The translations under genes were made by a program, and so were the position numbers. A stretch of 64,000 bases of DNA. It comes from a virus. Lineage: Duplodnaviria; Caudoviricetes. The stretch lies in IMG/VR virus record IMGVR_UViG_2974778606_000001, positions 1 to 64,000 of that record; one strand, written 5' to 3'. Below, one piece after another: positions 1 to 64,000 of the stretch (the stretch's first letter is position 1; every line of letters begins with the position of its first letter). A model generated the notes under the pieces. That model saw only the letters and a list, made by a program, of their open reading frames with translations. It was not told the origin of the DNA and did no database searches.

Positions 1-608
1 ATGGGGGTATGTTCCGCGCCGGAACATAATGCTTCCCCCTCCCTATATAACCTAGCAGACACATCTGACCCCGAATCCAAGCAAAATAAGCCTTCCAAGC
101 ATCGAAATCAGCCCTGAAAAATGGCTCAAAAATGGGAAAAATCACGATATTTTGCCCCGAAATCGGACATTTCGCCCCTAAAATGGCCCAAAATCCCGCA
201 ATTTTGACAAGCATTCGTAAAGAGACCTGGACTCAAGGAAAATCAGCCCGCAATCCATCAAATCTAACCATCATATCCCTGGAAATATAGGCATTCATCG
301 TAAATGGGCCACCAATCCGAAGTCCAATCAGTCTGACAGACCTTAGACTCATCAGAATACCTCTGCGATTCATAGAAACAGACTTGAGATTCATTGTCAG
401 AGTGTCGATTCTCCCTATATACACAAGCAATAGATGATATTGAAAAGCCCGGCAGTTTCAAGAGGTCTTCGTAAATGAACTAGATAGATACACACCTATT
501 ATAGGTCTATGTATATAGGGGAGAGGGACACCCATAGCTACCGGGCCTTGTTAAGAATCATGAATCCAACATCGTTTATTGAGCATGTATATAGCAGCAG
601 ACAACACT

Positions 609-636
609 AAAGCCACCCCGAAGGGTGGCTGTTTTT
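609..636. terminator. Intrinsic terminator-like hairpin
   Basis: AGCCACCC-CGAA-GGGTGGCT (611-630) flanked by AAA and GTTTTT. Confidence 0.6.
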
Positions 637-936
637 GCACTCAAAAATCTCTGTAAAAATCTCAAAACTCCTGGGAATTTGACCCCTGACTTAAAGGGCG
701 AAATCCCTGGAAAATTTGAGGCCCATCGTAAATGGGGAAAAGTCGGACAACTCGGACAAATCGCTGTTGATATTGGCAGACATCGGGAAGTTAGTTAGAG
801 TAGGTAACGAACCGGGGCGGTCTGAAATTGAAAGGTCCCCAGGGAGCGGCCGACCTTCCGCTAATTAAGCCCTCGCCAGATTGACTGATAGGGCCCCTGG
901 GGACACACTTTGAACTACTCTTCTATGTTAGCAAGG

Positions 937-1188
937 TCACTCTGCCTTGTCAAGGTTACGGAGAGTTTCTCCGAACAGACGCTCTACCTCCCAGTCTTCC
1001 AAGAGATAGGCAGTGTAGGTGGGAGAGGGTACAGGGATACTGACAGACCTTCCCCACTTCTTTGCCGGTTCGTTCCACACCTTACCAACGAAAGAGTTGG
1101 GAGTGATACCCACCACCTTGAAGTAGAAGCTACCAGAGGCAACAAGGTTACCCATGGACAGTTCGATGCTTTCCTTTACCGGCTTCAT
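937..1188 (-). CDS. Hypothetical protein (leaderless)
   Basis: 83-aa ORF; ATG lies 6 nt after the TAGACT -10. Confidence 0.75.
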   Translation of the reverse strand: MKPVKESIELSMGNLVASGSFYFKVVGITPNSFVGKVWNEPAKKWGRSVSIPVPSPTYTAYLLEDWEVERLFGETLRNLDKAE

Positions 1189-1285
1189 GAGTAGAGTCTA
1201 TCAGTTCAAGGGTGGCCTGTCTACCCACCGGGCCGGGGCGGCCAAAATCCCCTAGGCCCGTAGGCCCAGGGGACTGGCTTGCTGC

Positions 1286-2308
1286 TTACGCAGCCTTGGC
1301 GAACTCCTGAACGGCCTTCAGGATTCGGTTCTTTTCGGTGTTGACCACCGGGTCGAAACCGGAAGCCGCAATGAACAGGTTGTCCACGTTGCCACCACGG
1401 GGCATCCGGTACCAGTCGATACGCTCGGTCAGAGCGTTCAGAGCACCGGCCGCAGTCCCCTGAAGAGACTGAGTGGTCTTCGGACCGTCGCCCGTGTCGG
1501 TGTAGATACCCATGGTCAGGTCACGCTTGGTCTCCCACTTGACCATGCTGCCCTTGACATCCTTCTCAGGCTTGGGGTACAGCGTGGCGAACAGCGTGTC
1601 GAACTGGTCCTTAGAGACCGGCACGTCAGCCAGACCCTGCATGACCCGCTCGAACTCATCCGCGTAGGCGAACGTGATGTTCAGAGCCTCACGAGCCGCA
1701 GCCATGCGACCCTCGATGGTCTGCGTGTGGCGCATCTTGAACTGCTGCTTCACACCGTTACGGAGTGCGAAGTTGAGCGTGTTCTGACACACGACACGAA
1801 CCGGAGTGATGGACGCCTGAACGGCCACGGAGCCGTCGTGAGAGGTGTTGACCAGAAGATACAGCTTGGTCACGTCGTCGTCACCGATGACGATGTCACG
1901 AGAGATGGACAGAGAACCGAACACCACGCGACCGTCACGGATGCTGCCAGCCGTCTCCCACGTGCCACCGCCCGCGAGGATGCCGTCACCGAAGCTGAAC
2001 AGCTCCTCGTTCTGAACGACCTTGTACCGCTCGCCCACGGTGGCCAGAACATCGTTCTGACCGGTGTTGAACGGGTTGTCACGGACGACCATGTAAGGCT
2101 CCGTGACGAAGTTGTACGAGTCGGAGAGCATGCCCACGATGTCCTTCACGGACTCCAGGCGGACGTTCCAGCCCTTCAGGTGGGCCAGCGTCAGCATCTC
2201 GTCGGTGGTCAGCTCACCCTCGAACACGGTTCCGAGGTTGTGCCACGCGGGCTCCTGGCGAGAAGCGAACGCGACCTGACCCTTGGAACCAATCTCAAGA
2301 CCGTGCAT
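1286..2308 (-). CDS. DUF932 / TIGR03299-family phage-plasmid protein
   Basis: Motifs PAWHNLG, YKVVQNEELF, ETAGSIRDGR, LLVNTSHDGS, TPVRVVCQNTL; GGAGG RBS. Confidence 0.85.
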   Translation of the reverse strand: MHGLEIGSKGQVAFASRQEPAWHNLGTVFEGELTTDEMLTLAHLKGWNVRLESVKDIVGMLSDSYNFVTEPYMVVRDNPFNTGQNDVLATVGERYKVVQNEELFSFGDGILAGGGTWETAGSIRDGRVVFGSLSISRDIVIGDDDVTKLYLLVNTSHDGSVAVQASITPVRVVCQNTLNFALRNGVKQQFKMRHTQTIEGRMAAAREALNITFAYADEFERVMQGLADVPVSKDQFDTLFATLYPKPEKDVKGSMVKWETKRDLTMGIYTDTGDGPKTTQSLQGTAAGALNALTERIDWYRMPRGGNVDNLFIAASGFDPVVNTEKNRILKAVQEFAKAA

Positions 2309-2499
2309 GTTGTGCCTCCAAAGGCAGAGTTGGTTGGGGCAGGTACTTCCCGCCCTTCGATGTCTCTAGTCTAGCAGTAGTCTGGGGCCGATGTCTACCC
2401 ACCTGGTGTGTCTGCAATGTCCGTTTTGCCCTTTATGTCCGGGCCGGGGCGGCCCAAAACACGAAAGCCCCTCCGAAGAGGGGCCACGTGCTGAGTCTC

Positions 2500-2988
2500 T
2501 TAGAACGGAGGCTCATCCGAGTAATTGGCCGGGAAAACGGACGGGCAGGGACCGTGCGGCTGCTCCAGAATCTCACGCTCCCAGTCGGCCAGACCGGCAG
2601 TCAGGTTCGTGACGTACACGTCCACGATGTCCTTCGACTCCTTGAGACCCAGACCTGTGGCGTTGCGCACGTCCTTGATGACCTGAATCTTGCGCTTGGT
2701 TCCGTGCTTCTGAACCGCGTCCCGCACGACTTCCGCAGCACGACGGAGCTGGAAGTTGTAGACGCGCTCCATCTTCTGGAACTCCCACTGCTCGGGCGTG
2801 GGGATGGAGGTCAGGGACTTGCCCACCTCGTGACCGGACGTGTAACCCTCGTCGTAGCCGTTGCTGTGGGCCTCTCGCACACCGGCCGTGTGCAGTTCCA
2901 TGATGTTGCGAGCGATGTGCATCGCCTCGTGCAAGGTCAGACCACCCGCACGCTCGGAAAGAATGTCGAGGATGTCACCGAGGTGCAT
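2500..2988 (-). CDS. Protein with ribosomal L7/L12 C-terminal-like domain
   Basis: KIQVIKDVRNATGLGLKESKDIVD closely matches the L7/L12 CTD helix motif. Confidence 0.75.
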   Translation of the reverse strand: MHLGDILDILSERAGGLTLHEAMHIARNIMELHTAGVREAHSNGYDEGYTSGHEVGKSLTSIPTPEQWEFQKMERVYNFQLRRAAEVVRDAVQKHGTKRKIQVIKDVRNATGLGLKESKDIVDVYVTNLTAGLADWEREILEQPHGPCPSVFPANYSDEPPF

Positions 2989-3114
2989 GTCAGCTCCGTT
3001 TCTCAGGGAGTCCGTCTCCCTTTCGATGTCTCTATCTTAGCAGTATCAGGGGGATGAGTACAACCCCTCATGCCGGGCCGGGGCGGCCCGAAGGCCCCCG
3101 AAGGGGCCAACGGA

Positions 3115-3549
3115 TTACCAGCGAACTCCCACACCGTTTCCGCTCAGGGACTCGATGATGGACTTTGCGGCACGCAGGTCCATCGTGGGGTAGGTCTCAC
3201 GCAGCTTCTTGATGCATCGAATCTTCCGCTCCAGGTCACGGTAGCTGAACTCGCCCTCGGCCCAGATGGAAGCCACGGCCACGAGCTTGGTGTGGTCGAT
3301 TTCGGCGGTGAAGGTGTTCAGACGCTCACCGTGAGCCTTGCCCTGCTGGTATCCGTCCTCGAAAGCGGCCTCCACACGACGGTCCGCCTCCTTACGGGCC
3401 ACGTCCCAGATGTTGTTCTCCACCTCGTTGAGGCGGTTCAGGTGGGCCTCGAAGATGATGCGAGCCACATCGAACGCCTTCTTGAGGCTCATCTTCACAC
3501 CGTTCCCGTTGAAGATACGCAGGATACGGGCCTCGTCGAACTCAAACAT
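3115..3549 (-). CDS. Paralog of the preceding gene, divergent L7/L12-CTD-like protein
   Basis: KIRCIKKLRETYPTMDLRAAKSIIE; shared N-terminal pattern (A..IARxIxExH, GYxxG); start moved to 3549 by GGAGG RBS. Confidence 0.65.
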   Translation of the reverse strand: MFEFDEARILRIFNGNGVKMSLKKAFDVARIIFEAHLNRLNEVENNIWDVARKEADRRVEAAFEDGYQQGKAHGERLNTFTAEIDHTKLVAVASIWAEGEFSYRDLERKIRCIKKLRETYPTMDLRAAKSIIESLSGNGVGVRW

Positions 3550-3677
3550 GGTCGCCTCCACTCTCTGGGGTATCTCCCCTTCGATGTACTAAGCTTAACA
3601 GGTCTAGCGGGCAGATACAAGCCCTTCAAAACAGGCCGGGGCGGCCCAACGGGCCCCGTGTCAAGGGGCCCGGCAGG

Positions 3678-4013
3678 TCAAGGGTTCGTGTGTCCCCTTT
3701 TCAGTAGGATTTGTTCGATGACGAATTTCGAATCCATCACTCGATTGTATTCGTCGTCTGAGCGGCTTTCCTTTCTGCCTGCCCATGCATTCAACAGGGA
3801 AATGATGAATTGGAACATCACCACCTGCACAGGCTCAGGATAGGTCGAAAGCAGATAGGCGAATGCATGAGGGTCGAATGACCGCTTATCCATTTCGTCA
3901 ATCAGCTTATTGGCCAGACGCTCATACGAGGTAGGCCGTGGTGTTACGAGTCGCGCACCCTCATACATGTCAGGTGCGATGATGCTTACTCGTTTGAACG
4001 GACTACGCGTCAC
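3678..4013 (-). CDS. Hypothetical protein
   Basis: GTG start with GGAGAGG RBS, overlapping the end of the upstream ORF. Confidence 0.65.
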   Translation of the reverse strand: MTRSPFKRVSIIAPDMYEGARLVTPRPTSYERLANKLIDEMDKRSFDPHAFAYLLSTYPEPVQVVMFQFIISLLNAWAGRKESRSDDEYNRVMDSKFVIEQILLKRGHTNP

Positions 4014-4170
4014 CCTCTCCCCCAAAATCCTTCGTTGTGCCGTATCCGTCTGAGACGCTGACAGACACCTCCAGGAACTTTGCCATGAACTCTGCCGTAG
4101 CAGTAGCAAAGGGCCAGGAGGTGTCGTGCGCGTCATCGTCCGGAATGTCCAGTTCGATGACGATGTTCAT
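4003..4170 (-). CDS. Small acidic protein (55 aa, leaderless; not in ORF track)
   Basis: MNIVIELDIPDDDAHDTSWPF...; TAGGAT-6nt-ATG. Confidence 0.6.
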   Translation of the reverse strand: MNIVIELDIPDDDAHDTSWPFATATAEFMAKFLEVSVSVSDGYGTTKDFGGEGDA

Positions 4171-4179
4171 GACTCTATC

Positions 4180-4698
4180 CTATCGGGTGTGAATCTCGAC
4201 GTCCATCCCCAGCACCACCGGGGAGCCACAGGAGCAGTGCGACAGGCTGTAACCGCACTTGCACGCCTCGCGCTCACTCAGAACGATTCGCTTGTTGCCG
4301 TACCAAGCGAAGTACTCAGTGCGAGACGAACGGGTCGGAGCAGCGTGCGGACGAACGTCCTTACCGGTGACCTTGACCTTGACACCGGGCGCAGCCGGGG
4401 TCACTTCCGGGTTGTCCGCCTTGTAAGCGGCCAGCACCTCAGCGGACAGACGGCCACGCGCGTTGACCTGGAGTCCCTTGGACTTTGCCCACGCACGGAC
4501 AGCCTTGGCATCGAACTGACCGGCCTTGGGAGCGGCCTTGACAGCAGCACGCTTGACAGGCGCGTCAGCGTCAGCGAAGACCATGCCATCGGCCTCAGCC
4601 TTGGCAATGGCTTCATAGGCAGCCTTGGACATGCGACCACGCGCATCCTTAGCGAGGTTCAGCGAAACGGCGTACGCGCGACGGGTCATGGCAGACAT
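4180..4698 (-). CDS. Lsr2-like DNA-binding protein
   Basis: AVRAWAKSKGLQVNARGRLSAEVLAAY is the Lsr2 AT-hook domain; second ARGRMS motif at the N-terminus; Cys-rich C-terminus. Confidence 0.8.
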   Translation of the reverse strand: MSAMTRRAYAVSLNLAKDARGRMSKAAYEAIAKAEADGMVFADADAPVKRAAVKAAPKAGQFDAKAVRAWAKSKGLQVNARGRLSAEVLAAYKADNPEVTPAAPGVKVKVTGKDVRPHAAPTRSSRTEYFAWYGNKRIVLSEREACKCGYSLSHCSCGSPVVLGMDVEIHTR

Positions 4699-4819
4699 TT
4701 GGGGTTCCTCTCCCTCGGTGATGTCTCTAGTCTAAGGCATTGAAGGGGGTCGAGTCAACACGTCTAAATGTCCGTTTTGCCCGACTTGTCGGGCCGGGGC
4801 GGCCCCGAAGGCCCCTTCC

Positions 4820-4876
4820 TTAGAACTTAGGACACTGGACGTGATGACCGTTTTTCTGGTAGCAGGAATCACACAT
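4820..4876 (-). CDS. Putative 18-aa Cys/His micropeptide
   Basis: MCDSCYQKNGHHVQCPKF; overlaps the upstream stop and ends just before the cassette hairpin. Confidence 0.35.
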   Translation of the reverse strand: MCDSCYQKNGHHVQCPKF

Positions 4877-5618
4877 TGTTGACCTTCTTTCTCCTAGGAA
4901 CCTTAGAAGCGAATCGCACATCGGCCTTGCCAAAGATGCAAAGACCACACGTGAAGCATGCACCACCCTTTTCGGTGATAAGGGGAATGCGCTTGGCATT
5001 CTCAGGGCAGATAGCGCCAGGCTTGCCAGTTTCAGCAAGCATGAATTCCTTGCCCTTGTCATGCGTTTCTGCCAAATAGGCCAGACGCACGCCCTTGTAT
5101 GTGTTTTTGACGTACAGGGCAGCATCCTCATTCTCACTGTCTACACTCAGGTAAACAGCAAGGTTTGGGATTCCATTGATATACGACACGAACTCAAAGG
5201 AACGTGTGTAAATCCAGAATTGCACGTCAGGAAACATGTAAGCAATCTTGTTGATTGCCATTGCGTAGTCCGCAGAGAAGATGTCACCATCCGCGTGCCA
5301 GCGGAATACCTTGCTGATGTTGAACCTTGCGCATTCCTGAGAGAATTCCGCAATCATCTCTCGCAGCAGGTCCACCATTTCACTGAGAGATGCATCTTTC
5401 AGCAATTCCCAATTGTGCAGTGCGAGTTCACGGAATGCCGGATACATCTTTTCCAGCTTACCGGCATAGCAGACGCCCTCACACACGCCGGTCGCGCCAG
5501 GGCAGGAAAATGCCTTACCGCTGGGCAGAGAGAATGCATTTTTGAGAAGGGACTGAGTACCTGCCTTGTTGACACGCGCAGTCGTCTTACGGTCATGCGA
5601 GCGCTTGAGCTTAGACAT
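4869..5618 (-). CDS. Phage gp88-family protein (Cys-rich, radical-SAM-like fold)
   Basis: FSLPSGKAFSCPGATGVCEGVCYAGK, FRWHADGDIF, FWIYTRS, C-terminal CP..C..C..C. Confidence 0.7.
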   Translation of the reverse strand: MSKLKRSHDRKTTARVNKAGTQSLLKNAFSLPSGKAFSCPGATGVCEGVCYAGKLEKMYPAFRELALHNWELLKDASLSEMVDLLREMIAEFSQECARFNISKVFRWHADGDIFSADYAMAINKIAYMFPDVQFWIYTRSFEFVSYINGIPNLAVYLSVDSENEDAALYVKNTYKGVRLAYLAETHDKGKEFMLAETGKPGAICPENAKRIPLITEKGGACFTCGLCIFGKADVRFASKVPRRKKVNNV

Positions 5619-5724
5619 GGCGGTCCTTTCGTTGACGTAAGACGAGTCTAGCAGACATGGGGGACGTAAACAAGCCTTTGAAATGTCCGATTTGTCTGAC
5701 CGCCCCGGCCCGAAGGCCGCTCAG

Positions 5725-6033
5725 TCAGGCAGCGCTACGTTCCTCCGAACGGCTGTAGGGAAGTTCCGTGTTACGAACAATGGTGCTGAGAGAAACAGCG
5801 TTGATTGTCTTGTGTCCCAGCAGCCAAGCCATAACCACTCGATGCTGACCATTGTAGACAGTGCCATTCTGGAAATTGATAGGCATCTGAATACCATCAC
5901 GCTCACAAGAGATGATGAAATCATCGCTCATCTCAAAGAACAGCCGAGTGAAAAGGTCCATCGTGCTCTCACCCTCCTCGCGGTCTGCGAAGTCGGCACG
6001 GGCAACGATTGCGTCTACACTCAGCGTCTTCAT
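5725..6033 (-). CDS. ParB/Srx N-terminal domain-like protein (leaderless)
   Basis: GIQMPI...VYNGQHRVVMAWLLG; promoter lies inside the longer ORF call, so start is MKTLSV at 6033. Confidence 0.7.
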   Translation of the reverse strand: MKTLSVDAIVARADFADREEGESTMDLFTRLFFEMSDDFIISCERDGIQMPINFQNGTVYNGQHRVVMAWLLGHKTINAVSLSTIVRNTELPYSRSEERSAA

Positions 6034-6140
6034 AGGGATGAGTCTAGCAGAGTACACAGTCATGCGCAAGACCTCAATTATGTCCGTTTTGTCTGGCCGG
6101 GGCGGCCTAAATGACTAAGGGCCCCGAAGGGGCCCGGTGG

Positions 6141-6218
6141 TCAGACGAACAGAACAGGAAGGCAGAGGAACACGACCAGCACGACGAACAGGACCATCAG
6201 AAATTCTTCAAGGTCCAT
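6141..6218 (-). CDS. 25-aa single-TM micropeptide
   Basis: MDLEEFLMVLFVVLVVFLCLPVLFV; GGAGG RBS; TAATG coupling. Confidence 0.6.
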   Translation of the reverse strand: MDLEEFLMVLFVVLVVFLCLPVLFV

Positions 6219-6289
6219 TACTCACACACCTCCCGGTACCAAGCGTAGTGCGTGTACAGATAGAAGTGAAGCCAAGTTGTGAAATACAT
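6218..6289 (-). CDS. 23-aa aromatic-rich micropeptide
   Basis: MYFTTWLHFYLYTHYAWYREVCE; AGGAG RBS. Confidence 0.5.
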   Translation of the reverse strand: MYFTTWLHFYLYTHYAWYREVCE

Positions 6290-6296
6290 GACGCTC

Positions 6297-6596
6297 CTAG
6301 AAGAGTTCCGGTCCCGATTCGCTGTCTTCCGTCCAGTCATCAGTATACTCGATGAACTCGACATTGAGCAACCATGCAATCAAGACGCGGTGATGCCCGT
6401 TGAAGACAGTGTTGGATTCGGGAAGATAGATGATGGGGTCAAGGATGCCACGGGTACACGAGTCGATGAACTCAGGATTGCCGATGAACAGGTCATCGAA
6501 CTTCTCTTCGAGCATCTGCATCGTGGTGTGGTCTTTGGCAACAGCATCATTGAAGATAGCCGACTCAATCAGCTTCGCAACAGATACCTTTGCCAT
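6297..6596 (-). CDS. ParB/Srx N-terminal domain-like protein (paralog)
   Basis: GILDPII...VFNGHHRVLIAWLL; AAGGAGG RBS. Confidence 0.7.
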   Translation of the reverse strand: MAKVSVAKLIESAIFNDAVAKDHTTMQMLEEKFDDLFIGNPEFIDSCTRGILDPIIYLPESNTVFNGHHRVLIAWLLNVEFIEYTDDWTEDSESGPELF

Positions 6597-6708
6597 GGCC
6601 CCTCCTTGGCTTGATAAGACTACTCTACACGACTACCGGGCCTGTTGTCTAGTGCTACAACAAAATGACCGGGGCGGCCCAAAGGGGCCCCGAAGGGCCC
6701 CGATTGAC

Positions 6709-6978
6709 TCAGTCGTCCAGTTCCTTGGACGAACGCAGCTCCGGACGCTTGAGCAGCGAGGGGTCAGCCATCTTGACCTTGCCCTTGGACCGACCGACCC
6801 GAACCATCGGGAAGTTCTTCAGAACGTCGTCCACGCGCCTGGCGTCGGCGTCGAAGATGTCGAATCGCTGGTACGGAGCCTTGGTTGCGATGTCACCGAA
6901 CTCCACATCGATGCCCTGCACGATGAGGGCGACCCGGAGGGAGAGGGACTGAGAGACGGGAACGATACCGGCACGCAT
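6709..6978 (-). CDS. Hypothetical protein
   Basis: 89 aa; AGGAG RBS; fills a cassette. Confidence 0.75.
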   Translation of the reverse strand: MRAGIVPVSQSLSLRVALIVQGIDVEFGDIATKAPYQRFDIFDADARRVDDVLKNFPMVRVGRSKGKVKMADPSLLKRPELRSSKELDD

Positions 6979-7108
6979 GTGAACTCCTGAGAGTCGAAGT
7001 AAGCTGGGGTATTCAGTTATCAGAGACTTTGGCAGGAAGGGAAAAACCTCACGTTGCGAGGCCCTGTGGCCTGTCCCCTTGTGCTTAGCTAGAGTCTAGC
7101 AGGCTGAC

Positions 7109-7249
7109 CTACTCGCAGTCAACCAGGTACTCGGGCTCGTCGTCCTCGGAGGTGGTCCACACGTCGGACAGCCAGCCCTTACGGTAGAGAACCGGACCCT
7201 CGGTAACCTCGTCCTCGTTACCGAACAGCATCGAGCGAAGGTCTTCCAT
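7109..7249 (-). CDS. Small acidic protein (46 aa)
   Basis: MEDLRSMLFG...; GAGGAG RBS downstream of its own promoter. Confidence 0.65.
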   Translation of the reverse strand: MEDLRSMLFGNEDEVTEGPVLYRKGWLSDVWTTSEDDEPEYLVDCE

Positions 7250-7364
7250 AACACTCTCCTCTCTCGGGGAGGTTTCCCTCCCTTTCGATGTTCTAAGTCT
7301 ACATGACGGATGCGACAGTGGCAAGCACCCATTTTGGGCCGGGGCGGCCCCGAAGGGCCTTTCG

Positions 7365-7520
7365 CTAGTCTCCCATGTCGTCCAAGTGGGCATCGGGCGC
7401 AGGCTCGAACTCAAGGAAGGTGTCTTCGAAAAGCACCATCCATGCGTAGCCCTCACGATTGTCCGGATTGCACTTGCCCGTGTGTATCTCACCCATGGGT
7501 GCACCGCAGTCCATGCACAT
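7365..7520 (-). CDS. Small CxxC/H/C zinc-finger-like protein (51 aa; not in ORF track)
   Basis: MCMDCGAPMGEIHTGKCNPD...; directly follows the upstream stop. Confidence 0.6.
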   Translation of the reverse strand: MCMDCGAPMGEIHTGKCNPDNREGYAWMVLFEDTFLEFEPAPDAHLDDMGD

Positions 7521-7522
7521 TC

Positions 7523-7741
7523 TCAGACTCCGTTCCACGGCATGGCCACGAACATGTCCACGTTCTTCGTGTGAATGGCGATGCGGTTGCCGTTCTGGTC
7601 GGTGAGGTTGAACAGCAGCTCACCAGTGTCCACCGCGAGGTTCCATGCGGTGTTCATGCTGTCGGGAGTGGTGTCCTTGACCAGAATCTCGATGAACTTG
7701 TCACGCATGGCGTAGTAGACACGAACACGAACACCGAACAT
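7523..7741 (-). CDS. Hypothetical protein
   Basis: MFGVRVRVYY...; GGAGG RBS. Confidence 0.7.
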   Translation of the reverse strand: MFGVRVRVYYAMRDKFIEILVKDTTPDSMNTAWNLAVDTGELLFNLTDQNGNRIAIHTKNVDMFVAMPWNGV

Positions 7742-7860
7742 GATTGCCTCCATTCTCAGGGAGATTTTCTCCCTTTCGATGACTCTAGTCTACATGACTG
7801 ATGAGACTTGCACAAGTGGGCCGGGGCGGCCCAAAGGGCCCCCGAAGGGGCCCAGTGGGA

Positions 7861-8142
7861 TTACTTCTTGACCTTGCGGCGGTTGCTGTGGTTGCCGTTC
7901 ATCAGGGCCGTGAAGTCCAGCATGATGTTCTGCTTGAAGTTGGTCGCTCCGTGGAACTTGCCGTCCTGGTCACGGATGACGATGCGAACTTCGGTGTTGT
8001 CGCTGCCCGGAGTGGTCTTCCAGGTCTCCAGCCGGATGCTGTAGGTGGCCTTGGAGCCCTTGACCTTGAAGCCCTCGGAGATGGCGACGGAGGAGACGAT
8101 GTTCTTGAACTCGGTGTCGGTGTTCTTCGCCAGAGAGACCAT
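7861..8142 (-). CDS. Hypothetical protein
   Basis: 93 aa; GAGGAG RBS; own cassette. Confidence 0.75.
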   Translation of the reverse strand: MVSLAKNTDTEFKNIVSSVAISEGFKVKGSKATYSIRLETWKTTPGSDNTEVRIVIRDQDGKFHGATNFKQNIMLDFTALMNGNHSNRRKVKK

Positions 8143-8287
8143 GAAAGCTCCTCAGAGTCTTAGCTTGGGGTTCCTTCCCCCTTGCTGATAGCTAAAGTCT
8201 ACACGACCCAAGGGACATCGTGCAACCCATCTAGCTACCGGAATTTTGGGCCGGGGCGGCCAAAAGGCCCCCGAAGGGGCCAGTTGG

Positions 8288-8572
8288 TCAGCCGTTCTCC
8301 TTTTCCTCCTGAGCCCTGCGCAGGTACGAAAGGTCTTCCAGAGTGCGAGAGATGGCGTTCAGCGTCTCATACGCTTCGGCCTTGCTGAAACCGATGTACC
8401 CACGGTCACCCGTGCCAGGTGCAGCCGAACCGCCCTCTACGAACACACGGTGAGCAATGCCCATGGAGGGCGTACCTTCCTGATAGGACAGCTCCAGCTC
8501 AATGCCCATGGCTTCCCAGTTGCGACGGTAACGCTCAAGAGCGGTGATGATGTCAGCCTTGGAAACGCGCAT
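8288..8572 (-). CDS. Hypothetical protein
   Basis: 94 aa; own cassette. Confidence 0.75.
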   Translation of the reverse strand: MRVSKADIITALERYRRNWEAMGIELELSYQEGTPSMGIAHRVFVEGGSAAPGTGDRGYIGFSKAEAYETLNAISRTLEDLSYLRRAQEEKENG

Positions 8573-8671
8573 TTGGGGTTCCTTCCCTCTCGGTGTAAGT
8601 AGAGTCTAACACAGTCCAGGGGCTGAGTACAACACCCAATTTAGGCCGGGGCGGCCCCGAAGGGCCTCCCG

Positions 8672-9001
8672 TTACTTCAGCTTGGCCAGAAGAGAGCTGA
8701 TTTCCTGCCGAAGCTCCGATTCCGGACGCAGGCCGCGCTCCTCCTTCATCATACGCTCGAAATACGCCTTCAGCTCCGTCTTGTTGTACGGACCGTACAC
8801 GCCCTTGTCAGTGGTGTAATTGATTTTCTCGAAGGGCATCGGGCAGGAGCAACCAGAGTCGCTTGCCACGTAGTAACGTCCTCGCGCTTCCTTCCACACC
8901 TGAGTGATGTTGAACTGCCAGCTCTCCTGGTCCCAGTCGAACGAACCGATGTACTCCAGGGAGTCAAGCAGGACGAGCGGAGGCTTCGAAATGTCGGTCA
9001 T
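8672..9001 (-). CDS. Hypothetical actinophage protein (SDSGCSCPMPFE motif)
   Basis: 109 aa; own cassette. Confidence 0.75.
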   Translation of the reverse strand: MTDISKPPLVLLDSLEYIGSFDWDQESWQFNITQVWKEARGRYYVASDSGCSCPMPFEKINYTTDKGVYGPYNKTELKAYFERMMKEERGLRPESELRQEISSLLAKLK

Positions 9002-9112
9002 GGCGTTCCCCTCTCGGATTTCTTAGTCATAGTCTAGCAGGCCGATTTTTTAGTCGCAAGCCCAAACTCAAGATTTTTAGTCTGGGCCGGGGCGGCCCCG
9101 AAGGGCCGACCC

Positions 9113-9424
9113 TCACTCATAGGGTCGGTATTCGTCCCAATCCGCTCCCTCGTGGTTTTCGAACTCGATACGAACCGTGTCGCCCAGACGGTGATTCACG
9201 CTCCAAATCTCTCGATTGGAGCCCTGGTAGCGCCTCTGAGCCTTGGCCCACTTGTAGGTCTTTTCAGCGCGCTTGCGGGAACGGTGCTGCCAGGATTCGA
9301 CACAAACACCGTAGTTGAACCAGCGCCCGCCCTCTTCCGGACCACCATAGGCACGGTCGATGAAGTAGACGTTGACCCAGTGCTTGTTCCGACGACGCTG
9401 ACCGGAACGAAGACGCTTAGCCAT
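9113..9424 (-). CDS. Hypothetical phage protein (AYGGPEEGGRWF motif)
   Basis: 103 aa; GGAGG RBS; own cassette. Confidence 0.75.
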   Translation of the reverse strand: MAKRLRSGQRRRNKHWVNVYFIDRAYGGPEEGGRWFNYGVCVESWQHRSRKRAEKTYKWAKAQRRYQGSNREIWSVNHRLGDTVRIEFENHEGADWDEYRPYE

Positions 9425-9532
9425 TTGGCCTCCCTTGTTGATGACCTAAGTCTAACAGAAGCCTAGGACAGACACAACATGCTTGCCAGGATATGTAAGC
9501 ATCGAACCGCCCCGGTCCAAAAAATTCAGCAT

Positions 9533-9596
9533 AAAATTCACCCCTGTTTTCAACAGGTTTTCCCTTAGAAATTCCTTGAAAACAGGGGTGAATTTT
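9533..9596. repeat. Perfect 21-bp inverted repeat with 22-nt spacer
   Basis: AAAATTCACCCCTGTTTTCAA (9533-9553) / TTGAAAACAGGGGTGAATTTT (9576-9596). Confidence 0.9.
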
Positions 9597-9618
9597 TTCT
9601 ATGAAGTTTTTTCGAAGG

Positions 9619-9831
9619 TCAGAAGGGCACGATTTCGTTACTTCCATCGCCACAAAGGCAATGTTTCGAGTGTCGCGCCCCAACGGGGGTCATTCCACTT
9701 TCCCGAAACCGAACAATCATGTTCGGAAAGGAAGAAGTGGACATTACGCCCGATTCGGTCCGCAGACCGGCCCTCTCAAGAATCAGAGAGCCGGAATGCG
9801 TGAATCGAGGGGCTTTCTTCTTTCGAAGCAT
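9619..9831 (-). CDS. Hypothetical protein
   Basis: 70 aa; G-rich RBS; follows the 9849-9992 ORF. Confidence 0.45.
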   Translation of the reverse strand: MLRKKKAPRFTHSGSLILERAGLRTESGVMSTSSFPNMIVRFRESGMTPVGARHSKHCLCGDGSNEIVPF

Positions 9832-9848
9832 GTTTGCCCCTTTTTACA

Positions 9849-9992
9849 TCAGACGAGTTCGGACATGTGCGGGTAGGCGTCCCAGTCGAAGCCGTCCACA
9901 CGGTCCGCATCCTGCACGTCCGAGGCAGGCAGTTCGATGGTGCTCAGAACGCCAGCGTCACGGGCCTGCTCAAGAAGGTCACGAAGGTCCAT
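9849..9992 (-). CDS. Small acidic protein (47 aa; not in ORF track)
   Basis: MDLRDLLEQARDAGVLSTIEL...; GAGG RBS; promoter at 10025-10053. Confidence 0.65.
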   Translation of the reverse strand: MDLRDLLEQARDAGVLSTIELPASDVQDADRVDGFDWDAYPHMSELV

Positions 9993-10140
9993 GGTGTGTA
10001 CTTCCTCTCGCTTGGTGTAGTACCAGTCTAGCCCATGGGATGGGTAGATGCAAGCACGTAAATCGTGGGAATTTTTTGAGGGCCTTCGTACACGCGCGGG
10101 GGAAATGTGGGGAATCTACGTAATGCCCCTTAAAAGAGGT

Positions 10141-10245
10141 CTATATGGGTATACCCCATATGGGTGATATGCACTATATGGGTAGGTATGCACCTATATG
10201 CCCTATATGTACCCATATGTACCAGTATGGGTAGGTATGTCCCCA
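10141..10245. repeat. ~10-bp periodic TATG-containing degenerate tandem repeat
   Basis: ctatatgggt/cccatatgggt/gatatgcac/tatatgggt/aggtatgcac/ctatatgccc/tatatgtacc/catatgtacc/agtatgggt/aggtatgtcc. Confidence 0.75.
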
Positions 10246-10411
10246 ATGTCCGTTTTGTCCACCCCAGATTTGAGGGTGTCCGATTTGCCCCATATGTCGG
10301 GCCGCCTCGGTTCGTTACCAATCCTTTACCTAGAATCTTGCTGAATCTAGGGTTTAGCCCCTGTGGAGCGGGTACTATGTAGGCATAGCCACTACACACC
10401 AGGGAGACACG

Positions 10412-10876
10412 ATGAACGCCACCGCCACCGCCCCGGTCACCACGCACAACGCTGACAACCACCAGTGCCGAGCAGATGAGCGCACGGCCGGTAGCAAGTA
10501 CCGTAGGCAGATGGTCGCTACCATCCTGTACCTTGCCTCCCTCACTGGCCACAGTGACGGTAAGACCTACGCTGTGTGTGTGGGTTGTGGTGAGAATGCC
10601 TACCTTGACCGTTCCCCCCGTGCTATGGACGCGTTCAACATGGGGCACGTGCAGAGTGACGCTACGGGTGGCACGTACTGTGTGGCCAACATGCTTCCCC
10701 TTTGCCGACAGTGCAACGCTGACATGGGCAGTGACCACATGATGGACGTTCTCATTCCTCTTTATGACAATCGGGACATGTGGGATGGCAAGCTGCTGCG
10801 TGACCCCGGCATGGTCAAGGAAGAGGCGCACGCGAACCGTGGCCGTGCCTCTTGGAAGCGCCCTGAGAGCGTCTGA
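10412..10876 (+). CDS. HNH endonuclease
   Basis: CVGC...GHV...GG...NMLPLCRQCN. Confidence 0.8.
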   Translation: MNATATAPVTTHNADNHQCRADERTAGSKYRRQMVATILYLASLTGHSDGKTYAVCVGCGENAYLDRSPRAMDAFNMGHVQSDATGGTYCVANMLPLCRQCNADMGSDHMMDVLIPLYDNRDMWDGKLLRDPGMVKEEAHANRGRASWKRPESV

Positions 10877-10883
10877 GACGCTT

Positions 10884-10922
10884 TTCTCCCCTCCCTGGGA
10901 GTGGTGGCCCAGGGAGGGGAGA
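10884..10922 (+). terminator. Hairpin after HNH gene
   Basis: TCTCCCCTCCCTGGG...CCCAGGGAGGGGAGA. Confidence 0.55.
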
Positions 10923-11106
10923 TAGGCCCGGAGACGGGCGCACAGGGCTTTTGAAAGCCGTTTTCAAATGGCCTGCCCGGCATCGTGGAACCTTCCCCGG
11001 AGAGTTTGTCAAGGGGTATGGGCGCACTATCTGAATTGTTACAAAGGTATGCGGAGCATGTATCATACAAATTCAAAAATTACTAACATTTGTGTGTACT
11101 TTTATG

Positions 11107-11340
11107 TTACTCTTCAGTAGCTTCGTCGCTCATATCGAATGACGGAGGCGGACCGAATATCTTTCCCATTTGGTGTCCAGCATAGATGACGTTCGCCTCA
11201 TTCGGACTTACCTTTCGTGCAATGACTGTCAGCATATCGTAGATACGCATAAGCAGAATTGTTTGTACTGTTTCTGCTACATTGTCATCGAATACGTCAG
11301 CTATATCTCTTTCTGTTTCATCATTCATTGAGGTCTCCAT
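11107..11340 (-). CDS. Hypothetical protein
   Basis: Overlaps the ThyX 3' end. Confidence 0.7.
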   Translation of the reverse strand: METSMNDETERDIADVFDDNVAETVQTILLMRIYDMLTVIARKVSPNEANVIYAGHQMGKIFGPPPSFDMSDEATEE

Positions 11341-12010
11341 ATGGTCTCATGGCTACCGGAAAGACTGGCTGAACCAGGTCTCTTACTGCCTGCGCATATT
11401 GCTGGATTTCTAGCTGTGCCTTGTGCTCAAGACGCTCTGATAGAAAGTGCAATACTGCTGCAAGGCTTGTAGTCCATCTCCAGCGTACATACATACCATA
11501 TGCGGGGAGGAATAGCCTTGCCTGTTCCGGCGCTAGATTGCTGTCAAGAGCAAGATGATATAGGTCTTCACCTCTTGCCAGAAATTCCTTTAGCATATCG
11601 GTATACTGCTGACTTGTTGCAGGGTCGGCATTTTCACCGCTTCCCTGCTTCTTGTTTTCCGGGGCCAGTCTCCATTCTGTTGGAATGTGATATACGGGCT
11701 CCTCGGTAATGTATCGCCTTGAAGACTCATTCCATCCTATCTGGTCATCAAGGTGTGTACTTGCAACGGTGTACTTCCACCACTGCCGGGCCACGAATAG
11801 TGGCGCATATACCTCAAAAGTCAATGTAGCATGACGAAAAGGAGAGTATTCCTTGTTTCTGACTAGGAAATTAATCAGTCTTTCATCCCTGTCAGAGAAC
11901 TCGGCACTCTCCTTTGCGTAACTTACCCTTGCTGCATTGACGATTGAGAGGTCTGAACCCATGTGGTCTACAAGTCTTACATAGCCTTGGTCCAAAACAT
12001 CAATCTTCAA
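11321..12010 (-). CDS. thyX: Flavin-dependent thymidylate synthase ThyX
   Basis: IVNAARVSY, SPFRH, APLFVARQW, WNESSRRY, PEQARLFLP, HKAQLEIQQYA. Confidence 0.93.
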   Translation of the reverse strand: MKIDVLDQGYVRLVDHMGSDLSIVNAARVSYAKESAEFSDRDERLINFLVRNKEYSPFRHATLTFEVYAPLFVARQWWKYTVASTHLDDQIGWNESSRRYITEEPVYHIPTEWRLAPENKKQGSGENADPATSQQYTDMLKEFLARGEDLYHLALDSNLAPEQARLFLPAYGMYVRWRWTTSLAAVLHFLSERLEHKAQLEIQQYAQAVRDLVQPVFPVAMRPYGDLNE

Positions 12011-12198
12011 CTGTCATCTCCATCTAGTATCGCGTTTTCTATTTGACGAGTGACACTTTTCTTCAACTCGTCCTTGCTCATACTCCAAGGATACCCTATG
12101 ACATCAACGCTGTCCAGCACCTTACCGAGCACTTCTATCAGAAGTCTCTTCAATTCGTTAATGTTGATGGGTTCTGGATTAGTCATTCTTCCAGCCAT
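12007..12198 (-). CDS. Hypothetical protein
   Basis: Coupled overlap with thyX start. Confidence 0.6.
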   Translation of the reverse strand: MAGRMTNPEPININELKRLLIEVLGKVLDSVDVIGYPWSMSKDELKKSVTRQIENAILDGDDS

Positions 12199-12416
12199 TC
12201 TTGGTCATTGAATGCGTCAATCCATTCATTTGCAGGCAGGTCTGAAGGCTCGAATGACACCTTGAACGTATGGATAATCCCTGTGGACCTCTCCAGTACC
12301 GCAAAATGATTGCCGACAAACGTAATGTCATGGGTGCTTTCGTGGTGATTGATGTTGTTGTAAACATCTTCAAACAGGAAGAGGTCTAGAATCTCCTGTG
12401 CTCGTTCTCTGTTCAT
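12183..12416 (-). CDS. Hypothetical protein
   Basis: MNRERAQEIL; ATGA overlap with the Nudix stop. Confidence 0.65.
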   Translation of the reverse strand: MNRERAQEILDLFLFEDVYNNINHHESTHDITFVGNHFAVLERSTGIIHTFKVSFEPSDLPANEWIDAFNDQEWLEE

Positions 12417-12967
12417 ACATCTGCCCCACAGACGTGACATGGATAGCTTTCGCCATCCTCATGCGGCCGGGGACATTCGCCTTCATTCTTGACCCCTGAA
12501 GGGGTCAACGTTCCTGGCTCTAGCTGCGGCTCACCATAGGTGTCCTTCCAGTACATAGGGCCACCATCCCATGCCTGAATGTATTCCTCAACAGATGGGA
12601 AAAGGTTTGAAGGTAGGTCATACATACTGAACCAACGCCATTCAAAGCACTTGTGTGGCTCCATTACTACCGGGTCGCCGCCCTCATAGTAGCAAGATAC
12701 GCCAATATCGAGGAAGTGCTTACCCTTGAAGCCTCTTAGGTCTCCTACACAAAGAATATCCCAAGAGCTGACTTCTAGTGCCGGGCCACATTCTTCGATG
12801 AGTTCCCGCTTGGCTCCAGCGAAAAGCGATTCACCAAGCTCCTGCTTACCGCCCGGAAACGCCCACATACCTTCGCCGTGTGCATTCTTGCGTCGTCCAA
12901 GAAGAATTTCTCCACCTTTCCGATACACAAAGATGCCAATTCCAACACGAACAACATCGTAGGTCAC
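12413..12967 (-). CDS. Nudix hydrolase
   Basis: Nudix box GGKQELGESLFAGAKRELIEECG; GTG start with GGAGG RBS. Confidence 0.9.
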   Translation of the reverse strand: MTYDVVRVGIGIFVYRKGGEILLGRRKNAHGEGMWAFPGGKQELGESLFAGAKRELIEECGPALEVSSWDILCVGDLRGFKGKHFLDIGVSCYYEGGDPVVMEPHKCFEWRWFSMYDLPSNLFPSVEEYIQAWDGGPMYWKDTYGEPQLEPGTLTPSGVKNEGECPRPHEDGESYPCHVCGADV

Positions 12968-13128
12968 TTTTCCTCCAATGCCTTGATGGCACCATCGAAG
13001 CGTCGGACTTCTCTTATCCAACGCTGGGCTTCAACTCTATTACCGGCCTTATTGGCCCTGTCAACCTTGCCCTGAGCCACACGACGCTGTTCATAAAGAC
13101 TGTTCAAAGCCTTCTGAATCTCAGTCAT
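12964..13128 (-). CDS. Small helical protein (54 aa; not in ORF track)
   Basis: MTEIQKALNSLYEQRR...; 4-nt overlaps on both sides. Confidence 0.65.
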   Translation of the reverse strand: MTEIQKALNSLYEQRRVAQGKVDRANKAGNRVEAQRWIREVRRFDGAIKALEEK

Positions 13129-13280
13129 TTGTTAGCAATCATCCATTCGTTGAGAGCGAATATTTCTCTTGATATGGCCTGTGCTCGCTTTTCGTTTTTT
13201 CCTCTTACCTTCAGATATTCTTCAGCAAGCTTAGCCTTTCGCTGCTGCGCTTCCTTCATGTTCTTAGGTATGGCACTCAT
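13125..13280 (-). CDS. Small basic protein (51 aa; not in ORF track)
   Basis: MSAIPKNMKEAQQRK...; ATGA overlaps. Confidence 0.65.
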   Translation of the reverse strand: MSAIPKNMKEAQQRKAKLAEEYLKVRGKNEKRAQAISREIFALNEWMIANK

Positions 13281-13600
13281 ACGTTATTCCTGTCCAAGAT
13301 ATCGTGTATCTCTTCTGGGTCTACCTCTCCATCGTATTTGTCGAAGCTTCGTAGTTCACGAACCGCTTCCTTGTACCGGCGATTTTCTGTCAAGTAATTG
13401 TCAGCATCATTAGCCCACCGGTAAGCATCATTACGAAGTGCTAGGAACTTATCACGAGGAATCTCTTCATTGGGCAATATATCGAATTCAACCCAGACTG
13501 AGTACTCCTCTTCTGTCATTCCTAGAAACTCGTGGAGTGACAAACTGCTTTCGCTGTCATGCCACTTGTCCACGAGGTCTTCTAGTTGTCCTCTATTCAT
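13277..13600 (-). CDS. Hypothetical protein
   Basis: 107 aa; LHEFLGMTEEEY motif. Confidence 0.75.
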   Translation of the reverse strand: MNRGQLEDLVDKWHDSESSLSLHEFLGMTEEEYSVWVEFDILPNEEIPRDKFLALRNDAYRWANDADNYLTENRRYKEAVRELRSFDKYDGEVDPEEIHDILDRNNV

Positions 13601-13976
13601 GTCCCCAGTTTGTCACGCGCCGGGGACATTGTCAAGACGTGACACTGCCTTGTTCACCGTATTCACTGGGACATCTGTCCCCTTGATGTCACAAATCTGC
13701 TTGTGCAATTCTGTCCTGTCCGTGACACCTTGAGACCATAGCTCTCTGACCAGGGCGGACACTGATTTGTCACCTTGTCCTGTGACACTTTTTGTCACTG
13801 GGACAGGCTTTGTCACTGTATCGGTGACAGGGACATCAGGTGTCGTGACAGAAAATGTCTTGTCCTGGGACATGTCACTTGTCTTGTCACGCTTGTCCTT
13901 TTTGTCCTTCTTCGGTGTCACCTTGTCACCAGACTTTGTCCTCTCGATAGGTTGTCCTGTGACACCCGTGACAACC
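13586..13976. repeat. Dense intragenic TGTC/GACA (TGTCAC, TGTCC) motif cluster
   Basis: About 36 occurrences in ~380 bp, both orientations, several reading frames (manual count; ~3 expected). Confidence 0.85.
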
Positions 13977-14494
13977 TCGTTCAGACGGAAGAATACCACG
14001 TTCTTGAAGCCACGGAAAGTCTTGCCTGGGAAGATAAGCCAGCTAATCTTACCAAACACTGGCATACGCTTCGGGACGAGGCCCATGGCTCGCATTTCAC
14101 TTCTGTGGATGAAGCGCAAATAAAGCTCGAAAAGAATACCTGCGATAACTGGTGGTGCTCCAAAAAGAACCATTCCAGGGACCCCGTAGGACAGCAGGAT
14201 GGCGTGTTCTACGTTGAGGTATACAGACGCACCAACAAACAGATACGTCGCTAGTTTTGTTGCTAGACCAGAGTCTTCTGTTCTGGCGTACTTGCTGGCA
14301 AGGTCAGCGACAAACAAAGCCGCTCCATCGAATGCAGCACTGACACCAATAGCAAGAATCTGTGGGACTCCATAGAAGGTTACCGCAAGAGAATAGAGCG
14401 ACCACCAGCTAAGTGCCAGAGCAACGATTAGAACGACTCCGAATGAGACGGAACCTCGCCAATCAAGAACCCTCTTGATATTTGGCTTGTTCAC
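13613..14494 (-). CDS. DUF2637-like (plasmid Spd-type) membrane protein with low-complexity linker and C-terminal helical domain
   Basis: Four TM segments (ALALSWWSLYSLA, AAFDGAAL, GASVYLNVEHA, GAPPV), T/D/K/V/P-rich linker, putative HTH. Confidence 0.65.
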   Translation of the reverse strand: MNKPNIKRVLDWRGSVSFGVVLIVALALSWWSLYSLAVTFYGVPQILAIGVSAAFDGAALFVADLASKYARTEDSGLATKLATYLFVGASVYLNVEHAILLSYGVPGMVLFGAPPVIAGILFELYLRFIHRSEMRAMGLVPKRMPVFGKISWLIFPGKTFRGFKNVVFFRLNEVVTGVTGQPIERTKSGDKVTPKKDKKDKRDKTSDMSQDKTFSVTTPDVPVTDTVTKPVPVTKSVTGQGDKSVSALVRELWSQGVTDRTELHKQICDIKGTDVPVNTVNKAVSRLDNVPGA

Positions 14495-14513
14495 TGTTCT
14501 CCTTAGACAAAAG

Positions 14514-14541
14514 TGCAGGCGGTCCTTCTCGGACCGCCTGC
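14514..14541 (-). terminator. Hairpin downstream of dps
   Basis: GCAGGCGGTCC-TTCTC-GGACCGCCTGC. Confidence 0.6.
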
Positions 14542-14551
14542 TATTTAATTG

Positions 14552-14953
14552 TTATTTTGCTGACTCGGTCAACATCCAGAGCCACTTGTCGACGCCTCGC
14601 TTGATTTCAATCAGGACATCCTGAGTTGCAAGGTCATCAGTAATGTTCAGTATAGCAGTCTGTAGTAGGTTGGTCAATCCCCTCAAGGAACTGATGAGAC
14701 CCTGAACAGTCTGCGAATAGCTTACTGATTCGCCGCTGAATTCGTAGGCAACCTTTGGTGCAAGGTAAAGCTCAATCGCTCTTGCCCGCTCTGCAAGTGT
14801 GTCAGCGTATTCAGTTATATCGGAGTAAAGCTCGTCAAGCTTCTCGTGGAAGTAGAGAAATTCCCTACCCCTGAGATTCCAATGACTCTCCTTGACGACC
14901 AAGGAGAGAATCAGGAGCCATTCGAGCGTTTCTTCCATCTTTGCTTCTAGCAC
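14552..14953 (-). CDS. dps: Dps / ferritin-like DNA-protection protein
   Basis: HWNLRG.EF...HEKLDELY......DTLAERARAI, DLATQD, DKWLWML. Confidence 0.88.
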   Translation of the reverse strand: MLEAKMEETLEWLLILSLVVKESHWNLRGREFLYFHEKLDELYSDITEYADTLAERARAIELYLAPKVAYEFSGESVSYSQTVQGLISSLRGLTNLLQTAILNITDDLATQDVLIEIKRGVDKWLWMLTESAK

Positions 14954-15164
14954 TCTCCACCTCCTTAATCGCCATCATCACGTTACGATGCATCTCTAGA
15001 CCTGGCAGGATATACGTGTCGCATACCGAACACCATAGTCTAAGGTCGGGAGATGCACCTGGCTTCAATCTCTGTATTAAGTTGTTCTGACAATCCGGAC
15101 ATGACAATGGAGAAACCTTTCGTTCCTCTGTCAGTCGGAAGTATTTATGAAAATCCTGCCACAT
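14865..15164 (-). CDS. Zinc-ribbon protein (leaderless)
   Basis: CPDC...CSVC; TACACT-6nt-ATG. Confidence 0.65.
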   Translation of the reverse strand: MWQDFHKYFRLTEERKVSPLSCPDCQNNLIQRLKPGASPDLRLWCSVCDTYILPGLEMHRNVMMAIKEVESARSKDGRNARMAPDSLLGRQGESLESQG

Positions 15165-15176
15165 GCTTACAGTGTA

Positions 15177-15380
15177 TCACGCATTATCGAGATTGTAGAG
15201 AACGCGCTTAAGCTCTCCCTTTGCCTCATTTACGGCATTGCGGAGATTGTTCACTTCGTTCTCATATGCGTTGTCAGCCTCTACGGCATCTTGCTTGATT
15301 TCACTGATAAGAGCAGTGACGAGATTTCTATTAAGACCGGCCGAATCTGTGAGCAGAAGAAGTTCTATTTCAGCTCTCAT
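15177..15380 (-). CDS. Hypothetical coiled-coil protein
   Basis: 67 aa; coupled to upstream ORF. Confidence 0.65.
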   Translation of the reverse strand: MRAEIELLLLTDSAGLNRNLVTALISEIKQDAVEADNAYENEVNNLRNAVNEAKGELKRVLYNLDNA

Positions 15381-15544
15381 TTCACACCGTCTCTATTACC
15401 ATGGTCCTTGCAAACCTTTACTGTCTTACCGTAGAATACGATATCGACAACGGGCTTGTTCGGACACTGCTTGATGAAACACTTACCCTTTTCGTTTCGG
15501 GTATTTTCATGCTTCAAGTCTCTTCCAAGACTATCTGGCATCAT
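15377..15544 (-). CDS. Small C-x4-C/CxxH zinc-finger-like protein (55 aa; not in ORF track)
   Basis: MMPDSLGRD...KCFIKQCPNK...VCKDHG; AAGGAG RBS. Confidence 0.6.
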   Translation of the reverse strand: MMPDSLGRDLKHENTRNEKGKCFIKQCPNKPVVDIVFYGKTVKVCKDHGNRDGVK

Positions 15545-15562
15545 CGCTCCTTAAATAGAGAG

Positions 15563-15633
15563 AGCCCCGCAAGAGAATCGAACTCTTAACTCTTCATTAC
15601 GAAAGAAGTGCGTTACCATTACGCCAGCGGGGC
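15563..15633 (-). tRNA. tRNA-Thr(CGT)
   Basis: Cloverleaf: GCCCCGC/GCGGGGC acceptor, GCGT/ACGC D-arm, anticodon loop TTCGTAA, AAGAG-TTCGATT-CTCTT T-arm; no encoded CCA; one T-T mismatch in the anticodon stem. Confidence 0.88.
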
Positions 15634-15643
15634 AGTGGTGGAA

Positions 15644-16117
15644 TCAGAGCTTCCACCTGGCTCGTCTACGACGACGACGGGATTTCTTTACCTTTATCAC
15701 ACTCAGTATACACAAAGCAACGGCTATCGTCAATACTGTAGGTGATGCTCCGAAGTAGAACAAAACACCAGTGAATCCGAATAGCGCTATACGTAGCTTC
15801 CATAGCCTGCTAATCATACTGGGTCGTCTTGGTGCCGGGCGCGTTGAGCCTGCGAATCGTGCACCTTTGCTTTGGTTACATCTCAAATGAGCTAGGGCGA
15901 CATTTCCCCATACATGGCCAGGCGAATCTTTCCTCCATGAAAGGGGAACGATATGGTCCAAAGACGCAGACCTTGGGTGAGGGTATTTCAGATTACGTCT
16001 TACCCTCTTGCCACACAAGTGACATTTCCAATTTGACTGCGCGTAAACCTGAGCCCTTGTGATGCTTGGGTCATATGGAACGCCATACTCTATGCAACGC
16101 TCCTCATCAGTTTTCAT
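15644..16117 (-). CDS. HNH endonuclease with C-terminal transmembrane hairpin (leaderless)
   Basis: CHLCG..SLDHIVPLS..GHVWGNVALAHLRCNQSKG, then two hydrophobic segments and an Arg-rich tail; TATGAT-6nt-ATG. Confidence 0.8.
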   Translation of the reverse strand: MKTDEERCIEYGVPYDPSITRAQVYAQSNWKCHLCGKRVRRNLKYPHPRSASLDHIVPLSWRKDSPGHVWGNVALAHLRCNQSKGARFAGSTRPAPRRPSMISRLWKLRIALFGFTGVLFYFGASPTVLTIAVALCILSVIKVKKSRRRRRRARWKL

Positions 16118-16135
16118 AACTGAATCATAGCACGA

Positions 16136-16282
16136 TTAAAGACTGTGCTTGCGGACAACGTCTACAAGGTCGTCCAGCAACTCTTCATAGATGTCTTCAT
16201 CGGCAGCGTGGTTATCGTATCCACGGTCTCTGAGAATCTTGTCAAAAGCATCTCTGAAATCCCCAAAGGAATAGATTTCCAT
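16136..16282 (-). CDS. Small acidic protein (48 aa; not in ORF track)
   Basis: MEIYSFGDFRDAFDKIL...; TGATG coupling. Confidence 0.6.
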   Translation of the reverse strand: MEIYSFGDFRDAFDKILRDRGYDNHAADEDIYEELLDDLVDVVRKHSL

Positions 16283-16839
16283 CAGTACCAACCCTTCTTC
16301 TTGAAGGAACTCCATGCATTACAAGGAGTTCCATAACGGTCTTCGATATAGTCAACTCCCCATTCAACTTGAGTAAAGGGGTTTGACTTCCAATCACTAC
16401 CGGCGCTTGCCATCTTCTCAGGAGGCAATGCCTGTGGAATTCCATAAGCTCCTGATGAACTGTTCACAGCTCGATGGTTCCATTCACTTTCCTTTTCCCA
16501 AAGACTCTTCAAGCAAGCGAACTGCTTAGCTCCCACTTGCTCCTTTGCAAACTCTTTAGGAGTCGGCTTGGGAGAAGGCTTTGGTGACAAGGAAGGCTTG
16601 GGAGTAACACTCGGCTTAGGAGTAACTACAGCCGGTGCTTTAGGGGCTTCACTCTTACTCGGTGTCGCTGATGCTGACACAGATGGCCTATCAGCTACTT
16701 GCTCATCAAGAGGGAAGTTACCAGTTTCAGAAATCGCGGTAACAATAGTTGCTGTCGCAACTCCTACGCAAAGAGCAATAGCAGCGATATTGCCTTTGTA
16801 GTCTTTCAAGATTGAACCTCCAAGTTCGAGTCGGTCCAA
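16282..16839 (-). CDS. Membrane-anchored lytic transglycosylase (lysozyme-like)
   Basis: N-terminal TM, P/K/S/T linker, LWEKESEWN..A.NSSSGAYGIPQALP, YIEDRYGTPC; start uncertain. Confidence 0.82.
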   Translation of the reverse strand: MDRLELGGSILKDYKGNIAAIALCVGVATATIVTAISETGNFPLDEQVADRPSVSASATPSKSEAPKAPAVVTPKPSVTPKPSLSPKPSPKPTPKEFAKEQVGAKQFACLKSLWEKESEWNHRAVNSSSGAYGIPQALPPEKMASAGSDWKSNPFTQVEWGVDYIEDRYGTPCNAWSSFKKKGWY

Positions 16840-16866
16840 TGAGACTACAGGGTCAGATGTTCAGTG

Positions 16867-17037
16867 TCAATCCTGGAAGACCAGATGATTGTACTTGATT
16901 ATCTGAACATTCTTAGCACCATCTGCTTCAAGTTCCTTCTTCTCCAGTTCTGCTTCTGGCTTGGATAGAAGTTCATCAGTTTCTTTTACCTTACCATTCA
17001 AGGTATATCTTAGATAAAATCTATGATTTCTATTCAT
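16867..17037 (-). CDS. Hypothetical protein
   Basis: MNRNHRFYLRY...; AAGGAG RBS. Confidence 0.6.
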   Translation of the reverse strand: MNRNHRFYLRYTLNGKVKETDELLSKPEAELEKKELEADGAKNVQIIKYNHLVFQD

Positions 17038-17077
17038 ATTAGTTATATCTCCTTGGGATAGATTAGTAAGAATCTTT

Positions 17078-17159
17078 ATGGAGTTACGTAGTAACTCCAT
17101 CTACTAACATCGTTAGATGTTAGTAGTTAATTTATATAGTCCCGCTTTGAAAAAGCGGG
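17078..17159. repeat. Three adjacent inverted repeats in an AT-rich tract
   Basis: ATGGAGTTAC/GTAACTCCAT (17078-17100), CTACTAACATC/GATGTTAGTAG (17101-17126), CCCGCTTT/AAAGCGGG (17141-17159). Confidence 0.85.
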
Positions 17160-17255
17160 TCTTACACACCCCCCAGAGTCGAAATCTGAAGCAGTGACCG
17201 CAGAGGAAGGTAAGACCCTTGGAGAACCCTTCGACTGTCGCTCGGATTTTTGGGC

Positions 17256-17412
17256 AAAAGAAAATGCCCCAAGAGGCCGCAACTCCTCTCGGGGCATTTC
17301 AAACGAATAACCCACGATGTTGGTTGCGGCAACATCCTGTTCTCCATTCAGAATAGCACAACCAACACCATGGGTCAAATCCACTGTAGTTGAGGCATAG
17401 CTCAACCAACTG
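17256..17412 (-). ncRNA. Putative structured small RNA (~155 nt), family unknown
   Basis: Promoter TTGACA-17-TACGAT; 20-bp helix with 4 G-U pairs valid only on the minus strand; 15-bp terminator stem plus U tract. Confidence 0.7.
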
Positions 17413-17417
17413 ATATA

Positions 17418-17446
17418 ATCGTAGCACAACTCATAGAGCATGTCAA
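17418..17446 (-). promoter_or_regulatory. Near-consensus sigma70-type promoter
   Basis: TTGACA (17446-17441), 17 bp, TACGAT (17423-17418). Confidence 0.75.
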
Positions 17447-17644
17447 CGACTATCTCGGGCACTGCATATGCATGCGACGCTTCTCCTTGACAGTGGCACG
17501 AAGCCTCTCACCAATCTTGATTGGCTTTCCACAGTCTATACAGGGGATGCCAGCATCGTCCTCGGTTGCCTTCCAAGGCTTGTAGACAGCGATGGAAGCA
17601 GCATGACGACCGATTTTTTTCACTTATCCTCCAGAAAGGTAAAT

Positions 17645-18613
17645 ATGGATATCAGCTTTTCAACGATTCCGGGCAATTTGAACACGACCATCGGATATGG
17701 CGTGGCCGGATTCAACATGGTTCGAAGTCTACAGAAGCTAGGACACAGAGTCCCCTTCGCAGACAAGAACTGTAAGATTGAGATTTTCTTTGCTCAACCA
17801 GATTACTGGGAATGGAGCAACCAGTTCTCCTACCATATCGGATACACCCCTTGGGAGTCAACCCAATTGCCACCAGGCTGGCTTGAGAACATGAACCTTG
17901 CTGATGAGGTCTGGACGACATCAGAACTGATTCGCAGATGGTACACAGCAGCCGGTGTGAAGAATGTCAAAGTTTACCCACATGGCATTGACCCTCAATG
18001 GACTCCTAAGAAGAGAAACGTCTATGAGAGGATGCGTTTTCTGCACATGGGAGAGCCTGCACCTCGAAAGGGTGGACAAATGGCAGTCGACGCATTTCGG
18101 GCGGCATTCGGAGACAGCACAGACGTAGAACTGACTGTCAAGGCTCACAGACTTAACAATACCAGGCGCATGCACAACGGTCGTATCCTTGGACCAATCA
18201 CAGACTACAACAATGTAAGACTGGTTACACAGGAATTGCCAGAAGACCATCTCGTCAGCTTTGTGAAGTCTTACCACGTGATGGTATATCCTAGTTGGGG
18301 AGAGGGTTTCGGTCTCATTCCGTTCCAGGCAATCGCCACAGGAATGCCCACAATCTGCACTGAGAAATGGGCGCAATACAAGAGCTATCTGGGACCACTA
18401 GGACTTGATTCAAAGCTCACGGACTCACCATGGCCCGGTGTGCACCCAGGAAAGATGCTTGAACCAAACTTCGATGATTTGGTGGACAAGTACCGATATG
18501 CATACGAGAATTTCGATGCTCTGAGCAATCAATTCTACGCTCAGGCACCCAAATTGCACGAAGAGTACAACTGGGAAAAGCTCACAGAAGCAGCCTTCGC
18601 CCACTTGATTTAA
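17645..18613 (+). CDS. GT-B (family 4-like) glycosyltransferase
   Basis: GYTPWES, DEVWTTS, PHGID, PRKGG, YPSWGEGFGLIPFQAIATGMP; start MDISF with GAAAGG RBS. Confidence 0.85.
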   Translation: MDISFSTIPGNLNTTIGYGVAGFNMVRSLQKLGHRVPFADKNCKIEIFFAQPDYWEWSNQFSYHIGYTPWESTQLPPGWLENMNLADEVWTTSELIRRWYTAAGVKNVKVYPHGIDPQWTPKKRNVYERMRFLHMGEPAPRKGGQMAVDAFRAAFGDSTDVELTVKAHRLNNTRRMHNGRILGPITDYNNVRLVTQELPEDHLVSFVKSYHVMVYPSWGEGFGLIPFQAIATGMPTICTEKWAQYKSYLGPLGLDSKLTDSPWPGVHPGKMLEPNFDDLVDKYRYAYENFDALSNQFYAQAPKLHEEYNWEKLTEAAFAHLI

Positions 18614-18691
18614 GTGGGCGTTTGCTGTAGCATAGTAGAACTACGCGATGATTAGCCGTGTCTGCCAAGCACGGCCGGAAGGGATTTTGTT

Positions 18692-20635
18692 TTGACTTTG
18701 GTTGATGACAAGGGCTTCCTAACGGACCCTTACAGAAACTTCATCCACACCAGTCGATATGCAAGGTACCGTGATGACCTTGGACGACGAGAGACATATG
18801 TGGAAACTGTTGACAGATACATGGATTACATGGTCAACAGCCTTAAAAAGAATCACGATTACGATGTTCCTGAAGCAGACTACAAGCTGGTTCGGGAATT
18901 TATTCTTGAGCAGGCAAGTATGCCAAGCATGCGAGCCATGATGACGGCAGGCCCGGCACTCGATAGAGACAATGTAGCAGCTTATAACTGTTCTTACGTC
19001 ACTATTGACGACCCACGAGCATTCGATGAGACCCTGTACATTCTGATGAATGGAACAGGCGTCGGCTTCTCTGTTGAGGAGAAGTATGTCCGTAAGCTGC
19101 CTGTCATTGCAGAAGAGTTCGAAGCTACAGAAACAGTAATTAAGGTAGCTGACAGTAAGGAAGGTTGGGCACGAGCATATCGTGAACTACTAAGTCTTCT
19201 ATGGGGCGGTCGCGTTCCTCGTTGGGATACCTCTAAGGTACGTCCTGCGGGCGCGAGGCTAAAGACTTTTGGTGGCCGGGCATCTGGTCCAGGTCCACTA
19301 GAGCAGCTTTTTCAGTTCACCATTGACGTGTTCTCAAAGGCGGCCGGTAGGCAGTTGACCTCCCTTGAAGCTCATGACCTTGTATGTAAGATTGCAGAAG
19401 TAGTTGTTGTCGGTGGTGTAAGGCGTTCAGCGCTTATTTCACTTTCTGACCTCAGTGACCTTCGCATGGCTACAGCAAAGTCCGGTAGCTGGTGGGAAAA
19501 CCATCCCCAGCGTTCCCTTGCGAACAATTCAGTTGCCTACACTTCAAAGCCAGACATGACAGCATTCATGGCTGAGTGGAAGAACCTTTACGACAGCAAG
19601 TCTGGCGAAAGAGGAATCTTCAATAGGCAGGCTGCAAAGGCTCAGGCAGCTAAGAACGAAAGGCGAGATGGTAATTTCGACTTCGGAACTAATCCATGTA
19701 GCGAGATTATCCTTCGACCTAATCAGTTCTGTAATCTGACTGAGGTTGTTGTCCGACCAGAAGACACTGTTGAAACTCTGATGCTTAAGGTCGGAGCCGC
19801 CACAATCCTCGGAACGTGGCAGTCAACTCTTACCAGCTTCAAGTATCTTCGTAAGGTTTGGAAGAAGAACACTGAAGAAGAAAGACTGCTTGGCGTTTCT
19901 CTTACCGGCCAGTTCGGTAACAGACTGATGTCAGGCCAGGAAGGCATGAAGGAGCTTAAGGACGCCCTTGAAGCTCTAAAGTACAAGGCTGTTGCAGTAA
20001 ATGCTCAGGTTGCCGATGCAATTGGCATTCCTCGCTCTGCTGCAATTACCTGTGTCAAGCCTTCTGGAACTGTTTCACAGCTTGTTGGCGTTCCTTCTGG
20101 AATGCACACTGAGCATGATGAATTCTACCTGCGAACTGTGCGAGGAGACAACAAGGACCCTCTTACTCAGTTCCTCAAGGACAGTGGAGTTCCAAATGAG
20201 CCTGACGTAATGAAGCCAAACGACACCACAGTCTTTAGCTTCCCGAAGAGAGCAGCAGAAGGTGCGCTCACTCGAAATGACCTTACTGCAATCGAGCACC
20301 TTGAGATTTGGCTAGCTTATCAGCGTCATTGGTGTGAGCACAAGCCATCTATCACTGTTTCTGTAAAGGAGCACGAGTGGATGGAAGTAGGGGCTTGGGT
20401 TTACAAGCATTTCGATGAGGTGTCAGGAATTTCATTCCTTCCATTCTCTGAGCACACCTACAAGCAGGCTCCATATCAGACCATTACCGAGGCAGAGTAC
20501 AAGGAATGGCTTGAGAGAATGCCTGACGAGATTCAGTGGGACCTTCTTCCAACCTATGAGGAAGGCGACAATACGACTGGTTCACAGGAGCTGGCCTGTT
20601 CAGCAGGGGCTTGTGAAGTCGTAGATATTGGTTGA
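18692..20635 (+). CDS. nrdJ: Class II (B12-dependent) monomeric ribonucleotide reductase
   Basis: YNCSY, GTGVGFS, VVVGGVRRSA, TNPCSEI, CNLTEV, TCVKPSGTVSQL, C-terminal ACSAGAC. Confidence 0.93.
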   Translation: MTLVDDKGFLTDPYRNFIHTSRYARYRDDLGRRETYVETVDRYMDYMVNSLKKNHDYDVPEADYKLVREFILEQASMPSMRAMMTAGPALDRDNVAAYNCSYVTIDDPRAFDETLYILMNGTGVGFSVEEKYVRKLPVIAEEFEATETVIKVADSKEGWARAYRELLSLLWGGRVPRWDTSKVRPAGARLKTFGGRASGPGPLEQLFQFTIDVFSKAAGRQLTSLEAHDLVCKIAEVVVVGGVRRSALISLSDLSDLRMATAKSGSWWENHPQRSLANNSVAYTSKPDMTAFMAEWKNLYDSKSGERGIFNRQAAKAQAAKNERRDGNFDFGTNPCSEIILRPNQFCNLTEVVVRPEDTVETLMLKVGAATILGTWQSTLTSFKYLRKVWKKNTEEERLLGVSLTGQFGNRLMSGQEGMKELKDALEALKYKAVAVNAQVADAIGIPRSAAITCVKPSGTVSQLVGVPSGMHTEHDEFYLRTVRGDNKDPLTQFLKDSGVPNEPDVMKPNDTTVFSFPKRAAEGALTRNDLTAIEHLEIWLAYQRHWCEHKPSITVSVKEHEWMEVGAWVYKHFDEVSGISFLPFSEHTYKQAPYQTITEAEYKEWLERMPDEIQWDLLPTYEEGDNTTGSQELACSAGACEVVDIG

Positions 20636-20667
20636 GAAAAGCCCGGTATTCATTACCGGGCTTTCTT
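20636..20667 (+). terminator. Intrinsic terminator
   Basis: AAAGCCCGGTA-TTCAT-TACCGGGCTTT. Confidence 0.75.
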
Positions 20668-20712
20668 GCTTCATAGACAATACCTCCTTATACTATTAAT
20701 CGAAGGAGGTGA

Positions 20713-21744
20713 ATGCAAACAATGGCAACACCAATGACATCCTCACAGATTGTAGCTCAGCTAAAGAAGTGGGGAATCAAGTACGCCGAATACAGAAGCT
20801 GGGAAACTCATAATCGCAATCACATGGGAAAGTGGGGTCCTGTTCATGGATTTATGGTCCACCACACAGGAAGCGATTCAAAGGACCAGCGAGCACTTCT
20901 TTATGACGGTATCAGCGGTCTCCCAGGCCCACTATGTCACTTCGGACTAGCACAGGACGGAACCGTTCACCTTGTTGGATGGGGACGTGCAAATCACGCT
21001 GGTATGGGTGACCCAGACGTTCTATCAGCAGTTGTAAATGAAAGCTATGGAGCCAATCCTCCAGTGGACAATGAGTCTTCTGTTGACGGAAATGCTCGAT
21101 TCTATGGAGTCGAGATTTGGTATTCAGGCTCTCACGCAATGAGCACTGCTCAGTATGCAACACTGCGTAAGCTTGCTGCTGCTATCTGTGATTTCCACGG
21201 ATGGTCAGAAAAGAGTGTAATCGGTCACGGTGAATGGGGAAGCCCAGGTAAGTGGGACCCAGGTATTTCATCTGGAAAGATGATGAATATGGCTGAGGTG
21301 CGTGCAGACGTAAAGACTACCCTTGCGGGAAGTCCTTCAAAGCCTGCTCCATCTGACCCACCACCAACCAAGCCAGATGACGCTGCAACATATCACACAG
21401 TAGTTAAGGGTGATACCCTGTGGTCTATTGCTGAAAAGTTCAAGACCACTGTGGCAAATCTCGTTCGTTGGAACAATCTAAAGGACGCAGAGGAGCTTTC
21501 AATTGGCCAGAAGCTGAGAGTAAAGGCCCCAACTACGACAGGAGGTGGAACAGTGGCAACCAAGGACGCAACCTACAAGTCTGTTTGGGACAAGGATGCA
21601 GCAACCCCACCAAAGGGAAGAGAAACCAAGGAGAATCCAACATGGGCTCCAATGAGTATTCTTCGCGGCATCTATGAGAACCTAGACGCCCTTTCTAAGA
21701 AGGTCGATGACCTTTCTAAGAAGCTTGACGCTCTAGGCAAGTAA
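20713..21744 (+). CDS. Endolysin: N-acetylmuramoyl-L-alanine amidase + LysM
   Basis: MVHHTG, GPLCH, GRANHAG, GVEI, IGHGEW..GKWDPG; LysM YHTVVKGDTLWSIA. Confidence 0.9.
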   Translation: MQTMATPMTSSQIVAQLKKWGIKYAEYRSWETHNRNHMGKWGPVHGFMVHHTGSDSKDQRALLYDGISGLPGPLCHFGLAQDGTVHLVGWGRANHAGMGDPDVLSAVVNESYGANPPVDNESSVDGNARFYGVEIWYSGSHAMSTAQYATLRKLAAAICDFHGWSEKSVIGHGEWGSPGKWDPGISSGKMMNMAEVRADVKTTLAGSPSKPAPSDPPPTKPDDAATYHTVVKGDTLWSIAEKFKTTVANLVRWNNLKDAEELSIGQKLRVKAPTTTGGGTVATKDATYKSVWDKDAATPPKGRETKENPTWAPMSILRGIYENLDALSKKVDDLSKKLDALGK

Positions 21745-21760
21745 GTGTTACAATCTAAGT

Positions 21761-21860
21761 ACAGCCTATGGAAATGAGTCCGGGTTGTCTAGGGCGCTGC
21801 GTGCGGCGCTACTTAGGATGGTTATTTACTGCCAAAGCCCCACTTCGGTGGGGCTTTTGG
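21761..21860 (+). ncRNA. Putative ~100-nt small RNA
   Basis: TTGACG-18-TACAAT promoter (21725-21754), internal GC hairpin, terminator AAAGCCCCAC-TTCG-GTGGGGCTTTT. Confidence 0.45.
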
Positions 21861-21891
21861 CATTTGTCTTCATAATTGATATACTGTTCAC

Positions 21892-23634
21892 ATGTCCTAC
21901 CAACTACAAGTTCTCGCAGATAATCCATTCAGCTATTGGAAGCTGGATGAGACAGGTCCAGCATTCCCGGATTCGGCCGGAAGCATGAGGACCGCTGACC
22001 TGGTGGGAACAATCATTCGTCACCCTGCCCTTGTAACAGGTTCAGGCGGCTCTCTGGTATTGAGTAATACCAACCACCTGGACATGGACGACCCTGTTTT
22101 CAACAAAGGCTACGAGCTACGTCAGTTCTCTCTAGAGGCATGGGTGAAGCCTGTCAACGTCACAGGTGAAGTCAGCATCATGAGTCACAGTTCTACTTAT
22201 GATGGGCTGACCATTACTCCTACCCATATCTATTTCAGAACAAAGTATCTGACGGCCGGTACGTGTGAAGTCTCATATGAATACGAGACTGGTAAGTCAC
22301 TTCACGTCGTAGGTGTCCACACCAATGCCAAGAATTCCCTGTATGTTGACGGAAGTCTTGTTGCCGAAACCGACCTGACTGAAGAACAGCAGGTTGATGC
22401 TTATGCGTTTCTGACCTCTGACCTTATTGGAGGACAAAGCGTCACAGCAAGCACCATTGCCCTTGACGCACCAGCAATCTACTCCTCATCCATTTCCGCA
22501 GAAGCGGTAAAGAGGCATTACAGCTTTGGTGTCGATGTTGACACGAGCGAAGGAATTGCTGGATATCACGATGCAACATTCTGGAACTTCTCTGACGAAA
22601 AGCGCAATGTTGCAGCCTCCAAGGAATGGACTCTGGAGGATGAATGGAAGTCCGGTATTCTGACAGATGTCGCTGTGGCAAACGATACCATCGTACCTTC
22701 ATATACTCAGACAGAGGCAGAGGTTGTAGAAGATGGTCTCATTGTTCCTGTTTATACAAACACTTCATTGCCGGGCGTCTGGCAGACCAGCGTCTCTTTG
22801 GGCGAAGTTCCAGAATCAACGCTGGCAGATATGAGAATCACTTGGTTCGGTGAAGGAGATTTCACAGTTGAGTATTCATTGGACGACGGAACGACATGGA
22901 AGAATCCAAACCTCGCCCCAACAGAGTCCTTGGACAATGCAGACGTAATCGATATCCGCATTACCTTTGATGGAGGTATTGTCGATGACCCTAGCTACGT
23001 AAGCTCACTCTATCTGGTTGTTTATATAGACAAGGCATTCATTGGAAGCCGAGCAGACCGTGCTGCCTCAATGTCAGGAAATGGCCTGGCAAGCAGACAA
23101 TATTTCGAGCCAATCGAATACGCAGACTTCAATGGAATCAAGCTTATGTCAGGTGCAATCAACACAACTGTAGATGCATCGTACGATGGCGAAGAGGAGC
23201 CTGGTGATTTGGATATCACAGGCTTTGATATGTGGATAAAGCCGGTAGCTGGAAATATCCTTTCAGGCACAGGTATCAGCATCACTCGTTCAGGAAACAC
23301 CATTGTATTCTCTGGACTGAGTAATGTGGTAGTCAATGGAGTTTCAGTGACAAGCGGAGCCACAGTCTTCACCTCAGATAGCTGGTATCATATCTCTGGC
23401 ATCTTCACCACGCCAGGCAATTACGCATTGACTGTGGGAGCAGCTAATGCCTTCGTGAGCCAGTTCTCTGTCATCGGAGCAGCACTCACCCTGACTGGAT
23501 TGCAGCAGCTATATGCAGCCTACCTTGGATTGCCAGGTCTTGTCGTGGAAGACAATTCTGCGATTGAAATTTCCGAATCCACACCTGCAACCAATCTTTA
23601 TGCTCATGTCTGGGGAATCACCCCGGCAGGATAA
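21892..23634 (+). CDS. LamG/concanavalin-A-like domain virion protein
   Basis: VLADNPFSYWKLDE, FSLEAWVKP, HVVGV...LYVDG. Confidence 0.75.
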   Translation: MSYQLQVLADNPFSYWKLDETGPAFPDSAGSMRTADLVGTIIRHPALVTGSGGSLVLSNTNHLDMDDPVFNKGYELRQFSLEAWVKPVNVTGEVSIMSHSSTYDGLTITPTHIYFRTKYLTAGTCEVSYEYETGKSLHVVGVHTNAKNSLYVDGSLVAETDLTEEQQVDAYAFLTSDLIGGQSVTASTIALDAPAIYSSSISAEAVKRHYSFGVDVDTSEGIAGYHDATFWNFSDEKRNVAASKEWTLEDEWKSGILTDVAVANDTIVPSYTQTEAEVVEDGLIVPVYTNTSLPGVWQTSVSLGEVPESTLADMRITWFGEGDFTVEYSLDDGTTWKNPNLAPTESLDNADVIDIRITFDGGIVDDPSYVSSLYLVVYIDKAFIGSRADRAASMSGNGLASRQYFEPIEYADFNGIKLMSGAINTTVDASYDGEEEPGDLDITGFDMWIKPVAGNILSGTGISITRSGNTIVFSGLSNVVVNGVSVTSGATVFTSDSWYHISGIFTTPGNYALTVGAANAFVSQFSVIGAALTLTGLQQLYAAYLGLPGLVVEDNSAIEISESTPATNLYAHVWGITPAG

Positions 23635-23636
23635 CG

Positions 23637-23664
23637 AAAAAGCCCTCATGTCGAGGGCTTTTTT
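23637..23664 (+). terminator. Intrinsic terminator
   Basis: AAAAGCCCTC-ATGTC-GAGGGCTTTTTT. Confidence 0.75.
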
Positions 23665-23697
23665 GCTTAATAACGCCAATGTCCTTAAGATATCAGT

Positions 23698-24033
23698 ATG
23701 AAAAAGACCAGAATGCAGACAGTAGATGAGGCTGCGTATGGAGTTTATGTTTGGGAAATGCCTGATGGCCGATGGGTCGGAGACGACGACGGCAACTGGC
23801 TTTCCATTGCAGCTATGAAGGGTGACCTCAAGCGCATCAACGAACTTACTCAGGCAGCTCGTCATTATGGAATCATGGTCGGACAGCCACTGTTTCTCTC
23901 AGGTCATCGAAAGATTGATGATGAGGAATTCGAATATCAGAAGCAGCGTCAGGCGTTCGGACTGATTCCGGATGAGAATGACATCCCAGCTCTCGTAAGT
24001 GAGCAGATTTACAAGGAGCACAATGACCAGTAA
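23698..24033 (+). CDS. Hypothetical protein upstream of portal (leaderless)
   Basis: 111 aa; TAAGAT-6nt-ATG. Confidence 0.75.
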   Translation: MKKTRMQTVDEAAYGVYVWEMPDGRWVGDDDGNWLSIAAMKGDLKRINELTQAARHYGIMVGQPLFLSGHRKIDDEEFEYQKQRQAFGLIPDENDIPALVSEQIYKEHNDQ

Positions 24034-25603
24034 TCGAGTTGTAGAGGCTGAGCCGGAAGAAGAGAGAGTAATTGAAGTCTCTCTAGGCAATGAATACAGT
24101 CGTGATATCAGTCACGACCCTGACCCATTCCTCAAGTCAGCCGATGAGCTGAACAAGAGCCTTGATGGTCTGTCTCGTTCATTCAAGATTCGCACCACGA
24201 AGCAAATCAATAAGTTCTATCGTGGTGTAGACGGTGCTGCCTCAAAGAAGGAAGAAAGTCAGGAAGTCACAGGATACAATGCCTTCCAGGTTATGCTTCC
24301 ACCATACAATCTCGATTATTTGGCAAAGCTTTATGAGGTTAGCTCCCCACACTATTCAGCAGTAAAGGCAAAGGTTTCCAACATTGTAGGTCTGGGATAT
24401 GACCTCGTGGAAACCCCTGCTGCCAAGCGCAAGCTTGACGAAATTGATGGTGAGGAGAAGGTAAAGAAGGCCCGGAAGAAGATTGCAGTTGAAAAGGAAC
24501 GCATCATGGAATGGATTGCGAGCTGCAATGAGGAAGACGATTTCCTAGAGACCCTTATCAAGGTATGGACTGACTATGAGGTAACCGGTAATGGATACCT
24601 TGAGGTAGGTCGAAAGACCAATGGCGAAATCGGTTACCTTGGCCACATTCCTTCAACCACCATGCGTATCCGACAGCGCAGGGACGGCTTTGTTCAGATT
24701 ATCTCTAACAAGGCTGTATTCTTCCGCAACTTCGGAGACAATGAGACAACGGACCCGGTAGGAAATGACCCAAGACCAAATGAAGTCATCCACATTAAGA
24801 AGTACGCTCCAAGCAATGGGTATTACGGAATCCCTGACATCGTGGCAGCTAAGGCTGCTGTTGCAGGTAATGAGTTCGCCACCCGATTCAACTTGGACTA
24901 TTTCGAGAACAAGGCGGTGCCACGATACGTCATCGTTATTAAGGGCGGCAAGCTTTCTCCAGCAGCAGAGAGAAGAATCACTGAATTCTTCCAGACTAGC
25001 CTAAAGGGAAAGAACCACAGGACTCTTTATGTTCCTCTGCCACCTGACGAGCAGGACCGTAAGACCAGCTTCGAAATGAAGCCAGTCGAGGCCGGTACTC
25101 AGGACAGCTCATTCAACAATTACCGCAAGGGGAACCTGAATGACATTCTCATGGCACATCGAGTTCCTATCACCAAGGTCGGTCTTGCAGAGGGAGCAAG
25201 TCTAGCAGTTGCACGAGATGCAGACAAGACATTTAAGGAACAGGTCTGTCGTCCAGAGCAGACCATTTTCGAAAACAAGCTTAACAAGGTCATCAAGGAA
25301 ATCACTGACGTATTCCTCATTCACCTCAATGAGCTTTCACTCACTGACGAGGATACTCAGAGCAAGATTGATGAGCGTGCAATTCGCAATCAGTGGACTA
25401 CTCCTAACGAGATTCGCGCTCGACAGGGTAAGCCAGGTCTTCCAGGTGGAGACAAGATTGTTGAGCAGAAGCCACAGCAGCAGGCAGAAGCCAGAGCACA
25501 GCAGGGTCAGACAAGGGCTCGTGATGCTGAGCGTTCAGCTAATGCTTCTGACAGTGCAGGAGAGGCGCGTCAACCAAAGGGAGAAGGTAGAGCCACAGCA
25601 TGA
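24023..25603 (+). CDS. Portal protein
   Basis: DYEVTGNGYLEV, EVIHIKKY...YYGIPD, YFENKAVP, ILMAHRVP, TPNEIR; AAGGAG RBS. Confidence 0.9.
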   Translation: MTSNRVVEAEPEEERVIEVSLGNEYSRDISHDPDPFLKSADELNKSLDGLSRSFKIRTTKQINKFYRGVDGAASKKEESQEVTGYNAFQVMLPPYNLDYLAKLYEVSSPHYSAVKAKVSNIVGLGYDLVETPAAKRKLDEIDGEEKVKKARKKIAVEKERIMEWIASCNEEDDFLETLIKVWTDYEVTGNGYLEVGRKTNGEIGYLGHIPSTTMRIRQRRDGFVQIISNKAVFFRNFGDNETTDPVGNDPRPNEVIHIKKYAPSNGYYGIPDIVAAKAAVAGNEFATRFNLDYFENKAVPRYVIVIKGGKLSPAAERRITEFFQTSLKGKNHRTLYVPLPPDEQDRKTSFEMKPVEAGTQDSSFNNYRKGNLNDILMAHRVPITKVGLAEGASLAVARDADKTFKEQVCRPEQTIFENKLNKVIKEITDVFLIHLNELSLTDEDTQSKIDERAIRNQWTTPNEIRARQGKPGLPGGDKIVEQKPQQQAEARAQQGQTRARDAERSANASDSAGEARQPKGEGRATA

Positions 25604-26064
25604 CGGCTAAAATTTGGCACAAGACAGACGAGGTAGCAAGAGGGCTGAGAAAGCCTATTAACACAGCCGCAATCTCCATCATGGGTGTTTATACATTTGT
25701 GTGGGGACTGTGGCTGGCCTTGCCATGGGCAACCTTCTCTCGTAGTCCAATCTACGAGATGATGGCCACTCTAGCGCCGGAACTGGTATGGGGAATTGTA
25801 GCTATGGCTATTGGAGCCCTTATCCTTTATGGAGTATGGAATTCAACCTATAAGGCATTGCTTCGAGGAGCCCTTGCAGGATTCTACTACTGGTTTGTTG
25901 TCAGTGGATTCTACATGCTTGGAAGCTGGCAGTCCGTTGGATGGATTAATGCCTTCATGGTTGCCGTCTATTGTGCCTTTGTGGGCATCAATTTGCGAGT
26001 AAACAGGAAGTCTCTTGACTCTAGTTTGCATGATAATAAAGAAGTGAATAAGATAAGACCATGA
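25600..26064 (+). CDS. Membrane protein (4 TM)
   Basis: Hydrophobic segments; 4-nt overlaps with neighbours. Confidence 0.7.
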   Translation: MTAKIWHKTDEVARGLRKPINTAAISIMGVYTFVWGLWLALPWATFSRSPIYEMMATLAPELVWGIVAMAIGALILYGVWNSTYKALLRGALAGFYYWFVVSGFYMLGSWQSVGWINAFMVAVYCAFVGINLRVNRKSLDSSLHDNKEVNKIRP

Positions 26065-27332
26065 AGATTGAGAAGGCATCCTGGCATGCTGATGAACATA
26101 ATGTTCGTTTGACAATGCCAATTGCAAAGTATGATGTGGAGAAGCGTCAAGTAAGTGGTTTTGCCACTCTTGACAACTTCGACTCTCATGGTGACATTGT
26201 TCTAGCAGAGGCTTCACAGAAGGCTTTTGCTCGTTTCCGTGGAAACATCCGTGAGATGCATCAGCCTATTGCAGTAGGAAAGCTGGTTGACTTCAGAGAA
26301 GAAGAGTTTTATGACCCAACCTCTCAGAAGTTTTACCGAGGCATTTTCGCTACAGCGTATGTCTCAAAGGGTGCTCAGGACACATGGGAAAAGGTACTTG
26401 ACGGTACTCTAAGCGGTTTTAGTATCGGCGGAAGCATCGTAGACTCTGAAACTGAGTGGAATAAGGATGCCCAGACAAATGTACGATTCATCAAGGACTA
26501 CGAACTTATTGAGCTGTCCCTTGTAGATAACCCAGCCAATCAGCTAGCCAACATTTTCAGTATTGAAAAGATGGCCGGTGGCGAGAAGGTTATGAAGGGT
26601 ATGGTAGTAGAAACCTCCGTAGAAAATGTCTTCTGGTGTCCGAAGGATGAAATCGCAAAGACCACCACCGAAGAGTCTGCAACTTGTCGCGTATGCGAGA
26701 AGCCAATGCAGAACATTGGTTGGTTCGAGACTGACAGCAACCGCCAGGAAGCAGTCAAGAATCTCGTACAGGAATTCACTAAGTCACAGGACACTGAAAA
26801 GGGAGGTGCAGAACAAATGGCAGATGAGCGTAAGGACGACGTTGCAGAGCAGGGTCGTGCCGAATCCGAGACTCCAGTTGAGGAATCAACAACTGAGAAT
26901 GCTCCAGAAGTTGAGGCTGATGGAACTGTTGAGTCTGAAGGAACAGCAGCAGAGGTAGACGAAGGCGGCGCAGAGGAGCCAAACTTCGAGAAGATGCTTG
27001 AGCAGGTCCAGGAAACAATTAAGAAGGGCCTAGAGCAGACTCGTGAAGCTACCGCTGAAGAACTAAAGGCTATCGAGGGCAAGGTTGAAGAAGTAACCAA
27101 GGCATTCGATTCAAAGTTTTCTGAGCTAGTCGAAAAGCACGGCGAGCTTAGCAAGAAGTTTGACAGTCTAACTGAGCAGCACGATGAGGTCGCAAAGCGA
27201 CTAGATAGTGTTGAGAAGGAGACTGCAATCAAGAAGTCCGGCGACGTTGGCACGTCAAAGGAAGAGACCATTACCAAGGGTAAGGGCTCAAAGTGGGGCG
27301 GACACTTCCTCAGTGTATCCGACATCAAGTAA
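26061..27332 (+). CDS. Capsid maturation protease fused to scaffold-like coiled coil
   Basis: IREMHQ, LSGFSIGG, ELSLVDNPAN; acidic coiled-coil C-terminal half. Confidence 0.85.
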   Translation: MKIEKASWHADEHNVRLTMPIAKYDVEKRQVSGFATLDNFDSHGDIVLAEASQKAFARFRGNIREMHQPIAVGKLVDFREEEFYDPTSQKFYRGIFATAYVSKGAQDTWEKVLDGTLSGFSIGGSIVDSETEWNKDAQTNVRFIKDYELIELSLVDNPANQLANIFSIEKMAGGEKVMKGMVVETSVENVFWCPKDEIAKTTTEESATCRVCEKPMQNIGWFETDSNRQEAVKNLVQEFTKSQDTEKGGAEQMADERKDDVAEQGRAESETPVEESTTENAPEVEADGTVESEGTAAEVDEGGAEEPNFEKMLEQVQETIKKGLEQTREATAEELKAIEGKVEEVTKAFDSKFSELVEKHGELSKKFDSLTEQHDEVAKRLDSVEKETAIKKSGDVGTSKEETITKGKGSKWGGHFLSVSDIK

Positions 27333-27362
27333 TCCAAGAAAGGAAAGAGGTGAACAAACAAC

Positions 27363-28358
27363 ATGAGCGATGAGCTAATTGAAAAGGTCATTCGTACCAC
27401 TGAGGTAGCATCTGGTGGCGGTGGTCTGCTAAACGCAGAACAGTCCAACCGCTTTATCGATTACATGTGGGAAGCCACTGTTCTCGGTACCCAGGTTCGT
27501 ACCATTCGTATGAGAGCCGACACAGTTGACATTGACAAGCTCGGAATTGGTGAGCGTCTAATGAGAGTAGCTACAGAGGCCGTTGACGACGGTGTAAACG
27601 CTGGAGCAACCTTCTCTAAGATTTCTCTTACCACCAAGAAGCTTCGTCTAGACTGGGAAATCTCAACCGAGTCCCTTGAAGACAACATTGAGGGAGAGGC
27701 CCTTGAGGACCACATTGCACGTCTAATGGCTACTCAGGCCGGTAACGACCTTGAGGACGTAGCTATTAACGGTAATACGGCCCTAACCACCGACCCTCTA
27801 CTAAAGGCATTCGATGGATGGCGCAAGCGTGCACTCGCTGGAGGTCACGTAATTGACCACGGCGGTAACGGCGTTGACCGTAGCGTCTTCAACAAGGCTC
27901 TTAAGGCTATGCCACGTAAGTACATGCAGCGTCGTAACGGCCTTAAGTTCTTCACAGGTTCCAACATCATTCAGGACTACCTATTCAGTCTACAGAACAC
28001 TTCTGCTGACTATGTTACTCCAGAAGCCCTAGCGGCTGCGGGTATCAACAGCGGAGTTCGTACTGAGGGTCCAGCCGGTTTCACAACTGGTAATGCATTT
28101 GGTATCCCTGTACAGGAGGTTCCTCTATTCGAGGAGACTCTTGATGGAGACTACTCCGGTGCTTCCGGTGACCACGCAGATGTATGGCTAACATTCCCTA
28201 ACAACATGCTATGGGGTGTAAAGCGAGAAATCCAGGTCTTCCGTGAGTTCAAGCCTAAGAAGGACACCACGGAGTACACAATGTACTGCCGTGTAGGTAC
28301 TCAGATTGAGAACGCTGACGCATTCGTTGTCGTCAAGAACGTCAAGATTTCAGCCTAA
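27363..28358 (+). CDS. Major capsid protein
   Basis: GGGLLNAEQSNRFID, EISTESLEDNIEG, DLEDVAINGN; position after protease; strong RBS. Confidence 0.9.
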   Translation: MSDELIEKVIRTTEVASGGGGLLNAEQSNRFIDYMWEATVLGTQVRTIRMRADTVDIDKLGIGERLMRVATEAVDDGVNAGATFSKISLTTKKLRLDWEISTESLEDNIEGEALEDHIARLMATQAGNDLEDVAINGNTALTTDPLLKAFDGWRKRALAGGHVIDHGGNGVDRSVFNKALKAMPRKYMQRRNGLKFFTGSNIIQDYLFSLQNTSADYVTPEALAAAGINSGVRTEGPAGFTTGNAFGIPVQEVPLFEETLDGDYSGASGDHADVWLTFPNNMLWGVKREIQVFREFKPKKDTTEYTMYCRVGTQIENADAFVVVKNVKISA

Positions 28359-28378
28359 TCAATCAGGCACACTTTAAG

Positions 28379-28402
28379 GAAAGAGGGCTTCGGCCCTCTT
28401 TC
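28379..28402 (+). terminator. Intrinsic terminator
   Basis: AAAGAGGGC-TTCG-GCCCTCTTT. Confidence 0.75.
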
Positions 28403-28439
28403 TGCTTTCTATGCTACAATCATTGTATGGAGGACATTA

Positions 28440-28841
28440 ATGAGTTTTGAAAAGATGAAGGTTGATGAACTGCGTCAGATTGCTGACGACTTTGCAGTGG
28501 ATATTGACCCGAAGGACAACAAGCAGGTGGTCATTTCCAAGCTGGTGGAGAATGGCGTAACCTGGGACTACTATCAGAAGCAGCTAGGTGAAGCCGAAGA
28601 AAACCCGGCACCAATTGTTGCCCCTACCCCATCATTTGATGAACCAGCCGAGACAGAGGAAGAAACCCCTGTACTCCTACGCATGACTCGCGCCAATCCT
28701 ACCTTTGAAGTAAGGGGTGCAAGGTTCACCAGAGACAATCCTTATGCAATTGTCAAGGAACGCGATGCAGACTTCATCATCGAGAATTACGAGGGATTCC
28801 GAATTGCCTCCCCTAGGGAAGTAAAGGAATTCTATAGCTGA
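28440..28841 (+). CDS. Hypothetical protein (N-terminal helix-extension-helix-like)
   Basis: MKVDELRQIADDFAVD..DNKQVVISKL. Confidence 0.7.
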   Translation: MSFEKMKVDELRQIADDFAVDIDPKDNKQVVISKLVENGVTWDYYQKQLGEAEENPAPIVAPTPSFDEPAETEEETPVLLRMTRANPTFEVRGARFTRDNPYAIVKERDADFIIENYEGFRIASPREVKEFYS

Positions 28842-28843
28842 CA

Positions 28844-28864
28844 GAGGCCCTTCGGGGCCTCTTT
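28844..28864 (+). terminator. Intrinsic terminator
   Basis: AGAGGCCC-TTCG-GGGCCTCTTT. Confidence 0.7.
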
Positions 28865-28897
28865 GCTATTTAACCTGAAACAATCTATAATACGGAC

Positions 28898-29770
28898 ATG
28901 GAAATCTACCGAGACACTACAAGCACTGTTACTCTGGAGCACCCAGTAACAGGACCACTAACCGCTGATGTATATCGCGGCGATGAGGTGATTTCCGCAA
29001 ATCAGGCAGTCACTTCAACGACTGGTAAGCACACGACAACCATTGACTGGAATCTGACAGAATATGATGGCCAGCTAAAGATTGTCTGGAAGAAGACTGG
29101 CTTCTCAAGAGCTACTTGGGTCGATGTCGTTACTCCGATTGTTCCATTGTCCGAGCTAGAGGCACTTCTAGACGACGTTGCCGAATCAGACAGATATGAC
29201 GCTGAGGCAGTGGTTCGCAGAATCATCGAGGTCTACACCGGACAGAGCTTCGGAAAGTTCCGTGGCACGAAGGATGTTGCAGGAAACGATAGCACTCGTC
29301 TGGCCCTTCCAATGCCTCTGCTGTCATTTACAGAAATGACAGACAGTGTCCTGAGCTACGAGCCTTCTTCATTTAGAATCACGGGCGAGGGCTGGTTCCT
29401 TGGGCAGGCTCCAGGAGCATGGTGGACAATCAAGGACGCTCCACCTGAAGAGGTTCTGGACCAATTTAGTGATGGAGTCATTTACGCGCCCGGCACGATT
29501 AAGAAGCGAGACTTCTCCTATACCTCAGTCTATACAATCACAGGTGACTGGGGATACGAATCAGTTCCATATCCGGTAATCCAGGCAGCCAAGATGCTTA
29601 TTTCAGATTACGCATGTCAGGACAGTTCATACCGAGACAAGTATCTTGAGTCAATGAAGGCAGCGGACTGGCGAATTCAGTTCACTCAGGCAGCCTATGA
29701 CGGAACCGGAAATCTAAAGGCAGACCAGCTTCTTGAGCCTTATCGACTGGTCAACATGGTGGTAATATGA
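28898..29770 (+). CDS. Head-to-tail adaptor
   Basis: IIEVYTGQSF, ITGDWGYESVPYPVIQAAKML, DQLLEPYR. Confidence 0.75.
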   Translation: MEIYRDTTSTVTLEHPVTGPLTADVYRGDEVISANQAVTSTTGKHTTTIDWNLTEYDGQLKIVWKKTGFSRATWVDVVTPIVPLSELEALLDDVAESDRYDAEAVVRRIIEVYTGQSFGKFRGTKDVAGNDSTRLALPMPLLSFTEMTDSVLSYEPSSFRITGEGWFLGQAPGAWWTIKDAPPEEVLDQFSDGVIYAPGTIKKRDFSYTSVYTITGDWGYESVPYPVIQAAKMLISDYACQDSSYRDKYLESMKAADWRIQFTQAAYDGTGNLKADQLLEPYRLVNMVVI

Positions 29771-30267
29771 GTTGTCTTCTTTCTTCTCGATTCAATATGC
29801 GAGCTACCGTTCTTCGTCAGGTCGGAACCAATCCACAGGAAAATCCCGGTGGCCATTGGGAAACTGTACAGGACCCTGATTCTGGTGCAATCAAAAGGGT
29901 ATGGGTACCAGACGAAGACAGTGATACTCCAGGCGCTCAGACCCTTGTCATCAATTGCATGGTAAGAGGTGTGACCAATGGAGGTATCCGAGTAGCAGGA
30001 ACAACCCAGCGATACTCTGAAATTTACGAGAACATCGACTGGGCTACCCTTGTATTTCCTCGCAATGTCATTCTGAGCAAGCGTGACAGAATCACCAATG
30101 TTTCCAACTCAAAGGGAGACCTCATTTGGAAGGAAGAGGAGATTGAGGGCGCACCAGCGACAGTATTTATCGTCATGGGTGTGACGCCAGTTGTTGACCC
30201 ATTCGGAAATCACATTGAGAATACCGCTCTGATTCAGAGAGCGCAGGTGCAGAGTGGCCAAGGGTAA
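29767..30267 (+). CDS. Head-to-tail stopper (putative)
   Basis: Synteny after adaptor. Confidence 0.55.
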   Translation: MSCLLSSRFNMRATVLRQVGTNPQENPGGHWETVQDPDSGAIKRVWVPDEDSDTPGAQTLVINCMVRGVTNGGIRVAGTTQRYSEIYENIDWATLVFPRNVILSKRDRITNVSNSKGDLIWKEEEIEGAPATVFIVMGVTPVVDPFGNHIENTALIQRAQVQSGQG

Positions 30268-31048
30268 GGCTTTCCTCGCTGTAAATGCAGACACTATTGA
30301 AGTGTCTGCATTGACTGGTTTTATAACGAACCTTTCTGCGAAGGTCGGTATGGATGTAAATACTGGACCTGTGCTGCATTACGCACACGACACTTTGTCT
30401 GAAAGATTCGACGCATATATGTCAGTCATTGCACCAGCAGCACCAGACCAATTCCACCACGTTTATGACTGGGGAAGGATTGGTATTCCGCAGTATCAGC
30501 TATGGAAGAATGTGCTGAGAGGTCGTGGAAACGAGAGGTACGCCTCTTTTGAATTCAGGGCATCAATCAGACCAGTTCCTTTTCCAGAAGGAGCCAAGAA
30601 GCCTTTCAGAAGAAAGCATAGATTCATTTACAAGGCTATGGTGATGGAATACAACATTGGAGTCACCATCAGACCAAAGAGGGCAAAGATTCTGGCCTTC
30701 CCTGTGGATGACAAAATCATCTTCACGAGAGGCCCTGTATTTGTGGAGAATCCTGGTGGTTCTGCAACGACTGGAGCCTTTACGGCAGCATGGACCAATT
30801 GGTGGTCAGGGGCCGGTGCAGAGCAGGTGTTCAATTCAGAAATCAGGAAGACGCTGGAGTCTGACCTGTCTGAAAGAGCAATGGCCAGATTCATCAGGAG
30901 ATTCAAGCCAGCACGCAAGAAGGTTGTCAGATTCAATATTGCAGACAACAACGCTGCATTCGCAAATGGTGCCAAGCTGGCAGAAGAATTCCTGAAGGAA
31001 AGAAATAGAAAGAACGCGGCAAGAAGAAAGGTACAAGATGACGTATAA
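30254..31048 (+). CDS. Neck/tail-completion protein (putative)
   Basis: Synteny; TIRPKRAKILAF motif. Confidence 0.55.
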   Translation: MAKGKAFLAVNADTIEVSALTGFITNLSAKVGMDVNTGPVLHYAHDTLSERFDAYMSVIAPAAPDQFHHVYDWGRIGIPQYQLWKNVLRGRGNERYASFEFRASIRPVPFPEGAKKPFRRKHRFIYKAMVMEYNIGVTIRPKRAKILAFPVDDKIIFTRGPVFVENPGGSATTGAFTAAWTNWWSGAGAEQVFNSEIRKTLESDLSERAMARFIRRFKPARKKVVRFNIADNNAAFANGAKLAEEFLKERNRKNAARRKVQDDV

Positions 31049-31544
31049 CATCAGCGGCACTCATGCATTGAACAGATTTACTCAGGCCAAGCTCATTGAA
31101 CAGGGCCTACTTAATCTTGCCAATTATGACGGGCTGTCTCCAATCATCCCAGCACAGCAGCAGCCAGAATTCACAAATGAGCCAGCACACATTCCTTTCT
31201 TCGTTTACAACTATGCTCAGACAGGTGGTTATGAGGACTGGTGGCTTGAGCACGAGGAACTTGCGTACGTGATGTATTGCGACGATGAAGAACTGATTAG
31301 AAAGACAATCCATTATCTGAATCAGCTATTCAAGCGATACGACTGGTCAGCGGATGAAGTGAACAATTGGATTCAGGCCAACGGAACCCCGGCACAAAAG
31401 GCATTCCATTTCAAGTACATTCGAGTCATCAATATGACAAGCATCGAACCAGCCACAGAAGAGGGCGGTAGGCATTCAGCAATGGTTGTATTGCGTCTTT
31501 GCTTCACCTCTGACCTTGATACAGAAGACGGAATGAGAGCCTAG
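31038..31544 (+). CDS. Tail terminator (putative)
   Basis: Synteny before major tail; PFFVY motif. Confidence 0.55.
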   Translation: MTYNISGTHALNRFTQAKLIEQGLLNLANYDGLSPIIPAQQQPEFTNEPAHIPFFVYNYAQTGGYEDWWLEHEELAYVMYCDDEELIRKTIHYLNQLFKRYDWSADEVNNWIQANGTPAQKAFHFKYIRVINMTSIEPATEEGGRHSAMVVLRLCFTSDLDTEDGMRA

Positions 31545-31635
31545 TTTGCTTCATAACCTCTGTGCCATTAACATAATCTTGAGGAAGTGCTCTAGCCAAG
31601 CAACACTTTTTCAAGAAAAGAGGTGAAAGAAAAAC

Positions 31636-32259
31636 ATGGCATATCAGGTTAAGAACATTATCATTGGTGCCGCAGCCGTTTACCTATCAGCAGAGGACTC
31701 TACTGAGTGGACCAGCGCACCAGCCCTTCCAACCGTATCCGGAACAGCAAGCATTGTTCCTGCACTAGATGCAGACACTGACTGGCGTCACTCTGGATTC
31801 ACCAGTGAAGGTGTCGAGGTTTCTTACGAGCCAGACTACGGTGAGGTAGAGGTTGACCAGCTACTTGACTCTGCGAAGCTATTCAAGCAGTCAATGCGAG
31901 TTATGGTTAACACGACCTTCTCAGAGGCTACTCTTGAGAACCTTCTCATCGTTTGGGGTCAGCAGAATACCACTCTGACTGAAGGTGCGAGCGACAAGAC
32001 TCTTGGAATTTCCGCAGGTGCTCTTGGTGACGAGCCAACTGAGCGCTCCGTAGCATTTGTCGGTCCTGCTCCACGAGCAGACGCCGGTACAAAGCGTGAG
32101 CGTGTATACCACGTACGACGTGCTCTATCAATTGAGTCTTCTTCTCACTCACTGAGAAGGAACGAGGCAACGGTATTCCCAGTCTCCTTCCGACTTCTTC
32201 CAGACCCAAGCTTCTCAGGTCAGGAGTACGGTGTGATTAAGGACAGGAACATCGCCTAA
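31636..32259 (+). CDS. Major tail protein
   Basis: NIIIGAA.VY, GFTSEGVEVSYEP, VEVDQL, FSEATLENL. Confidence 0.85.
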   Translation: MAYQVKNIIIGAAAVYLSAEDSTEWTSAPALPTVSGTASIVPALDADTDWRHSGFTSEGVEVSYEPDYGEVEVDQLLDSAKLFKQSMRVMVNTTFSEATLENLLIVWGQQNTTLTEGASDKTLGISAGALGDEPTERSVAFVGPAPRADAGTKRERVYHVRRALSIESSSHSLRRNEATVFPVSFRLLPDPSFSGQEYGVIKDRNIA

Positions 32260-32277
32260 TACGATGACTTTAGCGTT

Positions 32278-32298
32278 AGCCCCCGAAAGGGGGCTTTC
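32278..32298 (+). terminator. Intrinsic terminator
   Basis: AGCCCCC-GAAA-GGGGGCTTT-like hairpin after major tail gene. Confidence 0.65.
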
Positions 32299-32355
32299 GC
32301 ATTTTGGATTATGATAACCCATTGATATAATCGAGTTAAACACATAGGAGGAAAT

Positions 32356-32700
32356 GTGGCAAACAGTGTATACACAGTCGAGGAGATTGTGCTACAGGAC
32401 GGCAATGAGGTGACACTCAAGCCGCTAAACATTAAGGGACTTCGAAAGTTCATGAAGAAGTTCAAGGAGATTGACAAGCTAAAGGATGATGACCAGGTGG
32501 TTGACTTCCTTATTGAGGTTGGTCAGCTATGTCTGTCATCTCTGCACCCAGAGTATGCCGACACTGACAAGTACGAGGACGCAGTTGATATGCCAACAGT
32601 TCACAAGATTATCGAAATCTGTGGTGGGGTCAAGCTGAATGACCCGGAACTGATGGCCGCAGCAGCGGCAGTGATGGAGCAGCAAGCTGGGACGAGCTGA
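32356..32700 (+). CDS. Tail assembly chaperone
   Basis: Between major tail and tape measure; GGAGG RBS. Confidence 0.75.
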   Translation: MANSVYTVEEIVLQDGNEVTLKPLNIKGLRKFMKKFKEIDKLKDDDQVVDFLIEVGQLCLSSLHPEYADTDKYEDAVDMPTVHKIIEICGGVKLNDPELMAAAAAVMEQQAGTS

Positions 32701-32729
32701 ACCTAGTTCAGCTCGAAGCAGAACTTTTT

Positions 32730-32999
32730 ATGCTCGGCATTTGGAAGAACTTTGAAGAGATTGAAGAAAATCTGACACTGGCAGAACTGGAAAAGCTACT
32801 CGAAGTAAAGAGAGACCAGGACTTCCAGGAGAAGAAATTCGTGGCGGCACTGAAGGGTATAAGTCTTGATGACCCTAATGAAGGTGACGCGCCAAGCTTC
32901 GAAGACATCAAGCGTCGTGCAGAGGCCAAGGCCAAGGGGGTTTCAGCCGAGGCGCTGGAATTCGCAGAAATTGGAATTGGTATAGAAGGAGATGACTGA
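32730..32999 (+). CDS. Tail assembly chaperone, downstream (-1 frame) segment
   Basis: Frame open from 32643 and overlapping the upstream ORF; no RBS before ATG 32730. Confidence 0.6.
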   Translation: MLGIWKNFEEIEENLTLAELEKLLEVKRDQDFQEKKFVAALKGISLDDPNEGDAPSFEDIKRRAEAKAKGVSAEALEFAEIGIGIEGDD

Positions 33000-33001
33000 C
33001 A

Positions 33002-36000
33002 ATAGAGAACATTAATATCCGCTTTAGTGCTACAGCGGACTTCCGTGCGGCAGCTCGTGAAATCGAGGCCATTAACGCTCAGCTTGCAGCAATGCAGGCT
33101 AATTTGGCGCGCGGTATGACGCCAGCAGCCCTTGCAACAAATCAGGCGGCATTCAGGAATCAGGTACGCAGTCTCGGTAGTATGACTACTGAGACTATGC
33201 GTGTTGCTTCTGCGTCTGAGATGTATACAAAGGCGCTATTGAAGGAGGATATTACTCTTCGTCAGGCACTTCGAAATCGTCAGACATTCAATCAGGTTCT
33301 AAGAGAGCAGTATCAGCTAAGCAGAGCTGCCTCAATGCAGTGGAGCACAAACAGTCGTGGTGGCTCCACCATGGACCTTATCGTTCCTAGAGACGCCCCA
33401 GAGCGTCTAGGTCGATTCAGACAAACACTCGGTGCAGTCCGAGCCGGAACCATTTCTACCAATGTAGCACTGGGAGAAATGGCCATCAAGATGGGTCTTG
33501 TTAGCCAGGTAGCAAGTTCAGCCGGTGCTAACATGATTAAGTGGGGTAAGAACACCCAGTGGGCCGGTAGACAGCTTATGGTTGGTCTCACAATGCCTGT
33601 TCTTGCGGCCGGTGCTGCAATGGGTAAGCTTGCATACGATGTCGAAAAGGAAATGACTCGTATCAACAAGGTCTACGACTTCTCTGCGACTCGTGACGAA
33701 AATGCTGCAAAGCATGCACAGGAAACCGCAACACTACGTGCTAATTCTATGAGAGCTGCACGAACGGCTGCGGAACAGTATGGTGCCTCAATGCAGGACA
33801 CTCTAAAGGTAGAGGCTAACCTTGCAGCGACAGGTGAGCGTGGAAACGAGCTTATCTCAAAGACAACTGAAGTAATGCGTCTCGCAACTCTTGGTGAAAT
33901 GGATTACCAGGAGGCAATGGAAGCTACCATTACATTGCAGTCTGTTTACAAGATGAGCGCTGACCAGCTTTCCGAGAGCTTCAACTACATGAACTCTGTT
34001 GAGAACGCAACTTCACTCAGCATCGAGGACTTCGCAAAGGCTATTCCAAAGGTAGCTGGACCTATGAATCAGCTTGGTGGTTCATTGCAGGATGTTGGTA
34101 CCCTATTGACTGCTATGCGTGCACGTGGTATCCAGGCGGTCGAAGGTGCTAACGCAATTAAGTCATCATTCACCCGAATCCTGAATGCAACTGGCCCGGC
34201 AAAGAAGATGTTCGAGGTTTATACAGGACAGACTCTAGAGGAGCTAGTACAGAAGACCAAGGGTGAGGTAATTCCTACCTTTATGGAACTGTACAAGGCA
34301 ACCGCTGGTCTTGAGCCACTAGCACGCCAGAGAATCTTCTCAAAGCTATTCGGTACTCAGCAGAACACCCGACTACAGGCAATCACCGACGAAATGGCCA
34401 ACCTGAATGATGAAACCACTCAGGTAGGTAAGGCTTACGCAATTGCCAAACAGAACGGCACCGAATGGGCCGACAGTGCTAGCCGAGAGATGGAAGCATT
34501 GCAGAAGTCTGCTTCTGGACGTCTAAAGATTGCTATCGAGAGTCTAAAGGTAGAGCTGGCAGAAGCCGGTAAGCCATTCCTTGAGATTGCTGGATACATC
34601 GTCAAGGGTGTTACCTGGATTGTCAAGGCATTCAATGAACTGCCAGGACCAGTAAAGTCATTCGCTACCATTGCAATTATTGCCGGTGCGATTGCAGGTC
34701 CAGTCATTATGCTTGTCGGTCTGTTCGCTAACCTAGCAGGACAGGCAGTCAAGATGGGTGCAGGTCTTCTTGGACTCGTATTCCGATTCCGTGCACTTCT
34801 ACCAGAGCAGGTAGCATCACGACTTGCCTCAATGCAGCAGACGGCAGCAATGCAGACTCAGCAGGGGCAGACTCAGGCCCTTATCGCAACGGTAAATGAA
34901 CTTACCGCAGCACTTGGACGAGCAACCGCAGCACAGCAGGGATTGACCCAGGCCCAGAGAACTGGACAGGCTGTTAGCGGAATTCGACCAGGTGTAGTTT
35001 CTGGTGCCCCACTTCCACCTCAGACAGCTCCACAGCCAACAATTACCGGGCCAATCACAATGACTGGTGCCGGATATCGTGATGCCGCTGGACGTGCTCT
35101 GACTCAGCAGGAAGTAAGAAACTGGCAGGCAGCTCAGGCAGCTTCTACAAGCATTAACAACAACTCTGCTGCGACACGTCGTAACTGGCAGCAGATGGGA
35201 AGCAGTTTTCAGAACCTTGCTCTAGGTGCAGCGTTTGTTGGAACAATGGCCACTGAGTCAGGCTCAATGGCAAACAACATTGCTCAGATGATGATTCCTC
35301 TGGCTCTGTTTGGACCAATGCTTATTGGGCCTGTGGTCAGATTCGCTGGCGCTATTAGAACAATTGCTATGCCAGCTCTCAGTGCCCTAGGAACGGCCGC
35401 CAGCTCTGTATTCGGAAGCATTGCAACTCGTGGTAGAACTGCCATGGGTTCAGTTCGTACGTCAATTGGTGGCGCGGTAACAGCATTGGGTGGTCTTAGC
35501 GCAGTAATGGGAACCGTCCTTGCAGCAGCCCTTGCAATCGGTGCAGCCTGGTATATCATCAATAAGAATGTAGCGGCTTCTCGAAAGGAACAGGAAAACA
35601 TCGAGAAGTCTTCCGAGGCATGGGCTAAGACTCTAGGATTCACTTACACCGAGCAGCAGAAGATTGTTGCTCAGGGAACTCACAATGTTTCTTCTCTGAA
35701 TGACAAGATGAACGAATTCAAGAAGAACAACAAGGACGCTTACCAGGATATTCAGAAGTTCTACGACTCAAGCGAGGCCGAGAAGTGGGGTCGTGCAATT
35801 GAAGAGGGTGTAAAGGTTCGTCTTCATGGAGGAACTGTAAGCGCGGCACAGGAAGCCGTTCGCACCTCTCTTGCAATTATGGGTCAGAAGTATTCCACTG
35901 CTGAATTCCAGTACAAGCTAAAGGCGCAGATTGACTTTGACGATGTTTCTCAGGTTGTTGAGAGGCGTCTAAAGGACGCTGCTCAGGATATGCGTGACGC

Positions 36001-39000
36001 GACCAATCTGAAGTTTGACCAGTCTAACTCTGAAAGCTTTGCACGATTCTTCGCTAACCCAGGAACCATCCAGCAGAAGGCCGGTGAGGCAATTAAGCAG
36101 AACGCCAAGGATTTGTGGGACATCTACGACAACACTCAGGAAACAGAAAAGAAGAAGGTATTCGATAAGATTGCCGAGTCTGTAAACGCTGAGTCTGTCA
36201 AGCTATTCGAGACCTATAAGAAGAAGTACTCCAAGGAATTCAAGGAGATGGGAATCGAGACCTTCAAGGACTGGACTGACTACCTGAACAAGGACCAGAA
36301 CATCGAGTCCGGTGTTGCTGACATTGCCCTTGGAGAAAAGCTTGGTCTTTCTGATGGTGAAATTCATAAGGTCCAGCGAGCTGGTGACGCAGTAAAGGGA
36401 TTCTCTAAGGAATTCGCTGACATGCAGGGTATTCCAAAGGGCAAGGCAGGAGTAAACTTCAATGACTTGACCAAGGAATTGCCTGAACTACAGAAGGTAA
36501 AGCAGGAGCTTATTTCCGTAAAGCAGGCCGAGGACGGATATTACTCAATGCTTCGCGAGCGTGCGCGTGCTGGAGCAAAGACAACTGACGCTGACAGACT
36601 AGCAATTCTTAACATGCAGCGTAGAGCGGCCGGTCTGGAAGAGGCAACCTCTCTTGAGCAGATGTTCCAGAAGGAAATCGACAAGAGCACCAATTCTCTA
36701 GACGAGAACATGAATTCATGGGCTGCAAACGCAGATAATATCGATGACTTCATTGGTGCCTACAAGGGTGTAATGTCCAATACTCGCGACGAGGCAATGG
36801 GTCGCGCGGAAGAAATCTTGAACGAGCAGATGCAGGGAGAAATCGACGGCATCAATGCTCGCTCTGAGGCGCGCTCAAAGGCACTGGACGCTGCACAGGA
36901 AAAGGCAGATGACAGATTCGATGCCCGACAGGAGCGTACAGAAAAGCGTTTCGAAGCCAAGCAGGAATCCCTTGACAAGAAGTTCGAGAACAAGCAGAAG
37001 GCGTTCGACAAGAAGTGGGATAACATCATGGAGAACCACGACAAGAAGTGGGAAAACCGAACTGATGCTATCAACAAGGCTTACGACGCCAAGGTCAAGA
37101 AGATTGAAGACGCAATCAAGGCCGAGCAGGATGCTGAGCAGAAGCGTCAGGAAATCTTCGAGAAGGAAAAGACTCGAATTCAGAGAATGGCCTCTCTTGC
37201 CAATCAGAATATCGACTTCAACATGGCTATCAATTCAGGTAACCTTGATGAAGCTGCCAAGATTGGTAACAACATCCAGGCCGACCTTGATTCTTGGGCA
37301 ACTGAAGATGCTGCGGCATCTAGCCAGTCAGCTTCCGACAAGAAGATTGCTGGTCTTGAGAACCAGAAGACAACTGTTGAGGCTGAAAGAGACCGTCGTC
37401 TCAAGGTCATTCAGCAGATGGAAGAGGCTGAGAAGAAGCAGCTAGAGGCTCGAAAGGAAAGAGAGCAGGAGGCTCTTAATGCCCAGCGAGACGCTGCAAA
37501 CAAGGCATTGCAGATTGCCCGTGAGACAGCTCTCAAGAAGATTCAGATTGAGCGTGAAGCCTACAACAAGGGAATTCAGGCTCAGCGTGAGGCATTGCAG
37601 AAGGAAACGCAGGACAAGATTAAGGCCACGCAGAGAAAGTACGAAGCTGCGAAGAAGGCAATTGAGCAGGAGCTTGCGACCCTGAAGGCATTCGTTCCAC
37701 GTAACAAGAAGGAACTTGACGAACAAATCAAGAAGATTGAAGAGGCTTACAGGAAGTACGGTGTAAACCTAAAGGGCAAGGGTAACGACTGGTCAAAGTA
37801 CATCAAGGACAGCCTTAATAAGAACATCAAGGTTGCTGCGGCTGACCTCAAGAACAAGATTGCTTGGGACAAGATTGCTAAGGACGTTGCAAACGAGATT
37901 TCTGAGGGTGCGTTCGGTCTAACCATTGGACAGTTCTCCACATGGGTATCTAAGGGTACCCTACCTAAGTCTGGCCTCAATGAGAAGTCTGGAAAGAACA
38001 AGTCTCTAGATTCTCACCACGAGGGTGGTCTTATTGGAGGAAAGGCCGGTGGCTCAGGTAGAACCGGTTACTCTGGTGGACGTGCTCACTCCGAGCTAGA
38101 TATTCGTGCCAAGAAGGGCGAATTCATGATGAAGGACAAGGCCGTAAAGAAGTATGGTCTTGACTTCATGGAGAACGTCAACAAGGGAAATGTCGACCCT
38201 TATGCAATCGGTGGTTATGGCGACAGCATGGGCCTTGCAGGTCTTCTTGGTGCTGGAATGGCCGGTATGATGCAGGCTGTAATCCAGGAAGGTATTAAGA
38301 CTGGTGCCAATCAGGCCCTAATGCTCGGAATGGATGGAACTGCAATTGCTGGTGCTGCTGGTACTTATGCAGGAGTTGGACTTAATGCAACTCAGATGCA
38401 GAACGCTGCAACCATTATCGGAACTGGTAAGGGTCTAGGAGCAAGTCAGCGAGACCTCATCATTGCGATTATGACAGCGATGCAGGAGTCCACCCTTCGT
38501 AACCTGAATTACGGTGACCGTGACTCTCTTGGTCTGTTCCAGCAGCGTGCTGCATGGGGTCCTGCCTCAGCTCGTACCAACCCAGCGGAAGCAACTCGAA
38601 TGTTCTTCCACGGTGGTGCTCAGGGACAGAGAGGTCTATTCGACTTCCCTAACCGAGACAAGATGTCATTGGGTCAGGCTGCACAGGCCGTTCAGGTTTC
38701 TGCATTCCCTCACGCTTACGCAAAGTGGGAAGACATGGCCCGAGCCGTTGTTGCTGCGACGACATTCCAGGCATTGGCAGGAAACTCTGGATTCAGACGA
38801 CCAATCAATGCTCCGGTTTCTCGACCATACTCACAGCACACCAACCTTCCACGAGCAACTGACTTTGCGGCCCCATCTGGAACCCCAGTTATGTCAGCAA
38901 TGAATGGTACAGTCGTAACCTCTTCCGACCTTCATGGAAGTGGAAATGGTGGATACCGTTCATACGGTCGATACGTTGTCGTTAGAAACGGTATGGACAG

Positions 39001-39424
39001 CACGCTTTATGCTCACCTTAGCAGAAGAAGTGCAAGTGTTGGGCAGACTGTTCGACCAGGACAGCTAATTGGTTACTCTGGTAACACAGGTAATTCAACC
39101 GGTCCTCACCTTCACTTCGAGACATGGCGTGGAGGACAGACAATTCCACCGGGTGCATTTGGTATTCCAGGTCTGCTAACTGGTGGAAAGGTCAAGTACG
39201 ATAACACCATTGCTAACCTTCACAAGAATGAGGCAGTTCTTACAGCTCCACTCACAGCAAAGCTTGAGAGTGGAATTGACAAGATTGACTCAGGAAGCGG
39301 TAACACGTACAATTTCACTATTAATGCAGAAGGTATCAATACCGAGATTGATTTTGAAAAGGTAGTTACCAGAGCACTCGATAAGATTGAGAGCAAGAAG
39401 GGAAGGAGTAGGGTAGTAAGATAA
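33002..39424 (+). CDS. Tape measure protein with C-terminal lysozyme-like and M23 peptidase domains
   Basis: ~2140 aa helical; AMQES..DRDSLGLFQQR; DFAAPSGTPV, YAHL, TGPHLHFE; first ATG at 33092 but frame open from 32996. Confidence 0.92.
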   Translation: MENINIRFSATADFRAAAREIEAINAQLAAMQANLARGMTPAALATNQAAFRNQVRSLGSMTTETMRVASASEMYTKALLKEDITLRQALRNRQTFNQVLREQYQLSRAASMQWSTNSRGGSTMDLIVPRDAPERLGRFRQTLGAVRAGTISTNVALGEMAIKMGLVSQVASSAGANMIKWGKNTQWAGRQLMVGLTMPVLAAGAAMGKLAYDVEKEMTRINKVYDFSATRDENAAKHAQETATLRANSMRAARTAAEQYGASMQDTLKVEANLAATGERGNELISKTTEVMRLATLGEMDYQEAMEATITLQSVYKMSADQLSESFNYMNSVENATSLSIEDFAKAIPKVAGPMNQLGGSLQDVGTLLTAMRARGIQAVEGANAIKSSFTRILNATGPAKKMFEVYTGQTLEELVQKTKGEVIPTFMELYKATAGLEPLARQRIFSKLFGTQQNTRLQAITDEMANLNDETTQVGKAYAIAKQNGTEWADSASREMEALQKSASGRLKIAIESLKVELAEAGKPFLEIAGYIVKGVTWIVKAFNELPGPVKSFATIAIIAGAIAGPVIMLVGLFANLAGQAVKMGAGLLGLVFRFRALLPEQVASRLASMQQTAAMQTQQGQTQALIATVNELTAALGRATAAQQGLTQAQRTGQAVSGIRPGVVSGAPLPPQTAPQPTITGPITMTGAGYRDAAGRALTQQEVRNWQAAQAASTSINNNSAATRRNWQQMGSSFQNLALGAAFVGTMATESGSMANNIAQMMIPLALFGPMLIGPVVRFAGAIRTIAMPALSALGTAASSVFGSIATRGRTAMGSVRTSIGGAVTALGGLSAVMGTVLAAALAIGAAWYIINKNVAASRKEQENIEKSSEAWAKTLGFTYTEQQKIVAQGTHNVSSLNDKMNEFKKNNKDAYQDIQKFYDSSEAEKWGRAIEEGVKVRLHGGTVSAAQEAVRTSLAIMGQKYSTAEFQYKLKAQIDFDDVSQVVERRLKDAAQDMRDATNLKFDQSNSESFARFFANPGTIQQKAGEAIKQNAKDLWDIYDNTQETEKKKVFDKIAESVNAESVKLFETYKKKYSKEFKEMGIETFKDWTDYLNKDQNIESGVADIALGEKLGLSDGEIHKVQRAGDAVKGFSKEFADMQGIPKGKAGVNFNDLTKELPELQKVKQELISVKQAEDGYYSMLRERARAGAKTTDADRLAILNMQRRAAGLEEATSLEQMFQKEIDKSTNSLDENMNSWAANADNIDDFIGAYKGVMSNTRDEAMGRAEEILNEQMQGEIDGINARSEARSKALDAAQEKADDRFDARQERTEKRFEAKQESLDKKFENKQKAFDKKWDNIMENHDKKWENRTDAINKAYDAKVKKIEDAIKAEQDAEQKRQEIFEKEKTRIQRMASLANQNIDFNMAINSGNLDEAAKIGNNIQADLDSWATEDAAASSQSASDKKIAGLENQKTTVEAERDRRLKVIQQMEEAEKKQLEARKEREQEALNAQRDAANKALQIARETALKKIQIEREAYNKGIQAQREALQKETQDKIKATQRKYEAAKKAIEQELATLKAFVPRNKKELDEQIKKIEEAYRKYGVNLKGKGNDWSKYIKDSLNKNIKVAAADLKNKIAWDKIAKDVANEISEGAFGLTIGQFSTWVSKGTLPKSGLNEKSGKNKSLDSHHEGGLIGGKAGGSGRTGYSGGRAHSELDIRAKKGEFMMKDKAVKKYGLDFMENVNKGNVDPYAIGGYGDSMGLAGLLGAGMAGMMQAVIQEGIKTGANQALMLGMDGTAIAGAAGTYAGVGLNATQMQNAATIIGTGKGLGASQRDLIIAIMTAMQESTLRNLNYGDRDSLGLFQQRAAWGPASARTNPAEATRMFFHGGAQGQRGLFDFPNRDKMSLGQAAQAVQVSAFPHAYAKWEDMARAVVAATTFQALAGNSGFRRPINAPVSRPYSQHTNLPRATDFAAPSGTPVMSAMNGTVVTSSDLHGSGNGGYRSYGRYVVVRNGMDSTLYAHLSRRSASVGQTVRPGQLIGYSGNTGNSTGPHLHFETWRGGQTIPPGAFGIPGLLTGGKVKYDNTIANLHKNEAVLTAPLTAKLESGIDKIDSGSGNTYNFTINAEGINTEIDFEKVVTRALDKIESKKGRSRVVR

Positions 39425-39825
39425 TGGCTATGACATTTATTAAGCCTCGTCTTATGCGATGGAATGGTAATGCCATCACTGACCACAATCGTGGTGAGCT
39501 GTCAGTAGACGTAGAGCGAATTGAAAAGAAGCAGCGCATGGCAAATGGAACTATGCGTAAGTACATTGTCGCAGATAAGCGCACCTTTGGTGTGCAGTGG
39601 CAAAATCTACCGCATTCTTCCTCCTATACGGTAGATGGTTTCTGGGGTGCGCGTCAAATTGAAGACTTTTTTGACGCCACCCCAGGAGCCTTCACATTGG
39701 AATTGACGTATGGAGATGGAACTGTGGAGACGTTTCAGGTGATGTTTTCAGACTTCAACATCAACCTTAGCAAGCGAGGTCATTTCGACTTCCATGAAGT
39801 CTCAGTAACATTGGAACAGGTATAA
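39424..39825 (+). CDS. Distal tail / minor tail protein
   Basis: Synteny after tape measure; RMANGTMRKY. Confidence 0.7.
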   Translation: MAMTFIKPRLMRWNGNAITDHNRGELSVDVERIEKKQRMANGTMRKYIVADKRTFGVQWQNLPHSSSYTVDGFWGARQIEDFFDATPGAFTLELTYGDGTVETFQVMFSDFNINLSKRGHFDFHEVSVTLEQV

Positions 39826-42800
39826 ATGCAGACAACGACTTTTGAGGTAAATAAGCTACTGAAGGAGGGGTACGCCGTCAAGGCAGTACCTCAGCTTATT
39901 GCTGAATGGAATCAGAATCGTTATGCGGGCATTCAGACGGTAGACAGCACCCCATCAGAATATGATGAGGGTGACCCAGAATACTACCCAATTGAATCAA
40001 TCGCTGACCCTCTGCGCCCTTCCAAGAAGGGAATTGTAAAGGCACGAGCGAGCGTTCAGGGAATTGTTTCTGAATACACAGACAGGCCCGGTGGAGTAAG
40101 GTACTACCTTGCTGGCCTTGATGACCCATATAAGTACTGGACCTCTCCAGTAGCCAGCTCTCTTATCGGTGGAGTCAATGGATTTTCAAAGACTGTCCGA
40201 CCTTACATCATCTACAAGACATCCTGCTGGACCAACAAGCTGTATTTCCTTTTCGAAACCACAGCAGCCTGGCCTGTAGATTATGACATTGATATCACGA
40301 CAGACGGCACGACGTGGACAACAGTTTCCGGAGACATCATTCCTGACTCAAATGGTCGAGTAACCATTTACAGGCAGGCCAATGGAACTTGGGGAACAAC
40401 CGTTTATCGAAGCAATCCAATGCTCATCAAGGGAATCCGTCTCAAGGTGAACACCATCTCAGCTCTTGGAAAGTACCTTGAGCTTATCGAGATGTCAGCA
40501 AGGCTTGAGCAGGACTTGACAGACACTTTGATTTCAAGTGATTCACAGTTCGATATGGGAACCACTTCATTCATTACGCCTCTCGGCGCTGCCTCTTCAA
40601 ATACTGCCAGCATTCAGCTATCCAATATTGATGGACGTTACAACAATACAAATGACGAATCCCTCTTTAAGGGACTCATCGATAAGAATGTAAAGTTCAC
40701 TTACAATATTGGTTATGACACAACGCCGGTAGGCGGAAGTGGCATGGTCTACATTAGAGAATACACAATGTATTCAGATAGCTGGGCTGGACAGGGTGAA
40801 GAAATCGCCACCGTTTCCTTGAAGGACGCATCTAAGTTCTTGCAGGAAATCAAGCCTCCAAAGATGTTCTTTGAGAAGATGACAATCGGAAGAATTGTTT
40901 GGCAGCTCTGTGACATCATTGGATTCAGCGACTATTTCTACGACAAGATTGACGATGACAAGGCAACTGTCATTCCTTATTTCTGGACCGATGGCGAGAA
41001 GACCGTATGGGAAATATTCTCAAGCCTGGCAGTTACGACTCAGAGTGCAATCTATTTTGACGAATTCGGAATTCTTCAGATTCTTACCAGAGATAAAGCT
41101 TACAATCTGGGCAATCCAATTGCCTGGCAGCTTGATGGCGTCCAGAATGGAACAAAGCTACCTGACATTATTGACCTCTCCCAGAAGTACGATTACGAGG
41201 CGAACAATGTAACGGTTCGATATGCCAAGACAGCAATGTCAGAAACGAAGGCCGGTAGCAGAACACCAGTAATGGACATTGTTTGGCAGCCAGAAGGCGA
41301 TGTAGTTCTTCGTTCAAGTCAGCTAAGAGAGTCAATGACTGATTCTCAGATGTTCATCAGAATGACCGGTAGCGAAGCGGCTGTATGGCCATACTCAGGA
41401 ATCATTGAGTGTGAGGGAGAACTCATGCGATATGACGCCAAGGGATATTGGTACTACAACAAGTCAAAGGTTCTGACCTTCAAGGCAATCACCTCTTCAG
41501 ATGAGAAGAAGCAGATTGACGAGGAGCTTTCAGACCCAGAGCTGGCATTCAAGAATTACTTCTCTGGATGGTTCAGAATCACCGAAAGAGGTCTTTGGAA
41601 CACTTATCCAGCAGTTCACAAGAATGACGCTGCCGGGTATTATGTCAAGGTTGCCAATTACAAGGGCGACTACAAGACGTGGACCGGAGGCTTTGTCCAC
41701 AACAAGGACCAGTCAACCATCAGCTTGAAGGCCACCAAGAATACCAACATCAATACATGTTATGTTGCCTCACGTGGTAGCAGTCTTGATAAGAGCATTT
41801 GGTACGTGGGCACCAGGCTTCGTTTCAGGGACTCTGGATACAACAACGGCATGGCAGGAATTGCCTTCAATCTGGGCGATAAGGACAAGGGTTACTACCT
41901 TGAGCTTTGTAGAACAGACAGGCTTCCTGGCGGTCGAAAGTATCAGAATGAAGTCAACTTCTACATTCGTAGAAGCAATGGAAAGCTGGAGCGATTCGGC
42001 CCTAATAAGGGCAAGGGCGTTGCTATGGCTATTTCAAAGAACGTCTGGTACGACATTGACATTGCCATCCGAATGGAGAACGGTGTTTATGGAGACCCTG
42101 GTGCATTCGTTGGTCACGTAATTGAAGTTGCGATTAATGGTGTCCACAAGATGACCTTCACCATTCCTGTATCAAAGAAGGAGCCTCTGACCGGACGATT
42201 CGGTTGTTTCACTCGTGGATTTACTCACGCTGACTTTGAGTACCTTTACGGAAATGGAACGACAGAGAACTTGCATATCGATAAGACTGGATTCTTCGAT
42301 AGAATTCGAGGCGGTATTGTAAGTAGCCAGGCGTACACGGAATGGCTTTACAAGTGGCACTTCACGAGTCACATCGTAAAGAAAAAGAAGAAGTATCTAT
42401 GGGCACGATATGCGCAGAGATTCTTTGACGACTTCGGTCCAATCTGTCATGAAGTAAGAGAGTTTGATGTGACATTCGATAAGGCACCTGCGGTGCACTC
42501 GAACATCTATTTCTCAAATACAACACAGATTGTGTGTCCAGAGTATTCAGCCGACCCATTCGGTGCGAAGTTCATTCTCACCAATGCCTATCGAAGCAAT
42601 GCCATTGTAAATGGCGAAGACACCCTCACATATGGTGCTGATAATCCAGTTGAGCAGAAGCTGATGATTTATGGTCGAACTGTCACAAAGGAAGACGAAA
42701 AAACAATCGTCTCCAAGAACGACGATGCAATTCGTCGTCGTGGTCAGGTCGATACAGAATTGCAGCCAGAATGGATTCAGTCAGAGAGTGGTGCAAAGGC

Positions 42801-43023
42801 ATTGTCTGATTGGATTACTCATCACTGGGCAGAAGGATGCGATGAGGTGGAGGCTGAAATCTTTGGTAATCCATTGATTCAGCTAGGAGACATCGTGTCT
42901 GTCAATTATCCGCAGAAGGATTTTGACCCGGTACATCACAGGTACTTCGTGGTAAGCATTGGTCGTAGCTATGACCAGGGTTACGAGAATACGAAGCTCA
43001 CCCTGCGACGTGTCAAGATTTAA
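39826..43023 (+). CDS. Large minor tail (hub/tip) protein
   Basis: 1065 aa; IYFDEFGIL, GNPLIQLGDIV. Confidence 0.75.
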   Translation: MQTTTFEVNKLLKEGYAVKAVPQLIAEWNQNRYAGIQTVDSTPSEYDEGDPEYYPIESIADPLRPSKKGIVKARASVQGIVSEYTDRPGGVRYYLAGLDDPYKYWTSPVASSLIGGVNGFSKTVRPYIIYKTSCWTNKLYFLFETTAAWPVDYDIDITTDGTTWTTVSGDIIPDSNGRVTIYRQANGTWGTTVYRSNPMLIKGIRLKVNTISALGKYLELIEMSARLEQDLTDTLISSDSQFDMGTTSFITPLGAASSNTASIQLSNIDGRYNNTNDESLFKGLIDKNVKFTYNIGYDTTPVGGSGMVYIREYTMYSDSWAGQGEEIATVSLKDASKFLQEIKPPKMFFEKMTIGRIVWQLCDIIGFSDYFYDKIDDDKATVIPYFWTDGEKTVWEIFSSLAVTTQSAIYFDEFGILQILTRDKAYNLGNPIAWQLDGVQNGTKLPDIIDLSQKYDYEANNVTVRYAKTAMSETKAGSRTPVMDIVWQPEGDVVLRSSQLRESMTDSQMFIRMTGSEAAVWPYSGIIECEGELMRYDAKGYWYYNKSKVLTFKAITSSDEKKQIDEELSDPELAFKNYFSGWFRITERGLWNTYPAVHKNDAAGYYVKVANYKGDYKTWTGGFVHNKDQSTISLKATKNTNINTCYVASRGSSLDKSIWYVGTRLRFRDSGYNNGMAGIAFNLGDKDKGYYLELCRTDRLPGGRKYQNEVNFYIRRSNGKLERFGPNKGKGVAMAISKNVWYDIDIAIRMENGVYGDPGAFVGHVIEVAINGVHKMTFTIPVSKKEPLTGRFGCFTRGFTHADFEYLYGNGTTENLHIDKTGFFDRIRGGIVSSQAYTEWLYKWHFTSHIVKKKKKYLWARYAQRFFDDFGPICHEVREFDVTFDKAPAVHSNIYFSNTTQIVCPEYSADPFGAKFILTNAYRSNAIVNGEDTLTYGADNPVEQKLMIYGRTVTKEDEKTIVSKNDDAIRRRGQVDTELQPEWIQSESGAKALSDWITHHWAEGCDEVEAEIFGNPLIQLGDIVSVNYPQKDFDPVHHRYFVVSIGRSYDQGYENTKLTLRRVKI

Positions 43024-43059
43024 TTTTGCTTTGAGTAACAGCTCAGATATAATTGCTTC

Positions 43060-43425
43060 ATGACCATCAATAGCAATCAAATCATCAAGAAGCCTGATGT
43101 CGTTATCGACCCCAATTTCTTTCTTCCACCTGGGGTCGTTGACGCTCGTTATCCAAACGAGATTGAAGTCACCACGGAAGAGGTCACGGATGTAGTCGAT
43201 ACAGACGATATTCTTGACGTAGAAAGTGATGATGTAATTCTTGACGAATCAGAAGAGACTGGTGAAGACAATGACCCAGTTGTTCTATATCCACCTGATA
43301 CCGCAATCGTTGTCAGTCAGACAATCAGATTCGACGGTACAGGAAAGCAGGTAGTAGACGTAATTCTGGAAGTACCAGACGTAGATGATTCAATTCAGGT
43401 AGACGTTAGGATGACCAAGGCATGA
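43060..43425 (+). CDS. Acidic minor tail-associated protein (leaderless)
   Basis: TATAAT-6nt-ATG; synteny. Confidence 0.65.
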   Translation: MTINSNQIIKKPDVVIDPNFFLPPGVVDARYPNEIEVTTEEVTDVVDTDDILDVESDDVILDESEETGEDNDPVVLYPPDTAIVVSQTIRFDGTGKQVVDVILEVPDVDDSIQVDVRMTKA

Positions 43426-44219
43426 TAACAACTCAGGGAAAGTCAGTAATCTTCAGGTATCTAGCAGGAAACCTCCCTCGAATTGCAGAGTCAATCGCAC
43501 TCGGAATTGGTTCAACAGCCGAGAACGTCAGCGACACGGCTTTGAAGTTTGAGGTCGACAGGGTTCCTGTTGCTTTGGTGTCTGCGGATATTCTCAACGA
43601 CAAGATTATTTTCAAGGGCACTATTCCACAGGAATACGTGGGAACCATCTACGAGGTTGGACTATGGTATGGAACGCCACCACAGACCTCTGGAGGCAGC
43701 ACAGTAATTGTGTCTTTTGATTCGGAGACTGAGGAGTGGACCCCAGCAACATGGAATACCGCATTGGCCAGAATCGGCACAGACGCTCTACAGGTTGCTG
43801 GTGGAAGTAGTTCCACCCTGTCAGATATCGCCCTTGACTTGTCTGTATATTCAGACGCTGACTTTATGTCATTGGCTTACAACGCAGATGCTGCAATCAA
43901 CAACATCGTAATCAGGTTCAGCACAGATACAACCAATTACTACGAGTACAGTTTTGCAGCGGCAACCGGATATGAAGTCAAGACAATGGGCAAGACACTA
44001 TTTACAGCAACTGGAACTCCTGACTGGAGCAATATCACTTCAATCACTGTTTCAGCGACCGGCACAGGAAATGCAGTCTTCGATGGTATTAGAGCAGAAG
44101 ATGCAGACACCATCAGCACAGACTACGCGCTTGTAGCAAGGTCAGTCCTTCCAGTACCAAAGGTAAAAACTGCTGATACTGAGATGGACATTGAGTACGC
44201 ATTGGAAATCACTATATGA
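43422..44219 (+). CDS. Minor tail protein
   Basis: MITTQGK..I, IALGIG, IYEVGL. Confidence 0.7.
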   Translation: MITTQGKSVIFRYLAGNLPRIAESIALGIGSTAENVSDTALKFEVDRVPVALVSADILNDKIIFKGTIPQEYVGTIYEVGLWYGTPPQTSGGSTVIVSFDSETEEWTPATWNTALARIGTDALQVAGGSSSTLSDIALDLSVYSDADFMSLAYNADAAINNIVIRFSTDTTNYYEYSFAAATGYEVKTMGKTLFTATGTPDWSNITSITVSATGTGNAVFDGIRAEDADTISTDYALVARSVLPVPKVKTADTEMDIEYALEITI

Positions 44220-47200
44220 GAATTCTTCTAAGAGACCTGACACCAGGAACAGATTACAACATTCAGCTTCGTGCGAATGACGGAACCAACGTCTCCGACT
44301 GGAGCCGTATTTTTCCACTTACCACCATTCAGGACACGCTAGCTCCAGCAGCCCCAACGGGGCTTACTTGGGTTGTCAACAGAACCGCATTTTCCGCCAA
44401 ATGGAACGCGGTTACTCAGAATGAGGATGCGAGCCCACTGGAAGACTTCTCTCACTATCTTGTGAAGATTCAGATTCCTGGCGGCTCATATGTCACTGTC
44501 AAGACGACCAACACTTTCTATGACCTGTCATTTGAGACCAATAAGGCTCTGTTCGGAACTCCACAGCCTTCTCTGGAATGCACGGTTTATGCTGTAGACC
44601 TCACTGGAAATGTCTCAGTTCCATCAAGCACCATTACTGCTACCAATCCACCACCACCTGACCCAACTGGAGTAGTTGCGGCCGGTATTGTGGGTGGCGT
44701 CAGCATGCGTTGGGATGTACAGACAATTGATGACCTGGCAGCATACGACGTGTACATGAGCACATCTGGTTCAGGGTTCACTCCAACTACTGCAAATAGA
44801 ATTTACAGCGGAACGGGTAACACGGTTGTCTACGACTCATCCTCTCTTGGTGTGACTCATTACTTCAAGATTCGCTCACGTGACGTATTCGATAGCATTT
44901 CAAATTACGTCACTGTATCAGCGACTCCAATTTCACCAACTGATGTAGACACAACTCCACCAGGCGTTCCAACTGGCCTAGCAGCAACGATGGCTGTAGA
45001 CACCAATGACTCTGCCTTTGCAACGGCAGCGGTTTCATGGACTGCTCCATCAGACACCGACCTTGCTGGATATGTTGTTAGATACAAGCAGAATGCAAGT
45101 AGCACCTACGACTACGTAAACGTCCCTGTAGGCACGACCTCAATTACTATTGGAGGTCTAGTTGTTGGTGTCCAGTACAATTTTTCAGTGCAGGCATTCG
45201 ACCGAAGCACAAACAGAAGTGCGTTCAGTTCAGCAGTAAATGCGACGGCAGCGAACACCGCTCCGTCTACTCCTGCTGCCCCAACTGCATCAGTCAACAC
45301 ATTGCAGATTCAGGTAAATCACGCAATGCAGAAGGCGACTTCTGGACGACTCGAAGCAGACGTTTCCTACCTTGAAGTACACGTAGGAACCACGTCTACA
45401 TTCACCGCAAGCGACTCTACGATGATTGGGCAATTGCAGGTCGAGCCAGGTAGCACCTTCGTTTCTGAAGTTTTCCCTATGGCTGTTACAGACACGACTC
45501 AGGCCCGTTGGGTTCGAGTCATTGCTGTTGACCGAGGTGGATTGAAGTCTTCTCAGTCTGCCGCTGCTGCTGTGACTGTTGGATTGATTTCTGACACGAA
45601 CATTGCCAACGCTACCATCACGTCTGCCAAGATTGCCAGCCTTGAGGCGAACAAGATTACAGCCGGTACTGGTATCATCAACGCATTGCTTATCAAGAAC
45701 TCTCTTACCGTCGATACTGGCGGTACCATCAAGAGCACCAACTATGCGGCCGGTAGCACTGGATACCAGCTATCCAACAATACCCTTGAAATCAATCAGG
45801 GTACAATTCGTGCTGCCGCCCTTCTATTGCAGGATGCTCCTAACATTGTTCTTCCTCAGTATGCAGATTTCGAATTCCAGTCAACCTGGTACACAGGAAA
45901 GACTGTCACATTCAATGATGGAGGAACGACCACTTGGGCAATCGCCACTGCTCCAGAAGTCACGCCAAAGTTTGGTACTCAGTGCCTTAAGCACACCTGG
46001 ACCGGTGGAGGAACATTCTCCCGAGTTTATCAGGGTTCAAGTTACACAGACTACAATGTCATTGTAGAGCCAAACACAGATTACATTGCATCAGTTTGGG
46101 TATTCAACCCAACTGGCTCCGGTGACAAGATGGTCGGCTTTGGTGTAAAGATGGGTGATGGTACAACTTATCCACAGCCTGGTGGAACTCCAATTGTTGT
46201 TGCTAATGGAACGTGGACTAGAATTTCCGGTACATTCAACACTGGTGCAAACAGCACTCTGATGACTTACATGAGCCTTTACAACGCTGGCTCTGTGTAC
46301 TTTGATGGAATTCAGATTGAACGCAAGCTAACCAGTGCAACGACAGCCTCTCCATGGAGAGCCCCAAGCACAACTTCCATTGATGGTGGAATTATCCGTA
46401 CTGGTGAAATTCGTTCCACCGCTTTGGCAAATGGCCTTTCAGGGCAGCCAGCATGGTCAATTAACATGACTGGTGGGGCCCAGTTTGGTGATGCCACAGT
46501 TCGAGGACGCATTGTAGTTGGTGACCCAACCAATCCAACTGCCGATGGTGTGAACAGCCGAATTCACTCAGCTAATTATGTGGCCGGTACGAGTGGATGG
46601 ATTATCCGTAATGATGGATATGCTGAATTCCGTAACCTTGCTGTCAACTCAATCAAGGTAACAGCCCTTGACGCTCCAATGCAGAACAACACCTATGCGA
46701 AGCTATTTGACTACATGCAGGATGGCAATCTATGGCTTTCTCATGGTGCAGTTATTCAGAAGACTGACCCTGGTGCTTACTCTGCTGAATCTCTATTCGA
46801 ATTCACCGGTTCAGGTTTGGTTCTTCGTAATGCTGTTGGTGTTACCAAGGTTGCTTATGACCCAACAATTCTATACCGTATTTCTGCTCGTATTCGTGCA
46901 TTCTCTGTAGGAACACTTAACAGCAATAGCACATTCGAAGCTGGCAATACAACAGGATGGACGACTGATGCAAGCGGAGTGACGCTTGCAGCAAGCACGG
47001 ATTACGCATCCAGTGGAACTTATTCCATGAAGATGACATCAAATGCAACGGGTACGCCTTATCGTGCCTGGACTCTGGTAAATGTTAAGGAAGGATACTC
47101 TTACGCAATCAATGCCAGAATTAAGGCAATGATTCAGGCAGCTTACTACAATGCATCAAACGCAGGAAACATTGAACTTCGAGTTACATGGCTATCTGGT

Positions 47201-50200
47201 GGCTCATATATGAGTGAAGAAGTTCAACTTCTTTCTCCACCAACTGACAGTAATGGAACAATGCTCACAGCGCCTACTGATTGGTTCTCTGTTGGTGGCA
47301 CCTTTGTTGCCCCTGCTGGTGCTACTCAGGCAAACTTCTTTATTCGTCTAGCGCGTTATGACAGCGTTGCTGCTGGTACTGTTATTGGATATATAGATGA
47401 TGTAACAGTAACTACTCCACCACGTATTAAGGTTGGTCTGTTTGGATTCGACAATTCCAATAACATCATCGACTGGGATTATGTCGATGACGCAACCACG
47501 CCTACAAAGAAGCATCCGATGCCAACCGATTACAGTCTTCTTTCTGGATATGCAGCCAATCAGTACATGATGGTTCAGAACAATTCAGAAGTTCAGATTG
47601 CAACCGGTAGCTCTGGCACGACTGCTGACTGGATTACTGTAACTGGATATGTTCGTGGTCGAGGTGGAGCCGGTGCAACGGGTGTCCTTGGTACTCAAGG
47701 AGAGCGTCAAGACCCATACAACCCAGCTTCTCTGAATCAGTCTGTACGCTATCTGGTTCCTTATGTGGAATGGGATGTAGCAACTGGTTCAAAGGCCCAA
47801 CTTGACCAGTTTTCCATCGAGGCTTATGAGAATGGTGCTCCTGCAAAGGTTGCAACCACTGACATCAATGGTCAGAAGGCGGTTTCTGTTGAGAATATTC
47901 AGGGTTCCATATTTGACCACGCAATCAGATTCTACACTGGCGAGCCAGATGAACAGTACCCTGGAATGATTGGTCACGTAATGGACGGAGACTGGAATGA
48001 CGCTTCTCATATCAGAATCTCTCCTCCTCTCATCAACAAGGACTCTGACTACGGTGGTGTATACATTGGCGTCTACGACCGCAATCCGAACTACATCTAC
48101 GATGCCACATTCGAAGATGGTATTACTGGATGGACCGGAATGGCAAATACCACCCTGTCTCATGAAACCACAGTTGGTAGAGAAGATACGAACTCACTGA
48201 AGATTCTTGCGACTGGTACAATCTCAAACCCAGCAACCACAGAACTTCTCGGTAAGTATTCAGTATCAACTCTGACCAACCAGGAACTCGTTGGTCAGAA
48301 GGTATCTGTTAGTGGTTATGCAATGATGGGAACCGCGACCGGTAGAAACGTGCGCCTTGTCGTCAAGTTCATGGATGAAGCAGGAGCAATGATTACTGGA
48401 TACTTCGTCGAGAAGGCAGTAACAAACACTGCTTGGACAAGCTACTCATTCGTCTCTCCAATCGTCATCCCAGACACCTGTTACTCTGTTGAATTCTCAT
48501 TCTCATGGTTCAATGGTGCAACTGGCGACATTGTATATGTCGACGACGTTCAGCTTGAGATGGGAACCAAGAGTGAATTCCGTACCGCGTCTGCAAGCAA
48601 GATTATGCTTCAGTCCGATTACGTAAAGAGCAATGGTGGAATCATCATTTCAAGTTCCGAGCTTGATTTGCCAGATAACGTCTGGGGAGCAACTGTTGGT
48701 GGTCGTCGTGATATGCCATTCTATCCTGGTGTAATCCTTCAGTCTGAAGGTGGAACCAGTGCATTCCGTTATGTAAACTACACAGATTCATCTGGTAACA
48801 GAGCGTCTACACAGGTCACTAACTTCTCTCCTTCAGGAACAGAAGAACACGGAATCAGATTCTATGGAATGAACGATTCAACGTATCCTGGTCGTTGGGT
48901 TCTAACAAATACTACTGGACAGTTTGTTATGTCTAGCTATGCTGACACTGGCGAAGACATGACGACTGCAAGGAATGTTCGTGTCTACGGCCATCTCGAT
49001 GTTGAGGGTGCCCCACCTTGGTCAGCACTGACTCTTGCATCTGGTACTCAGGCCGGTAGCACATATGACGTTTCTTGGTACTTGAACAATGAAACTGTTT
49101 ACCTACGTGGTGTTATCCAGTCCTATGCCGCACGAACGACTCTGTTCACGCTTCCTTCTGGAGGAAGGCCAGTCACCCCAGTTTGGCTATCTACCAACAC
49201 ATGGGACACTGCTGCTTCTACCAGCGTCTCTCCAGCGGTTCTTCGTGTAAACACAGATGGTACTGTTCAGGTTTATCAGGTTTCAACAGTTCGACCTTAC
49301 ATTACACTGGACGGACTAAGCTTCTCTGTAGCTCCAGAAGCAACAGCGCCACCTTCAAGCGGTGATACGACGGCTCCTGGAACTCCTACCGGATTCAAGA
49401 TTACACCATTGTCATCAAGTACCACAACTGGTACTTATCGTCTGAACTGGACTAACCCTTCAGCATCAGACACGGCCGGTGTCAAGATTATCTGGAGAAG
49501 CGACAGATATCCTACTGTAACCATTGCAGCAAGTGGTACCAAGACTCTGACCACAGATGGAAAAATCATTACCGTAACAGGTGCTGCAAGCGCTGCAAAG
49601 CAGTATGACCACTCAGGTCTACCAGTGAACAAGACCATCTATTACCGAGTTGTTTCCTACGATACAAGTGGAAACCACTCAACTTATGTGTCTGCTTCAC
49701 GATACCTGCTAGCTTCACCAATTACAGTGACTGCGAATTCATCAGACTCATACCGTCTTGGATATGGCGGTATGTGGAGAAACGACGGTGACGAAGTTTA
49801 TCAGGGTGACTGGTCAGGTAATGACAATCACAGAGGTATTTACTTGTACGGAACCAAGATTTACGACGCTCTGTCTGCTGGTGGTGTGGTAAGAACTCCG
49901 ACAAAGGCAACTATCTACCTCAAGAGACTGAGCACAGCTCATGGTAACAATACTGGAGTAGGAATCAACCTAAGAGGTCATGTCTACCAGACTAAGCCAT
50001 CTGGTGACCCTGTTGGTGGTATGACTAATGAAGGTTCAGACGGAGATGACATTGTATTCCTATCAAGAGGAGAAGCAGCTACAGTAACAATTCCATCAAG
50101 CTGGTATAACAATATTGTAGATTCAACTGCTGTGAATCGAATTGAAGGATTCGGTGTTTATGGAAGTGCTACAGGTGACTATGCAGTAATGTACGGAGTA

Positions 50201-50248
50201 AGTTCCGGTTCTTCTTACGGAAAGCTTACGCTCTACCACAAGGGCTGA
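44216..50248 (+). CDS. Large tail fiber / receptor-binding protein with FN3 and carbohydrate-binding-like modules
   Basis: Repeated DTxxPxxPTGL..W..Y FN3 units; FExG..GW...YxDDV CBM-like units. Confidence 0.8.
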   Translation: MRILLRDLTPGTDYNIQLRANDGTNVSDWSRIFPLTTIQDTLAPAAPTGLTWVVNRTAFSAKWNAVTQNEDASPLEDFSHYLVKIQIPGGSYVTVKTTNTFYDLSFETNKALFGTPQPSLECTVYAVDLTGNVSVPSSTITATNPPPPDPTGVVAAGIVGGVSMRWDVQTIDDLAAYDVYMSTSGSGFTPTTANRIYSGTGNTVVYDSSSLGVTHYFKIRSRDVFDSISNYVTVSATPISPTDVDTTPPGVPTGLAATMAVDTNDSAFATAAVSWTAPSDTDLAGYVVRYKQNASSTYDYVNVPVGTTSITIGGLVVGVQYNFSVQAFDRSTNRSAFSSAVNATAANTAPSTPAAPTASVNTLQIQVNHAMQKATSGRLEADVSYLEVHVGTTSTFTASDSTMIGQLQVEPGSTFVSEVFPMAVTDTTQARWVRVIAVDRGGLKSSQSAAAAVTVGLISDTNIANATITSAKIASLEANKITAGTGIINALLIKNSLTVDTGGTIKSTNYAAGSTGYQLSNNTLEINQGTIRAAALLLQDAPNIVLPQYADFEFQSTWYTGKTVTFNDGGTTTWAIATAPEVTPKFGTQCLKHTWTGGGTFSRVYQGSSYTDYNVIVEPNTDYIASVWVFNPTGSGDKMVGFGVKMGDGTTYPQPGGTPIVVANGTWTRISGTFNTGANSTLMTYMSLYNAGSVYFDGIQIERKLTSATTASPWRAPSTTSIDGGIIRTGEIRSTALANGLSGQPAWSINMTGGAQFGDATVRGRIVVGDPTNPTADGVNSRIHSANYVAGTSGWIIRNDGYAEFRNLAVNSIKVTALDAPMQNNTYAKLFDYMQDGNLWLSHGAVIQKTDPGAYSAESLFEFTGSGLVLRNAVGVTKVAYDPTILYRISARIRAFSVGTLNSNSTFEAGNTTGWTTDASGVTLAASTDYASSGTYSMKMTSNATGTPYRAWTLVNVKEGYSYAINARIKAMIQAAYYNASNAGNIELRVTWLSGGSYMSEEVQLLSPPTDSNGTMLTAPTDWFSVGGTFVAPAGATQANFFIRLARYDSVAAGTVIGYIDDVTVTTPPRIKVGLFGFDNSNNIIDWDYVDDATTPTKKHPMPTDYSLLSGYAANQYMMVQNNSEVQIATGSSGTTADWITVTGYVRGRGGAGATGVLGTQGERQDPYNPASLNQSVRYLVPYVEWDVATGSKAQLDQFSIEAYENGAPAKVATTDINGQKAVSVENIQGSIFDHAIRFYTGEPDEQYPGMIGHVMDGDWNDASHIRISPPLINKDSDYGGVYIGVYDRNPNYIYDATFEDGITGWTGMANTTLSHETTVGREDTNSLKILATGTISNPATTELLGKYSVSTLTNQELVGQKVSVSGYAMMGTATGRNVRLVVKFMDEAGAMITGYFVEKAVTNTAWTSYSFVSPIVIPDTCYSVEFSFSWFNGATGDIVYVDDVQLEMGTKSEFRTASASKIMLQSDYVKSNGGIIISSSELDLPDNVWGATVGGRRDMPFYPGVILQSEGGTSAFRYVNYTDSSGNRASTQVTNFSPSGTEEHGIRFYGMNDSTYPGRWVLTNTTGQFVMSSYADTGEDMTTARNVRVYGHLDVEGAPPWSALTLASGTQAGSTYDVSWYLNNETVYLRGVIQSYAARTTLFTLPSGGRPVTPVWLSTNTWDTAASTSVSPAVLRVNTDGTVQVYQVSTVRPYITLDGLSFSVAPEATAPPSSGDTTAPGTPTGFKITPLSSSTTTGTYRLNWTNPSASDTAGVKIIWRSDRYPTVTIAASGTKTLTTDGKIITVTGAASAAKQYDHSGLPVNKTIYYRVVSYDTSGNHSTYVSASRYLLASPITVTANSSDSYRLGYGGMWRNDGDEVYQGDWSGNDNHRGIYLYGTKIYDALSAGGVVRTPTKATIYLKRLSTAHGNNTGVGINLRGHVYQTKPSGDPVGGMTNEGSDGDDIVFLSRGEAATVTIPSSWYNNIVDSTAVNRIEGFGVYGSATGDYAVMYGVSSGSSYGKLTLYHKG

Positions 50249-50323
50249 CCTGAGCTTGACAGGTCAGCTCGGTATGAGCTAGAGTAGGATTACACTAGAG
50301 AAAAGAAAGAGAAAAATATATAA

Positions 50324-50551
50324 ATGAATCACAAAGATACTCTAAAAGTAATGGCTCTTAGAGAGAGAATTGCTGAGATTACTGCTGGATATGAAGATAA
50401 GATTGCAGACATCCGTGCAGACTTCACCCTTGCAGTAGAAGACCTTCAGTCTCAGATTAATAAGCTTGAAGAAGAGAAGAAGCTTCTGGAAGATGCTAAC
50501 GCTAGCTACCTTGAAAGGCTTGAGGGCAATGTGGTGGCGAAGGAGGGCTAA
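50324..50551 (+). CDS. Coiled-coil protein
   Basis: 75 aa heptad pattern. Confidence 0.7.
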   Translation: MNHKDTLKVMALRERIAEITAGYEDKIADIRADFTLAVEDLQSQINKLEEEKKLLEDANASYLERLEGNVVAKEG

Positions 50552-50969
50552 GCTGCCTCCAGTACCGACAGTCCCTGTAGATTACCCTACAGGGACTTGC
50601 GTACAGACGGAGAAGGGAGTATTCTTCATCAAGGGCAAGTTCAGGTTCAGAGTCACATCTGAGAGAATCCTGTCTAGCTGGCGCTACCCCTTTGTGATTC
50701 GTTCATCAGAGGCGGCTTGCGCCCGGTATCAGGTTGCTGGTAAGCTTGGATTCCGTCAAGGAACTTTGGTTAAGGATATGTCCAATGGTAAAATGTATCT
50801 GATATCAGAGAACCTTAGACGACAGATTGTTTCGCCAGACTTCTTTGATGTCATGCTATTTCCTCGTGAAGCGATGATTGAAGCTTCACCAGAAGAGATA
50901 GCCCTACATAAGGAAGGAGCGAACATAACTTGGCAATCACCCCCTACAAGCCTACAAGCTGGTCTCTAG
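50529..50969 (+). CDS. Hypothetical protein with internal duplication
   Basis: GTCVQT..G.FFI / GTLVKD..G.MYLI repeats. Confidence 0.65.
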   Translation: MWWRRRAKLPPVPTVPVDYPTGTCVQTEKGVFFIKGKFRFRVTSERILSSWRYPFVIRSSEAACARYQVAGKLGFRQGTLVKDMSNGKMYLISENLRRQIVSPDFFDVMLFPREAMIEASPEEIALHKEGANITWQSPPTSLQAGL

Positions 50970-51370
50970 GCGAACAGATTACTCGTGAGAAGCTGAATCA
51001 GATGACAGCCAATGACCAGTGGATTTTTGAGAATCAGCCTAACGCATTCTACAATGCGCATGGAATCAAGAAGACATCTGGTCTGAAGATTATGGCTGGC
51101 TATGTTTACATCAAGGGCGGAAAGGCCCGGCACTACGAGAAGGCTGTATACTTTGGTAACTTCTTCTCAGTAGGATGTAAGCCAGTCATCGTCACAGGAC
51201 AGGTCATTCAGAAGCAGTCTCGAATCCACTGTATCATCAGAGGACTCACAGGAGAATACTGGCCTGACCACAGAGGATTTACCGCTGTGGTAGACTCAGA
51301 CGAGCTAAGCTCAAAGTCTAACTATTTCCACTATGGCGTGAACGTTCAGTTCATTGCTGTTGGATACTGA
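50930..51370 (+). CDS. Tail-fiber-associated protein (putative)
   Basis: TSWSLGEQITREKLNQM, VQFIAVGY; AAGGAG RBS. Confidence 0.65.
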   Translation: MAITPYKPTSWSLGEQITREKLNQMTANDQWIFENQPNAFYNAHGIKKTSGLKIMAGYVYIKGGKARHYEKAVYFGNFFSVGCKPVIVTGQVIQKQSRIHCIIRGLTGEYWPDHRGFTAVVDSDELSSKSNYFHYGVNVQFIAVGY

Positions 51371-51666
51371 TGTATCGACCAATTCGAAATTGGCACAACC
51401 GAAAGAGAATGCTCTCAGAAGATGGTTATGTACTGGTGTTTGCACCAGAGCACCCAAAGAGCTTCAATGGCGGCTGGTACTACGAACATCGAATGGTATT
51501 CGAAGCGAAGCTAGGAAGACTACTCAAGAGTGACGAGACTGTTCATCATATTGGAATAAAGACAGACAACTCTCAGAGAAACTTGTTCCTCTGTTCGTGG
51601 GCAGAGCATGAGCGCCTGAATCGACAAGAGCACATGGCCTTGACACGTCGTCAGCGCCTGTGTTAG
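51370..51666 (+). CDS. HNH endonuclease (HNH_3-like)
   Basis: YEHRMVFEAKLGR...ETVHH...DNSQRNL. Confidence 0.8.
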   Translation: MYRPIRNWHNRKRMLSEDGYVLVFAPEHPKSFNGGWYYEHRMVFEAKLGRLLKSDETVHHIGIKTDNSQRNLFLCSWAEHERLNRQEHMALTRRQRLC

Positions 51667-51697
51667 GCTTGTCCGTACAACAACGAAAGGAACAAGC

Positions 51698-52453
51698 ATG
51701 TCCGATATGACATGGCTGTTTGTGTCTGACGTCCATTTCCCGAACCATGACAGGCGAATGCTTGACCTGTGGTTCGACGTGATGGATTATCTTAAGCCGG
51801 GAGCTATCGACCTGCTTGGAGATATTGACGACGCAGACGGCACGGGCCGGTGGGCAGAAGGAACTTCCCGAGAAGGCTTCTCCCAGAACGACCCTGGTGT
51901 CACAGGAACACGAGATTTCCTAGCGGAAATCCATGCCAAGGCACCTGATGCTGACAAGCATTTCTTCGATGGTAACCATGGTTGGCATCGGCACGTGAAA
52001 TGGCTGGACAAAAACAATCCTCAGTCTCTTGTGGACGGACTGTATACTCCAGAGAGCATCTACGGTGTTGCGGCCAACGGCTTCGTGTGGCACAATTACC
52101 TGGAACGACCAACTAAGCGATATGGTGACATTTATGCGCACCATGGAGTGAGCATTTCTCAGTACTCTGCTGAGTCTGTTCGCAACGATGTCAAGAAGTT
52201 CGAAGTCTCATTGATTCGTGGACATTCACATCGTCAGGGCTATTATGCTCACACAGCTCCACTGGAAGACCGCACTGTGCGTGGTTGGGAAATCGGCCAC
52301 ATGTGCGTACCTACTGGTCAGGACTATGACCTTTCTCCTGACTGGCAGGCAGGCTTCGCATATGGTGTAGTCTCTGGCGACGAGGTCTTTATTGACCTTG
52401 TGCCTGTAATCAACTACCGATGTAATATCGGTACGAAGGTATTCAACGGATAA
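51698..52453 (+). CDS. Calcineurin-like metallophosphoesterase
   Basis: SDVH, LGDIDD, GNH, HHG, GHSHR. Confidence 0.85.
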   Translation: MSDMTWLFVSDVHFPNHDRRMLDLWFDVMDYLKPGAIDLLGDIDDADGTGRWAEGTSREGFSQNDPGVTGTRDFLAEIHAKAPDADKHFFDGNHGWHRHVKWLDKNNPQSLVDGLYTPESIYGVAANGFVWHNYLERPTKRYGDIYAHHGVSISQYSAESVRNDVKKFEVSLIRGHSHRQGYYAHTAPLEDRTVRGWEIGHMCVPTGQDYDLSPDWQAGFAYGVVSGDEVFIDLVPVINYRCNIGTKVFNG

Positions 52454-52504
52454 AGATAAGACCTCCCATGCTATAATGAAAGAAAAAGCAAGGGAGGTTT
52501 AATC

Positions 52505-52756
52505 TTGAAGACCAGTAAGTTCTGGAAGGATGCTTTCGAGCGTGCTCTGAAGACTTTTGCTCAGGCAGCAGTCGCAGTTCTCGCTGTGGCAACTGGTGTG
52601 CTCGATGCTAATTGGGCACAGGCCATTTCTGTTGCTGGACTAGCAGGTGTCGTTTCTCTTCTCACATCCATAGCTTCTGCGGGTGTTGGTGATAAGGAGA
52701 GCGCATCCCTTGTTGTCGCAACAAAGGATAAGGTGCCAACAGTTGACACATACTAA
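52505..52756 (+). CDS. Holin (r1t-like)
   Basis: FWKDAFERALKTFAQA...SLLTSIAS. Confidence 0.85.
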   Translation: MKTSKFWKDAFERALKTFAQAAVAVLAVATGVLDANWAQAISVAGLAGVVSLLTSIASAGVGDKESASLVVATKDKVPTVDTY

Positions 52757-52922
52757 GTGTGGCGGAAGAGTGTTCATCGACAGAGTCTTTTCAGATAAGA
52801 CTCATCTAGAATTGGCCTGCATTGAGTGCGGGTCTCGATGGATGCTTGACAAAGCCAAGAACAAGCTTGCCAAGTGGCTAGTGCAGAGAGAAAAGAATCA
52901 CTCGGCACAGTTTGCTAGGTGA
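52743..52922 (+). CDS. Small zinc-ribbon protein
   Basis: HTKCGGRVFIDR...ACIECG; start uncertain. Confidence 0.55.
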   Translation: MTHTKCGGRVFIDRVFSDKTHLELACIECGSRWMLDKAKNKLAKWLVQREKNHSAQFAR

Positions 52923-52998
52923 AAGACAGGATGCTATACTCGACATAGCGCTCCCCTGCGTACGCAAGTGCGCAGGGGACATTATTGTTTGGAGACCA

Positions 52999-53520
52999 AT
53001 GGGAAAAGAAAAGAAGCCAAAGCAGAGAAAGCGACCGGCAGACAAGTATTTCTTTCTCGATGATGTCCCTCACAAGAAACTGCAAATTAATCGTGGGGCA
53101 GATACTCTGCTCGCATGGAATTACATTGAGCGCAAGAGAGTTCAATATGTCTGGTCGATTGTAAAGAGAAATATGACCAGGGCCTTTTATGGTTCTGAGG
53201 TTCAGAAAATGCTCGGCAGGCATAGAAACAGTCTGTACCTCTATACAAAAGAAGAGCAAATCAGGAAGCCATTCAGAACTTACACTCTGGATGGAGAGTT
53301 CCGACCAGGAATCTATCTCTGGTCAGAGAAGAACATTCTTGAATTGCACGAGCTTCTTGTGCAAAGAGGGTACGGAGCGAAGCGCAAAGATGGATTGCCA
53401 ACTGCGACACGCTTGCCTTCCAGAACCGAACTACTTGCCATGATGCGCAACGATGTGGTTCTATACACGAAGACCAGAGATGGCAACTTCACGCCAGTCT
53501 GGCAAGAAAATGATTGGTAG
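52999..53520 (+). CDS. Putative HTH DNA-binding protein
   Basis: FYGSEVQKMLGRHRNSLY...YLWSEKNI (MerR-like); GGAG RBS. Confidence 0.6.
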   Translation: MGKEKKPKQRKRPADKYFFLDDVPHKKLQINRGADTLLAWNYIERKRVQYVWSIVKRNMTRAFYGSEVQKMLGRHRNSLYLYTKEEQIRKPFRTYTLDGEFRPGIYLWSEKNILELHELLVQRGYGAKRKDGLPTATRLPSRTELLAMMRNDVVLYTKTRDGNFTPVWQENDW

Positions 53521-53525
53521 GTCAG

Positions 53526-53825
53526 ATGGCTACAGCTAAATATACTCCATTTGGAGACACACTTAATCCAGCAGTTGCAATTATTCAGGCTGCGAACGCT
53601 CTTGATGTCGCTGCTCGATTTGCGGTGGAGACCAAAGACTCTAGGGCTCTTACAGAGATTGCCAGGTCATGGGTTGAAATCAGTGGTCGGCTGGGGTACG
53701 ATGACGAAGAAGAGGGCGACGATGAACCAGAAGATGTTGAGCGTCGCTCATTTGGTTTCTCAGTAACGAGTGATATCGAAGAAAAGGATGAGGAGGAAGA
53801 AATTGTCTCAGTCAGTGAGTGCTGA
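53526..53825 (+). CDS. Hypothetical acidic protein
   Basis: MATAKYTPF... Confidence 0.65.
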   Translation: MATAKYTPFGDTLNPAVAIIQAANALDVAARFAVETKDSRALTEIARSWVEISGRLGYDDEEEGDDEPEDVERRSFGFSVTSDIEEKDEEEEIVSVSEC

Positions 53826-54021
53826 AATCGGAATTACAAAGAATCTAGGTAATTTCGAAAACGTAAGGGTCACCATTGGACTTGAGGACTATGTTCGAAA
53901 TGGTGAGACATTCGACCAGGCGTATGCCAGGGTGTTTGCTAAGGTAGAAGACAAGCTGGCCGACGAGATTGCCCGAGTCGTAAAGGAACTTACGGGTAAG
54001 GAGATTTCAGAGCTAGGATGA
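53803..54021 (+). CDS. Hypothetical phage protein
   Basis: GITKNLGNFENVRV motif; GAGGAG RBS. Confidence 0.7.
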   Translation: MSQSVSAEIGITKNLGNFENVRVTIGLEDYVRNGETFDQAYARVFAKVEDKLADEIARVVKELTGKEISELG

Positions 54022-54383
54022 CCAGGAAGCAGAAGAGTCCAAGGGCGAAGGCATTCGAGCTTATTGGCGTCTACAAAAAGCTCTATCGTGAGAAGTACGG
54101 CAGACTCCCCCTGATGAATAGCAATGCTCTACAGTGGGGTTTCATGGCTGCTATTGATGACTTGGAGTACGGTAACGCAAGGAAAGCGCTCGAATACTTC
54201 TTCACTTGTGAGTCTCCTGGTCATGATGTTCAGGTGTTCCTGAACAAGTATGATAAGCTTCACGAAAACAGGCTCAGGGTAGAAGAGGACGCCCGGAAGC
54301 GAGTAGAACGTCTACGCAAGACAGCAGCTCTAGTAGCTGCACTAGACAAAAAGAATGAGGAGGCAGTAAGTGGCGAGCACTGA
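54018..54383 (+). CDS. Hypothetical protein (possible helicase loader)
   Basis: Directly upstream of helicase. Confidence 0.6.
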   Translation: MTRKQKSPRAKAFELIGVYKKLYREKYGRLPLMNSNALQWGFMAAIDDLEYGNARKALEYFFTCESPGHDVQVFLNKYDKLHENRLRVEEDARKRVERLRKTAALVAALDKKNEEAVSGEH

Positions 54384-55590
54384 GGCAAAGCTCATCAACT
54401 CCATTTGCCGTTCAAAGCAAGTGGGAACCCTGCTCGCTGATAATGTCGATGACCTCTTTGTAGTGTACAAGGACATCTGGATTGGACTGCGTAAGTATTA
54501 CATGCAGTTCAAGGCAATTCCAGATGTCTCTGTGCTTCAGGAGCGATATGCTCTACTGGAGGACATTGATGTTAAGGGCGAACCTGAGTTCTACCTAGAC
54601 GAACTCAAGGGGGAATATCTTCGAAGCCGTATGGTTAGCATCATGGGCAAGGCAGACGAATTTCTCGAAAGGGAAGCGCCTGCTAGGGTTCTGGCAAAGC
54701 TAACGGCTGAGCTTGGTAAGCTGAACAAGTTCACCAACAACGTACGAGACCTGAACCTGACAGATATCGAATCTGCCGAAAGGCACTTTGAGTCTGTTCG
54801 AGAGCGCGCGGCAGCAAATGGTTCACCTGGTATTCCTACAGGTATTAAGGCTATTGACGCTGCATATCCTACTGGTATGGCTCCTGGTCACCTAATCGTG
54901 GCTATCGGCTGGCCTGGTAAGGGTAAGACTTGGTTCACATCCTACCTTGCTTGCAAGGCTTGGGAGCGGGGATTCAAGCCAATGATTGTCTCTCTTGAGA
55001 TGAGTCCTGAGAACATGCGTGACCGAATCTATACTCTTATGGGTTCTGGTCTGTTCTCTGCAACGGACTTTGCTCGTGGTCAGGTCGACATTGACAACTT
55101 CCGTGCCTGGGGACAGAAGAAGCTGGTCAACAAGCCAGACTTTGTTATCGTCTCAAATGAGGGCGTTGGCGATGTGACTCCTAACACTGTTCAGGCTAAG
55201 ATTGAGCAGCATCGTCCAGACATTGTAATCTGTGACTATCATCAGCTATTCACGAACAACAACCGAAGCAACTCTCCTGTAGAGCGAGCAATGGGCGTCT
55301 CTCGTGAATTCAAGCAGCTTGCAATCACGAATAACATTCCTCTGATTGACATCACTGCCGCAACGGCTGACGACACGAACAGCACCAAGACTGCTCCGAT
55401 GCTGAACCAGGTTGCCTGGTCAAAGGCTATCGAGTATGATGCTGACATGGCCTTTGCAGTTCACCGTGACCCTGACAGTGGCCTCATGCAGGTCATTTGC
55501 AGGAAGAATCGTCATGGCTCAGACTTCGAGTTTGAGATTGACGCAGACCTCGACAAGGGTGTCTGGAAGGAATCCTACGGCGGTTTCTGA
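54370..55590 (+). CDS. dnaB: DnaB-like replicative helicase
   Basis: GWPGKGKT Walker A, SLEMS, ICDYHQL, IEYDAD, KNRHG. Confidence 0.92.
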   Translation: MASTEAKLINSICRSKQVGTLLADNVDDLFVVYKDIWIGLRKYYMQFKAIPDVSVLQERYALLEDIDVKGEPEFYLDELKGEYLRSRMVSIMGKADEFLEREAPARVLAKLTAELGKLNKFTNNVRDLNLTDIESAERHFESVRERAAANGSPGIPTGIKAIDAAYPTGMAPGHLIVAIGWPGKGKTWFTSYLACKAWERGFKPMIVSLEMSPENMRDRIYTLMGSGLFSATDFARGQVDIDNFRAWGQKKLVNKPDFVIVSNEGVGDVTPNTVQAKIEQHRPDIVICDYHQLFTNNNRSNSPVERAMGVSREFKQLAITNNIPLIDITAATADDTNSTKTAPMLNQVAWSKAIEYDADMAFAVHRDPDSGLMQVICRKNRHGSDFEFEIDADLDKGVWKESYGGF

Positions 55591-55886
55591 TGCACAGCAA
55601 TGTCAAAAGGTTTCAGGTGGACGGTATCATCAATGATGATGCTGATTTTCCACGGCTGAGGACACACTACGAACATTTGCTGGTTAAAGAAATGCGCGGT
55701 ACTGGATATGTACCAGTCCTTGATTTGGGTCCATACTTCTCAACTGAATATAGGGAAGACAATAAATATAATTTCGTAGTAACCGCTTATGGGATATATG
55801 TTGGGAGGAGAAAGTCTTGGGAAATTCATGGGATAGTGAATGGTCAAATGGTCTTAATGACTACACAGCAGAACAAATCGAAGTAG
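55590..55886 (+). CDS. Hypothetical protein
   Basis: 98 aa between helicase and primase. Confidence 0.7.
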   Translation: MHSNVKRFQVDGIINDDADFPRLRTHYEHLLVKEMRGTGYVPVLDLGPYFSTEYREDNKYNFVVTAYGIYVGRRKSWEIHGIVNGQMVLMTTQQNKSK

Positions 55887-56881
55887 TCATTCAGGGCATT
55901 GGTGTAGAGGTGGAAGGCGAGACGGGAAACGACTTTTTGTGCTACTGCCCATTTCACGGTAACACGGATACCCCAAGCTTCTCCGTCTCAAAGCGTAATG
56001 GTACGTATATCTGCTTCAATGCTGCCTGCGCAGAACAGGGTAATCTGACTGGTCTGGTGCAGCGTATGAGAAAGTGCAATGTGATGGAGGCACTGCGCTT
56101 CATCACTAAGCACAAGGAAAGCAAGCACGTTACGCTTGCTGAGCGTCGGAAGAAGAGGGCTCTGAGTGCAGGAGATTTCACAATCTTTCCTGACGAGCCA
56201 TTCAACCGAATGTATGAAGATTTCTGGAAGTATCCAGAGGCTGTAAGGTACATGGTGGAGGACAGAGGATTCGAAGAGGAAACTCTCGAACACTTCCGAA
56301 TTGGTTATTCTGTAAAGAACGACATGGTAATTGTTCCCATGCATTCTCCTGATGGAAAGCACGTGGGTCTGATTGGTCGTTCAATTGAGGGTAAGCGATT
56401 CAAGAATTCACCAGGTCTTCCTGTTTCACGAACCATGTGGAATCTGAACAGGGCAAGGGCGGCCGGTGATGCAGTAGTAGTTACTGAAGCATCGTTCGAC
56501 AGTATGAGAGTCCATCAAGCTGGTTATCCCTGTACGGTAGCTTTGCTAGGTGGTCACCTCAGTACAATCCATATTGAGCTGTTCAACAGGTACTTCAACA
56601 CTATCATCATCATGACTGATTTTGATAATAAGGAAGACCACATTTCTCCAGTATGTAAGAAATGTCGTGGTAAGTGTACAGGTCACAATCCAGGACGAGA
56701 CCTTGGAAAGGCCATTGCAGAGGCGCTTCCTCGAAAGAGGATTAAGTGGGCCTCGTATGGCTACAAAGAGGTTTATCCTAATGCAGCAAAGGATGCTGGC
56801 GCTCTGGATGACAAGGAAATCAAAGCCTGTATTCAGGGTGCAGTCTCCAACTTTGAGTACCGCAGGTGGGGCTTGTACTAA
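55817..56881 (+). CDS. dnaG: DnaG-like primase
   Basis: CPFH..TPSF...C...C zinc finger; TOPRIM TEASFDS, MTDFD, KDAG. Confidence 0.9.
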   Translation: MGNSWDSEWSNGLNDYTAEQIEVVIQGIGVEVEGETGNDFLCYCPFHGNTDTPSFSVSKRNGTYICFNAACAEQGNLTGLVQRMRKCNVMEALRFITKHKESKHVTLAERRKKRALSAGDFTIFPDEPFNRMYEDFWKYPEAVRYMVEDRGFEEETLEHFRIGYSVKNDMVIVPMHSPDGKHVGLIGRSIEGKRFKNSPGLPVSRTMWNLNRARAAGDAVVVTEASFDSMRVHQAGYPCTVALLGGHLSTIHIELFNRYFNTIIIMTDFDNKEDHISPVCKKCRGKCTGHNPGRDLGKAIAEALPRKRIKWASYGYKEVYPNAAKDAGALDDKEIKACIQGAVSNFEYRRWGLY

Positions 56882-56954
56882 AGCCTCTATGCTGCTACAA
56901 TAGACATTAGCAGGCTCTGAGTAGCCTCAAATTACACAGGAGATTATAAACTAA

Positions 56955-57725
56955 ATGGGAACTCTAAAAGGACTAGCTGCAATTCGTGCCTACACTGAGA
57001 AGCAGGCGCAGGCGGCAAAGGAACGTGAAGACCGTCTTAATGCACCAAAGGTTGAGTATCTGAACCTGAGCGATGGTCAGAGCGTCCGGGTACGTTTCCT
57101 TCAGGAAATGGACCCGGAATCAGAGAACTACGACAAGACTCGTGGAACCGGTACCCTTGCCGTTGAGCACGTAGTCTTCGTAAAGTCTCTACGAAGGATG
57201 TACCGAGCAACTTGCACCATTGAGGACGAAGGCCGTTGCTACGGCTGTGAGCGTGCTCGTGCTGGTGACAAGGAATTCGCACAGAAGCGCAACTACTACA
57301 TCAATGCACTTGTTGACTTCATGGACGGCGAAGCACCAAAGACCATGATTGTTTCCCGAGGAATGGGTTCAACATTCTTCGCTCAGCTATTCGAAGAGGC
57401 TGAGGAGGGCACTATCACGGAGTCCAATTACAAGATTACTCGTAAGGGTTCTGGTACGGACACCAAGTGGCTTCTAAAGGTTCTTCCAAAGGATGAGCCT
57501 CTGGATGACAGTGAGGCTGTCGTTCACGACATTGACGACGAGAAGAACGGTATCATCAGGAGCTTCCCTTACGAGGCAACCAATGAGAAGGCTTCTCAGG
57601 AGCAGTACTTCAATGGCGAGACCTACAATGACACAAAGAGTGAAGACTCTGAGTCAAGGGAAGTAAACTCAAAGGCAGCTTCAACGTCTGGTGGCGCAAG
57701 CTACGACATGAATCAGTCCTGGTAA
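56955..57725 (+). CDS. Single-stranded DNA-binding protein (gp32-like)
   Basis: LSDGQSVRVRFL, CYGCE, YKITRKGSGTDT; acidic tail. Confidence 0.7.
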   Translation: MGTLKGLAAIRAYTEKQAQAAKEREDRLNAPKVEYLNLSDGQSVRVRFLQEMDPESENYDKTRGTGTLAVEHVVFVKSLRRMYRATCTIEDEGRCYGCERARAGDKEFAQKRNYYINALVDFMDGEAPKTMIVSRGMGSTFFAQLFEEAEEGTITESNYKITRKGSGTDTKWLLKVLPKDEPLDDSEAVVHDIDDEKNGIIRSFPYEATNEKASQEQYFNGETYNDTKSEDSESREVNSKAASTSGGASYDMNQSW

Positions 57726-57736
57726 CACAACTTGTG

Positions 57737-57770
57737 AGACGCCCCGCTTCGGCGGGGCTTCTTGCGTCTC
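57737..57770 (+). terminator. Intrinsic terminator
   Basis: GCCCCGC-TTCG-GCGGGGC-TTCTT. Confidence 0.7.
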
Positions 57771-57818
57771 TGACCTTGGTCTGCTAGGATGGACCTACAA
57801 CAACAAGGAAGGTAATCA

Positions 57819-60800
57819 ATGAAGCAGCCTGTTGAACTTCACCTTCACGATGATTATTCATCCATGGACGGAACCAATACCGCAGCAGAGTATATGGTCC
57901 GAGCCAAGGAACTAGGGATGACGCATCTTGCCCAAACAAATCACGGTACCCTTGGTGGTCACCGCGCGTTTCAGCAAGCTGCACGTGAGGCTGGTATTGT
58001 TCCAATTCTGGGAGTAGAGGCTTACATTTCTCCCACTGACCGTTTTGACAAGCGCTCCAAGGCGTCTCGTTCAGACGGCACCAATGCGTATAACCACCTT
58101 ATCGTTCTGGCTCAGAACGAGACTGGTCTACAGACTCTCAACCGAATCAACCGTATTGCATGGACCGAAGGCTTTTACTCAAAGCCTCGTATCGATATGG
58201 AGGTTCTGGAGAACGACAATGAGGGTCTGATTGTTCTGTCAGGTTGTCTGAATGGACTTATCTGTAAGGCAATTGAGCGAGGCGAGCTTGAAGAGGCTAT
58301 GGCTATTGCCGACCGATTCAAGGGAATCCTTGGCGACCGATTCTTCATTGAGGTTCAAGGTCACAATCCTGTCGAGATGAATGAGGCACTGTTCCACATT
58401 GCTGACACCAAGGGCATCAAGCCTGTTGTCACAAGTGACTGCCACTACGCTCGTAAGGAAGACCTGTGGATTCAGGAAGCAATGCTTATCCTGAGCACGA
58501 ATCCTAAGAAGAACAAGGACGCTGAGCTTTCCAAGTCACAGAAGATGGATATGCTTGAGCGGTTCAACTATCTGTACCCTGACCGCAAGATGACCTTTGA
58601 GCAGATTGAGATTTACCTCCACTCTGCTGAGGAGCACCGTGCGGCATTCAAGGCACAGGGATTTGACCGTGAGGACATTATCGACAACACGCACGTAGTT
58701 GCGAGCATGATTGGCGATTATCCATTTCATCAGGGGCTAGACCTTCTGCCTAGGCCGAAGGAAGGCACTCCTGATGAGCTTCTGGAGAAGAAGGCCCGGC
58801 AGGGATTGAAGGACCGTGGCTTTGGTGATAACAAGCAGTACATTGAGCGTCTTGAAGAAGAACTCGAAATCATCAAGTCAAAGGACTTCTCTACCTACTT
58901 CCTCATCGTTGAGGACATGATTTCTTGGGCGAAGTCTCAGGGAATTCTGGTCGGTCCTGGTCGTGGTTCTGGTGCTGGCTCCCTTGTGAACTATGCACTT
59001 GGAATTACTGAGGTTGACCCAATTGTGGACAACCTGCTGTTTTTCCGATTCATCAACCCTGAGCGTAATGACTTCCCTGATATCGACACTGACTTTGAGG
59101 ACGTTCGTCGTGGTGAGGTCAAGGAATACCTTCGAAAGAAGTATGGTCACGTTGCATCCATTGCGACGTTTGGTTACTTCAAGGACAAGGTGGTTGTAAA
59201 GGACGCTGCACGTGTCTTCTGCATCCCTATTGGTGAAGTGAACCGTGCCCTGAAGTATGTGGAGACGTGGGAGCAATTCCTTACCTCTCCTACTACTGAG
59301 GACTTCCGTAAGAAGTATCCTGAAGTCATTAAGCTGGGAGAGCGTCTTCGTGGTCGTATTCGTCAGACGGGTATGCACGCGGCCGGTGTGGTAATTGCGA
59401 ATCAGCCTCTGGCCAACTTCGCACCCATCGAAACCGCAAAGGACCCTAACGACCCTGACGGCCCTCGCATCCCTCTTGTGGCCATGGACATGGACCAGGC
59501 AGCAGACCTCGGTCTGGTAAAGCTTGATGCTCTTGGCCTTAAGACTCTCAGCATCATCAGGGACTCTCTTGAGATGATTAAGGAGCGTCACGGAAAGGAA
59601 ATCGACCTAAACAGCATTCCCCTGACTGACAGCCGTGTGTACGCAATGCTTTCAGAGGGATACACCAAGGGTGTGTTCCAGTGTGAAGCCCAGGCATACA
59701 CAAAGCTGATTATCAAGATGGGCGGTATCAAGAACTTCGATGAGCTGGCAGCGTCTAACGCTCTTGTTCGTCCTGGTGCAATGAATACCATTGGTGCTGA
59801 GTACATCGCTCGAAAGAACGGAAAGTCTCCTGTAAAGTATCACCACTTTGAGATGAAGCCATTCACCTCAGAGACTTATGGTGAGATTCTGTATCAGGAG
59901 CAGGTCATGCTTACCATGACGGAATTGGCCGGTATGAAGATGGCCACTGCCGACAAGGTACGTAAGATTATTGGTAAGAAGAAGGATGCACGAGAGTTCG
60001 ACCAGTACAGGGAAGAATTCCTTGAAGGCGCGAGTAAGAAGGTTCATCCTGCCGTTGCTGAAAAGCTTTGGCACGACTTCGAGGCTCACGCTGGATACTC
60101 CTTCAACAAGTCTCACGCCATTGCATATAGTCGCCTCAGCTACTACACTGCATGGCTGAAGAAGCACTATCCTCTGGAGTTCATGTGTGCTACGCTCAGG
60201 AATGAAGGAGACAAGGATGCTCTGACTGAGTACCTGATTGAGGCAAAGCGTATGGGAATCAAGATGTTGCTCCCTCACGTCAATGTCTCAGGAGTCAACT
60301 TTGAAATTGAAGGTGACGCCATTCGATTCGGTCTGACGAACATCAAGTTCATTCGTGAGCCTGGTGCTCTGAGGCTGATGGAATATCGCCCATTCACCTC
60401 GTATGCTGACCTGTATGCCAAGGTTACAGAAAAGGGGAATGGACTCAGCACAAGGACGCTTACAGGTCTTAATGCAATTGGAGCAGCCGCATTCGAGGAC
60501 CATCCTCGTACAGGTGAGGAGCGAGAGAACTTCTATGAGTATCTTCGCATCCCTGCCTTCGAGCTTAAGTTCATTCCTCCAAAGGTCAGGGCTCAGTTCA
60601 CTGACCTTGAAGACTACAAGGACAAGGGCGCTTTCTGTGTCCTTGCCATGGTCAGGGGAATTAAGCGCGGCGAAGGGTGGGCTCGTGTAGACCTGATTGA
60701 CGAGACTGGAACTGCTGGAGTGTTCACCAATCCAGAGACTCCTATCGAGTCTGGTCAGATGTATGCTATCCTGGTATCTGACAACAGGGTTGCGAGGTTT

Positions 60801-61103
60801 GCAACCATGGACGAGCTGATTAACAGGATTCCTAACGGCTTCGTTGACTATCTGTATGCGAGTGAGTACGGTGATATTCCTGACGGAATGTACAAGGTGC
60901 TTGCTTTCCAGCGGTACATCACGAAGGCGAAGAAGACCATGGCATACACGACCATCTGCGATTCAGAAAAGAATCTGTATCCTGTTATGGCCTTCCCTAC
61001 CATGTTCCACAAGGCATATGGTAAGTGCAAGGATGGCGCAGTGATTGATGCTATTCTGAAGCAGACGCAGGAAGGTAGCTGGTTCTACGACAACATCCTG
61101 TAA
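57819..61103 (+). CDS. dnaG-adjacent dnaE: DNA polymerase III alpha subunit
   Basis: PHP domain HLHDDYS, GPGRGSGAGSLV, PDIDTDF, HAAGVV, KLDALGL, YSFNKSH. Confidence 0.95.
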   Translation: MKQPVELHLHDDYSSMDGTNTAAEYMVRAKELGMTHLAQTNHGTLGGHRAFQQAAREAGIVPILGVEAYISPTDRFDKRSKASRSDGTNAYNHLIVLAQNETGLQTLNRINRIAWTEGFYSKPRIDMEVLENDNEGLIVLSGCLNGLICKAIERGELEEAMAIADRFKGILGDRFFIEVQGHNPVEMNEALFHIADTKGIKPVVTSDCHYARKEDLWIQEAMLILSTNPKKNKDAELSKSQKMDMLERFNYLYPDRKMTFEQIEIYLHSAEEHRAAFKAQGFDREDIIDNTHVVASMIGDYPFHQGLDLLPRPKEGTPDELLEKKARQGLKDRGFGDNKQYIERLEEELEIIKSKDFSTYFLIVEDMISWAKSQGILVGPGRGSGAGSLVNYALGITEVDPIVDNLLFFRFINPERNDFPDIDTDFEDVRRGEVKEYLRKKYGHVASIATFGYFKDKVVVKDAARVFCIPIGEVNRALKYVETWEQFLTSPTTEDFRKKYPEVIKLGERLRGRIRQTGMHAAGVVIANQPLANFAPIETAKDPNDPDGPRIPLVAMDMDQAADLGLVKLDALGLKTLSIIRDSLEMIKERHGKEIDLNSIPLTDSRVYAMLSEGYTKGVFQCEAQAYTKLIIKMGGIKNFDELAASNALVRPGAMNTIGAEYIARKNGKSPVKYHHFEMKPFTSETYGEILYQEQVMLTMTELAGMKMATADKVRKIIGKKKDAREFDQYREEFLEGASKKVHPAVAEKLWHDFEAHAGYSFNKSHAIAYSRLSYYTAWLKKHYPLEFMCATLRNEGDKDALTEYLIEAKRMGIKMLLPHVNVSGVNFEIEGDAIRFGLTNIKFIREPGALRLMEYRPFTSYADLYAKVTEKGNGLSTRTLTGLNAIGAAAFEDHPRTGEERENFYEYLRIPAFELKFIPPKVRAQFTDLEDYKDKGAFCVLAMVRGIKRGEGWARVDLIDETGTAGVFTNPETPIESGQMYAILVSDNRVARFATMDELINRIPNGFVDYLYASEYGDIPDGMYKVLAFQRYITKAKKTMAYTTICDSEKNLYPVMAFPTMFHKAYGKCKDGAVIDAILKQTQEGSWFYDNIL

Positions 61104-61111
61104 GGAGTAAA

Positions 61112-61294
61112 ATGAATGAGGCAGTAACTCCAGAAGACATTCTGAGATTGCTGCTCATCGCTAACGGCCCTGTCACTATCTCTGCTGAGGAGATGGACAG
61201 GGCCCTACGTGATGACACGCATTATCAAGTGGCCGTAAGCTACGAGCCATTCAAAGAAGAGTTTACAATACACCTGACTACGGAGAATGAATGA
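61112..61294 (+). CDS. Hypothetical protein
   Basis: 60 aa; AAGGAG RBS. Confidence 0.65.
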   Translation: MNEAVTPEDILRLLLIANGPVTISAEEMDRALRDDTHYQVAVSYEPFKEEFTIHLTTENE

Positions 61295-61641
61295 ACGACC
61301 TGTCAATGACTGATTACCAGATGGCTGCCGCTGAGACTGGCATCTATCCTGGTCATGGCGAAGCTACCACTGAGGCAATTGGATACACTGTTCTTGGCCT
61401 GGTGGGAGAAGCTGGTGAAATCGCCAATGGATTCAAGAAGTCAATCCGAGATGAGAATGGCGTAGTGACGGCTGAAAAGGCACAGGCACTGGCTGCTGAG
61501 CTGGGAGATGTGCTTTGGTATGTTGCCAATCTTGCCAATGAGCTTGGATACCCGCTTGAGCTAATCGCCAAGCAGAATCTCCAAAAGCTAAAGTCTCGAC
61601 AGGCACGAGGTGTGATTCAGGGTAGCGGAGACAACCGCTAA
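61291..61641 (+). CDS. MazG-like nucleotide pyrophosphohydrolase
   Basis: LGLVGEAGE, ELGDVLWY, NLQKLKSR...GSGDNR. Confidence 0.88.
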   Translation: MNDLSMTDYQMAAAETGIYPGHGEATTEAIGYTVLGLVGEAGEIANGFKKSIRDENGVVTAEKAQALAAELGDVLWYVANLANELGYPLELIAKQNLQKLKSRQARGVIQGSGDNR

Positions 61642-61657
61642 CTGATATACTGGGCCT

Positions 61658-61858
61658 ATGAGCACAGAAGCATATTTCCTCCAAGGGGTAGAAGACGAAC
61701 ATCTACTGGTGTTTCGTGGAAACTCTGCGGAGGAAATTTTGTTTATCATTAAGCGGTTGGCCGCCTGCCGCGATAAAGAAATAAAGGCAATGGCAAGAAA
61801 ACTTGAAGAAGAATGGAATCGAAGAGAATATGGAAATAGAAGAGGAGATTCTAGCTAA
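61658..61858 (+). CDS. Hypothetical protein (leaderless)
   Basis: TATACT-6nt-ATG. Confidence 0.6.
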   Translation: MSTEAYFLQGVEDEHLLVFRGNSAEEILFIIKRLAACRDKEIKAMARKLEEEWNRREYGNRRGDSS

Positions 61859-62834
61859 GCTAAGCCCAAAGGTTCTGTCACGAGCTAAGATGGCACACGA
61901 AGTGCAATTGATGAAGCAGCCCACTCCAAGTACAGGGCTGAATTCTGCATTGCGTGGTGGCATTGGATATGGTCGTCAGACTCTGATTTGGGGAAGCAAG
62001 TCAGCAGGAAAGTCAACATTCTGTCTAGGCACCCTAGGACTTGCACAGGCGGCCGGTAAGAGAGCGGCCTTCATTGATGCAGAACAGTCCTTTGACCCCT
62101 CCTGGGCAGAACGTCTAGGAGTAGACACAAGAAAGCTTATCTATACTGACGTAAAGACAATCGAAGACATGGTAAGTGCAGGAGTGGAGTTCATGAAGGC
62201 TGGCATTGATATTGTCACTGTTGACTCAATCTCAGCGCTACTGTCTTCAGCGTACTTTGAAAAGGATAAGAAGAACGACGAACTTAAGGAGCTTTCTGGC
62301 ACAAAGCAGATTGGTTCCGAGGCTCGTGAGCTAGCTAATGGCGTAAAGATGCTGAACTACGCCAACAAGAATACTGCTCTGATTCTCATTTCTCAGGTTC
62401 GTAACAAGATTACGACCTATGGAGCGATGCATCAGGCGACTGGTGGCCATGCGGTAGACTTCTTCAGTTCTACTGTCATCAAGCTATGGAGTTCTGCCAG
62501 AGATGATGACCAGATTAAGGGCGAAGTCTACAACGGAGACCTTGTTCTCAAGCAGCCAATCGGCCGAAAGGTCATCTGGAACATTGACAAGAACAAGCTC
62601 GGTCCACCTAACAGGTCTGGCGAATACGGTCTGTTCTACGATGGAGATTTCATTGGAATTGACCAGGTTGGTGAAGCGGTTGACCTAGGAGTAGCCCTTG
62701 GCATCGTGAACAAGTCAGGAAACTGGCTTACCTATGGTGACCTCAAGGTAAACGGCAAGGACAGCTTTACCATCCAGCTCAGACAGCAGCCAGAATTGGC
62801 AGAAAAGTTGGTCGGTGAGGTAGAGGCTTCATGA
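61830..62834 (+). CDS. recA: RecA/UvsX-like recombinase
   Basis: GSKSAGKST, FIDAEQ, VDSISAL, ISQVR, TGGHA, KNK. Confidence 0.9.
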   Translation: MEIEEEILAKLSPKVLSRAKMAHEVQLMKQPTPSTGLNSALRGGIGYGRQTLIWGSKSAGKSTFCLGTLGLAQAAGKRAAFIDAEQSFDPSWAERLGVDTRKLIYTDVKTIEDMVSAGVEFMKAGIDIVTVDSISALLSSAYFEKDKKNDELKELSGTKQIGSEARELANGVKMLNYANKNTALILISQVRNKITTYGAMHQATGGHAVDFFSSTVIKLWSSARDDDQIKGEVYNGDLVLKQPIGRKVIWNIDKNKLGPPNRSGEYGLFYDGDFIGIDQVGEAVDLGVALGIVNKSGNWLTYGDLKVNGKDSFTIQLRQQPELAEKLVGEVEAS

Positions 62835-63031
62835 TTAATCCATTCCATCAGCCAGCAGAGAAGCCCGTCGATGACATTCCACAGGGTATCGTCATCGACG
62901 GCACCTTTGTCTGTATGACATGTGGCGAGACTTGTGATGAGGCAGAATACTTCCCTGTGGAAAAGATTTTGGTATGGCTGTGTTCAGACGAACACAAGTC
63001 AGCTATCGAAGGGTTCAATCTAGGTGTCTGA
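62831..63031 (+). CDS. Small zinc-binding protein
   Basis: CMTC...CSDEH. Confidence 0.6.
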   Translation: MINPFHQPAEKPVDDIPQGIVIDGTFVCMTCGETCDEAEYFPVEKILVWLCSDEHKSAIEGFNLGV

Positions 63032-63344
63032 AGAAAACGAAATCAGAAGAGACGGTGGAAAGGCTCAAAAGAATTCGGGCCGTGGTCAATACCAGAAGGG
63101 CGACGCCAAGCTTGGCCCATTCTGTTATGACATCAAGGAGTATGCCAATTCTTTCAGTGTCAGCAAAACGTCCTGGGGCAAGGTTTGCACTGATGCCTTC
63201 AAGTCTGGTAGGATGATACCTGCACTTAAGCTGGTCCTAGGGGCCGGTAATCAGAAGGTGCGTCTCTGGGTTATTGGAGACGACATGTTCAAGGAAATGC
63301 TAGAAGCATGGGAGGAAAAGTATGGCGAAGCTAGTGAGGGTTGA
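63024..63344 (+). CDS. Holliday-junction resolvase-like PD-(D/E)xK nuclease
   Basis: NSGRG..KGDA....YDIKE...SFSV. Confidence 0.65.
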   Translation: MSEENEIRRDGGKAQKNSGRGQYQKGDAKLGPFCYDIKEYANSFSVSKTSWGKVCTDAFKSGRMIPALKLVLGAGNQKVRLWVIGDDMFKEMLEAWEEKYGEASEG

Positions 63345-63480
63345 GTTTATCCGCAGCCCGAAGGATGGCCAGTGGATGGTCTTTGAAAAGTTTGACGATG
63401 GCAATGAGCAGGGTGGCCGTCGCAGCTACGAAGACATGCAGAAGATTTTCGAAGACATGTTCAGGGACGAAGATGAGTGA
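63322..63480 (+). CDS. Small hypothetical protein (52 aa; not in ORF track)
   Basis: MAKLVRVEFIRSPKDGQW...; GGAGG RBS. Confidence 0.6.
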   Translation: MAKLVRVEFIRSPKDGQWMVFEKFDDGNEQGGRRSYEDMQKIFEDMFRDEDE

Positions 63481-63808
63481 GCCAACACCACTAGAAATCA
63501 TTTCAAAGATTGGTGAGTTCCAGGAGCTTCATGAGTTCATGGACGACCCGGAACTAGATGAGGCTCTTGCCATTCTTGTTCAGGTAATGGTTAATCCAAA
63601 TCTGAAGCCAGAAACCAATCAGCGACTCATTGTCCAGCTACAGGCATACGCAGCTAAGTTCAGCATGCTTGCAGCGATGTATACGACAATCAAGAAGGCT
63701 CCTGCTGGAAGCCCAAACAACTTCAAAAAGAATATCTACTACACAACAGCAGAGTCATTGGACAAGTTGGTACAGGCATTGAAGTACACTTTCAAACTGC
63801 CCTACTGA
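63473..63808 (+). CDS. Hypothetical protein
   Basis: MSEPTPLEII... Confidence 0.7.
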   Translation: MSEPTPLEIISKIGEFQELHEFMDDPELDEALAILVQVMVNPNLKPETNQRLIVQLQAYAAKFSMLAAMYTTIKKAPAGSPNNFKKNIYYTTAESLDKLVQALKYTFKLPY

Positions 63809-63853
63809 TGTGATACAATAATAATCACTAAGAGAAACGGAAACCAACAAAAA

Positions 63854-64000
63854 ATGTCTGATGGACTACTGAAGATTGGTCGGCTGGGAAATAAGGCTGA
63901 CTTCGATATCAAGAAGCTTGTAGCAGTTCTTGAGGATGCGTATGTCAATTCCCGCCCCAAGGAAAGATATTCCAAGAAGGTCTCATTCAGTCCGTCCTCT
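63854..64000 (+). CDS. Partial CDS, possibly Cas4-like exonuclease (truncated by window edge)
   Basis: MSDGLLKIG...SFSPSS; the FSPSS motif is typical of such nucleases. Confidence 0.45.
   Translation, partial: MSDGLLKIGRLGNKADFDIKKLVAVLEDAYVNSRPKERYSKKVSFSPSS

Follow-up and report, generated by a model that had tools for sequence, protein, structure and literature searches.

In the promoter-early stem-loop (PeSL) cassettes of T4-type phages (Arbiol et al. 2010, PMC2839356; Comeau et al. 2014, PMC4122927), modules of a terminator and a host-sigma early promoter are reiterated between small, mostly orphan early genes of a plastic region. Relatives differ by indels and replacements at these modules, and when two flanking modules recombine, the cassette between them is lost and a single chimeric module is left. 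In PeSLs an AT-rich stretch precedes the -35, there is no separate conserved box, and the stem-loop varies in its position within the promoter (PMC2839356, PMC4122927). The array described here was likened to PeSLs in a first-pass annotation, and the likeness is borne out: 16 predicted sigma-70-type early promoters and GC hairpins are reiterated intergenically, the small genes without assigned function form a plastic region whose content varies among 17 phages, and indels at the modules leave a chimeric module, including a joint seen in metagenome contigs. Unlike in PeSLs, the -35 is preceded by a GC-rich 13-bp palindrome (the box), and the hairpin comes before this in every case; no other element is as well conserved as the box, which differs from lineage to lineage and itself serves as the crossover point; and the array sits in a long terminal repeat of a siphovirus with a high-G+C actinobacterial host.

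The stoperators of cluster A mycobacteriophages and R4-like Streptomyces phages are asymmetric sites, bound genome-wide by the monomeric immunity repressor of temperate phages (PMC6550527, PMC9283540, PMC10276819). Like the boxes, these 13-14-bp sites occur many times over, mostly in short intergenic gaps and mainly in one orientation to transcription, and each phage lineage has its own consensus, which in stoperators tracks the repressor. The arms of the box are palindromic, however, and boxes are found in the terminal repeats instead of genome-wide; neither an immunity repressor nor an integrase is annotated in a close relative. The BE phage Coruscant is predicted to be virulent.

A direct terminal repeat of ~11 kb that is full of small early genes in short units recalls SPO1 and T5, whose long terminal repeats are early regions with small genes, many short units and host-type promoters. 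There is no sequence relationship, and we know of no equivalent of the conserved palindromic box described for the SPO1 and T5 repeats. The early region of phiC31, studied by Ingham, Smith and co-workers in 1994-95, reportedly contains conserved inverted repeats that are repressor operators, and terminators without poly-U. The resemblance lies in a Streptomyces phage early region with conserved intergenic inverted repeats and with GC hairpin terminators often lacking U tails. On the other hand, phiC31 is a temperate phage with repeats of about 17 bp that are bound by the repressor and do not resemble the box in sequence, and its early promoters belong to a class other than the housekeeping type. 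Imperfect palindromes also delimit the gene cassettes of integrons, the second analogue proposed at first. Integron attC sites, however, measure 55-140 nt and are recombined as folded single strands by the IntI integrase, a tyrosine recombinase, and their cassettes are promoterless. With a site of only 13 bp, cassettes that have their own promoters, and no integrase among the repeat proteins or in the close relative's annotation, integron (attC/IntI) identity is rejected.

The terminal repeat and its boxes

The window (the whole stretch of DNA analysed, 64 kb) is the left end of a 132,885-bp cluster BE1 Streptomyces phage genome. All 11 exact boxes reappear at +121,822, the 132,885-bp record is classed with direct terminal repeats, and G+C is 51-59% in the repeat against 46-51% in the remaining window. 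The terminal repeats of relatives are ~11 kb (PMC5764925, where the repeat lengths of SPO1 and T5 are also cited). The repeat holds ~15-16 small early-gene units on the minus strand, and the HNH gene beside them is present at the same place in all relatives compared.

1-11063, no strand: direct terminal repeat (DTR), left copy, placed by recurring exact boxes and base composition
10412-10876, plus: HNH endonuclease gene, divergent from the cassette array and outside it

On the sense strand the box reads GGCCGCCCCGGCC, a 13-bp GC-rich (pseudo)palindrome. The window holds 11 exact copies of GGCCGNNNCGGCC, against 0.04 expected by chance, all reading GGCCGGGGCGGCC on the plus strand and ranging from 1,231 to 9,097. 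Allowing up to two mismatches adds 5698-5710 and 6667-6679, with one mismatch each, and one further, unrelated two-mismatch match at 56,452; three degenerate boxes share the core CCG-NNN-CGG. The total of 16 agrees with the first-pass count.

10300-10312, minus: degenerate box AACCGAGGCGGCC, outermost, upstream of the first early promoter; with its extension, inverted partner of 803-822
9505-9517, minus: degenerate inverted box GACCGGGGCGGTT, after a hairpin and U tract
9085-9097, minus: exact box GGCCGCCCCGGCC, overlapping the 3' arm of hairpin GGCCCTTCGGGGCC
8644-8656, minus: exact box, 4-nt overlap with hairpin 8653-8666
8249-8261, minus: exact box, 4 nt (UUUU) past hairpin 8266-8281
7819-7831, minus: exact box, 4 nt past hairpin 7836-7853; one side of the cassette loss in Anedea and Riptide
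7337-7349, minus: exact box, overlapping hairpin 7346-7359; other side of that loss
6667-6679, minus: one-mismatch box GGCCGCCCCGGTC, 4 nt past hairpin 6684-6701
6095-6107, minus: exact box, 11 nt past hairpin 6119-6135, then AGACAAAACGGACAT
5698-5710, minus: inverted one-mismatch box GGCCGGGGCGGTC, resembling the version of other BE1 phages
4792-4804, minus: exact box, overlapping a weak UUCG-type hairpin, then two GACA-type half-site repeats
3634-3646, minus: exact box, 3 nt past hairpin 3650-3672
3076-3088, minus: exact box, 4 nt past hairpin 3093-3108
2442-2454, minus: exact box, 12 nt (U-rich) past hairpin 2467-2484, then CGGACA...AAACGGACAT
1231-1243, minus: exact box, immediately past a long hairpin and UUUU
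810-822, minus: degenerate box GACCGCCCCGGTT, after the last gene's hairpin and a U-rich tract

Every box is intergenic, and of the 22 exact copies in the genome each terminal repeat has 11 and the ~110-kb unique part has none, in keeping with the earlier statements that the sites lie always between genes and were not noticed past ~11 kb. The core CCGNNNCGG is found 25 times in the 11-kb repeat, compared with three times in the other 53 kb. Inverted extended boxes bracket the array (803-822 and the reverse complement of 10300-10319 match at 18/20 positions), and additional GACA/CGGACA half-site repeats adjoin some boxes. Within the intergenic module the box has the highest information content.

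Promoters, hairpins and spacing

Units read, on the minus strand, promoter, leader, one to three genes, cUUCGg GC hairpin and box, the order first described. The -10 of the predicted early promoters is mostly TAGACT, often with TGn upstream, which is the host housekeeping type. Beyond the repeat the promoter scan returned scattered single matches at about chance level, with one TAGACT, at 25227; both this promoter class and the box are restricted to the terminal repeat. The claim that a box accompanies each unit needs correcting for two of the 16 promoters, those at 10053 and 7122, which have none adjacent. Most cargo proteins have no Pfam family.

1195-10053, minus: 16 predicted early promoters, T(T/A)Gnnn-17/18-TA(G/A)(A/G)(C/A/G)T, at
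10025-10053, 9449-9477, 9031-9059, 8603-8632, 8196-8225, 7787-7815, minus
7296-7324, 7093-7122, 6622-6651, 6041-6069, 5645-5673, minus
4729-4758, 3592-3620, 3034-3063, 2368-2397, 1195-1223, minus
9849-9992, 9619-9831, 9113-9424, 8288-8572, 7861-8142, minus: unnamed cargo genes
7523-7753, 7365-7520, 7109-7249, 6709-6978, minus: unnamed cargo genes
4003-4170, 3678-4013, 3115-3549, 937-1188, minus: unnamed cargo genes
8672-9001, minus: cargo gene, DUF7574
6297-6596 and 5725-6033, minus: cargo genes, ParB-N-like (relatives' annotation)
4869-5618, minus: cargo gene, GP88
4180-4698, minus: cargo gene, Lsr2 DNA-binding domain
2500-2988, minus: cargo gene, L7/L12 C-terminal domain
1286-2308, minus: cargo gene, DUF932

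The array is best read as the early ('host-takeover'-type) transcription region within the 11-kb DTR, with a predicted four-part intergenic module of GC hairpin terminator, 13-bp box, housekeeping-type promoter (TTGnnn-17/18-TAGACT, often with an extended -10) and leader. Our preferred reading, held tentatively and at slightly less than an even chance, is that the box is a double-stranded DNA recognition site, probably for a dimeric regulator, and that its repetition makes it a preferred short-homology crossover point. A putative dimeric sequence-specific protein would act on all early promoters jointly, by shut-off or activation; its box specificity would have drifted between lineages, all sites moving together; and short-homology recombination at the box would delete, duplicate and swap cassettes. 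We infer that a protein binds, that this affects regulation, and that recombination is a side effect and not what selection maintains. An operator for a dimeric protein is plausible from the sequence, and is favoured by the lineage-specific versions, the half-site repeats, the fixed or phased promoter distance and the restriction to the early promoter class. Against a regulator, the two early promoters named above appear to work without an adjacent box, and the promoter scan detected no early-type promoter downstream of box 810-822. Moreover, no binding protein has been identified, and no terminal-repeat protein has a recognisable helix-turn-helix; two helix-turn-helix proteins are annotated outside the repeat.

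The spacing between box and promoter bears on this reading in both directions. From box centre to -10 the distance is 53 bp in eight of nine Coruscant promoters and 52-53 or 44-45 bp at most BE2 promoters, whereas in BE1 it is variable, which speaks against a regulator. In the window the distances are 33, 42-43, 54-57, 64 and 75 bp, phased at a period of 10.6 bp (Rayleigh R 0.64, p about 0.014, orthologous sites being non-independent samples). Phasing is stronger in Anedea, MulchMansion and Mildred21 than in the window, and for Angela, Jay2Jay and Paradiddles it is weakly supported or fails the test; the BE2 distance classes are 8-9 bp apart, not 10.5.

The transcribed box could instead form a second GC hairpin of 5-6 bp with a 3-nt loop past the terminator, serving as a fail-safe terminator or 3'-end protector, and its conservation would then be only apparent, produced by recombination that homogenises the modules. 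We consider this unlikely, although several observations agree with it. The GC hairpin and the box are -7 to about +11 nt apart in all lineages, which also fits a terminator-linked role, and in the window phage the box folds alone into a stable hairpin (-4 to -10 kcal/mol) that is present in most minimum-energy folds, a point that likewise counts against the regulator. However, the U tract, where one exists, lies before the box (between hairpin and box in about half of the units), so that canonical termination would come ahead of it, and the sequence 3' of the box is C/A-rich, unlike the U tract that follows the hairpin of an intrinsic terminator. Six GC hairpins elsewhere, four of them followed by a U-rich tract, all lack a box. 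All 13 box positions, unpaired core included, are the same among copies, whereas the terminator stems alongside vary, and the fixed distance to the -10 in Coruscant and most of BE2 also argues against a role in RNA.

Lineage-specific versions of the box

The box is lineage-specific, and its sequence differs between BE phage lineages. In other BE1 phages it is (T)GTCCG-NNN-CGGAC(A), in BE2 phages CCGCCCCGG followed by AAAGATCTT, and in Coruscant GGCGC-CCG-GCGCC; these versions differ at orthologous sites with conserved flanks. At site 5698 the window is near the version of other BE1 phages, while Anedea and Riptide have the lineage consensus there. This ancestral-like copy points to stepwise homogenisation toward one recognition sequence.

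The arms change in a complementary manner between lineages (GGCCG/CGGCC, GTCCG/CGGAC, GGCGC/GCGCC, TAGCCG/CGGCTA), as pairing in RNA would have it, and non-Watson-Crick combinations at arm pair 4 of BE2 are G-U 12 times and A-C twice. The T that gives these G-U pairs, however, is part of the adjoining TCAAAAGATCTTGA element; in BE2 only 3-4 bp are able to pair, with arm pair 5 Watson-Crick in 7/34 distinct boxes. Among the distinct boxes of other BE1 phages, 7/30 have G/A at arm pair 4, and several phages retain the G/A-mismatched hybrid GGCCG...CGGAC at the same sites. The nearly invariant asymmetric core reported at first is found in the window lineage and in BE2, with a strong bias of CCC to the sense strand, but in other BE1 phages the 3-nt core is free. 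The bias counts against a symmetric dimer, which would not require it. A freely changeable loop, which the first-pass annotation had set against its own interpretation, thus occurs in these relatives; a hairpin loop would allow it, and so would the spacer of a dimer site.

Restriction to the terminal repeat, and the single orientation dominant in the window lineage, would also suit a role in handling the repeat DNA itself: loading or recognition of an FtsK/TraB-like translocase, T5-like nick sites, or signals that guide packaging or the entry of DNA in steps. The annotated genes include those for an FtsK-like translocase and several HNH endonucleases, and GACCCGGA, which we take to match the recognition word of plasmid TraB, lies within some relatives' boxes, a lead only. 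Nevertheless, the boxes lie strictly between genes and keep register with terminators and promoters, other BE1 phages carry them in either orientation, and the translocase gene is in the unique part, outside the repeat, all of which leaves this role highly improbable.

Crossovers inside the box

The box is used as a crossover point. Four independent whole-cassette indels have their crossover inside it, with 10-17 bp shared. Several replacements begin at a box edge, and the homology to Anedea ends 5 nt downstream of box 6667-6679. Anedea and Riptide have lost the cassette between boxes 7337-7349 and 7819-7831, and metagenome contigs from two studies carry the joint 7334->7817, with 16 nt fitting both sides. 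The comparison with relatives proposed in the first-pass annotation places 23% of breakpoints within 20 bp of a box, against 6% for random positions (overlapping, non-independent genome pairs), and cassette content is variable among 16 relatives. On the preferred reading the box is the crossover place because cassettes that are otherwise unrelated share no longer identical repeat. New here are the lineage-specific box, its top conservation in the module, the fixed or phased distance and the crossovers inside it.

The recombination joint proposed at first thus comes through the comparison suggested for it, with variable content, enriched breakpoints and crossovers in the box. A site dedicated to excision, capture and reordering of cassettes, whether site-specific (integron-like) or nuclease-stimulated (by a phage HNH endonuclease), is nonetheless distinctly unlikely. 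Crossovers exactly in the box with as few as 10-11 nt shared, a box-to-box replacement, the different cassette order of BE1 and BE2, the inverted extended boxes at both array ends and the conserved HNH gene beside the array speak for it. Yet shared repeats of 10-17 nt suffice for homology-dependent deletion, the backbone cassette order is kept across 17 phages, and the fixed or phased promoter distance is left unexplained. As the earlier remark on a missing recombinase anticipated, the whole-genome annotation of a close relative contains no integrase, serine recombinase or transposase, and no site-specific recombinase is found among the terminal-repeat proteins; the general recombination functions annotated are a RecA-like recombinase, resolvases and a Cas4-like exonuclease. 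Together with junctions of other types, in promoter/leader or coding sequence, the 10-17-bp identity and the lack of an annotated site-specific recombinase fit PeSL-style short-homology recombination, not an integron-like system.

It is very unlikely that one putative phage factor, co-evolving with the box, both co-regulates the early promoters and marks or cleaves DNA for preferential cassette exchange. If true, the phage would carry in its terminal repeat a self-regulated system for exchanging cassettes, unlike either integrons or PeSLs.

Anatomy of the box array

The virus record of 132,885 bp, of which the window comprises bases 1-64,000, is classed with direct terminal repeats, and the 86 Streptomyces phages that match the window region all belong to actinobacteriophage cluster BE, with Anedea and Riptide as the nearest relatives (about 92% identity). 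Each exact copy of the box, a 13-bp GC-rich palindrome with arms GGCCG and CGGCC, is repeated at +121,822 bases in the full record; therefore, the terminal repeat is about 11,063 bp long, and a repeat of matching length has been published for BE1 phages (PMC5764925). The G+C content of the repeat is 51-59%, against 46-51% in the remaining window.

The first-pass annotation had described an array of early-gene cassettes delimited by this box, and the description was borne out, with promoters and hairpins located as well. On the plus strand GGCCGGGGCGGCC occurs 11 times in the window (0.04 expected); two copies with one mismatch and three degenerate ones bring the total to 16, every one of which is intergenic and lies inside 810-10,312. 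No box was found in the other 53 kb of the window, nor in the approximately 110-kb unique part of the genome. The 16 early promoters, all on the minus strand, have the form T(T/A)Gnnn-17/18-TAGACT, in many cases with TGn ahead of the -10, and the same scan outside the repeat gave only scattered single matches, at about chance level. A box is located 5-70 bp upstream of 14 of these promoters, the exceptions being those at 10053 and 7122, and the box at 810-822 comes after the last terminator with no promoter detected behind it. The hairpins, mostly with a cUUCGg loop, end anywhere from 5 nt inside the box to 12 nt ahead of it, and a short U tract separates the two in roughly half of the units. 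In an alignment anchored on the box, all 13 positions reach maximal information, whereas the flanking hairpin and the -35 are far less conserved. Rfam gave no family within window 1-11,500 at gathering thresholds, and full-text literature searches on the box sequences and on BE-cluster descriptions turned up no earlier account of the motif.

Some single sites of the array deserve mention. The outermost boxes, at 803-822 and 10300-10319, share a common extension (GGTAACGAACCG...) in inverted orientation (18/20 match), so that the whole 9.5-kb array is bracketed; in relatives the box plus (G)TTACC is kept at both array-end places. Directly before 803-822, on the plus strand, a promoter-like TTGGCA-17-TAGAGT (773-802) reads into the array from the left, antisense to the early genes; it may be due to chance. 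The promoter at 7122 (TTGACT-18-TAGACT) is embedded in the 3' end of the preceding gene, has neither hairpin nor box (window 6979-7122), and precedes a structured leader of 108 nt (-26 kcal/mol), after which comes gene 6709-6978.

Lineage-specific versions and the role of the box

The left repeats of 16 cluster BE phages were fetched and compared with the window. Among these 17 phages the exact 13-mer is confined to three, namely the window phage, Anedea and Riptide. In the corresponding intergenic gaps the other BE1 phages have (T)GTCCG-NNN-CGGAC(A), together with hybrids such as GGCCGCCCCGGAC, and the core varies freely (GCC, GGG, GGT, CCC, GGC and others). In BE2 phages the box is CCGCCCCGG, with poorly symmetric flanks, and a second palindrome, AAAGATCTT / (TC)AAAAGATCTT(GA), stands between box and -35. 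Coruscant has (T)GGCGC-CCG-GCGCC(A) and, in its region 800-10,500, a second conserved inverted repeat between box and -35, TAGATG-N7-CATCTA. The second palindromes of Coruscant and BE2 differ, and thus each lineage has its own palindrome pair upstream of early promoters. When orthologous gaps are aligned, the site-specific flanks are kept and the box itself is swapped for the version of the lineage; window site 5698 still has an older form of the box, where Anedea and Riptide have the lineage consensus. Judged from these alignments, the box is a short element under concerted evolution across many sites. Operator-like sites that follow a cognate protein are known to show such a lineage-wise pattern, for example the stoperators, reiterated repressor sites of cluster A mycobacteriophages and R4-like Streptomyces phages (PMC6550527, PMC9283540, PMC10276819).

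The most likely reading, which we favour tentatively, is that the box functions primarily as a protein site on double-stranded DNA. An alternative is that the box forms a second RNA hairpin. In every lineage it sits against the terminator hairpin, but the U tract, where present, stands ahead of it, and hairpins of terminator type in other parts of the genome are not accompanied by a box. In the window phage the box has a folding energy of -4 to -10 kcal/mol, whereas BE2 boxes can pair only 3-4 bp. Arm differences between lineages are complementary, and the loop is unconstrained in the other BE1 phages; these phages nevertheless conserve a G/A-mismatched hybrid at several sites, and box stems and loop are identical among copies, yet the adjacent true terminator stems vary. 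A bias of G-U over A-C mismatches does not decide for or against a hairpin, since in BE2 it is accounted for by the adjoining AAAGATCTT element. An RNA hairpin is judged unlikely, and some other repeat-linked DNA role has a very small probability. Also considered and dropped were Chi-like end protection, cruciform extrusion and a GC 'clamp' that would aid termination, all of which agree poorly with the exact conservation of the sequence and with its intergenic register. The box also fits GGCC-N5-GGCC, the recognition pattern of SfiI, and that of Coruscant contains GGCGCC; both matches were regarded as chance properties of GC palindromes.

With the box considered as a protein site on DNA, its distance to the promoter, measured from box centre to -10, is of interest. 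The distance is 53 bp for 8 of 9 promoters in Coruscant and 52-53 or 44-45 bp for most promoters in BE2; in the window it amounts to 57, 55, 42, 54, 33, 42, 46, 55, 54, 64, 43, 43, 75 and 37 bp. A periodicity near 10.6 bp is apparent in the window values (R 0.64; p about 0.014 with the scan over periods allowed for), and the phasing is stronger in Anedea, MulchMansion and Mildred21. Angela, Jay2Jay and Paradiddles do not pass the test, in part owing to mis-called boxes. Because of these three failures, the 8-9 bp between the two BE2 classes and the non-independence of orthologous sites, helical phasing of box to promoter is suggestive only. The lineage-specific box predicts that early transcription in large lytic Streptomyces phages would be under a common regulator.

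Recombination at the box

Maps of gene-family order reveal a conserved backbone on which losses, gains, replacements and duplications are superimposed, with some reordering of cassettes between BE1 and BE2. The first-pass annotation had suggested checking whether indel breakpoints in relatives fall at the box, and pairwise comparison shows them to be enriched there: within 20 bp of a box centre lie 23% of the breakpoints of 96 large gaps, which come from overlapping and hence non-independent genome pairs, against 6% of random positions. Further breakpoint peaks fall at the hairpin and the promoter/leader. Nucleotide-level comparison identified four independent whole-cassette indels in which the switch from left-copy to right-copy sequence takes place inside the box.

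Whole-cassette indels with the crossover inside the box, and the sequence shared at each
Indel 1: Anedea and Riptide, without the window cassette between boxes 7819-7831 and 7337-7349; shared GGGCCGCCCCGGCCCA
Indel 2: Enygma and StarPlatinum versus Karimac and Genie2; shared CCGCCCCGGT
Indel 3: Daubenski versus Angela, MulchMansion and Mildred21; shared GGCCCGGACA
Indel 4: Enygma and Genie2 versus StarPlatinum and Karimac; shared AGCCGCCCCGG

A crossover at the -35 for the Anedea deletion was an artefact of gapped BLAST alignment, and direct comparison puts it in the box. Metagenome contigs from two studies also contain the Anedea/Riptide-type joint (7334 to 7817), at which 16 nt match both sides. 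The sequencing runs listed as matching include none from RNA, and the best of them, covered as assembled contigs, contain no more than 0.21 of the words. Other contig joints have short sides of 88% likeness, possibly derived from other relatives or from the repeated hairpins, and were left out of the count. The further indels comprise one promoter/leader crossover, one coding-region fusion and one ambiguous case. Replacements often start immediately past a box: the swap at 6148-6662 between window and Anedea starts 5 nt after box 6667-6679, and a swap between Paradiddles and Mildred21 begins at a box and extends as far as the right arm of the following box.

The annotation of Riptide includes a RecA-like recombinase, two resolvases, a Cas4-type exonuclease and a DprA-like protein, and lists no integrase or serine recombinase; among the cargo proteins of the repeat there is no recombinase and no evident helix-turn-helix. 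That the box is a dedicated recombination site appears quite improbable. If it is primarily a protein site on DNA, the crossovers, which are shown, are probably a secondary consequence of its being repeated.

Likeness to PeSL cassettes, cargo genes and minor elements

Genes for host takeover and counter-defence undergo turnover in the 'hyperplastic' early regions of phages. How genes enter and leave without damage to expression is understood only in part, and the promoter-early stem-loop (PeSL) model of T4-type phages is the main proposal. The PeSL analogy drawn by the first-pass annotation is apt, since in both systems composite terminator-promoter modules insulate small early genes and act as exchange points (PMC2839356, PMC4122927). 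Unlike PeSLs, the window modules have a separate GC-rich palindromic box that is lineage-specific, extremely conserved and itself the crossover site. Two aspects are highlighted. First, the array is an independent case in actinobacteriophages with a far sharper landmark, a 13-bp crossover point in several natural events, and more than 80 sequenced relatives make exchange events countable. Second, for use in Streptomyces, the module of box, promoter and terminator provides a natural insulated expression unit, and the boxes are obvious sites for engineering cargo swaps in BE phages.

Cargo proteins with a family are DUF932, L7/L12 C-terminal domain, Lsr2 DNA-binding domain, GP88 and DUF7574; two are ParB-N-like by annotation of relatives, and the remainder have no family. 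For the universal basic protein at 9113-9424, a protein atlas look-up gave only unnamed viral clusters with scores below 0.8. Adjacent cassettes at 2500-2988 and 3115-3549 encode paralogous proteins, one with a clear ribosomal L7/L12 C-terminal domain (Pfam E 6e-10), a family found in 17/17 phages compared, often in two copies. The leaders of promoters 7815, 7324, 3620, 3063 and 2397 all begin with AUCGAA(A)GGG and have a 5'-proximal hairpin (-9.5 to -19 kcal/mol) with compensatory stem changes (GGGAGA/UCUCCC, GGGAGG/CCUCCC, GGGG/CCCC, GGGCGGG/CCUGCCC), possibly a common element for mRNA stability or translation. Leaderless mRNAs are probable for the genes at 6033 and 1188, whose starts lie 0-1 nt from the transcription start predicted for promoters 6069 and 1223.

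Short repeats are found in three further places. The terminal 800 bp (window 1-800) are non-coding and contain at least three copies of approximately 40-nt units, CCATTTACGATG...AAATTTTCCAGGGATTT, together with TGTCCGA words, which may be packaging or end-recognition signals. The non-coding stretch 10130-10300, between the first early promoter and a divergent HNH gene, is crowded with short repeats of the CATATGGG / CCCATAT(A/G) type and GGACA words; by its sequence it looks like iterons or a protein-binding array, and similar stretches are present in Coruscant and BE2. Finally, at about 13,600-13,950, in the 3' half of a minus-strand membrane-protein gene and beyond, GTGACA/TGTCAC and GGACA/TGTCC words are dense; 19 of the window's 45 GTGACA words fall within the one 2-kb bin of this region, and GGACA is also the half-site of the boxes in other BE1 phages.

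Follow-up and report, generated by a model that had tools for sequence, protein, structure and literature searches.

In lambda O/ori-lambda, SPP1 G38P/oriL and oriR, and P4 alpha/ori and crr, the sites bound by a replication initiator lie within the initiator's own gene. A different arrangement is that of p16.7 of phi29, a membrane-anchored DNA-binding protein which organizes phage replication at the membrane. Among Streptomyces plasmids, TraB proteins recognize 8-bp clt repeats. SpdB2 homologues encoded on actinophages, putative members of which were noted in phiC31 and VWB, have been suggested to aid the spread of phage DNA (PMC4447253). We found no description in the literature of word arrays located inside DUF2637 genes, the family name itself turning up in just two papers, both unrelated, and here we describe such an array and compare it with these systems.

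The 64-kb window, i.e. the whole stretch of DNA analysed, forms the left part of the 132.9-kb genome of a Streptomyces phage of cluster BE1. The phage is large and lytic (virulent). Its DUF2637 membrane protein of 293 residues is encoded on the minus strand (13613..14494) from a GTG start with the ribosome-binding site AAGGAG upstream. The protein matches the Pfam family DUF2637 (PF10935) with 25.8 bits against a curated cut-off of 22.8, with residues 21-165 aligned to positions 10-150 of the 161-position profile, and phrog_10376 with an E-value of 9e-148. Most homologs have a precomputed Pfam match to DUF2637 as well, and the gene is conserved in about 100 Streptomyces phage records. Pfam and NCBIfam searches found no helicase, primase or AAA+ domain in the protein. 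The gene sits in a leftward operon together with small ORFs, NUDIX and ThyX genes, and its upstream neighbour is a ferritin/Dps-like gene (133 aa; 14552..14953, minus strand; PF00210, E-value 3e-10), whose counterparts in related phages carry the annotation DNA-binding or Dps. A perfect hairpin with an 11-bp stem, terminator-like on both strands, separates the two genes (14515..14541). Downstream lies a gene for a hypothetical protein of 107 residues (13277..13600, minus strand).

The protein has the architecture of the original prediction, i.e. four transmembrane helices, a linker and a small helical domain. Residues 1-180 (13955..14494, minus strand) make up the DUF2637 domain, which, based on an AlphaFold2 (AF2) model, hydropathy and invariant alignment columns, comprises four transmembrane helices (residues 6-40, 45-69, 76-100 and 104-137; pLDDT 73-84) and an amphipathic juxtamembrane stretch. 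The N terminus, the loop that joins helices 2 and 3 and the region following helix 4 contain basic residues, and by the positive-inside rule this placement implies that both ends of the protein should face the cytoplasm. Residues 181-240 (13775..13954, minus strand) form a disordered linker rich in V-T, D-K and P-V pairs, with pLDDT values of 29-43 and gap-rich alignment columns. The last 53 residues, 241-293 (13616..13774, minus strand), are modelled with a pLDDT of 82-90 as a compact domain of three helices (residues 245-254, 260-271 and 277-285), the putative DNA reader.

The structural matches of this C-terminal domain are mostly helix-turn-helix (HTH) or winged-helix DNA binders with weak Z-scores of 4.5-5.4. 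The best VIA-align match is a small terminase (Z-score 5.4, RMSD 3.3 over 51 residues), and the fold neighbours include the DNA-binding domain of StbA, the N-terminal domain of small terminase, ToxR, Fur and Lrp. Foldseek places the StbA DNA-binding domain on top (TM-score 0.50) with a best E-value of 1.8. Matches of this quality (Z-scores of about 5, Foldseek E-values of about 2) lie within what chance can produce for small helical bundles. The full-length AF2 model retrieved nothing from the PDB below an E-value of 0.4 with Foldseek, and a PDB search found no sequence relatives with a solved structure. Profile and single-sequence searches gave no match in the PDB, NCBIfam or PADLOC, the C-terminal domain had no sequence match in Pfam either, and a search of the ESM Atlas with the domain returned no usable match. 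The original prediction, which had the protein bind DNA, described this region as a small helical domain; the model gives a compact three-helix fold, whose resemblance to HTH and winged-helix proteins is weak. Among 1.84 billion representatives the domain occurs in only 14 clusters, nearly always at the same position, and it is also found behind an unrelated soluble N-terminal domain.

The 3' half of the gene is saturated with TGTC/GACA words. Between 13586 and 13976 we count 24 TGTC and 13 GACA words, i.e. 37 in all, where about 4 are expected from the window's own word frequencies; TGTCAC/GTGACA occurs 16 times and TGTCC/GGACA 17 times. Genome-wide, a 400-bp window contains 4.1 words on average (SD 2.7), and the maximum (37) is reached at 13572-13971, followed by 26 at 77.5 kb and by 13 or fewer everywhere else. 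The same region tops an unbiased genome scan for locally over-represented 6-mers, with GTGACA (16 copies) as the enriched word. In its full extent, array 1 (13555..13976, words in both orientations) holds about 37-39 GACA-core words of the GTGACA and RGGACA types, with neighbours mostly 5-13 bp apart. The densest stretch is the linker-coding part; the array runs on through the part coding for the C-terminal domain and about 30-60 bp beyond the stop codon, whereas the 5' half of the gene has only three words. One word (at 13611) overlaps the stop codon (13613-13615), and those at 13600 and 13587 lie in the spacer of 12 bp and in the initial codons of the following gene, which hold the final words of the array. 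The words fall into five strand/frame classes and encode VT, DK, DM, GQ, RT, KT, PV, SV, GV and other residues. Tandem Repeats Finder detected no repeat in array 1, which rules out its origin by duplication of a longer unit. The spacing of the words shows only the 3-bp periodicity of codons, with no 10-11-bp helical phase, and we found no A+T-rich flank or unwinding element adjoining the array. Outside both this array and a second one described below, GTGACA is found 60 times in the whole genome against about 65 by chance, and a dispersed, 'stoperator'-like regulon of the word was therefore rejected.

The word enrichment in array 1 is selected at the DNA level, as was originally predicted on the grounds that the words occur in both orientations, in different frames and beyond the stop codon, all of which we could confirm. 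Codon controls were run on the last 387 nt of the gene, which contain 34 words. Resampling of codons according to the phage's own usage gave 10.8 +/- 2.4 words with a maximum of 20 in 2000 trials, and permutation of synonymous codons within the region gave 17.4 +/- 2.3 words with a maximum of 25, the observed count lying about 10 SD above the former null and 7 SD above the latter. Amino-acid content accounts for only 11-17 of the 34 words. Since these controls are exceeded and the second array is partly non-coding, selection must act on the DNA itself. Moreover, word density is maintained among homologs while the sequence and length of the linker vary.

Array 2 (genome positions 77,530-77,945), composed of the same words, lies 64 kb from array 1 and is partly non-coding; its non-coding part contains GTGACATGTCC four times. 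The adjoining DUF3307 gene has 17 words against 7.9 +/- 1.6 expected (maximum 13 in 2000 trials), so array 2 imposes words on its neighbouring gene as well. The array has a terminator-like hairpin on one side and a conserved promoter, TTGACA-N18-TAAGGT, on the other, and a stretch of about 75% A+T follows 150-350 bp downstream, behind the promoter. Array 2 was not found in the phage Tomas, nor its non-coding part in Jay2Jay, and the array is thus dispensable. A gene for a TraB/FtsK-like translocase of 605 residues (genome positions 73,724-75,541), followed by a gene for a small membrane protein, is located 2 kb upstream of array 2 and about 60 kb from the DUF2637 gene. The annotation of Jay2Jay, PHROGs and searches for homologs led to its identification; a search of the phage genome with PF01580 (FtsK_SpoIIIE) gave no match at E <= 0.001. 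The translocase has two transmembrane helices and both Walker motifs (Walker A, GGGKS, and Walker B). Its C-terminal stretch by eye looks winged-helix-like in sequence, and the protein gives weak matches to TrwB and FtsK. Its relatives of about 680 residues in actinomycete mobile elements are 36-50% identical. The earlier notion of a one-gene tether is therefore incomplete, given this second array and the translocase gene near it.

An array was present in the same place in 13 of the 15 homologs tested, and in the genomes of this phage, Kromp, MulchRoom and MiniFlayer no other 6-mer cluster is as dense. The remaining two, the distant homologs of Muntaha and P0075, lack an array both inside the gene and in its vicinity; Muntaha retains a similar C-terminal tail, and no displaced array was found in its whole genome. 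The comparison among homologs agrees with the expectation that they carry distinct words of their own, which differ together with the C-terminal domain. Tails of the GVTDR...NKAV type (BE1 phages and Coruscant) are accompanied by 10-15 copies of RG-GACA, with CGT-GACA a minority of the GT-GACA words, while with tails of the GTRDK...TVAL type (BE2 phages) RG-GACA is absent and CGT-GACA is present in 14-15 copies. Tomas, whose tail combines GTRDK with SKAV, has both word classes (14 and 10 copies), and is a natural mosaic. More distant tails are associated with other words, such as CCGGACAC in Kromp, CACGACAG in MulchRoom, GCGCTCA (21 copies) in a 93-kb phage-plasmid and TGCGAA (14 copies) in MiniFlayer. 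The helper MulchMansion has 15 GTGACA and no ACGACA, and the reverse holds for the satellite MulchRoom (16 ACGACA, no GTGACA), so that this helper and satellite are orthogonal; the satellite MiniFlayer has a word of its own in TGCGAA. The two arrays also differ in step by lineage, RG-GACA being absent from both in Karimac and present in both in BE1 phages. The word classes of both arrays thus vary between lineages together with the C-terminal domain, a link that draws on few independent lineages and could in part reflect shared ancestry.

Based on these observations, we hypothesize that array 1 and the DUF2637 protein probably constitute a replicon-specific DNA-to-membrane anchor, in which the protein binds its own gene, and we favour this explanation by a modest measure. 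The words of array 1 would serve as a cluster of docking sites, to which the product of this very gene attaches. The DUF2637 domain with its four helices would reside in the cytoplasmic membrane, from which the flexible linker of about 60 residues could reach into the cytoplasm, and the three-helix domain would read a 6-7-bp GACA-core word as a monomer in either orientation. As about 37 words are crowded into 400 bp, or roughly one for each turn of the helix, a single stretch would be bound by many copies held in the membrane, which would fasten that region of the phage genome there with high avidity. The location of the sites inside the gene would prevent reader and sites from being separated by the recombination to which these genomes owe their mosaicism, and would give each replicon, whether phage or satellite, a private address. 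We infer that the tail binds the words and so holds the DNA at the membrane; among the candidate purposes, a replication site, TraB-type spreading of DNA or positioning, we prefer that the genome is brought to a membrane-bound site of DNA handling, either a replication site or the phage's TraB/FtsK-like translocase.

A more specific version of the anchor explanation, and not its opposite, is that the words act as iterons for a membrane-anchored origin binder, the DUF2637 protein, which recruits the phage DnaB, primase and DnaE. Satellites that have no recognizable replicase would then carry an initiator-iteron pair of their own and borrow the replisome of the helper. The location of the sites in the linker-coding part of the binder's own gene has textbook precedents in lambda O/ori-lambda and SPP1 G38P/oriL, a second site lies far away in array 2, where the conserved promoter and the A+T-rich stretch follow, and BE phages have no annotated initiator, yet their helicase, primase, SSB and polymerase are annotated. 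In the satellites, too, the protein belongs to the DUF2637 family and each has a private word. On the other hand, array 1 has no adjoining A+T-rich unwinding element, Tomas lacks array 2, the protein has none of the helicase, primase or AAA+ domains, and about 37 irregular 6-bp words do not resemble the iterons of known origins, which are few, longer and phased. The cumulative GC skew is lowest at about 17 kb, at a distance of 3 kb from array 1, but this coincides with the switch in transcription direction; GC skew tracks that direction, is hence uninformative as an origin marker, and was dropped. A search for sequencing runs of infected cells found none and no RNA run, the best DNA run sharing 0.26 of the sampled words. 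On balance, we regard an origin function as unlikely, though the least so among the alternatives.

It is less probable still that the arrays are clt-like recognition sites of the TraB/FtsK-like translocase, with the DUF2637 protein as an Spd-like channel or adaptor, and that this pump carries double-stranded DNA of the phage through septal cross-walls or from one hypha to another. The membrane helices, Walker motifs and winged-helix-like stretch of the translocase, its relatives in actinomycete mobile elements, the position of its gene and of the small membrane protein gene ahead of array 2, and the clt recognition by plasmid TraB proteins are consistent with this, as is the 93-kb phage-plasmid with the GCGCTCA array, in which a TraB-like ORF lies about 3 kb from the DUF2637 gene. 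However, no FtsK-like gene was detected in Kromp, MulchRoom or MiniFlayer, all of which have arrays, and the winged-helix-like stretch hardly changes from BE1 to BE2 phages despite their different word classes. Satellites do not copy the word of the helper, as direct use of its pump would require, and the cellular relatives of the translocase are found in prophage-like elements, not in classical conjugative plasmids.

A regulatory role, with the arrays acting as operator clusters or roadblocks through which a membrane-held or other factor controls the leftward operon and the promoter after array 2, seems to us quite improbable. Array 2 is indeed flanked by a terminator-like hairpin and a conserved promoter, array 1 is just upstream of the operon's next genes, and the weak fold matches include ToxR, a transcription factor bound to the membrane; against this, tens of sites in 400 bp of mostly coding DNA far exceed the needs of an operator, other promoters are not enriched and GTGACA stays at chance frequency elsewhere, and satellites retain the array with no obvious target promoter. 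Finally, the notion that the words have no DNA function and are a by-product of a V-T/D-K-rich, low-complexity linker or of replication slippage can practically be dismissed, for although the amino-acid content of the linker alone lifts the expectation from 4 to about 11 words, it is contradicted already by both codon controls, by the lack of a tandem unit, by the density held while the linker varies, and by the same words in a non-coding stretch 64 kb away and in an unrelated membrane-protein gene.

If the tail binds the words, the anchor would be a compact cis/trans system, in which one gene supplies both a membrane anchor and its own DNA address. The DUF2637 system, with its private words, extends over about 100 sequenced Streptomyces phages, phage-plasmids, integrated elements and two published satellite phages, and such binding would give a handle on where large lytic actinophages put their DNA in a septated, multicellular host, on the use of TraB-type pumps by phage DNA, and on how replicase-less satellites are replicated or sorted apart from their helper. 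Orthogonal word-tail pairs might also serve as natural, programmable DNA-to-membrane tethers. In addition, the amino-acid sequence of a disordered linker can follow from DNA-level selection for putative binding sites. More speculatively, and with a low probability in our estimate, the protein and its in-gene array may be the replicon-identity module of BE-type phages and their satellites, i.e. a membrane-anchored origin or docking protein. The 'replicase-less' MulchRoom and MiniFlayer and the integrated relatives could then be handled by helper machinery without cross-talk, and cis/trans pairs of this kind would form a widespread class, hitherto undescribed, among the mobile elements of actinomycetes.

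Among known systems, StbA/stbS of R388 and ParB/parS also combine a small HTH domain with an array of short repeats that positions a replicon, as may be the case here; the match to StbA is weak (E-value 1.8, TM-score 0.50), and the phage system differs in that the gene has no partner ATPase beside it, its product is anchored in the membrane and the replicon is a lytic phage. The 'Spd-like' label given in the original prediction is tentative. Like SpdB and SpdB2, the DUF2637 protein is an integral membrane protein with four transmembrane helices in the AF2 model and hydropathy profile and, by the positive-inside rule, a cytoplasmic C-terminal part. SpdB of pIJ101 has no Pfam match and aligns with the family profile in hhalign with a probability of only 1.8% (E-value 0.027 over 57 columns), and the gene order differs, the DUF2637 gene being outside any spd operon beside traB, with the TraB-like gene 60 kb away. 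SpdB2 of pSVH1, furthermore, binds DNA non-specifically and has no described cognate array. The same is true of p16.7 of phi29, which has a single transmembrane helix, and to which PDB profile and fold searches found no sequence or fold match of the DUF2637 protein; the likeness is that of an early phage membrane protein with a cytoplasmic helical DNA-binding domain, known for p16.7 and putative here.

In the clt/TraB systems of pSVH1, pJV1 and pIJ101, a cluster of short words marks the replicon for a membrane-bound DNA handler in an element-specific manner, which may also hold for the phage, and the cis site lies in or next to the transfer gene; this phage likewise encodes a TraB/FtsK-like ATPase. 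Unlike the few direct 8-bp repeats of clt, the phage has about 37 words in both orientations, which follow the tail of the DUF2637 protein and not the winged-helix-like stretch of the TraB-like protein, and arrays also occur in elements without TraB, the host replicon here being a virulent 133-kb phage. Compared with lambda O, SPP1 G38P and P4 alpha, the phage protein is embedded in the membrane and lacks domains for helicase activity or helicase loading, its words are shorter, far more numerous and irregular, and array 1 has no A+T-rich neighbour. Nevertheless, it shares with these textbook initiators the in-gene sites in a linker region, a second cluster elsewhere and, as the words of its relatives suggest, a specificity private to each replicon.

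The DUF2637 gene (13613-14494, minus strand, 293 aa) carries in its 3′ half an array of TGTC/GACA words (array 1), and the saturation claimed in the original prediction was recovered on counting: positions 13586-13976 hold 24 TGTC and 13 GACA, i.e., 37 words. Genome-wide, word density averages 4.1 per 400 bp (SD 2.7) with its maximum at array 1, and more than 13 words per 400 bp occur at just one further site; array 1 is also top-ranked in a genome-wide scan for locally over-represented 6-mers (GTGACA, 16 times). Codon controls of 2000 trials, which held the peptide constant, gave 10.8 ± 2.4 words upon resampling by phage codon usage and 17.4 ± 2.3 upon permutation of synonymous codons within the gene, against 34 observed, the highest count in any trial being at most 25. 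Thus, amino-acid content fails to account for the number of words. As had also been claimed, the words are mixed in orientation and frame (five strand/frame classes) and run past the stop codon, which one copy overlaps, with two copies beyond it. Their spacing is irregular, nearest neighbours lying mostly 5-13 bp apart, and their sole periodicity is that of codons. An origin of array 1 from tandem copies of a longer unit was ruled out by repeat analysis.

The one other dense site, a second cluster of the same GACA-core words (array 2), lies outside the window at 77,530-77,945 of the genome (L014:3530-3945), within a locus of about 77,440-77,945 (L014:3442-3950). It spans much of a DUF3307 membrane-protein gene, where 17 words are observed vs 7.9 ± 1.6 in a synonymous null, and continues into ~100 bp of non-coding DNA with four copies of GTGACATGTCC. 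The non-coding part is followed in order by a GC-rich hairpin, a conserved TTGACA-N18-TAAGGT promoter and an A+T-rich leader, and array 2 stands between a terminator-like hairpin and this promoter. Because array 2 is partly non-coding, it proves that the GACA-core word is a DNA element. The non-coding part is kept in BE1, BE2 and Coruscant, and is absent from Jay2Jay; in Tomas array 2 is absent, the DUF3307 gene having lost its words as well. In both phages a hydrolase or purple-acid-phosphatase gene (Tomas, L045:6229-8079; Jay2Jay, L019:2567-4519) is inserted at the exact site that the non-coding part occupies in other BE phages. From these absences in Tomas and Jay2Jay, the comparison indicates that array 2 is dispensable, whereas the in-gene array is kept by all BE-type homologs.

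The window forms the left 64 kb of a linear genome (132,885 bp) with an exact direct terminal repeat of 11,063 bp. Over the compared stretch, it shares 95% identity with Anedea and Riptide, Streptomyces phages of cluster BE1, and 82-84% with other BE1 phages. Transcription is leftward from the left end to ~17 kb, and plus-strand structural genes begin at ~17.4 kb. The DUF2637 gene stands in the order Dps/ferritin-like gene, perfect hairpin, DUF2637 gene, small ORFs, NUDIX gene and ThyX. The hairpin (14,515-14,541; GC-rich, perfect 11-bp stem) is terminator-like on both strands and lies 20 bp upstream of the start codon, so that the DUF2637 gene needs read-through or an unrecognised promoter. 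The terminal repeat (1-11,063 of the window) has 51-59% G+C vs 46-50% in the remaining window and contains small leftward genes with one spacer per gene; in the close relative Anedea these include genes for Lsr2-like and ParB-N-domain proteins. Seven CCCATA/TATGGG words, several as CCCATATGGG palindromes, are clustered at 10,144-10,300, ~0.8 kb before the right-hand end of the repeat, and recur at ~131.9 kb in the repeat copy at the right genome end; this cluster ranks third in 6-mer density genome-wide.

Pfam assigns residues 21-165 of the protein to DUF2637 with a score slightly over the cut-off, and family membership is established for DUF2637 only. An AlphaFold2 model built with 31 homologs has the three parts predicted earlier, viz., a membrane part (residues 1-180, pLDDT 73-84) in which four long hydrophobic helices are joined by an amphipathic stretch, a disordered linker (181-240, pLDDT ~30) and the tail, a bundle of three helices (245-285, pLDDT 82-90). 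Since the helices are bordered by basic residues on their cytoplasmic sides, the tail should lie in the cytoplasm. Most of the solved structures closest to it in fold are HTH or winged-helix DNA binders, the similarities being weak and not decisive (Z 4.5-5.4). The tail is rare (14 clusters among 1.84 billion representatives) and nearly always ends proteins of ~290 aa with the same architecture; in two cases it follows an unrelated soluble domain.

Every BE-type homolog keeps an array despite a linker varying in length and sequence. An array was found in 13 of the 15 homologs tested, and not in the distant homologs Muntaha and P0075. The suggestion that homologs carry their own motif co-varying with the helical domain holds within the BE family, where word classes track the tail. 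The GVTDR...NKAV tail of BE1 and Coruscant occurs with 10-15 RG-GACA words, CGT-GACA being a minority of the GT-GACA words; the GTRDK...TVAL tail of BE2 with no RG-GACA and 14-15 CGT-GACA; and the mosaic GTRDK + SKAV tail of Tomas with 10 and 14, respectively. Between lineages, the word classes of array 2 change in step with those of array 1. The words change again with more distant tails: Kromp has CCGGACAC and MulchRoom CACGACAG, metagenomic phages have AAGACAA and TGGACAC, an integrated element has AGGACAG, and a 93-kb phage-plasmid and MiniFlayer have GCGCTCA (21 times) and TGCGAA (14 times), respectively. These comparisons, in which independent lineages are few, suggest that the array goes with the DUF2637 gene and the word with the tail.

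MulchRoom and MiniFlayer are published satellite phages, reported to be missing replication genes. Their membrane protein is a member of the DUF2637-tail family, no 6-mer cluster in either satellite genome is denser than its array, and their words are orthogonal to the helper's word. In the MiniFlayer gene (L047:14392-15336), the TGCGAA/TTCGCA array encodes an asparagine/alanine-rich linker, and the C-terminal domain is different; the word bears no relation to the helper family's GACA core. Homologs 42-48% identical are carried by small elements, low in GC, that are integrated in Streptomyces chromosomes and also have integrase, Lsr2, terminase, portal and capsid genes. One such element of ~13 kb (L021:3324-16089 in a Streptomyces chromosome, and L022, a metagenomic contig; 54-58% GC) encodes an integrase, HTH regulator, Lsr2, a terminase, portal, scaffold and capsid, and the DUF2637 homolog, whose array is of AGGACAG/GAGACA words; it has no tail or replicase genes and appears to be an integrated relative of MulchRoom-type satellites. 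That each co-infecting replicon has a private reader-word pair is what would be expected if the pair determined identity or incompatibility, as an origin, centromere or transfer site does.

A candidate reader of the words, by analogy with the reading of clt by TraB (PMC4447253), is a TraB/FtsK-like protein of 605 aa encoded outside the window, 2 kb 5′ of array 2 (genome 73,724-75,541; L029:725-2539). Its sequence shows two transmembrane helices, the Walker A (GGGKS) and Walker B motifs and, at the C-terminal end, a stretch that is winged-helix-like as judged by eye; its gene is followed by one for a small membrane protein. Relatives 36-50% identical occur in actinomycete prophage-like elements (Streptomyces prophages, phage-plasmids), where they adjoin a conserved gene encoding ~450 aa. 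However, this C-terminal stretch is near-identical in BE1 and BE2 while the words differ, arrays occur without any TraB/FtsK-like gene in Kromp, MulchRoom and MiniFlayer, and the satellites do not copy the helper's word. Given these three points, the DUF2637 tail is the likelier reader, and the translocase could be a putative partner of the DUF2637 membrane domain.

We lean, by a little more than even chances, towards the DUF2637 protein and its array being a self-encoded, replicon-specific DNA-to-membrane anchor, in which ~400 bp of the element's own DNA would be covered by numerous tails held at the membrane. As to its purpose, docking at a membrane replication site in an origin-like manner, taken as a separate reading, is rather unlikely; hand-over to the TraB-like pump, by which phage DNA would spread capsid-free, is more doubtful still, and regulation appears quite improbable. 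That the words are purely an artefact of the peptide is, for practical purposes, excluded.

Our literature search found no published description of such in-gene arrays, and a homology test of the DUF2637 protein against SpdB of pIJ101 gave no match. The known systems closest to the array and its protein are, in Streptomyces plasmids, clt with TraB, and SpdB2, the initiators lambda O and SPP1 G38P, whose sites lie inside their own genes, phi29 p16.7, and StbA with stbS.

Follow-up and report, generated by a model that had tools for sequence, protein, structure and literature searches.

Several small RNAs that act through loop pairing or assembly are known from phages, plasmids and riboswitches. 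The c4 RNA of phages P1 and P7 is a same-strand phage riboregulator of the P4 CI kind. P4 CI, c4 and the related IsrK are stable small RNAs that arise at the beginning of a phage transcription unit; they belong to temperate phages or satellites, where they govern immunity or an antiterminator, and have targets that overlap a ribosome-binding site or cause termination. The phi29 pRNA, like ROOL, GOLLD and OLE, is a phage-associated RNA that forms multimers. It is an early, promoter-proximal RNA with two mutually complementary, co-varying loops, the rest of which drifts, and its loops pair over 4 nt, between molecules and in a three-way junction, within the packaging motor of small podoviruses. 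The antisense systems ColE1 RNA I/RNA II and R1 CopA/CopT use a short terminated RNA and replicon-specific recognition between GC-rich loops of 6-8 nt; these antisense RNAs are strongly expressed, are encoded on the opposite strand and are complementary throughout. In the cobalamin riboswitch, loop L5 of the aptamer kisses loop L13 of the expression platform. P4 CI RNA and Gifsy-1 IsrK each pair with the transcript to which they belong: in P4 CI, seqB pairs with seqA and seqC, and in IsrK there is an interaction between the terminated and the read-through form (PMC4825925).

The analysis presented here reveals, in large lytic Streptomyces phages, a gene for a non-coding RNA that has not been catalogued. 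The window, a stretch of 64,000 nt, covers the left portion of a Streptomyces phage genome of 132,885 bp with direct terminal repeats; the phage is a lytic siphovirus of the BE cluster (Stanwilliamsviridae, Boydwoodruffvirinae). On one side of the element lies a leftward gene set that includes a 56-aa protein from 17037, an SLT transglycosylase, an HNH nuclease and a tRNA-Thr (15563-15633, the sole Rfam match in the window). On the other side, a GT4-type glycosyltransferase gene (17645-18613) and then ribonucleotide reductase are read rightward, and transcription thus diverges at the element. Conservation, fold and strand bias uphold the original prediction, made from the sequence of the window, that the minus strand encodes a structured, non-coding and unannotated element where transcription diverges. 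None of the functions suggested with it (a decoy for RNA polymerase or for a defense protein, an antitoxin mimic, a replication regulator) gains specific support from the results. A 57-aa open reading frame upstream of the element's first promoter (P1) has no homologue and no Pfam domain.

The DNA from 17450 down to 17100 is conserved in at least 85-87 records of BE-cluster Streptomyces phages. Twenty-four fetched records and, later, Naboo were compared, giving 25 relatives from Samistivirus, Karimacvirus, Coruscantvirus and Tomasvirus. The intergenic gap measures 380-565 nt and is without an annotated feature in each fetched relative, with the exception of EGole; the other listed records likewise annotate nothing at the element. 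Identity is 81% for the RNA alone and 87% when the downstream block is added; the sequence of the RNA body drifts freely between relatives while its flanks stay conserved, and a strongly conserved, structured block lies past the terminator. A covariance model (R1) built on the part of the element that forms the shorter of two predicted RNAs gave one full-length match per related genome and one in the 132,885-bp genome. Searches for paralogues with the covariance model and with BLAST of the downstream block each returned a single copy in the genome. A literature search on BE-cluster phages found no report of transcriptomics, transcription starts, Northern blots or small RNAs.

The element contains two short sites, here called alpha and alpha*, that are complementary to each other, and these invite comparison with the described systems. 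Like P4 CI, c4 and IsrK, it is predicted to give rise to a small RNA from the start of a phage transcription unit, and a loop of this RNA is complementary to a site in a same-sense transcript, with changes compensated between relatives. Two isoforms with different pairing states are predicted, as in IsrK. Unlike these RNAs, the element belongs to a lytic phage, both partners, the only ones found, lie within approximately 90 nt upstream of one terminator, no target is seen farther downstream, and masking would be achieved by a second promoter embedded in the RNA rather than by processing. Like phi29 pRNA, it has two mutually complementary, co-varying loops near an early promoter in an otherwise drifting sequence, and pairing is probably between molecules here as well. 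The match, however, is 7-11 nt long, joins a small hairpin with a terminator loop, and is found in a 133-kb siphovirus. The loop-loop recognition is reminiscent of that in ColE1 and R1, but here both partners are on one strand and only the loops are complementary. As in the cobalamin riboswitch, an upstream hairpin loop may pair with the loop of a downstream regulatory hairpin; unlike the riboswitch, the element has no conserved ligand-binding core and no Rfam match.

The element appears to be a control region with three promoters, of which P1 and P2 lie in leftward tandem, P_R is directed rightward, and one strong intrinsic terminator is shared. P1 (17418-17446, minus strand; TTGACA-17-(TGC)TACGAT) is the minus-strand promoter that had been predicted originally. 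Its hexamers are invariant in 25/25 relatives, and TACGATTATATCAG at P1 is likewise invariant among relatives. P2 (17350-17378, minus strand; TTGACC-17-(TGC)TATTCT) scores 9/12 with its TG in a promoter scan. The P2 pattern TTGACN-17/18-TAnnnT is present in 25/25 relatives, with a TG before the -10 (TGnTAnnnT) in 22/25; the P2 -35 is TTGCAC in Paradiddles and Mildred21. P2 is located 67-71 nt after P1 in relatives, and the sequence of its spacer varies freely. Promoters of the P2 type number seven in the window, compared to 0.23 expected, and those at 925 and 7093 fall within the terminal repeat.

P_R (17390-17419, plus strand; TTGAGG-18-TATAAT with a TG, TGATATAAT) is a promoter-like site that scores 10/12 with its TG and faces the glycosyltransferase and ribonucleotide reductase genes. 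The pattern TTGnnn-17/18-TGATATAAT is kept in 24/25 relatives. The invariant TATATCAG that follows the P1 -10 reads CTGATATAAT on the other strand, which is a perfect extended -10 for P_R. Since the -10 elements of P1 and P_R overlap by 2 bp, the two promoters should compete for RNA polymerase. Constraint on P1, P2 and P_R is limited to the hexamers, the TG and the spacing. By sequence, all three resemble sigma-70/HrdB-type promoters, with a TTGACA-like -35, a spacer of 16-18 nt, TAnnnT and an optional TG, and their consensus and conservation suggest that they are active host-type promoters. P2 could be weak or be occluded by P1.

P2 is situated inside the 5' arm of a long helix and shares its terminator with P1; the region should therefore yield two co-terminal RNAs. 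Transcription from P1 is predicted to give a long RNA that spans 17256-17411 on the minus strand (approximately 155 nt, with the 5' end assumed 7 nt after the -10). The short RNA from P2 is predicted to span 17256-17343 on the same strand (approximately 87 nt, with the 5' end assumed approximately 7 nt after the -10). Among relatives the predicted P2 RNA is approximately 70-90 nt long, and approximately 115-125 nt in a clade with two terminators. The original prediction of one promoter and one RNA of approximately 155 nt thus agrees with P1 and its predicted RNA, but missed the second conserved promoter, P2.

The minimum-free-energy fold of the element is -77.2 kcal/mol, compared to -44.2 +/- 3.8 kcal/mol for 200 dinucleotide shuffles (z -8.7). 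The parts described in the original prediction were all recovered at the positions it gave. The 5' hairpin of the long RNA, H1 (17385-17409, minus strand), is seen in the fold and overlaps the P_R -35 on the other strand. Two of its pairs covary among relatives: pair 19:24 is GC in seven, CG in seven, UG in two and AU in one, and pair 17:26 is AU in 13 and GU in six. The 5' arm of the long helix (17357-17376, minus strand), which is confined to the long RNA and is itself the P2 DNA, pairs with the 3' arm (17309-17328, minus strand) in 20 consecutive, uninterrupted pairs, of which four are G-U (17376:17309, 17370:17315, 17368:17317 and 17358:17327). The helix encloses an apical stem-loop (17329-17356, minus strand) in which CAGGATG is the pairing partner of the P2 -10 and the loop holds the expected 5' end of the P2 RNA; every relative is predicted to form a hairpin that spans the P2 -10.

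The predicted 15-bp terminator with its U tract corresponds to a hairpin at 17262-17299 (minus strand) with a stem of 15-16 bp and an 8-nt loop that carries alpha*, followed by the U tract TTTTCTTTT (17256-17264, minus strand). A strong hairpin and T-run are found 135-192 nt past the P1 -10 in 24/24 relatives, with many different stem sequences, 12-16 GC-rich pairs and T4-7. The GC-rich hairpin and adjoining U tract of an intrinsic terminator are thus present on the minus strand; the tail on the plus strand (TTTC) is weak. A simple terminator scan did not list the element's terminator, and the call therefore rests on folding. The four G-U pairs had been taken to favor the minus strand. Indeed, the sense fold is the more stable in 22/25 phages, by 10 kcal/mol on average, and contains more G-U pairs, which argues for an RNA on the minus strand and not a DNA palindrome.

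Alpha (17330-17323, minus strand; GCCGCAAC) is in the region of the 3' arm, and alpha* (17283-17276, minus strand; GTTGCGGC) is in the terminator loop. In the window the two are perfect Watson-Crick complements over 8 nt. A perfect match of 7-11 nt is present in 25/25 sequences analyzed, in approximately 15 co-varying versions, and the alpha site is always at transcript position 81-90. The alpha* loop and alpha site are, respectively, GUUGCGGC and GCCGCAAC in the window, GGUCGCAAC and GUUGCGACC in EGole, GGUCGCAUC and GAUGCGACC in NootNoot, AGGUGGAG and CUCCACCU in Battuta, UUGGUCCCAGC and GCUGGGACCAA in StarPlatinum, UGGGUGGAGC and GCUCCACCCA in Tomas, and GGGCCAGC and GCUGGCCC in Yaboi. By comparison, loops paired with arms of other phages and shuffled loops average 4.0 nt, with at least 7 nt in 1.7% of shuffles. 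No other feature of the element is as well conserved as this match of terminator loop to 3' arm, which was absent from the original prediction.

The alpha:alpha* match is kept in every further homologue examined, namely two IMG/VR contigs, Jay2Jay, Wofford, Naboo and seven soil-metagenome contigs, and one further homologue adds another version of the pair. The seven soil contigs are the true homologues, fitting the model, among 18 matches of a metagenome scan. The remaining 11 lack P2 and look unrelated, and a separate IMG/VR match (L044) was set aside as a chance match. In StarPlatinum and Tomas, the alpha words of 10-11 nt occur at the two sites and nowhere else in the genome, indicating that alpha and alpha* are each other's partners. 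A search of the window phage genome for targets in trans gave six matches to the 8-mer, approximately the chance expectation.

Compensatory substitutions, which the original prediction had proposed to look for in homologues, are seen. In a six-sequence alignment with the kissing helix treated as a pseudoknot, 94.6% of cells are paired, compared to 89.3% after shuffling and no more than 44% after the partner columns have been shifted, and eight pairs are changed on both sides, compared to 2.3 expected. In a model-based alignment of 19 distinct sequences, 94.2% of cells are paired and 20/24 pairs show compensatory change, a count that is biased upward because this alignment was fitted to the model; the alignments behind the pair counts are in general partly fitted to structure.

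The short RNA is predicted to fold differently from the same region of the long RNA. Its alternative hairpin, SL-A' (17316-17336, minus strand; GATGTTG/CAACATC), has a 7-nt loop that carries alpha, was put forward independently by RNAalifold, and shows compensatory change in 7/9 pairs (the 7-bp stem and two outer pairs of the model). Among relatives the short-RNA fold consists of an SL-A' of 7-8 bp with a 6-7-nt alpha loop, sometimes a middle hairpin, and the terminator with its alpha* loop, and it places alpha exactly in a hairpin loop in approximately 20/25 phages. In the RNA from P1, the P2 -10 and spacer pair with the 5' and 3' halves of SL-A', so that SL-A' cannot form. The predicted probability that alpha is unpaired is 0.99 in the short RNA of the window phage and 0.17 in the long RNA; the means over phages are 0.75 and 0.28, respectively. 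For alpha* the corresponding means are 0.72 and 0.87.

The strength of this masking differs between lineages. When the 5'-arm spacer of the window is shuffled, coupling falls from -24.9 to -5.8 +/- 2.6 (z -7.4). The 20-bp helix originally predicted is therefore real and strong in the window phage, but it is the least conserved part of the element: the pairing of spacer with 3' arm is significant in 11/19 lineages and not in the other 8/19, being weak in LukeCage, StarPlatinum, Coruscant and others. In one metagenomic relative the spacer does not match, yet the alpha/alpha* pair is intact. The 20-bp helix in its entirety is therefore peculiar to this lineage, where it reinforces a masking of alpha that is more widespread. 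A universal three-way complementarity, with the 5' arm as a copy of alpha*, was considered; it is true in the clade of the window phage and is not general, as 8/19 lineages are non-significant.

The layout of the two hairpins also varies. The linker between them is 5-8 nt in Coruscant, Targaryen and CeilingFan and 12-16 nt in the window phage. At no more than approximately 7 Å per nucleotide, a linker of 5-8 nt would not span the approximately 27-30 stacked base pairs (2.8 Å each) of a kissing complex with both hairpins intact, and on these geometric grounds kissing in these relatives would be intermolecular. The linker of the window phage would permit intramolecular pairing. In the clade of Daubenski, BoomerJR, Anedea, Peebs and Naboo, alpha is single-stranded and outside any loop, and the alpha* hairpin comes first, followed by a separate terminator; the alpha* hairpin of Naboo has no U tract. 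Loop-loop geometry is thus not universal, and the separation of the alpha* hairpin from the terminator in this clade indicates that alpha* is not primarily a termination device.

Known identities were compared with the element. The original prediction had recognized no family, and none was found: Rfam 15 at gathering thresholds on the window gave nothing at the element, E values up to 10 at the locus gave chance miRNA and ctRNA matches only (15-17 bits, with cut-offs of 50-100), and no match at 14 related loci had an E value below 0.3. It had likewise seen no credible reading frame or ribosome-binding site. No frame is kept, but a GGAG-N6-ATG at 17347 does open a frame of 61 codons. This frame stops after 11 codons in EGole, frames of 111, 61 and 42 codons are not conserved, and stop-free frames shift between phages; protein coding was rejected. 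A tRNA was also rejected, as ARAGORN finds none at the element in the window. EGole has a 95-nt "tRNA-Arg" annotated at the locus, which ARAGORN reproduces with SL-A' as the anticodon arm; all other listed or fetched records lack a tRNA annotation there, and the EGole annotation is probably an artefact. Identity with phi29 pRNA was dismissed given the lack of an Rfam match and of a helix closing the 5' and 3' ends, and a genome that is that of a 132,885-bp member of the Stanwilliamsviridae.

The explanation that we favor, and to which we give about an even chance, is that the element is a non-coding early unit in which the choice of promoter sets whether alpha is hidden or shown, and that the RNA acts through alpha:alpha* pairing. 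The short RNA would display two hairpins with perfectly complementary loops, alpha in SL-A' and alpha* in the terminator, that could kiss. In the long RNA, the 5' extension, which is P2 promoter sequence, would pair with the SL-A' region, burying alpha and leaving alpha* free; in the window phage this masking pairing would be the 20-bp helix. The promoter that fires would thereby decide whether alpha is hidden (P1) or displayed (P2). Variation of the RNA body between conserved flanks makes it unlikely that the RNA recognizes host or phage mRNAs through a conserved seed, and it may instead act by alpha:alpha* pairing. Pairing is probably between molecules, as short-short dimers or long-short pairs, because the linker in some relatives is too short for an intramolecular kiss. 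We infer promoter activity, RNA 5' ends, kissing and biological output from these features. The output would be that of a self-contained riboregulator of the early control region, with the ratio of isoforms set by competition between P1 and P_R, and a self-contained RNA-RNA switch is our best guess at the function. The freely varying RNA body would be equally compatible with a role in cis or one of structure alone. A more specific and tentative version, which we consider unlikely, is that the short RNA is a natural self-dimerizing, tecto-RNA-like molecule, two copies of which join head to tail through two alpha:alpha* kissing helices, switched by promoter choice. The long isoform, with alpha buried, could then only cap. 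For a closed head-to-tail dimer, short linkers would suffice.

Several other explanations deserve consideration. It is possible, though doubtful, that the element is no free small RNA but acts in cis on the leftward operon, as a leader or attenuator, with P1 and P2 as the operon's promoters and read-through of the terminator set by the 5' end or by alpha:alpha*. The orientation of the element matches that of the downstream genes, a consensus scan gave no other sigma-70-type promoter on the minus strand from 17256 to 15733, and the conserved structured block lies past the terminator. The kissing loops of the cobalamin riboswitch expression platform provide a precedent. Another is IsrK, with its interacting terminated and read-through forms (PMC4825925). 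However, the terminators are very strong and in one clade there are two in succession, the complementarity is confined to the loop and leaves the terminator stem untouched, and no conserved ligand-pocket-like sequence is present in the element; the Naboo arrangement, with alpha* untied from termination, also speaks against attenuation. An RNA that works by its shape seems unlikely: the short form would use alpha:alpha* pairing to build closed dimers or larger assemblies that serve as a protein scaffold or decoy, with the long form as a non-assembling cap. Such a role would account for the conservation of shape and loop complementarity but not of sequence, the 5-8-nt linkers favor intermolecular pairing on geometric grounds, and the multimers of phi29 pRNA, ROOL, GOLLD and OLE are precedents. 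Yet the longer linker of the window phage is compatible with intramolecular pairing, the linear alpha of one clade would form an ordinary nested helix with alpha*, and no partner protein is evident nearby.

Explanations at the level of DNA fare worse. The T7 primary origin has tandem promoters and T4 origins involve R-loops, and the tandem promoters here might likewise activate, or supply primers for, an origin located approximately 150-250 bp downstream in the AT-rich region with inverted repeats, a role that we regard as improbable. Cumulative GC skew is lowest at 17-19 kb, transcription diverges at the element, and two perfect inverted repeats occur in an AT-rich tract at 17078-17126; but a strong terminator separates the promoters from this tract, the change of coding strand explains the switch in skew equally well, and the covariation of alpha with alpha* has no role in such a model. 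It is very improbable that the RNA has no function at all and that the promoters matter as DNA, through competition with P_R, supercoiling or as a sink for RNA polymerase, with the terminator as an insulator and the hairpins as palindromes or protein sites. That the promoter cores are the most sequence-conserved parts, and that the overlap of the P1 and P_R -10 elements implies competition, would fit this explanation. On the other hand, approximately 15 co-varying alpha:alpha* versions and 20/24 compensated stem pairs are hard to explain without pairing. A DNA palindrome or protein site as such was rejected in view of the strand bias, with G-U pairs tolerated on the minus strand only, and of half-sites that differ between phages. 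Finally, the hairpin of the long RNA could be an RNA copy of a consensus promoter and act as a 6S-like decoy for RNA polymerase, since its 5' arm carries TTGACC...TGCTATTCT and its 3' arm the complement. We find this hardly credible: the DNA promoter already explains the conserved hexamers, and the helix is weak in many relatives. Identity with 6S RNA itself was rejected, as no 6S model matches to E 10 and the fold is a hairpin with an apical loop that lacks a central bubble flanked by two long helices.

To our knowledge, the non-coding RNAs of large lytic actinophages, which have been sequenced by the hundreds, are almost unknown. The element described here is common to four genera of the Boydwoodruffvirinae, yet has been missed by annotation. 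Its approximately 15 naturally compensated alpha/alpha* pairs offer specificity controls for experiments. If the short RNA does form self-dimers, it would be a small, genetically tractable relative of the ROOL, GOLLD and OLE multimers with a built-in on/off isoform. The design is unusual in that a promoter lies inside the RNA gene and the promoter sequence would be the strand that hides the pairing loop in the longer transcript. If confirmed, it would be a compact means by which these phages turn early divergent promoter competition into two RNAs with different pairing states.

The region immediately downstream of the RNA is more highly conserved than the RNA itself. This block (17100-17256, minus strand) follows the terminator, is present as one copy in the genome, and lies upstream of the ribosome-binding site of the gene encoding the 56-aa protein. 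Within it are a hairpin formed by CCCGCU...AGCGGG, the sequence ACTATATAAATTA, and a pair of perfect hairpins. The block also harbors the pairing GGGUCUUAC...GUAAGACCC, which is represented in Coruscant by GGGUCCUAC...GUAGGACCC. In Paradiddles, Mildred21, Yaboi, StarPlatinum, and Targaryen, the block is replaced by an alternative block of ~300 nt with a G9 run.

The RNA is longer in a single clade of relatives comprised of Daubenski, BoomerJR, Anedea, Peebs, Wofford, and Naboo. In these phages, a second strong terminator lies downstream of the hairpin that carries alpha*, the loop sequence complementary to alpha, and the alpha* hairpin of Naboo lacks a U tract entirely. In EGole, the SL-A' hairpin (the hairpin whose loop carries alpha) and the terminator are covered by an annotated tRNA-Arg of 95 nt with anticodon GCG (2590-2684 of locus L001; 19296-19390 of MK494112.1). 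This annotation is probably a false tRNA, since it is an ARAGORN call and none of the other relatives examined has a tRNA annotated at this place.

On the other side of the RNA, ~180 additional bases separate P1, the first of two predicted leftward promoters, from the glycosyltransferase start (17645) in the window phage; the same interval is only ~12 nt in relatives. Within 17450-17623 on the minus strand is a GTG-initiated 57-codon ORF that displays a CxxC...HxQC pattern and has GGAGGA as its ribosome-binding site. A search of the phage collection revealed no homologue of this ORF, and no Pfam domain was found. A separate promoter-like match, TTGACG-17-TATACT (15705-15733, minus strand), is located within the 3'-terminal part of the HNH gene, immediately upstream of tRNA-Thr (15563-15633).

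The cumulative GC skew reaches its minimum at about 17000-19000, coincident with the coding-strand switch. A rightward promoter-like site, P_R (TTGAGG-18-TGATATAAT; 17390-17419, plus strand), is conserved in 24 of the 25 relatives compared. The -35 element of P_R lies within the RNA's 5' hairpin, and its -10 element shares 2 bp with that of P1 (17446-17418, minus strand). This overlap of divergent promoter sequences suggests that binding of RNA polymerase at P1 and at P_R would be mutually exclusive.
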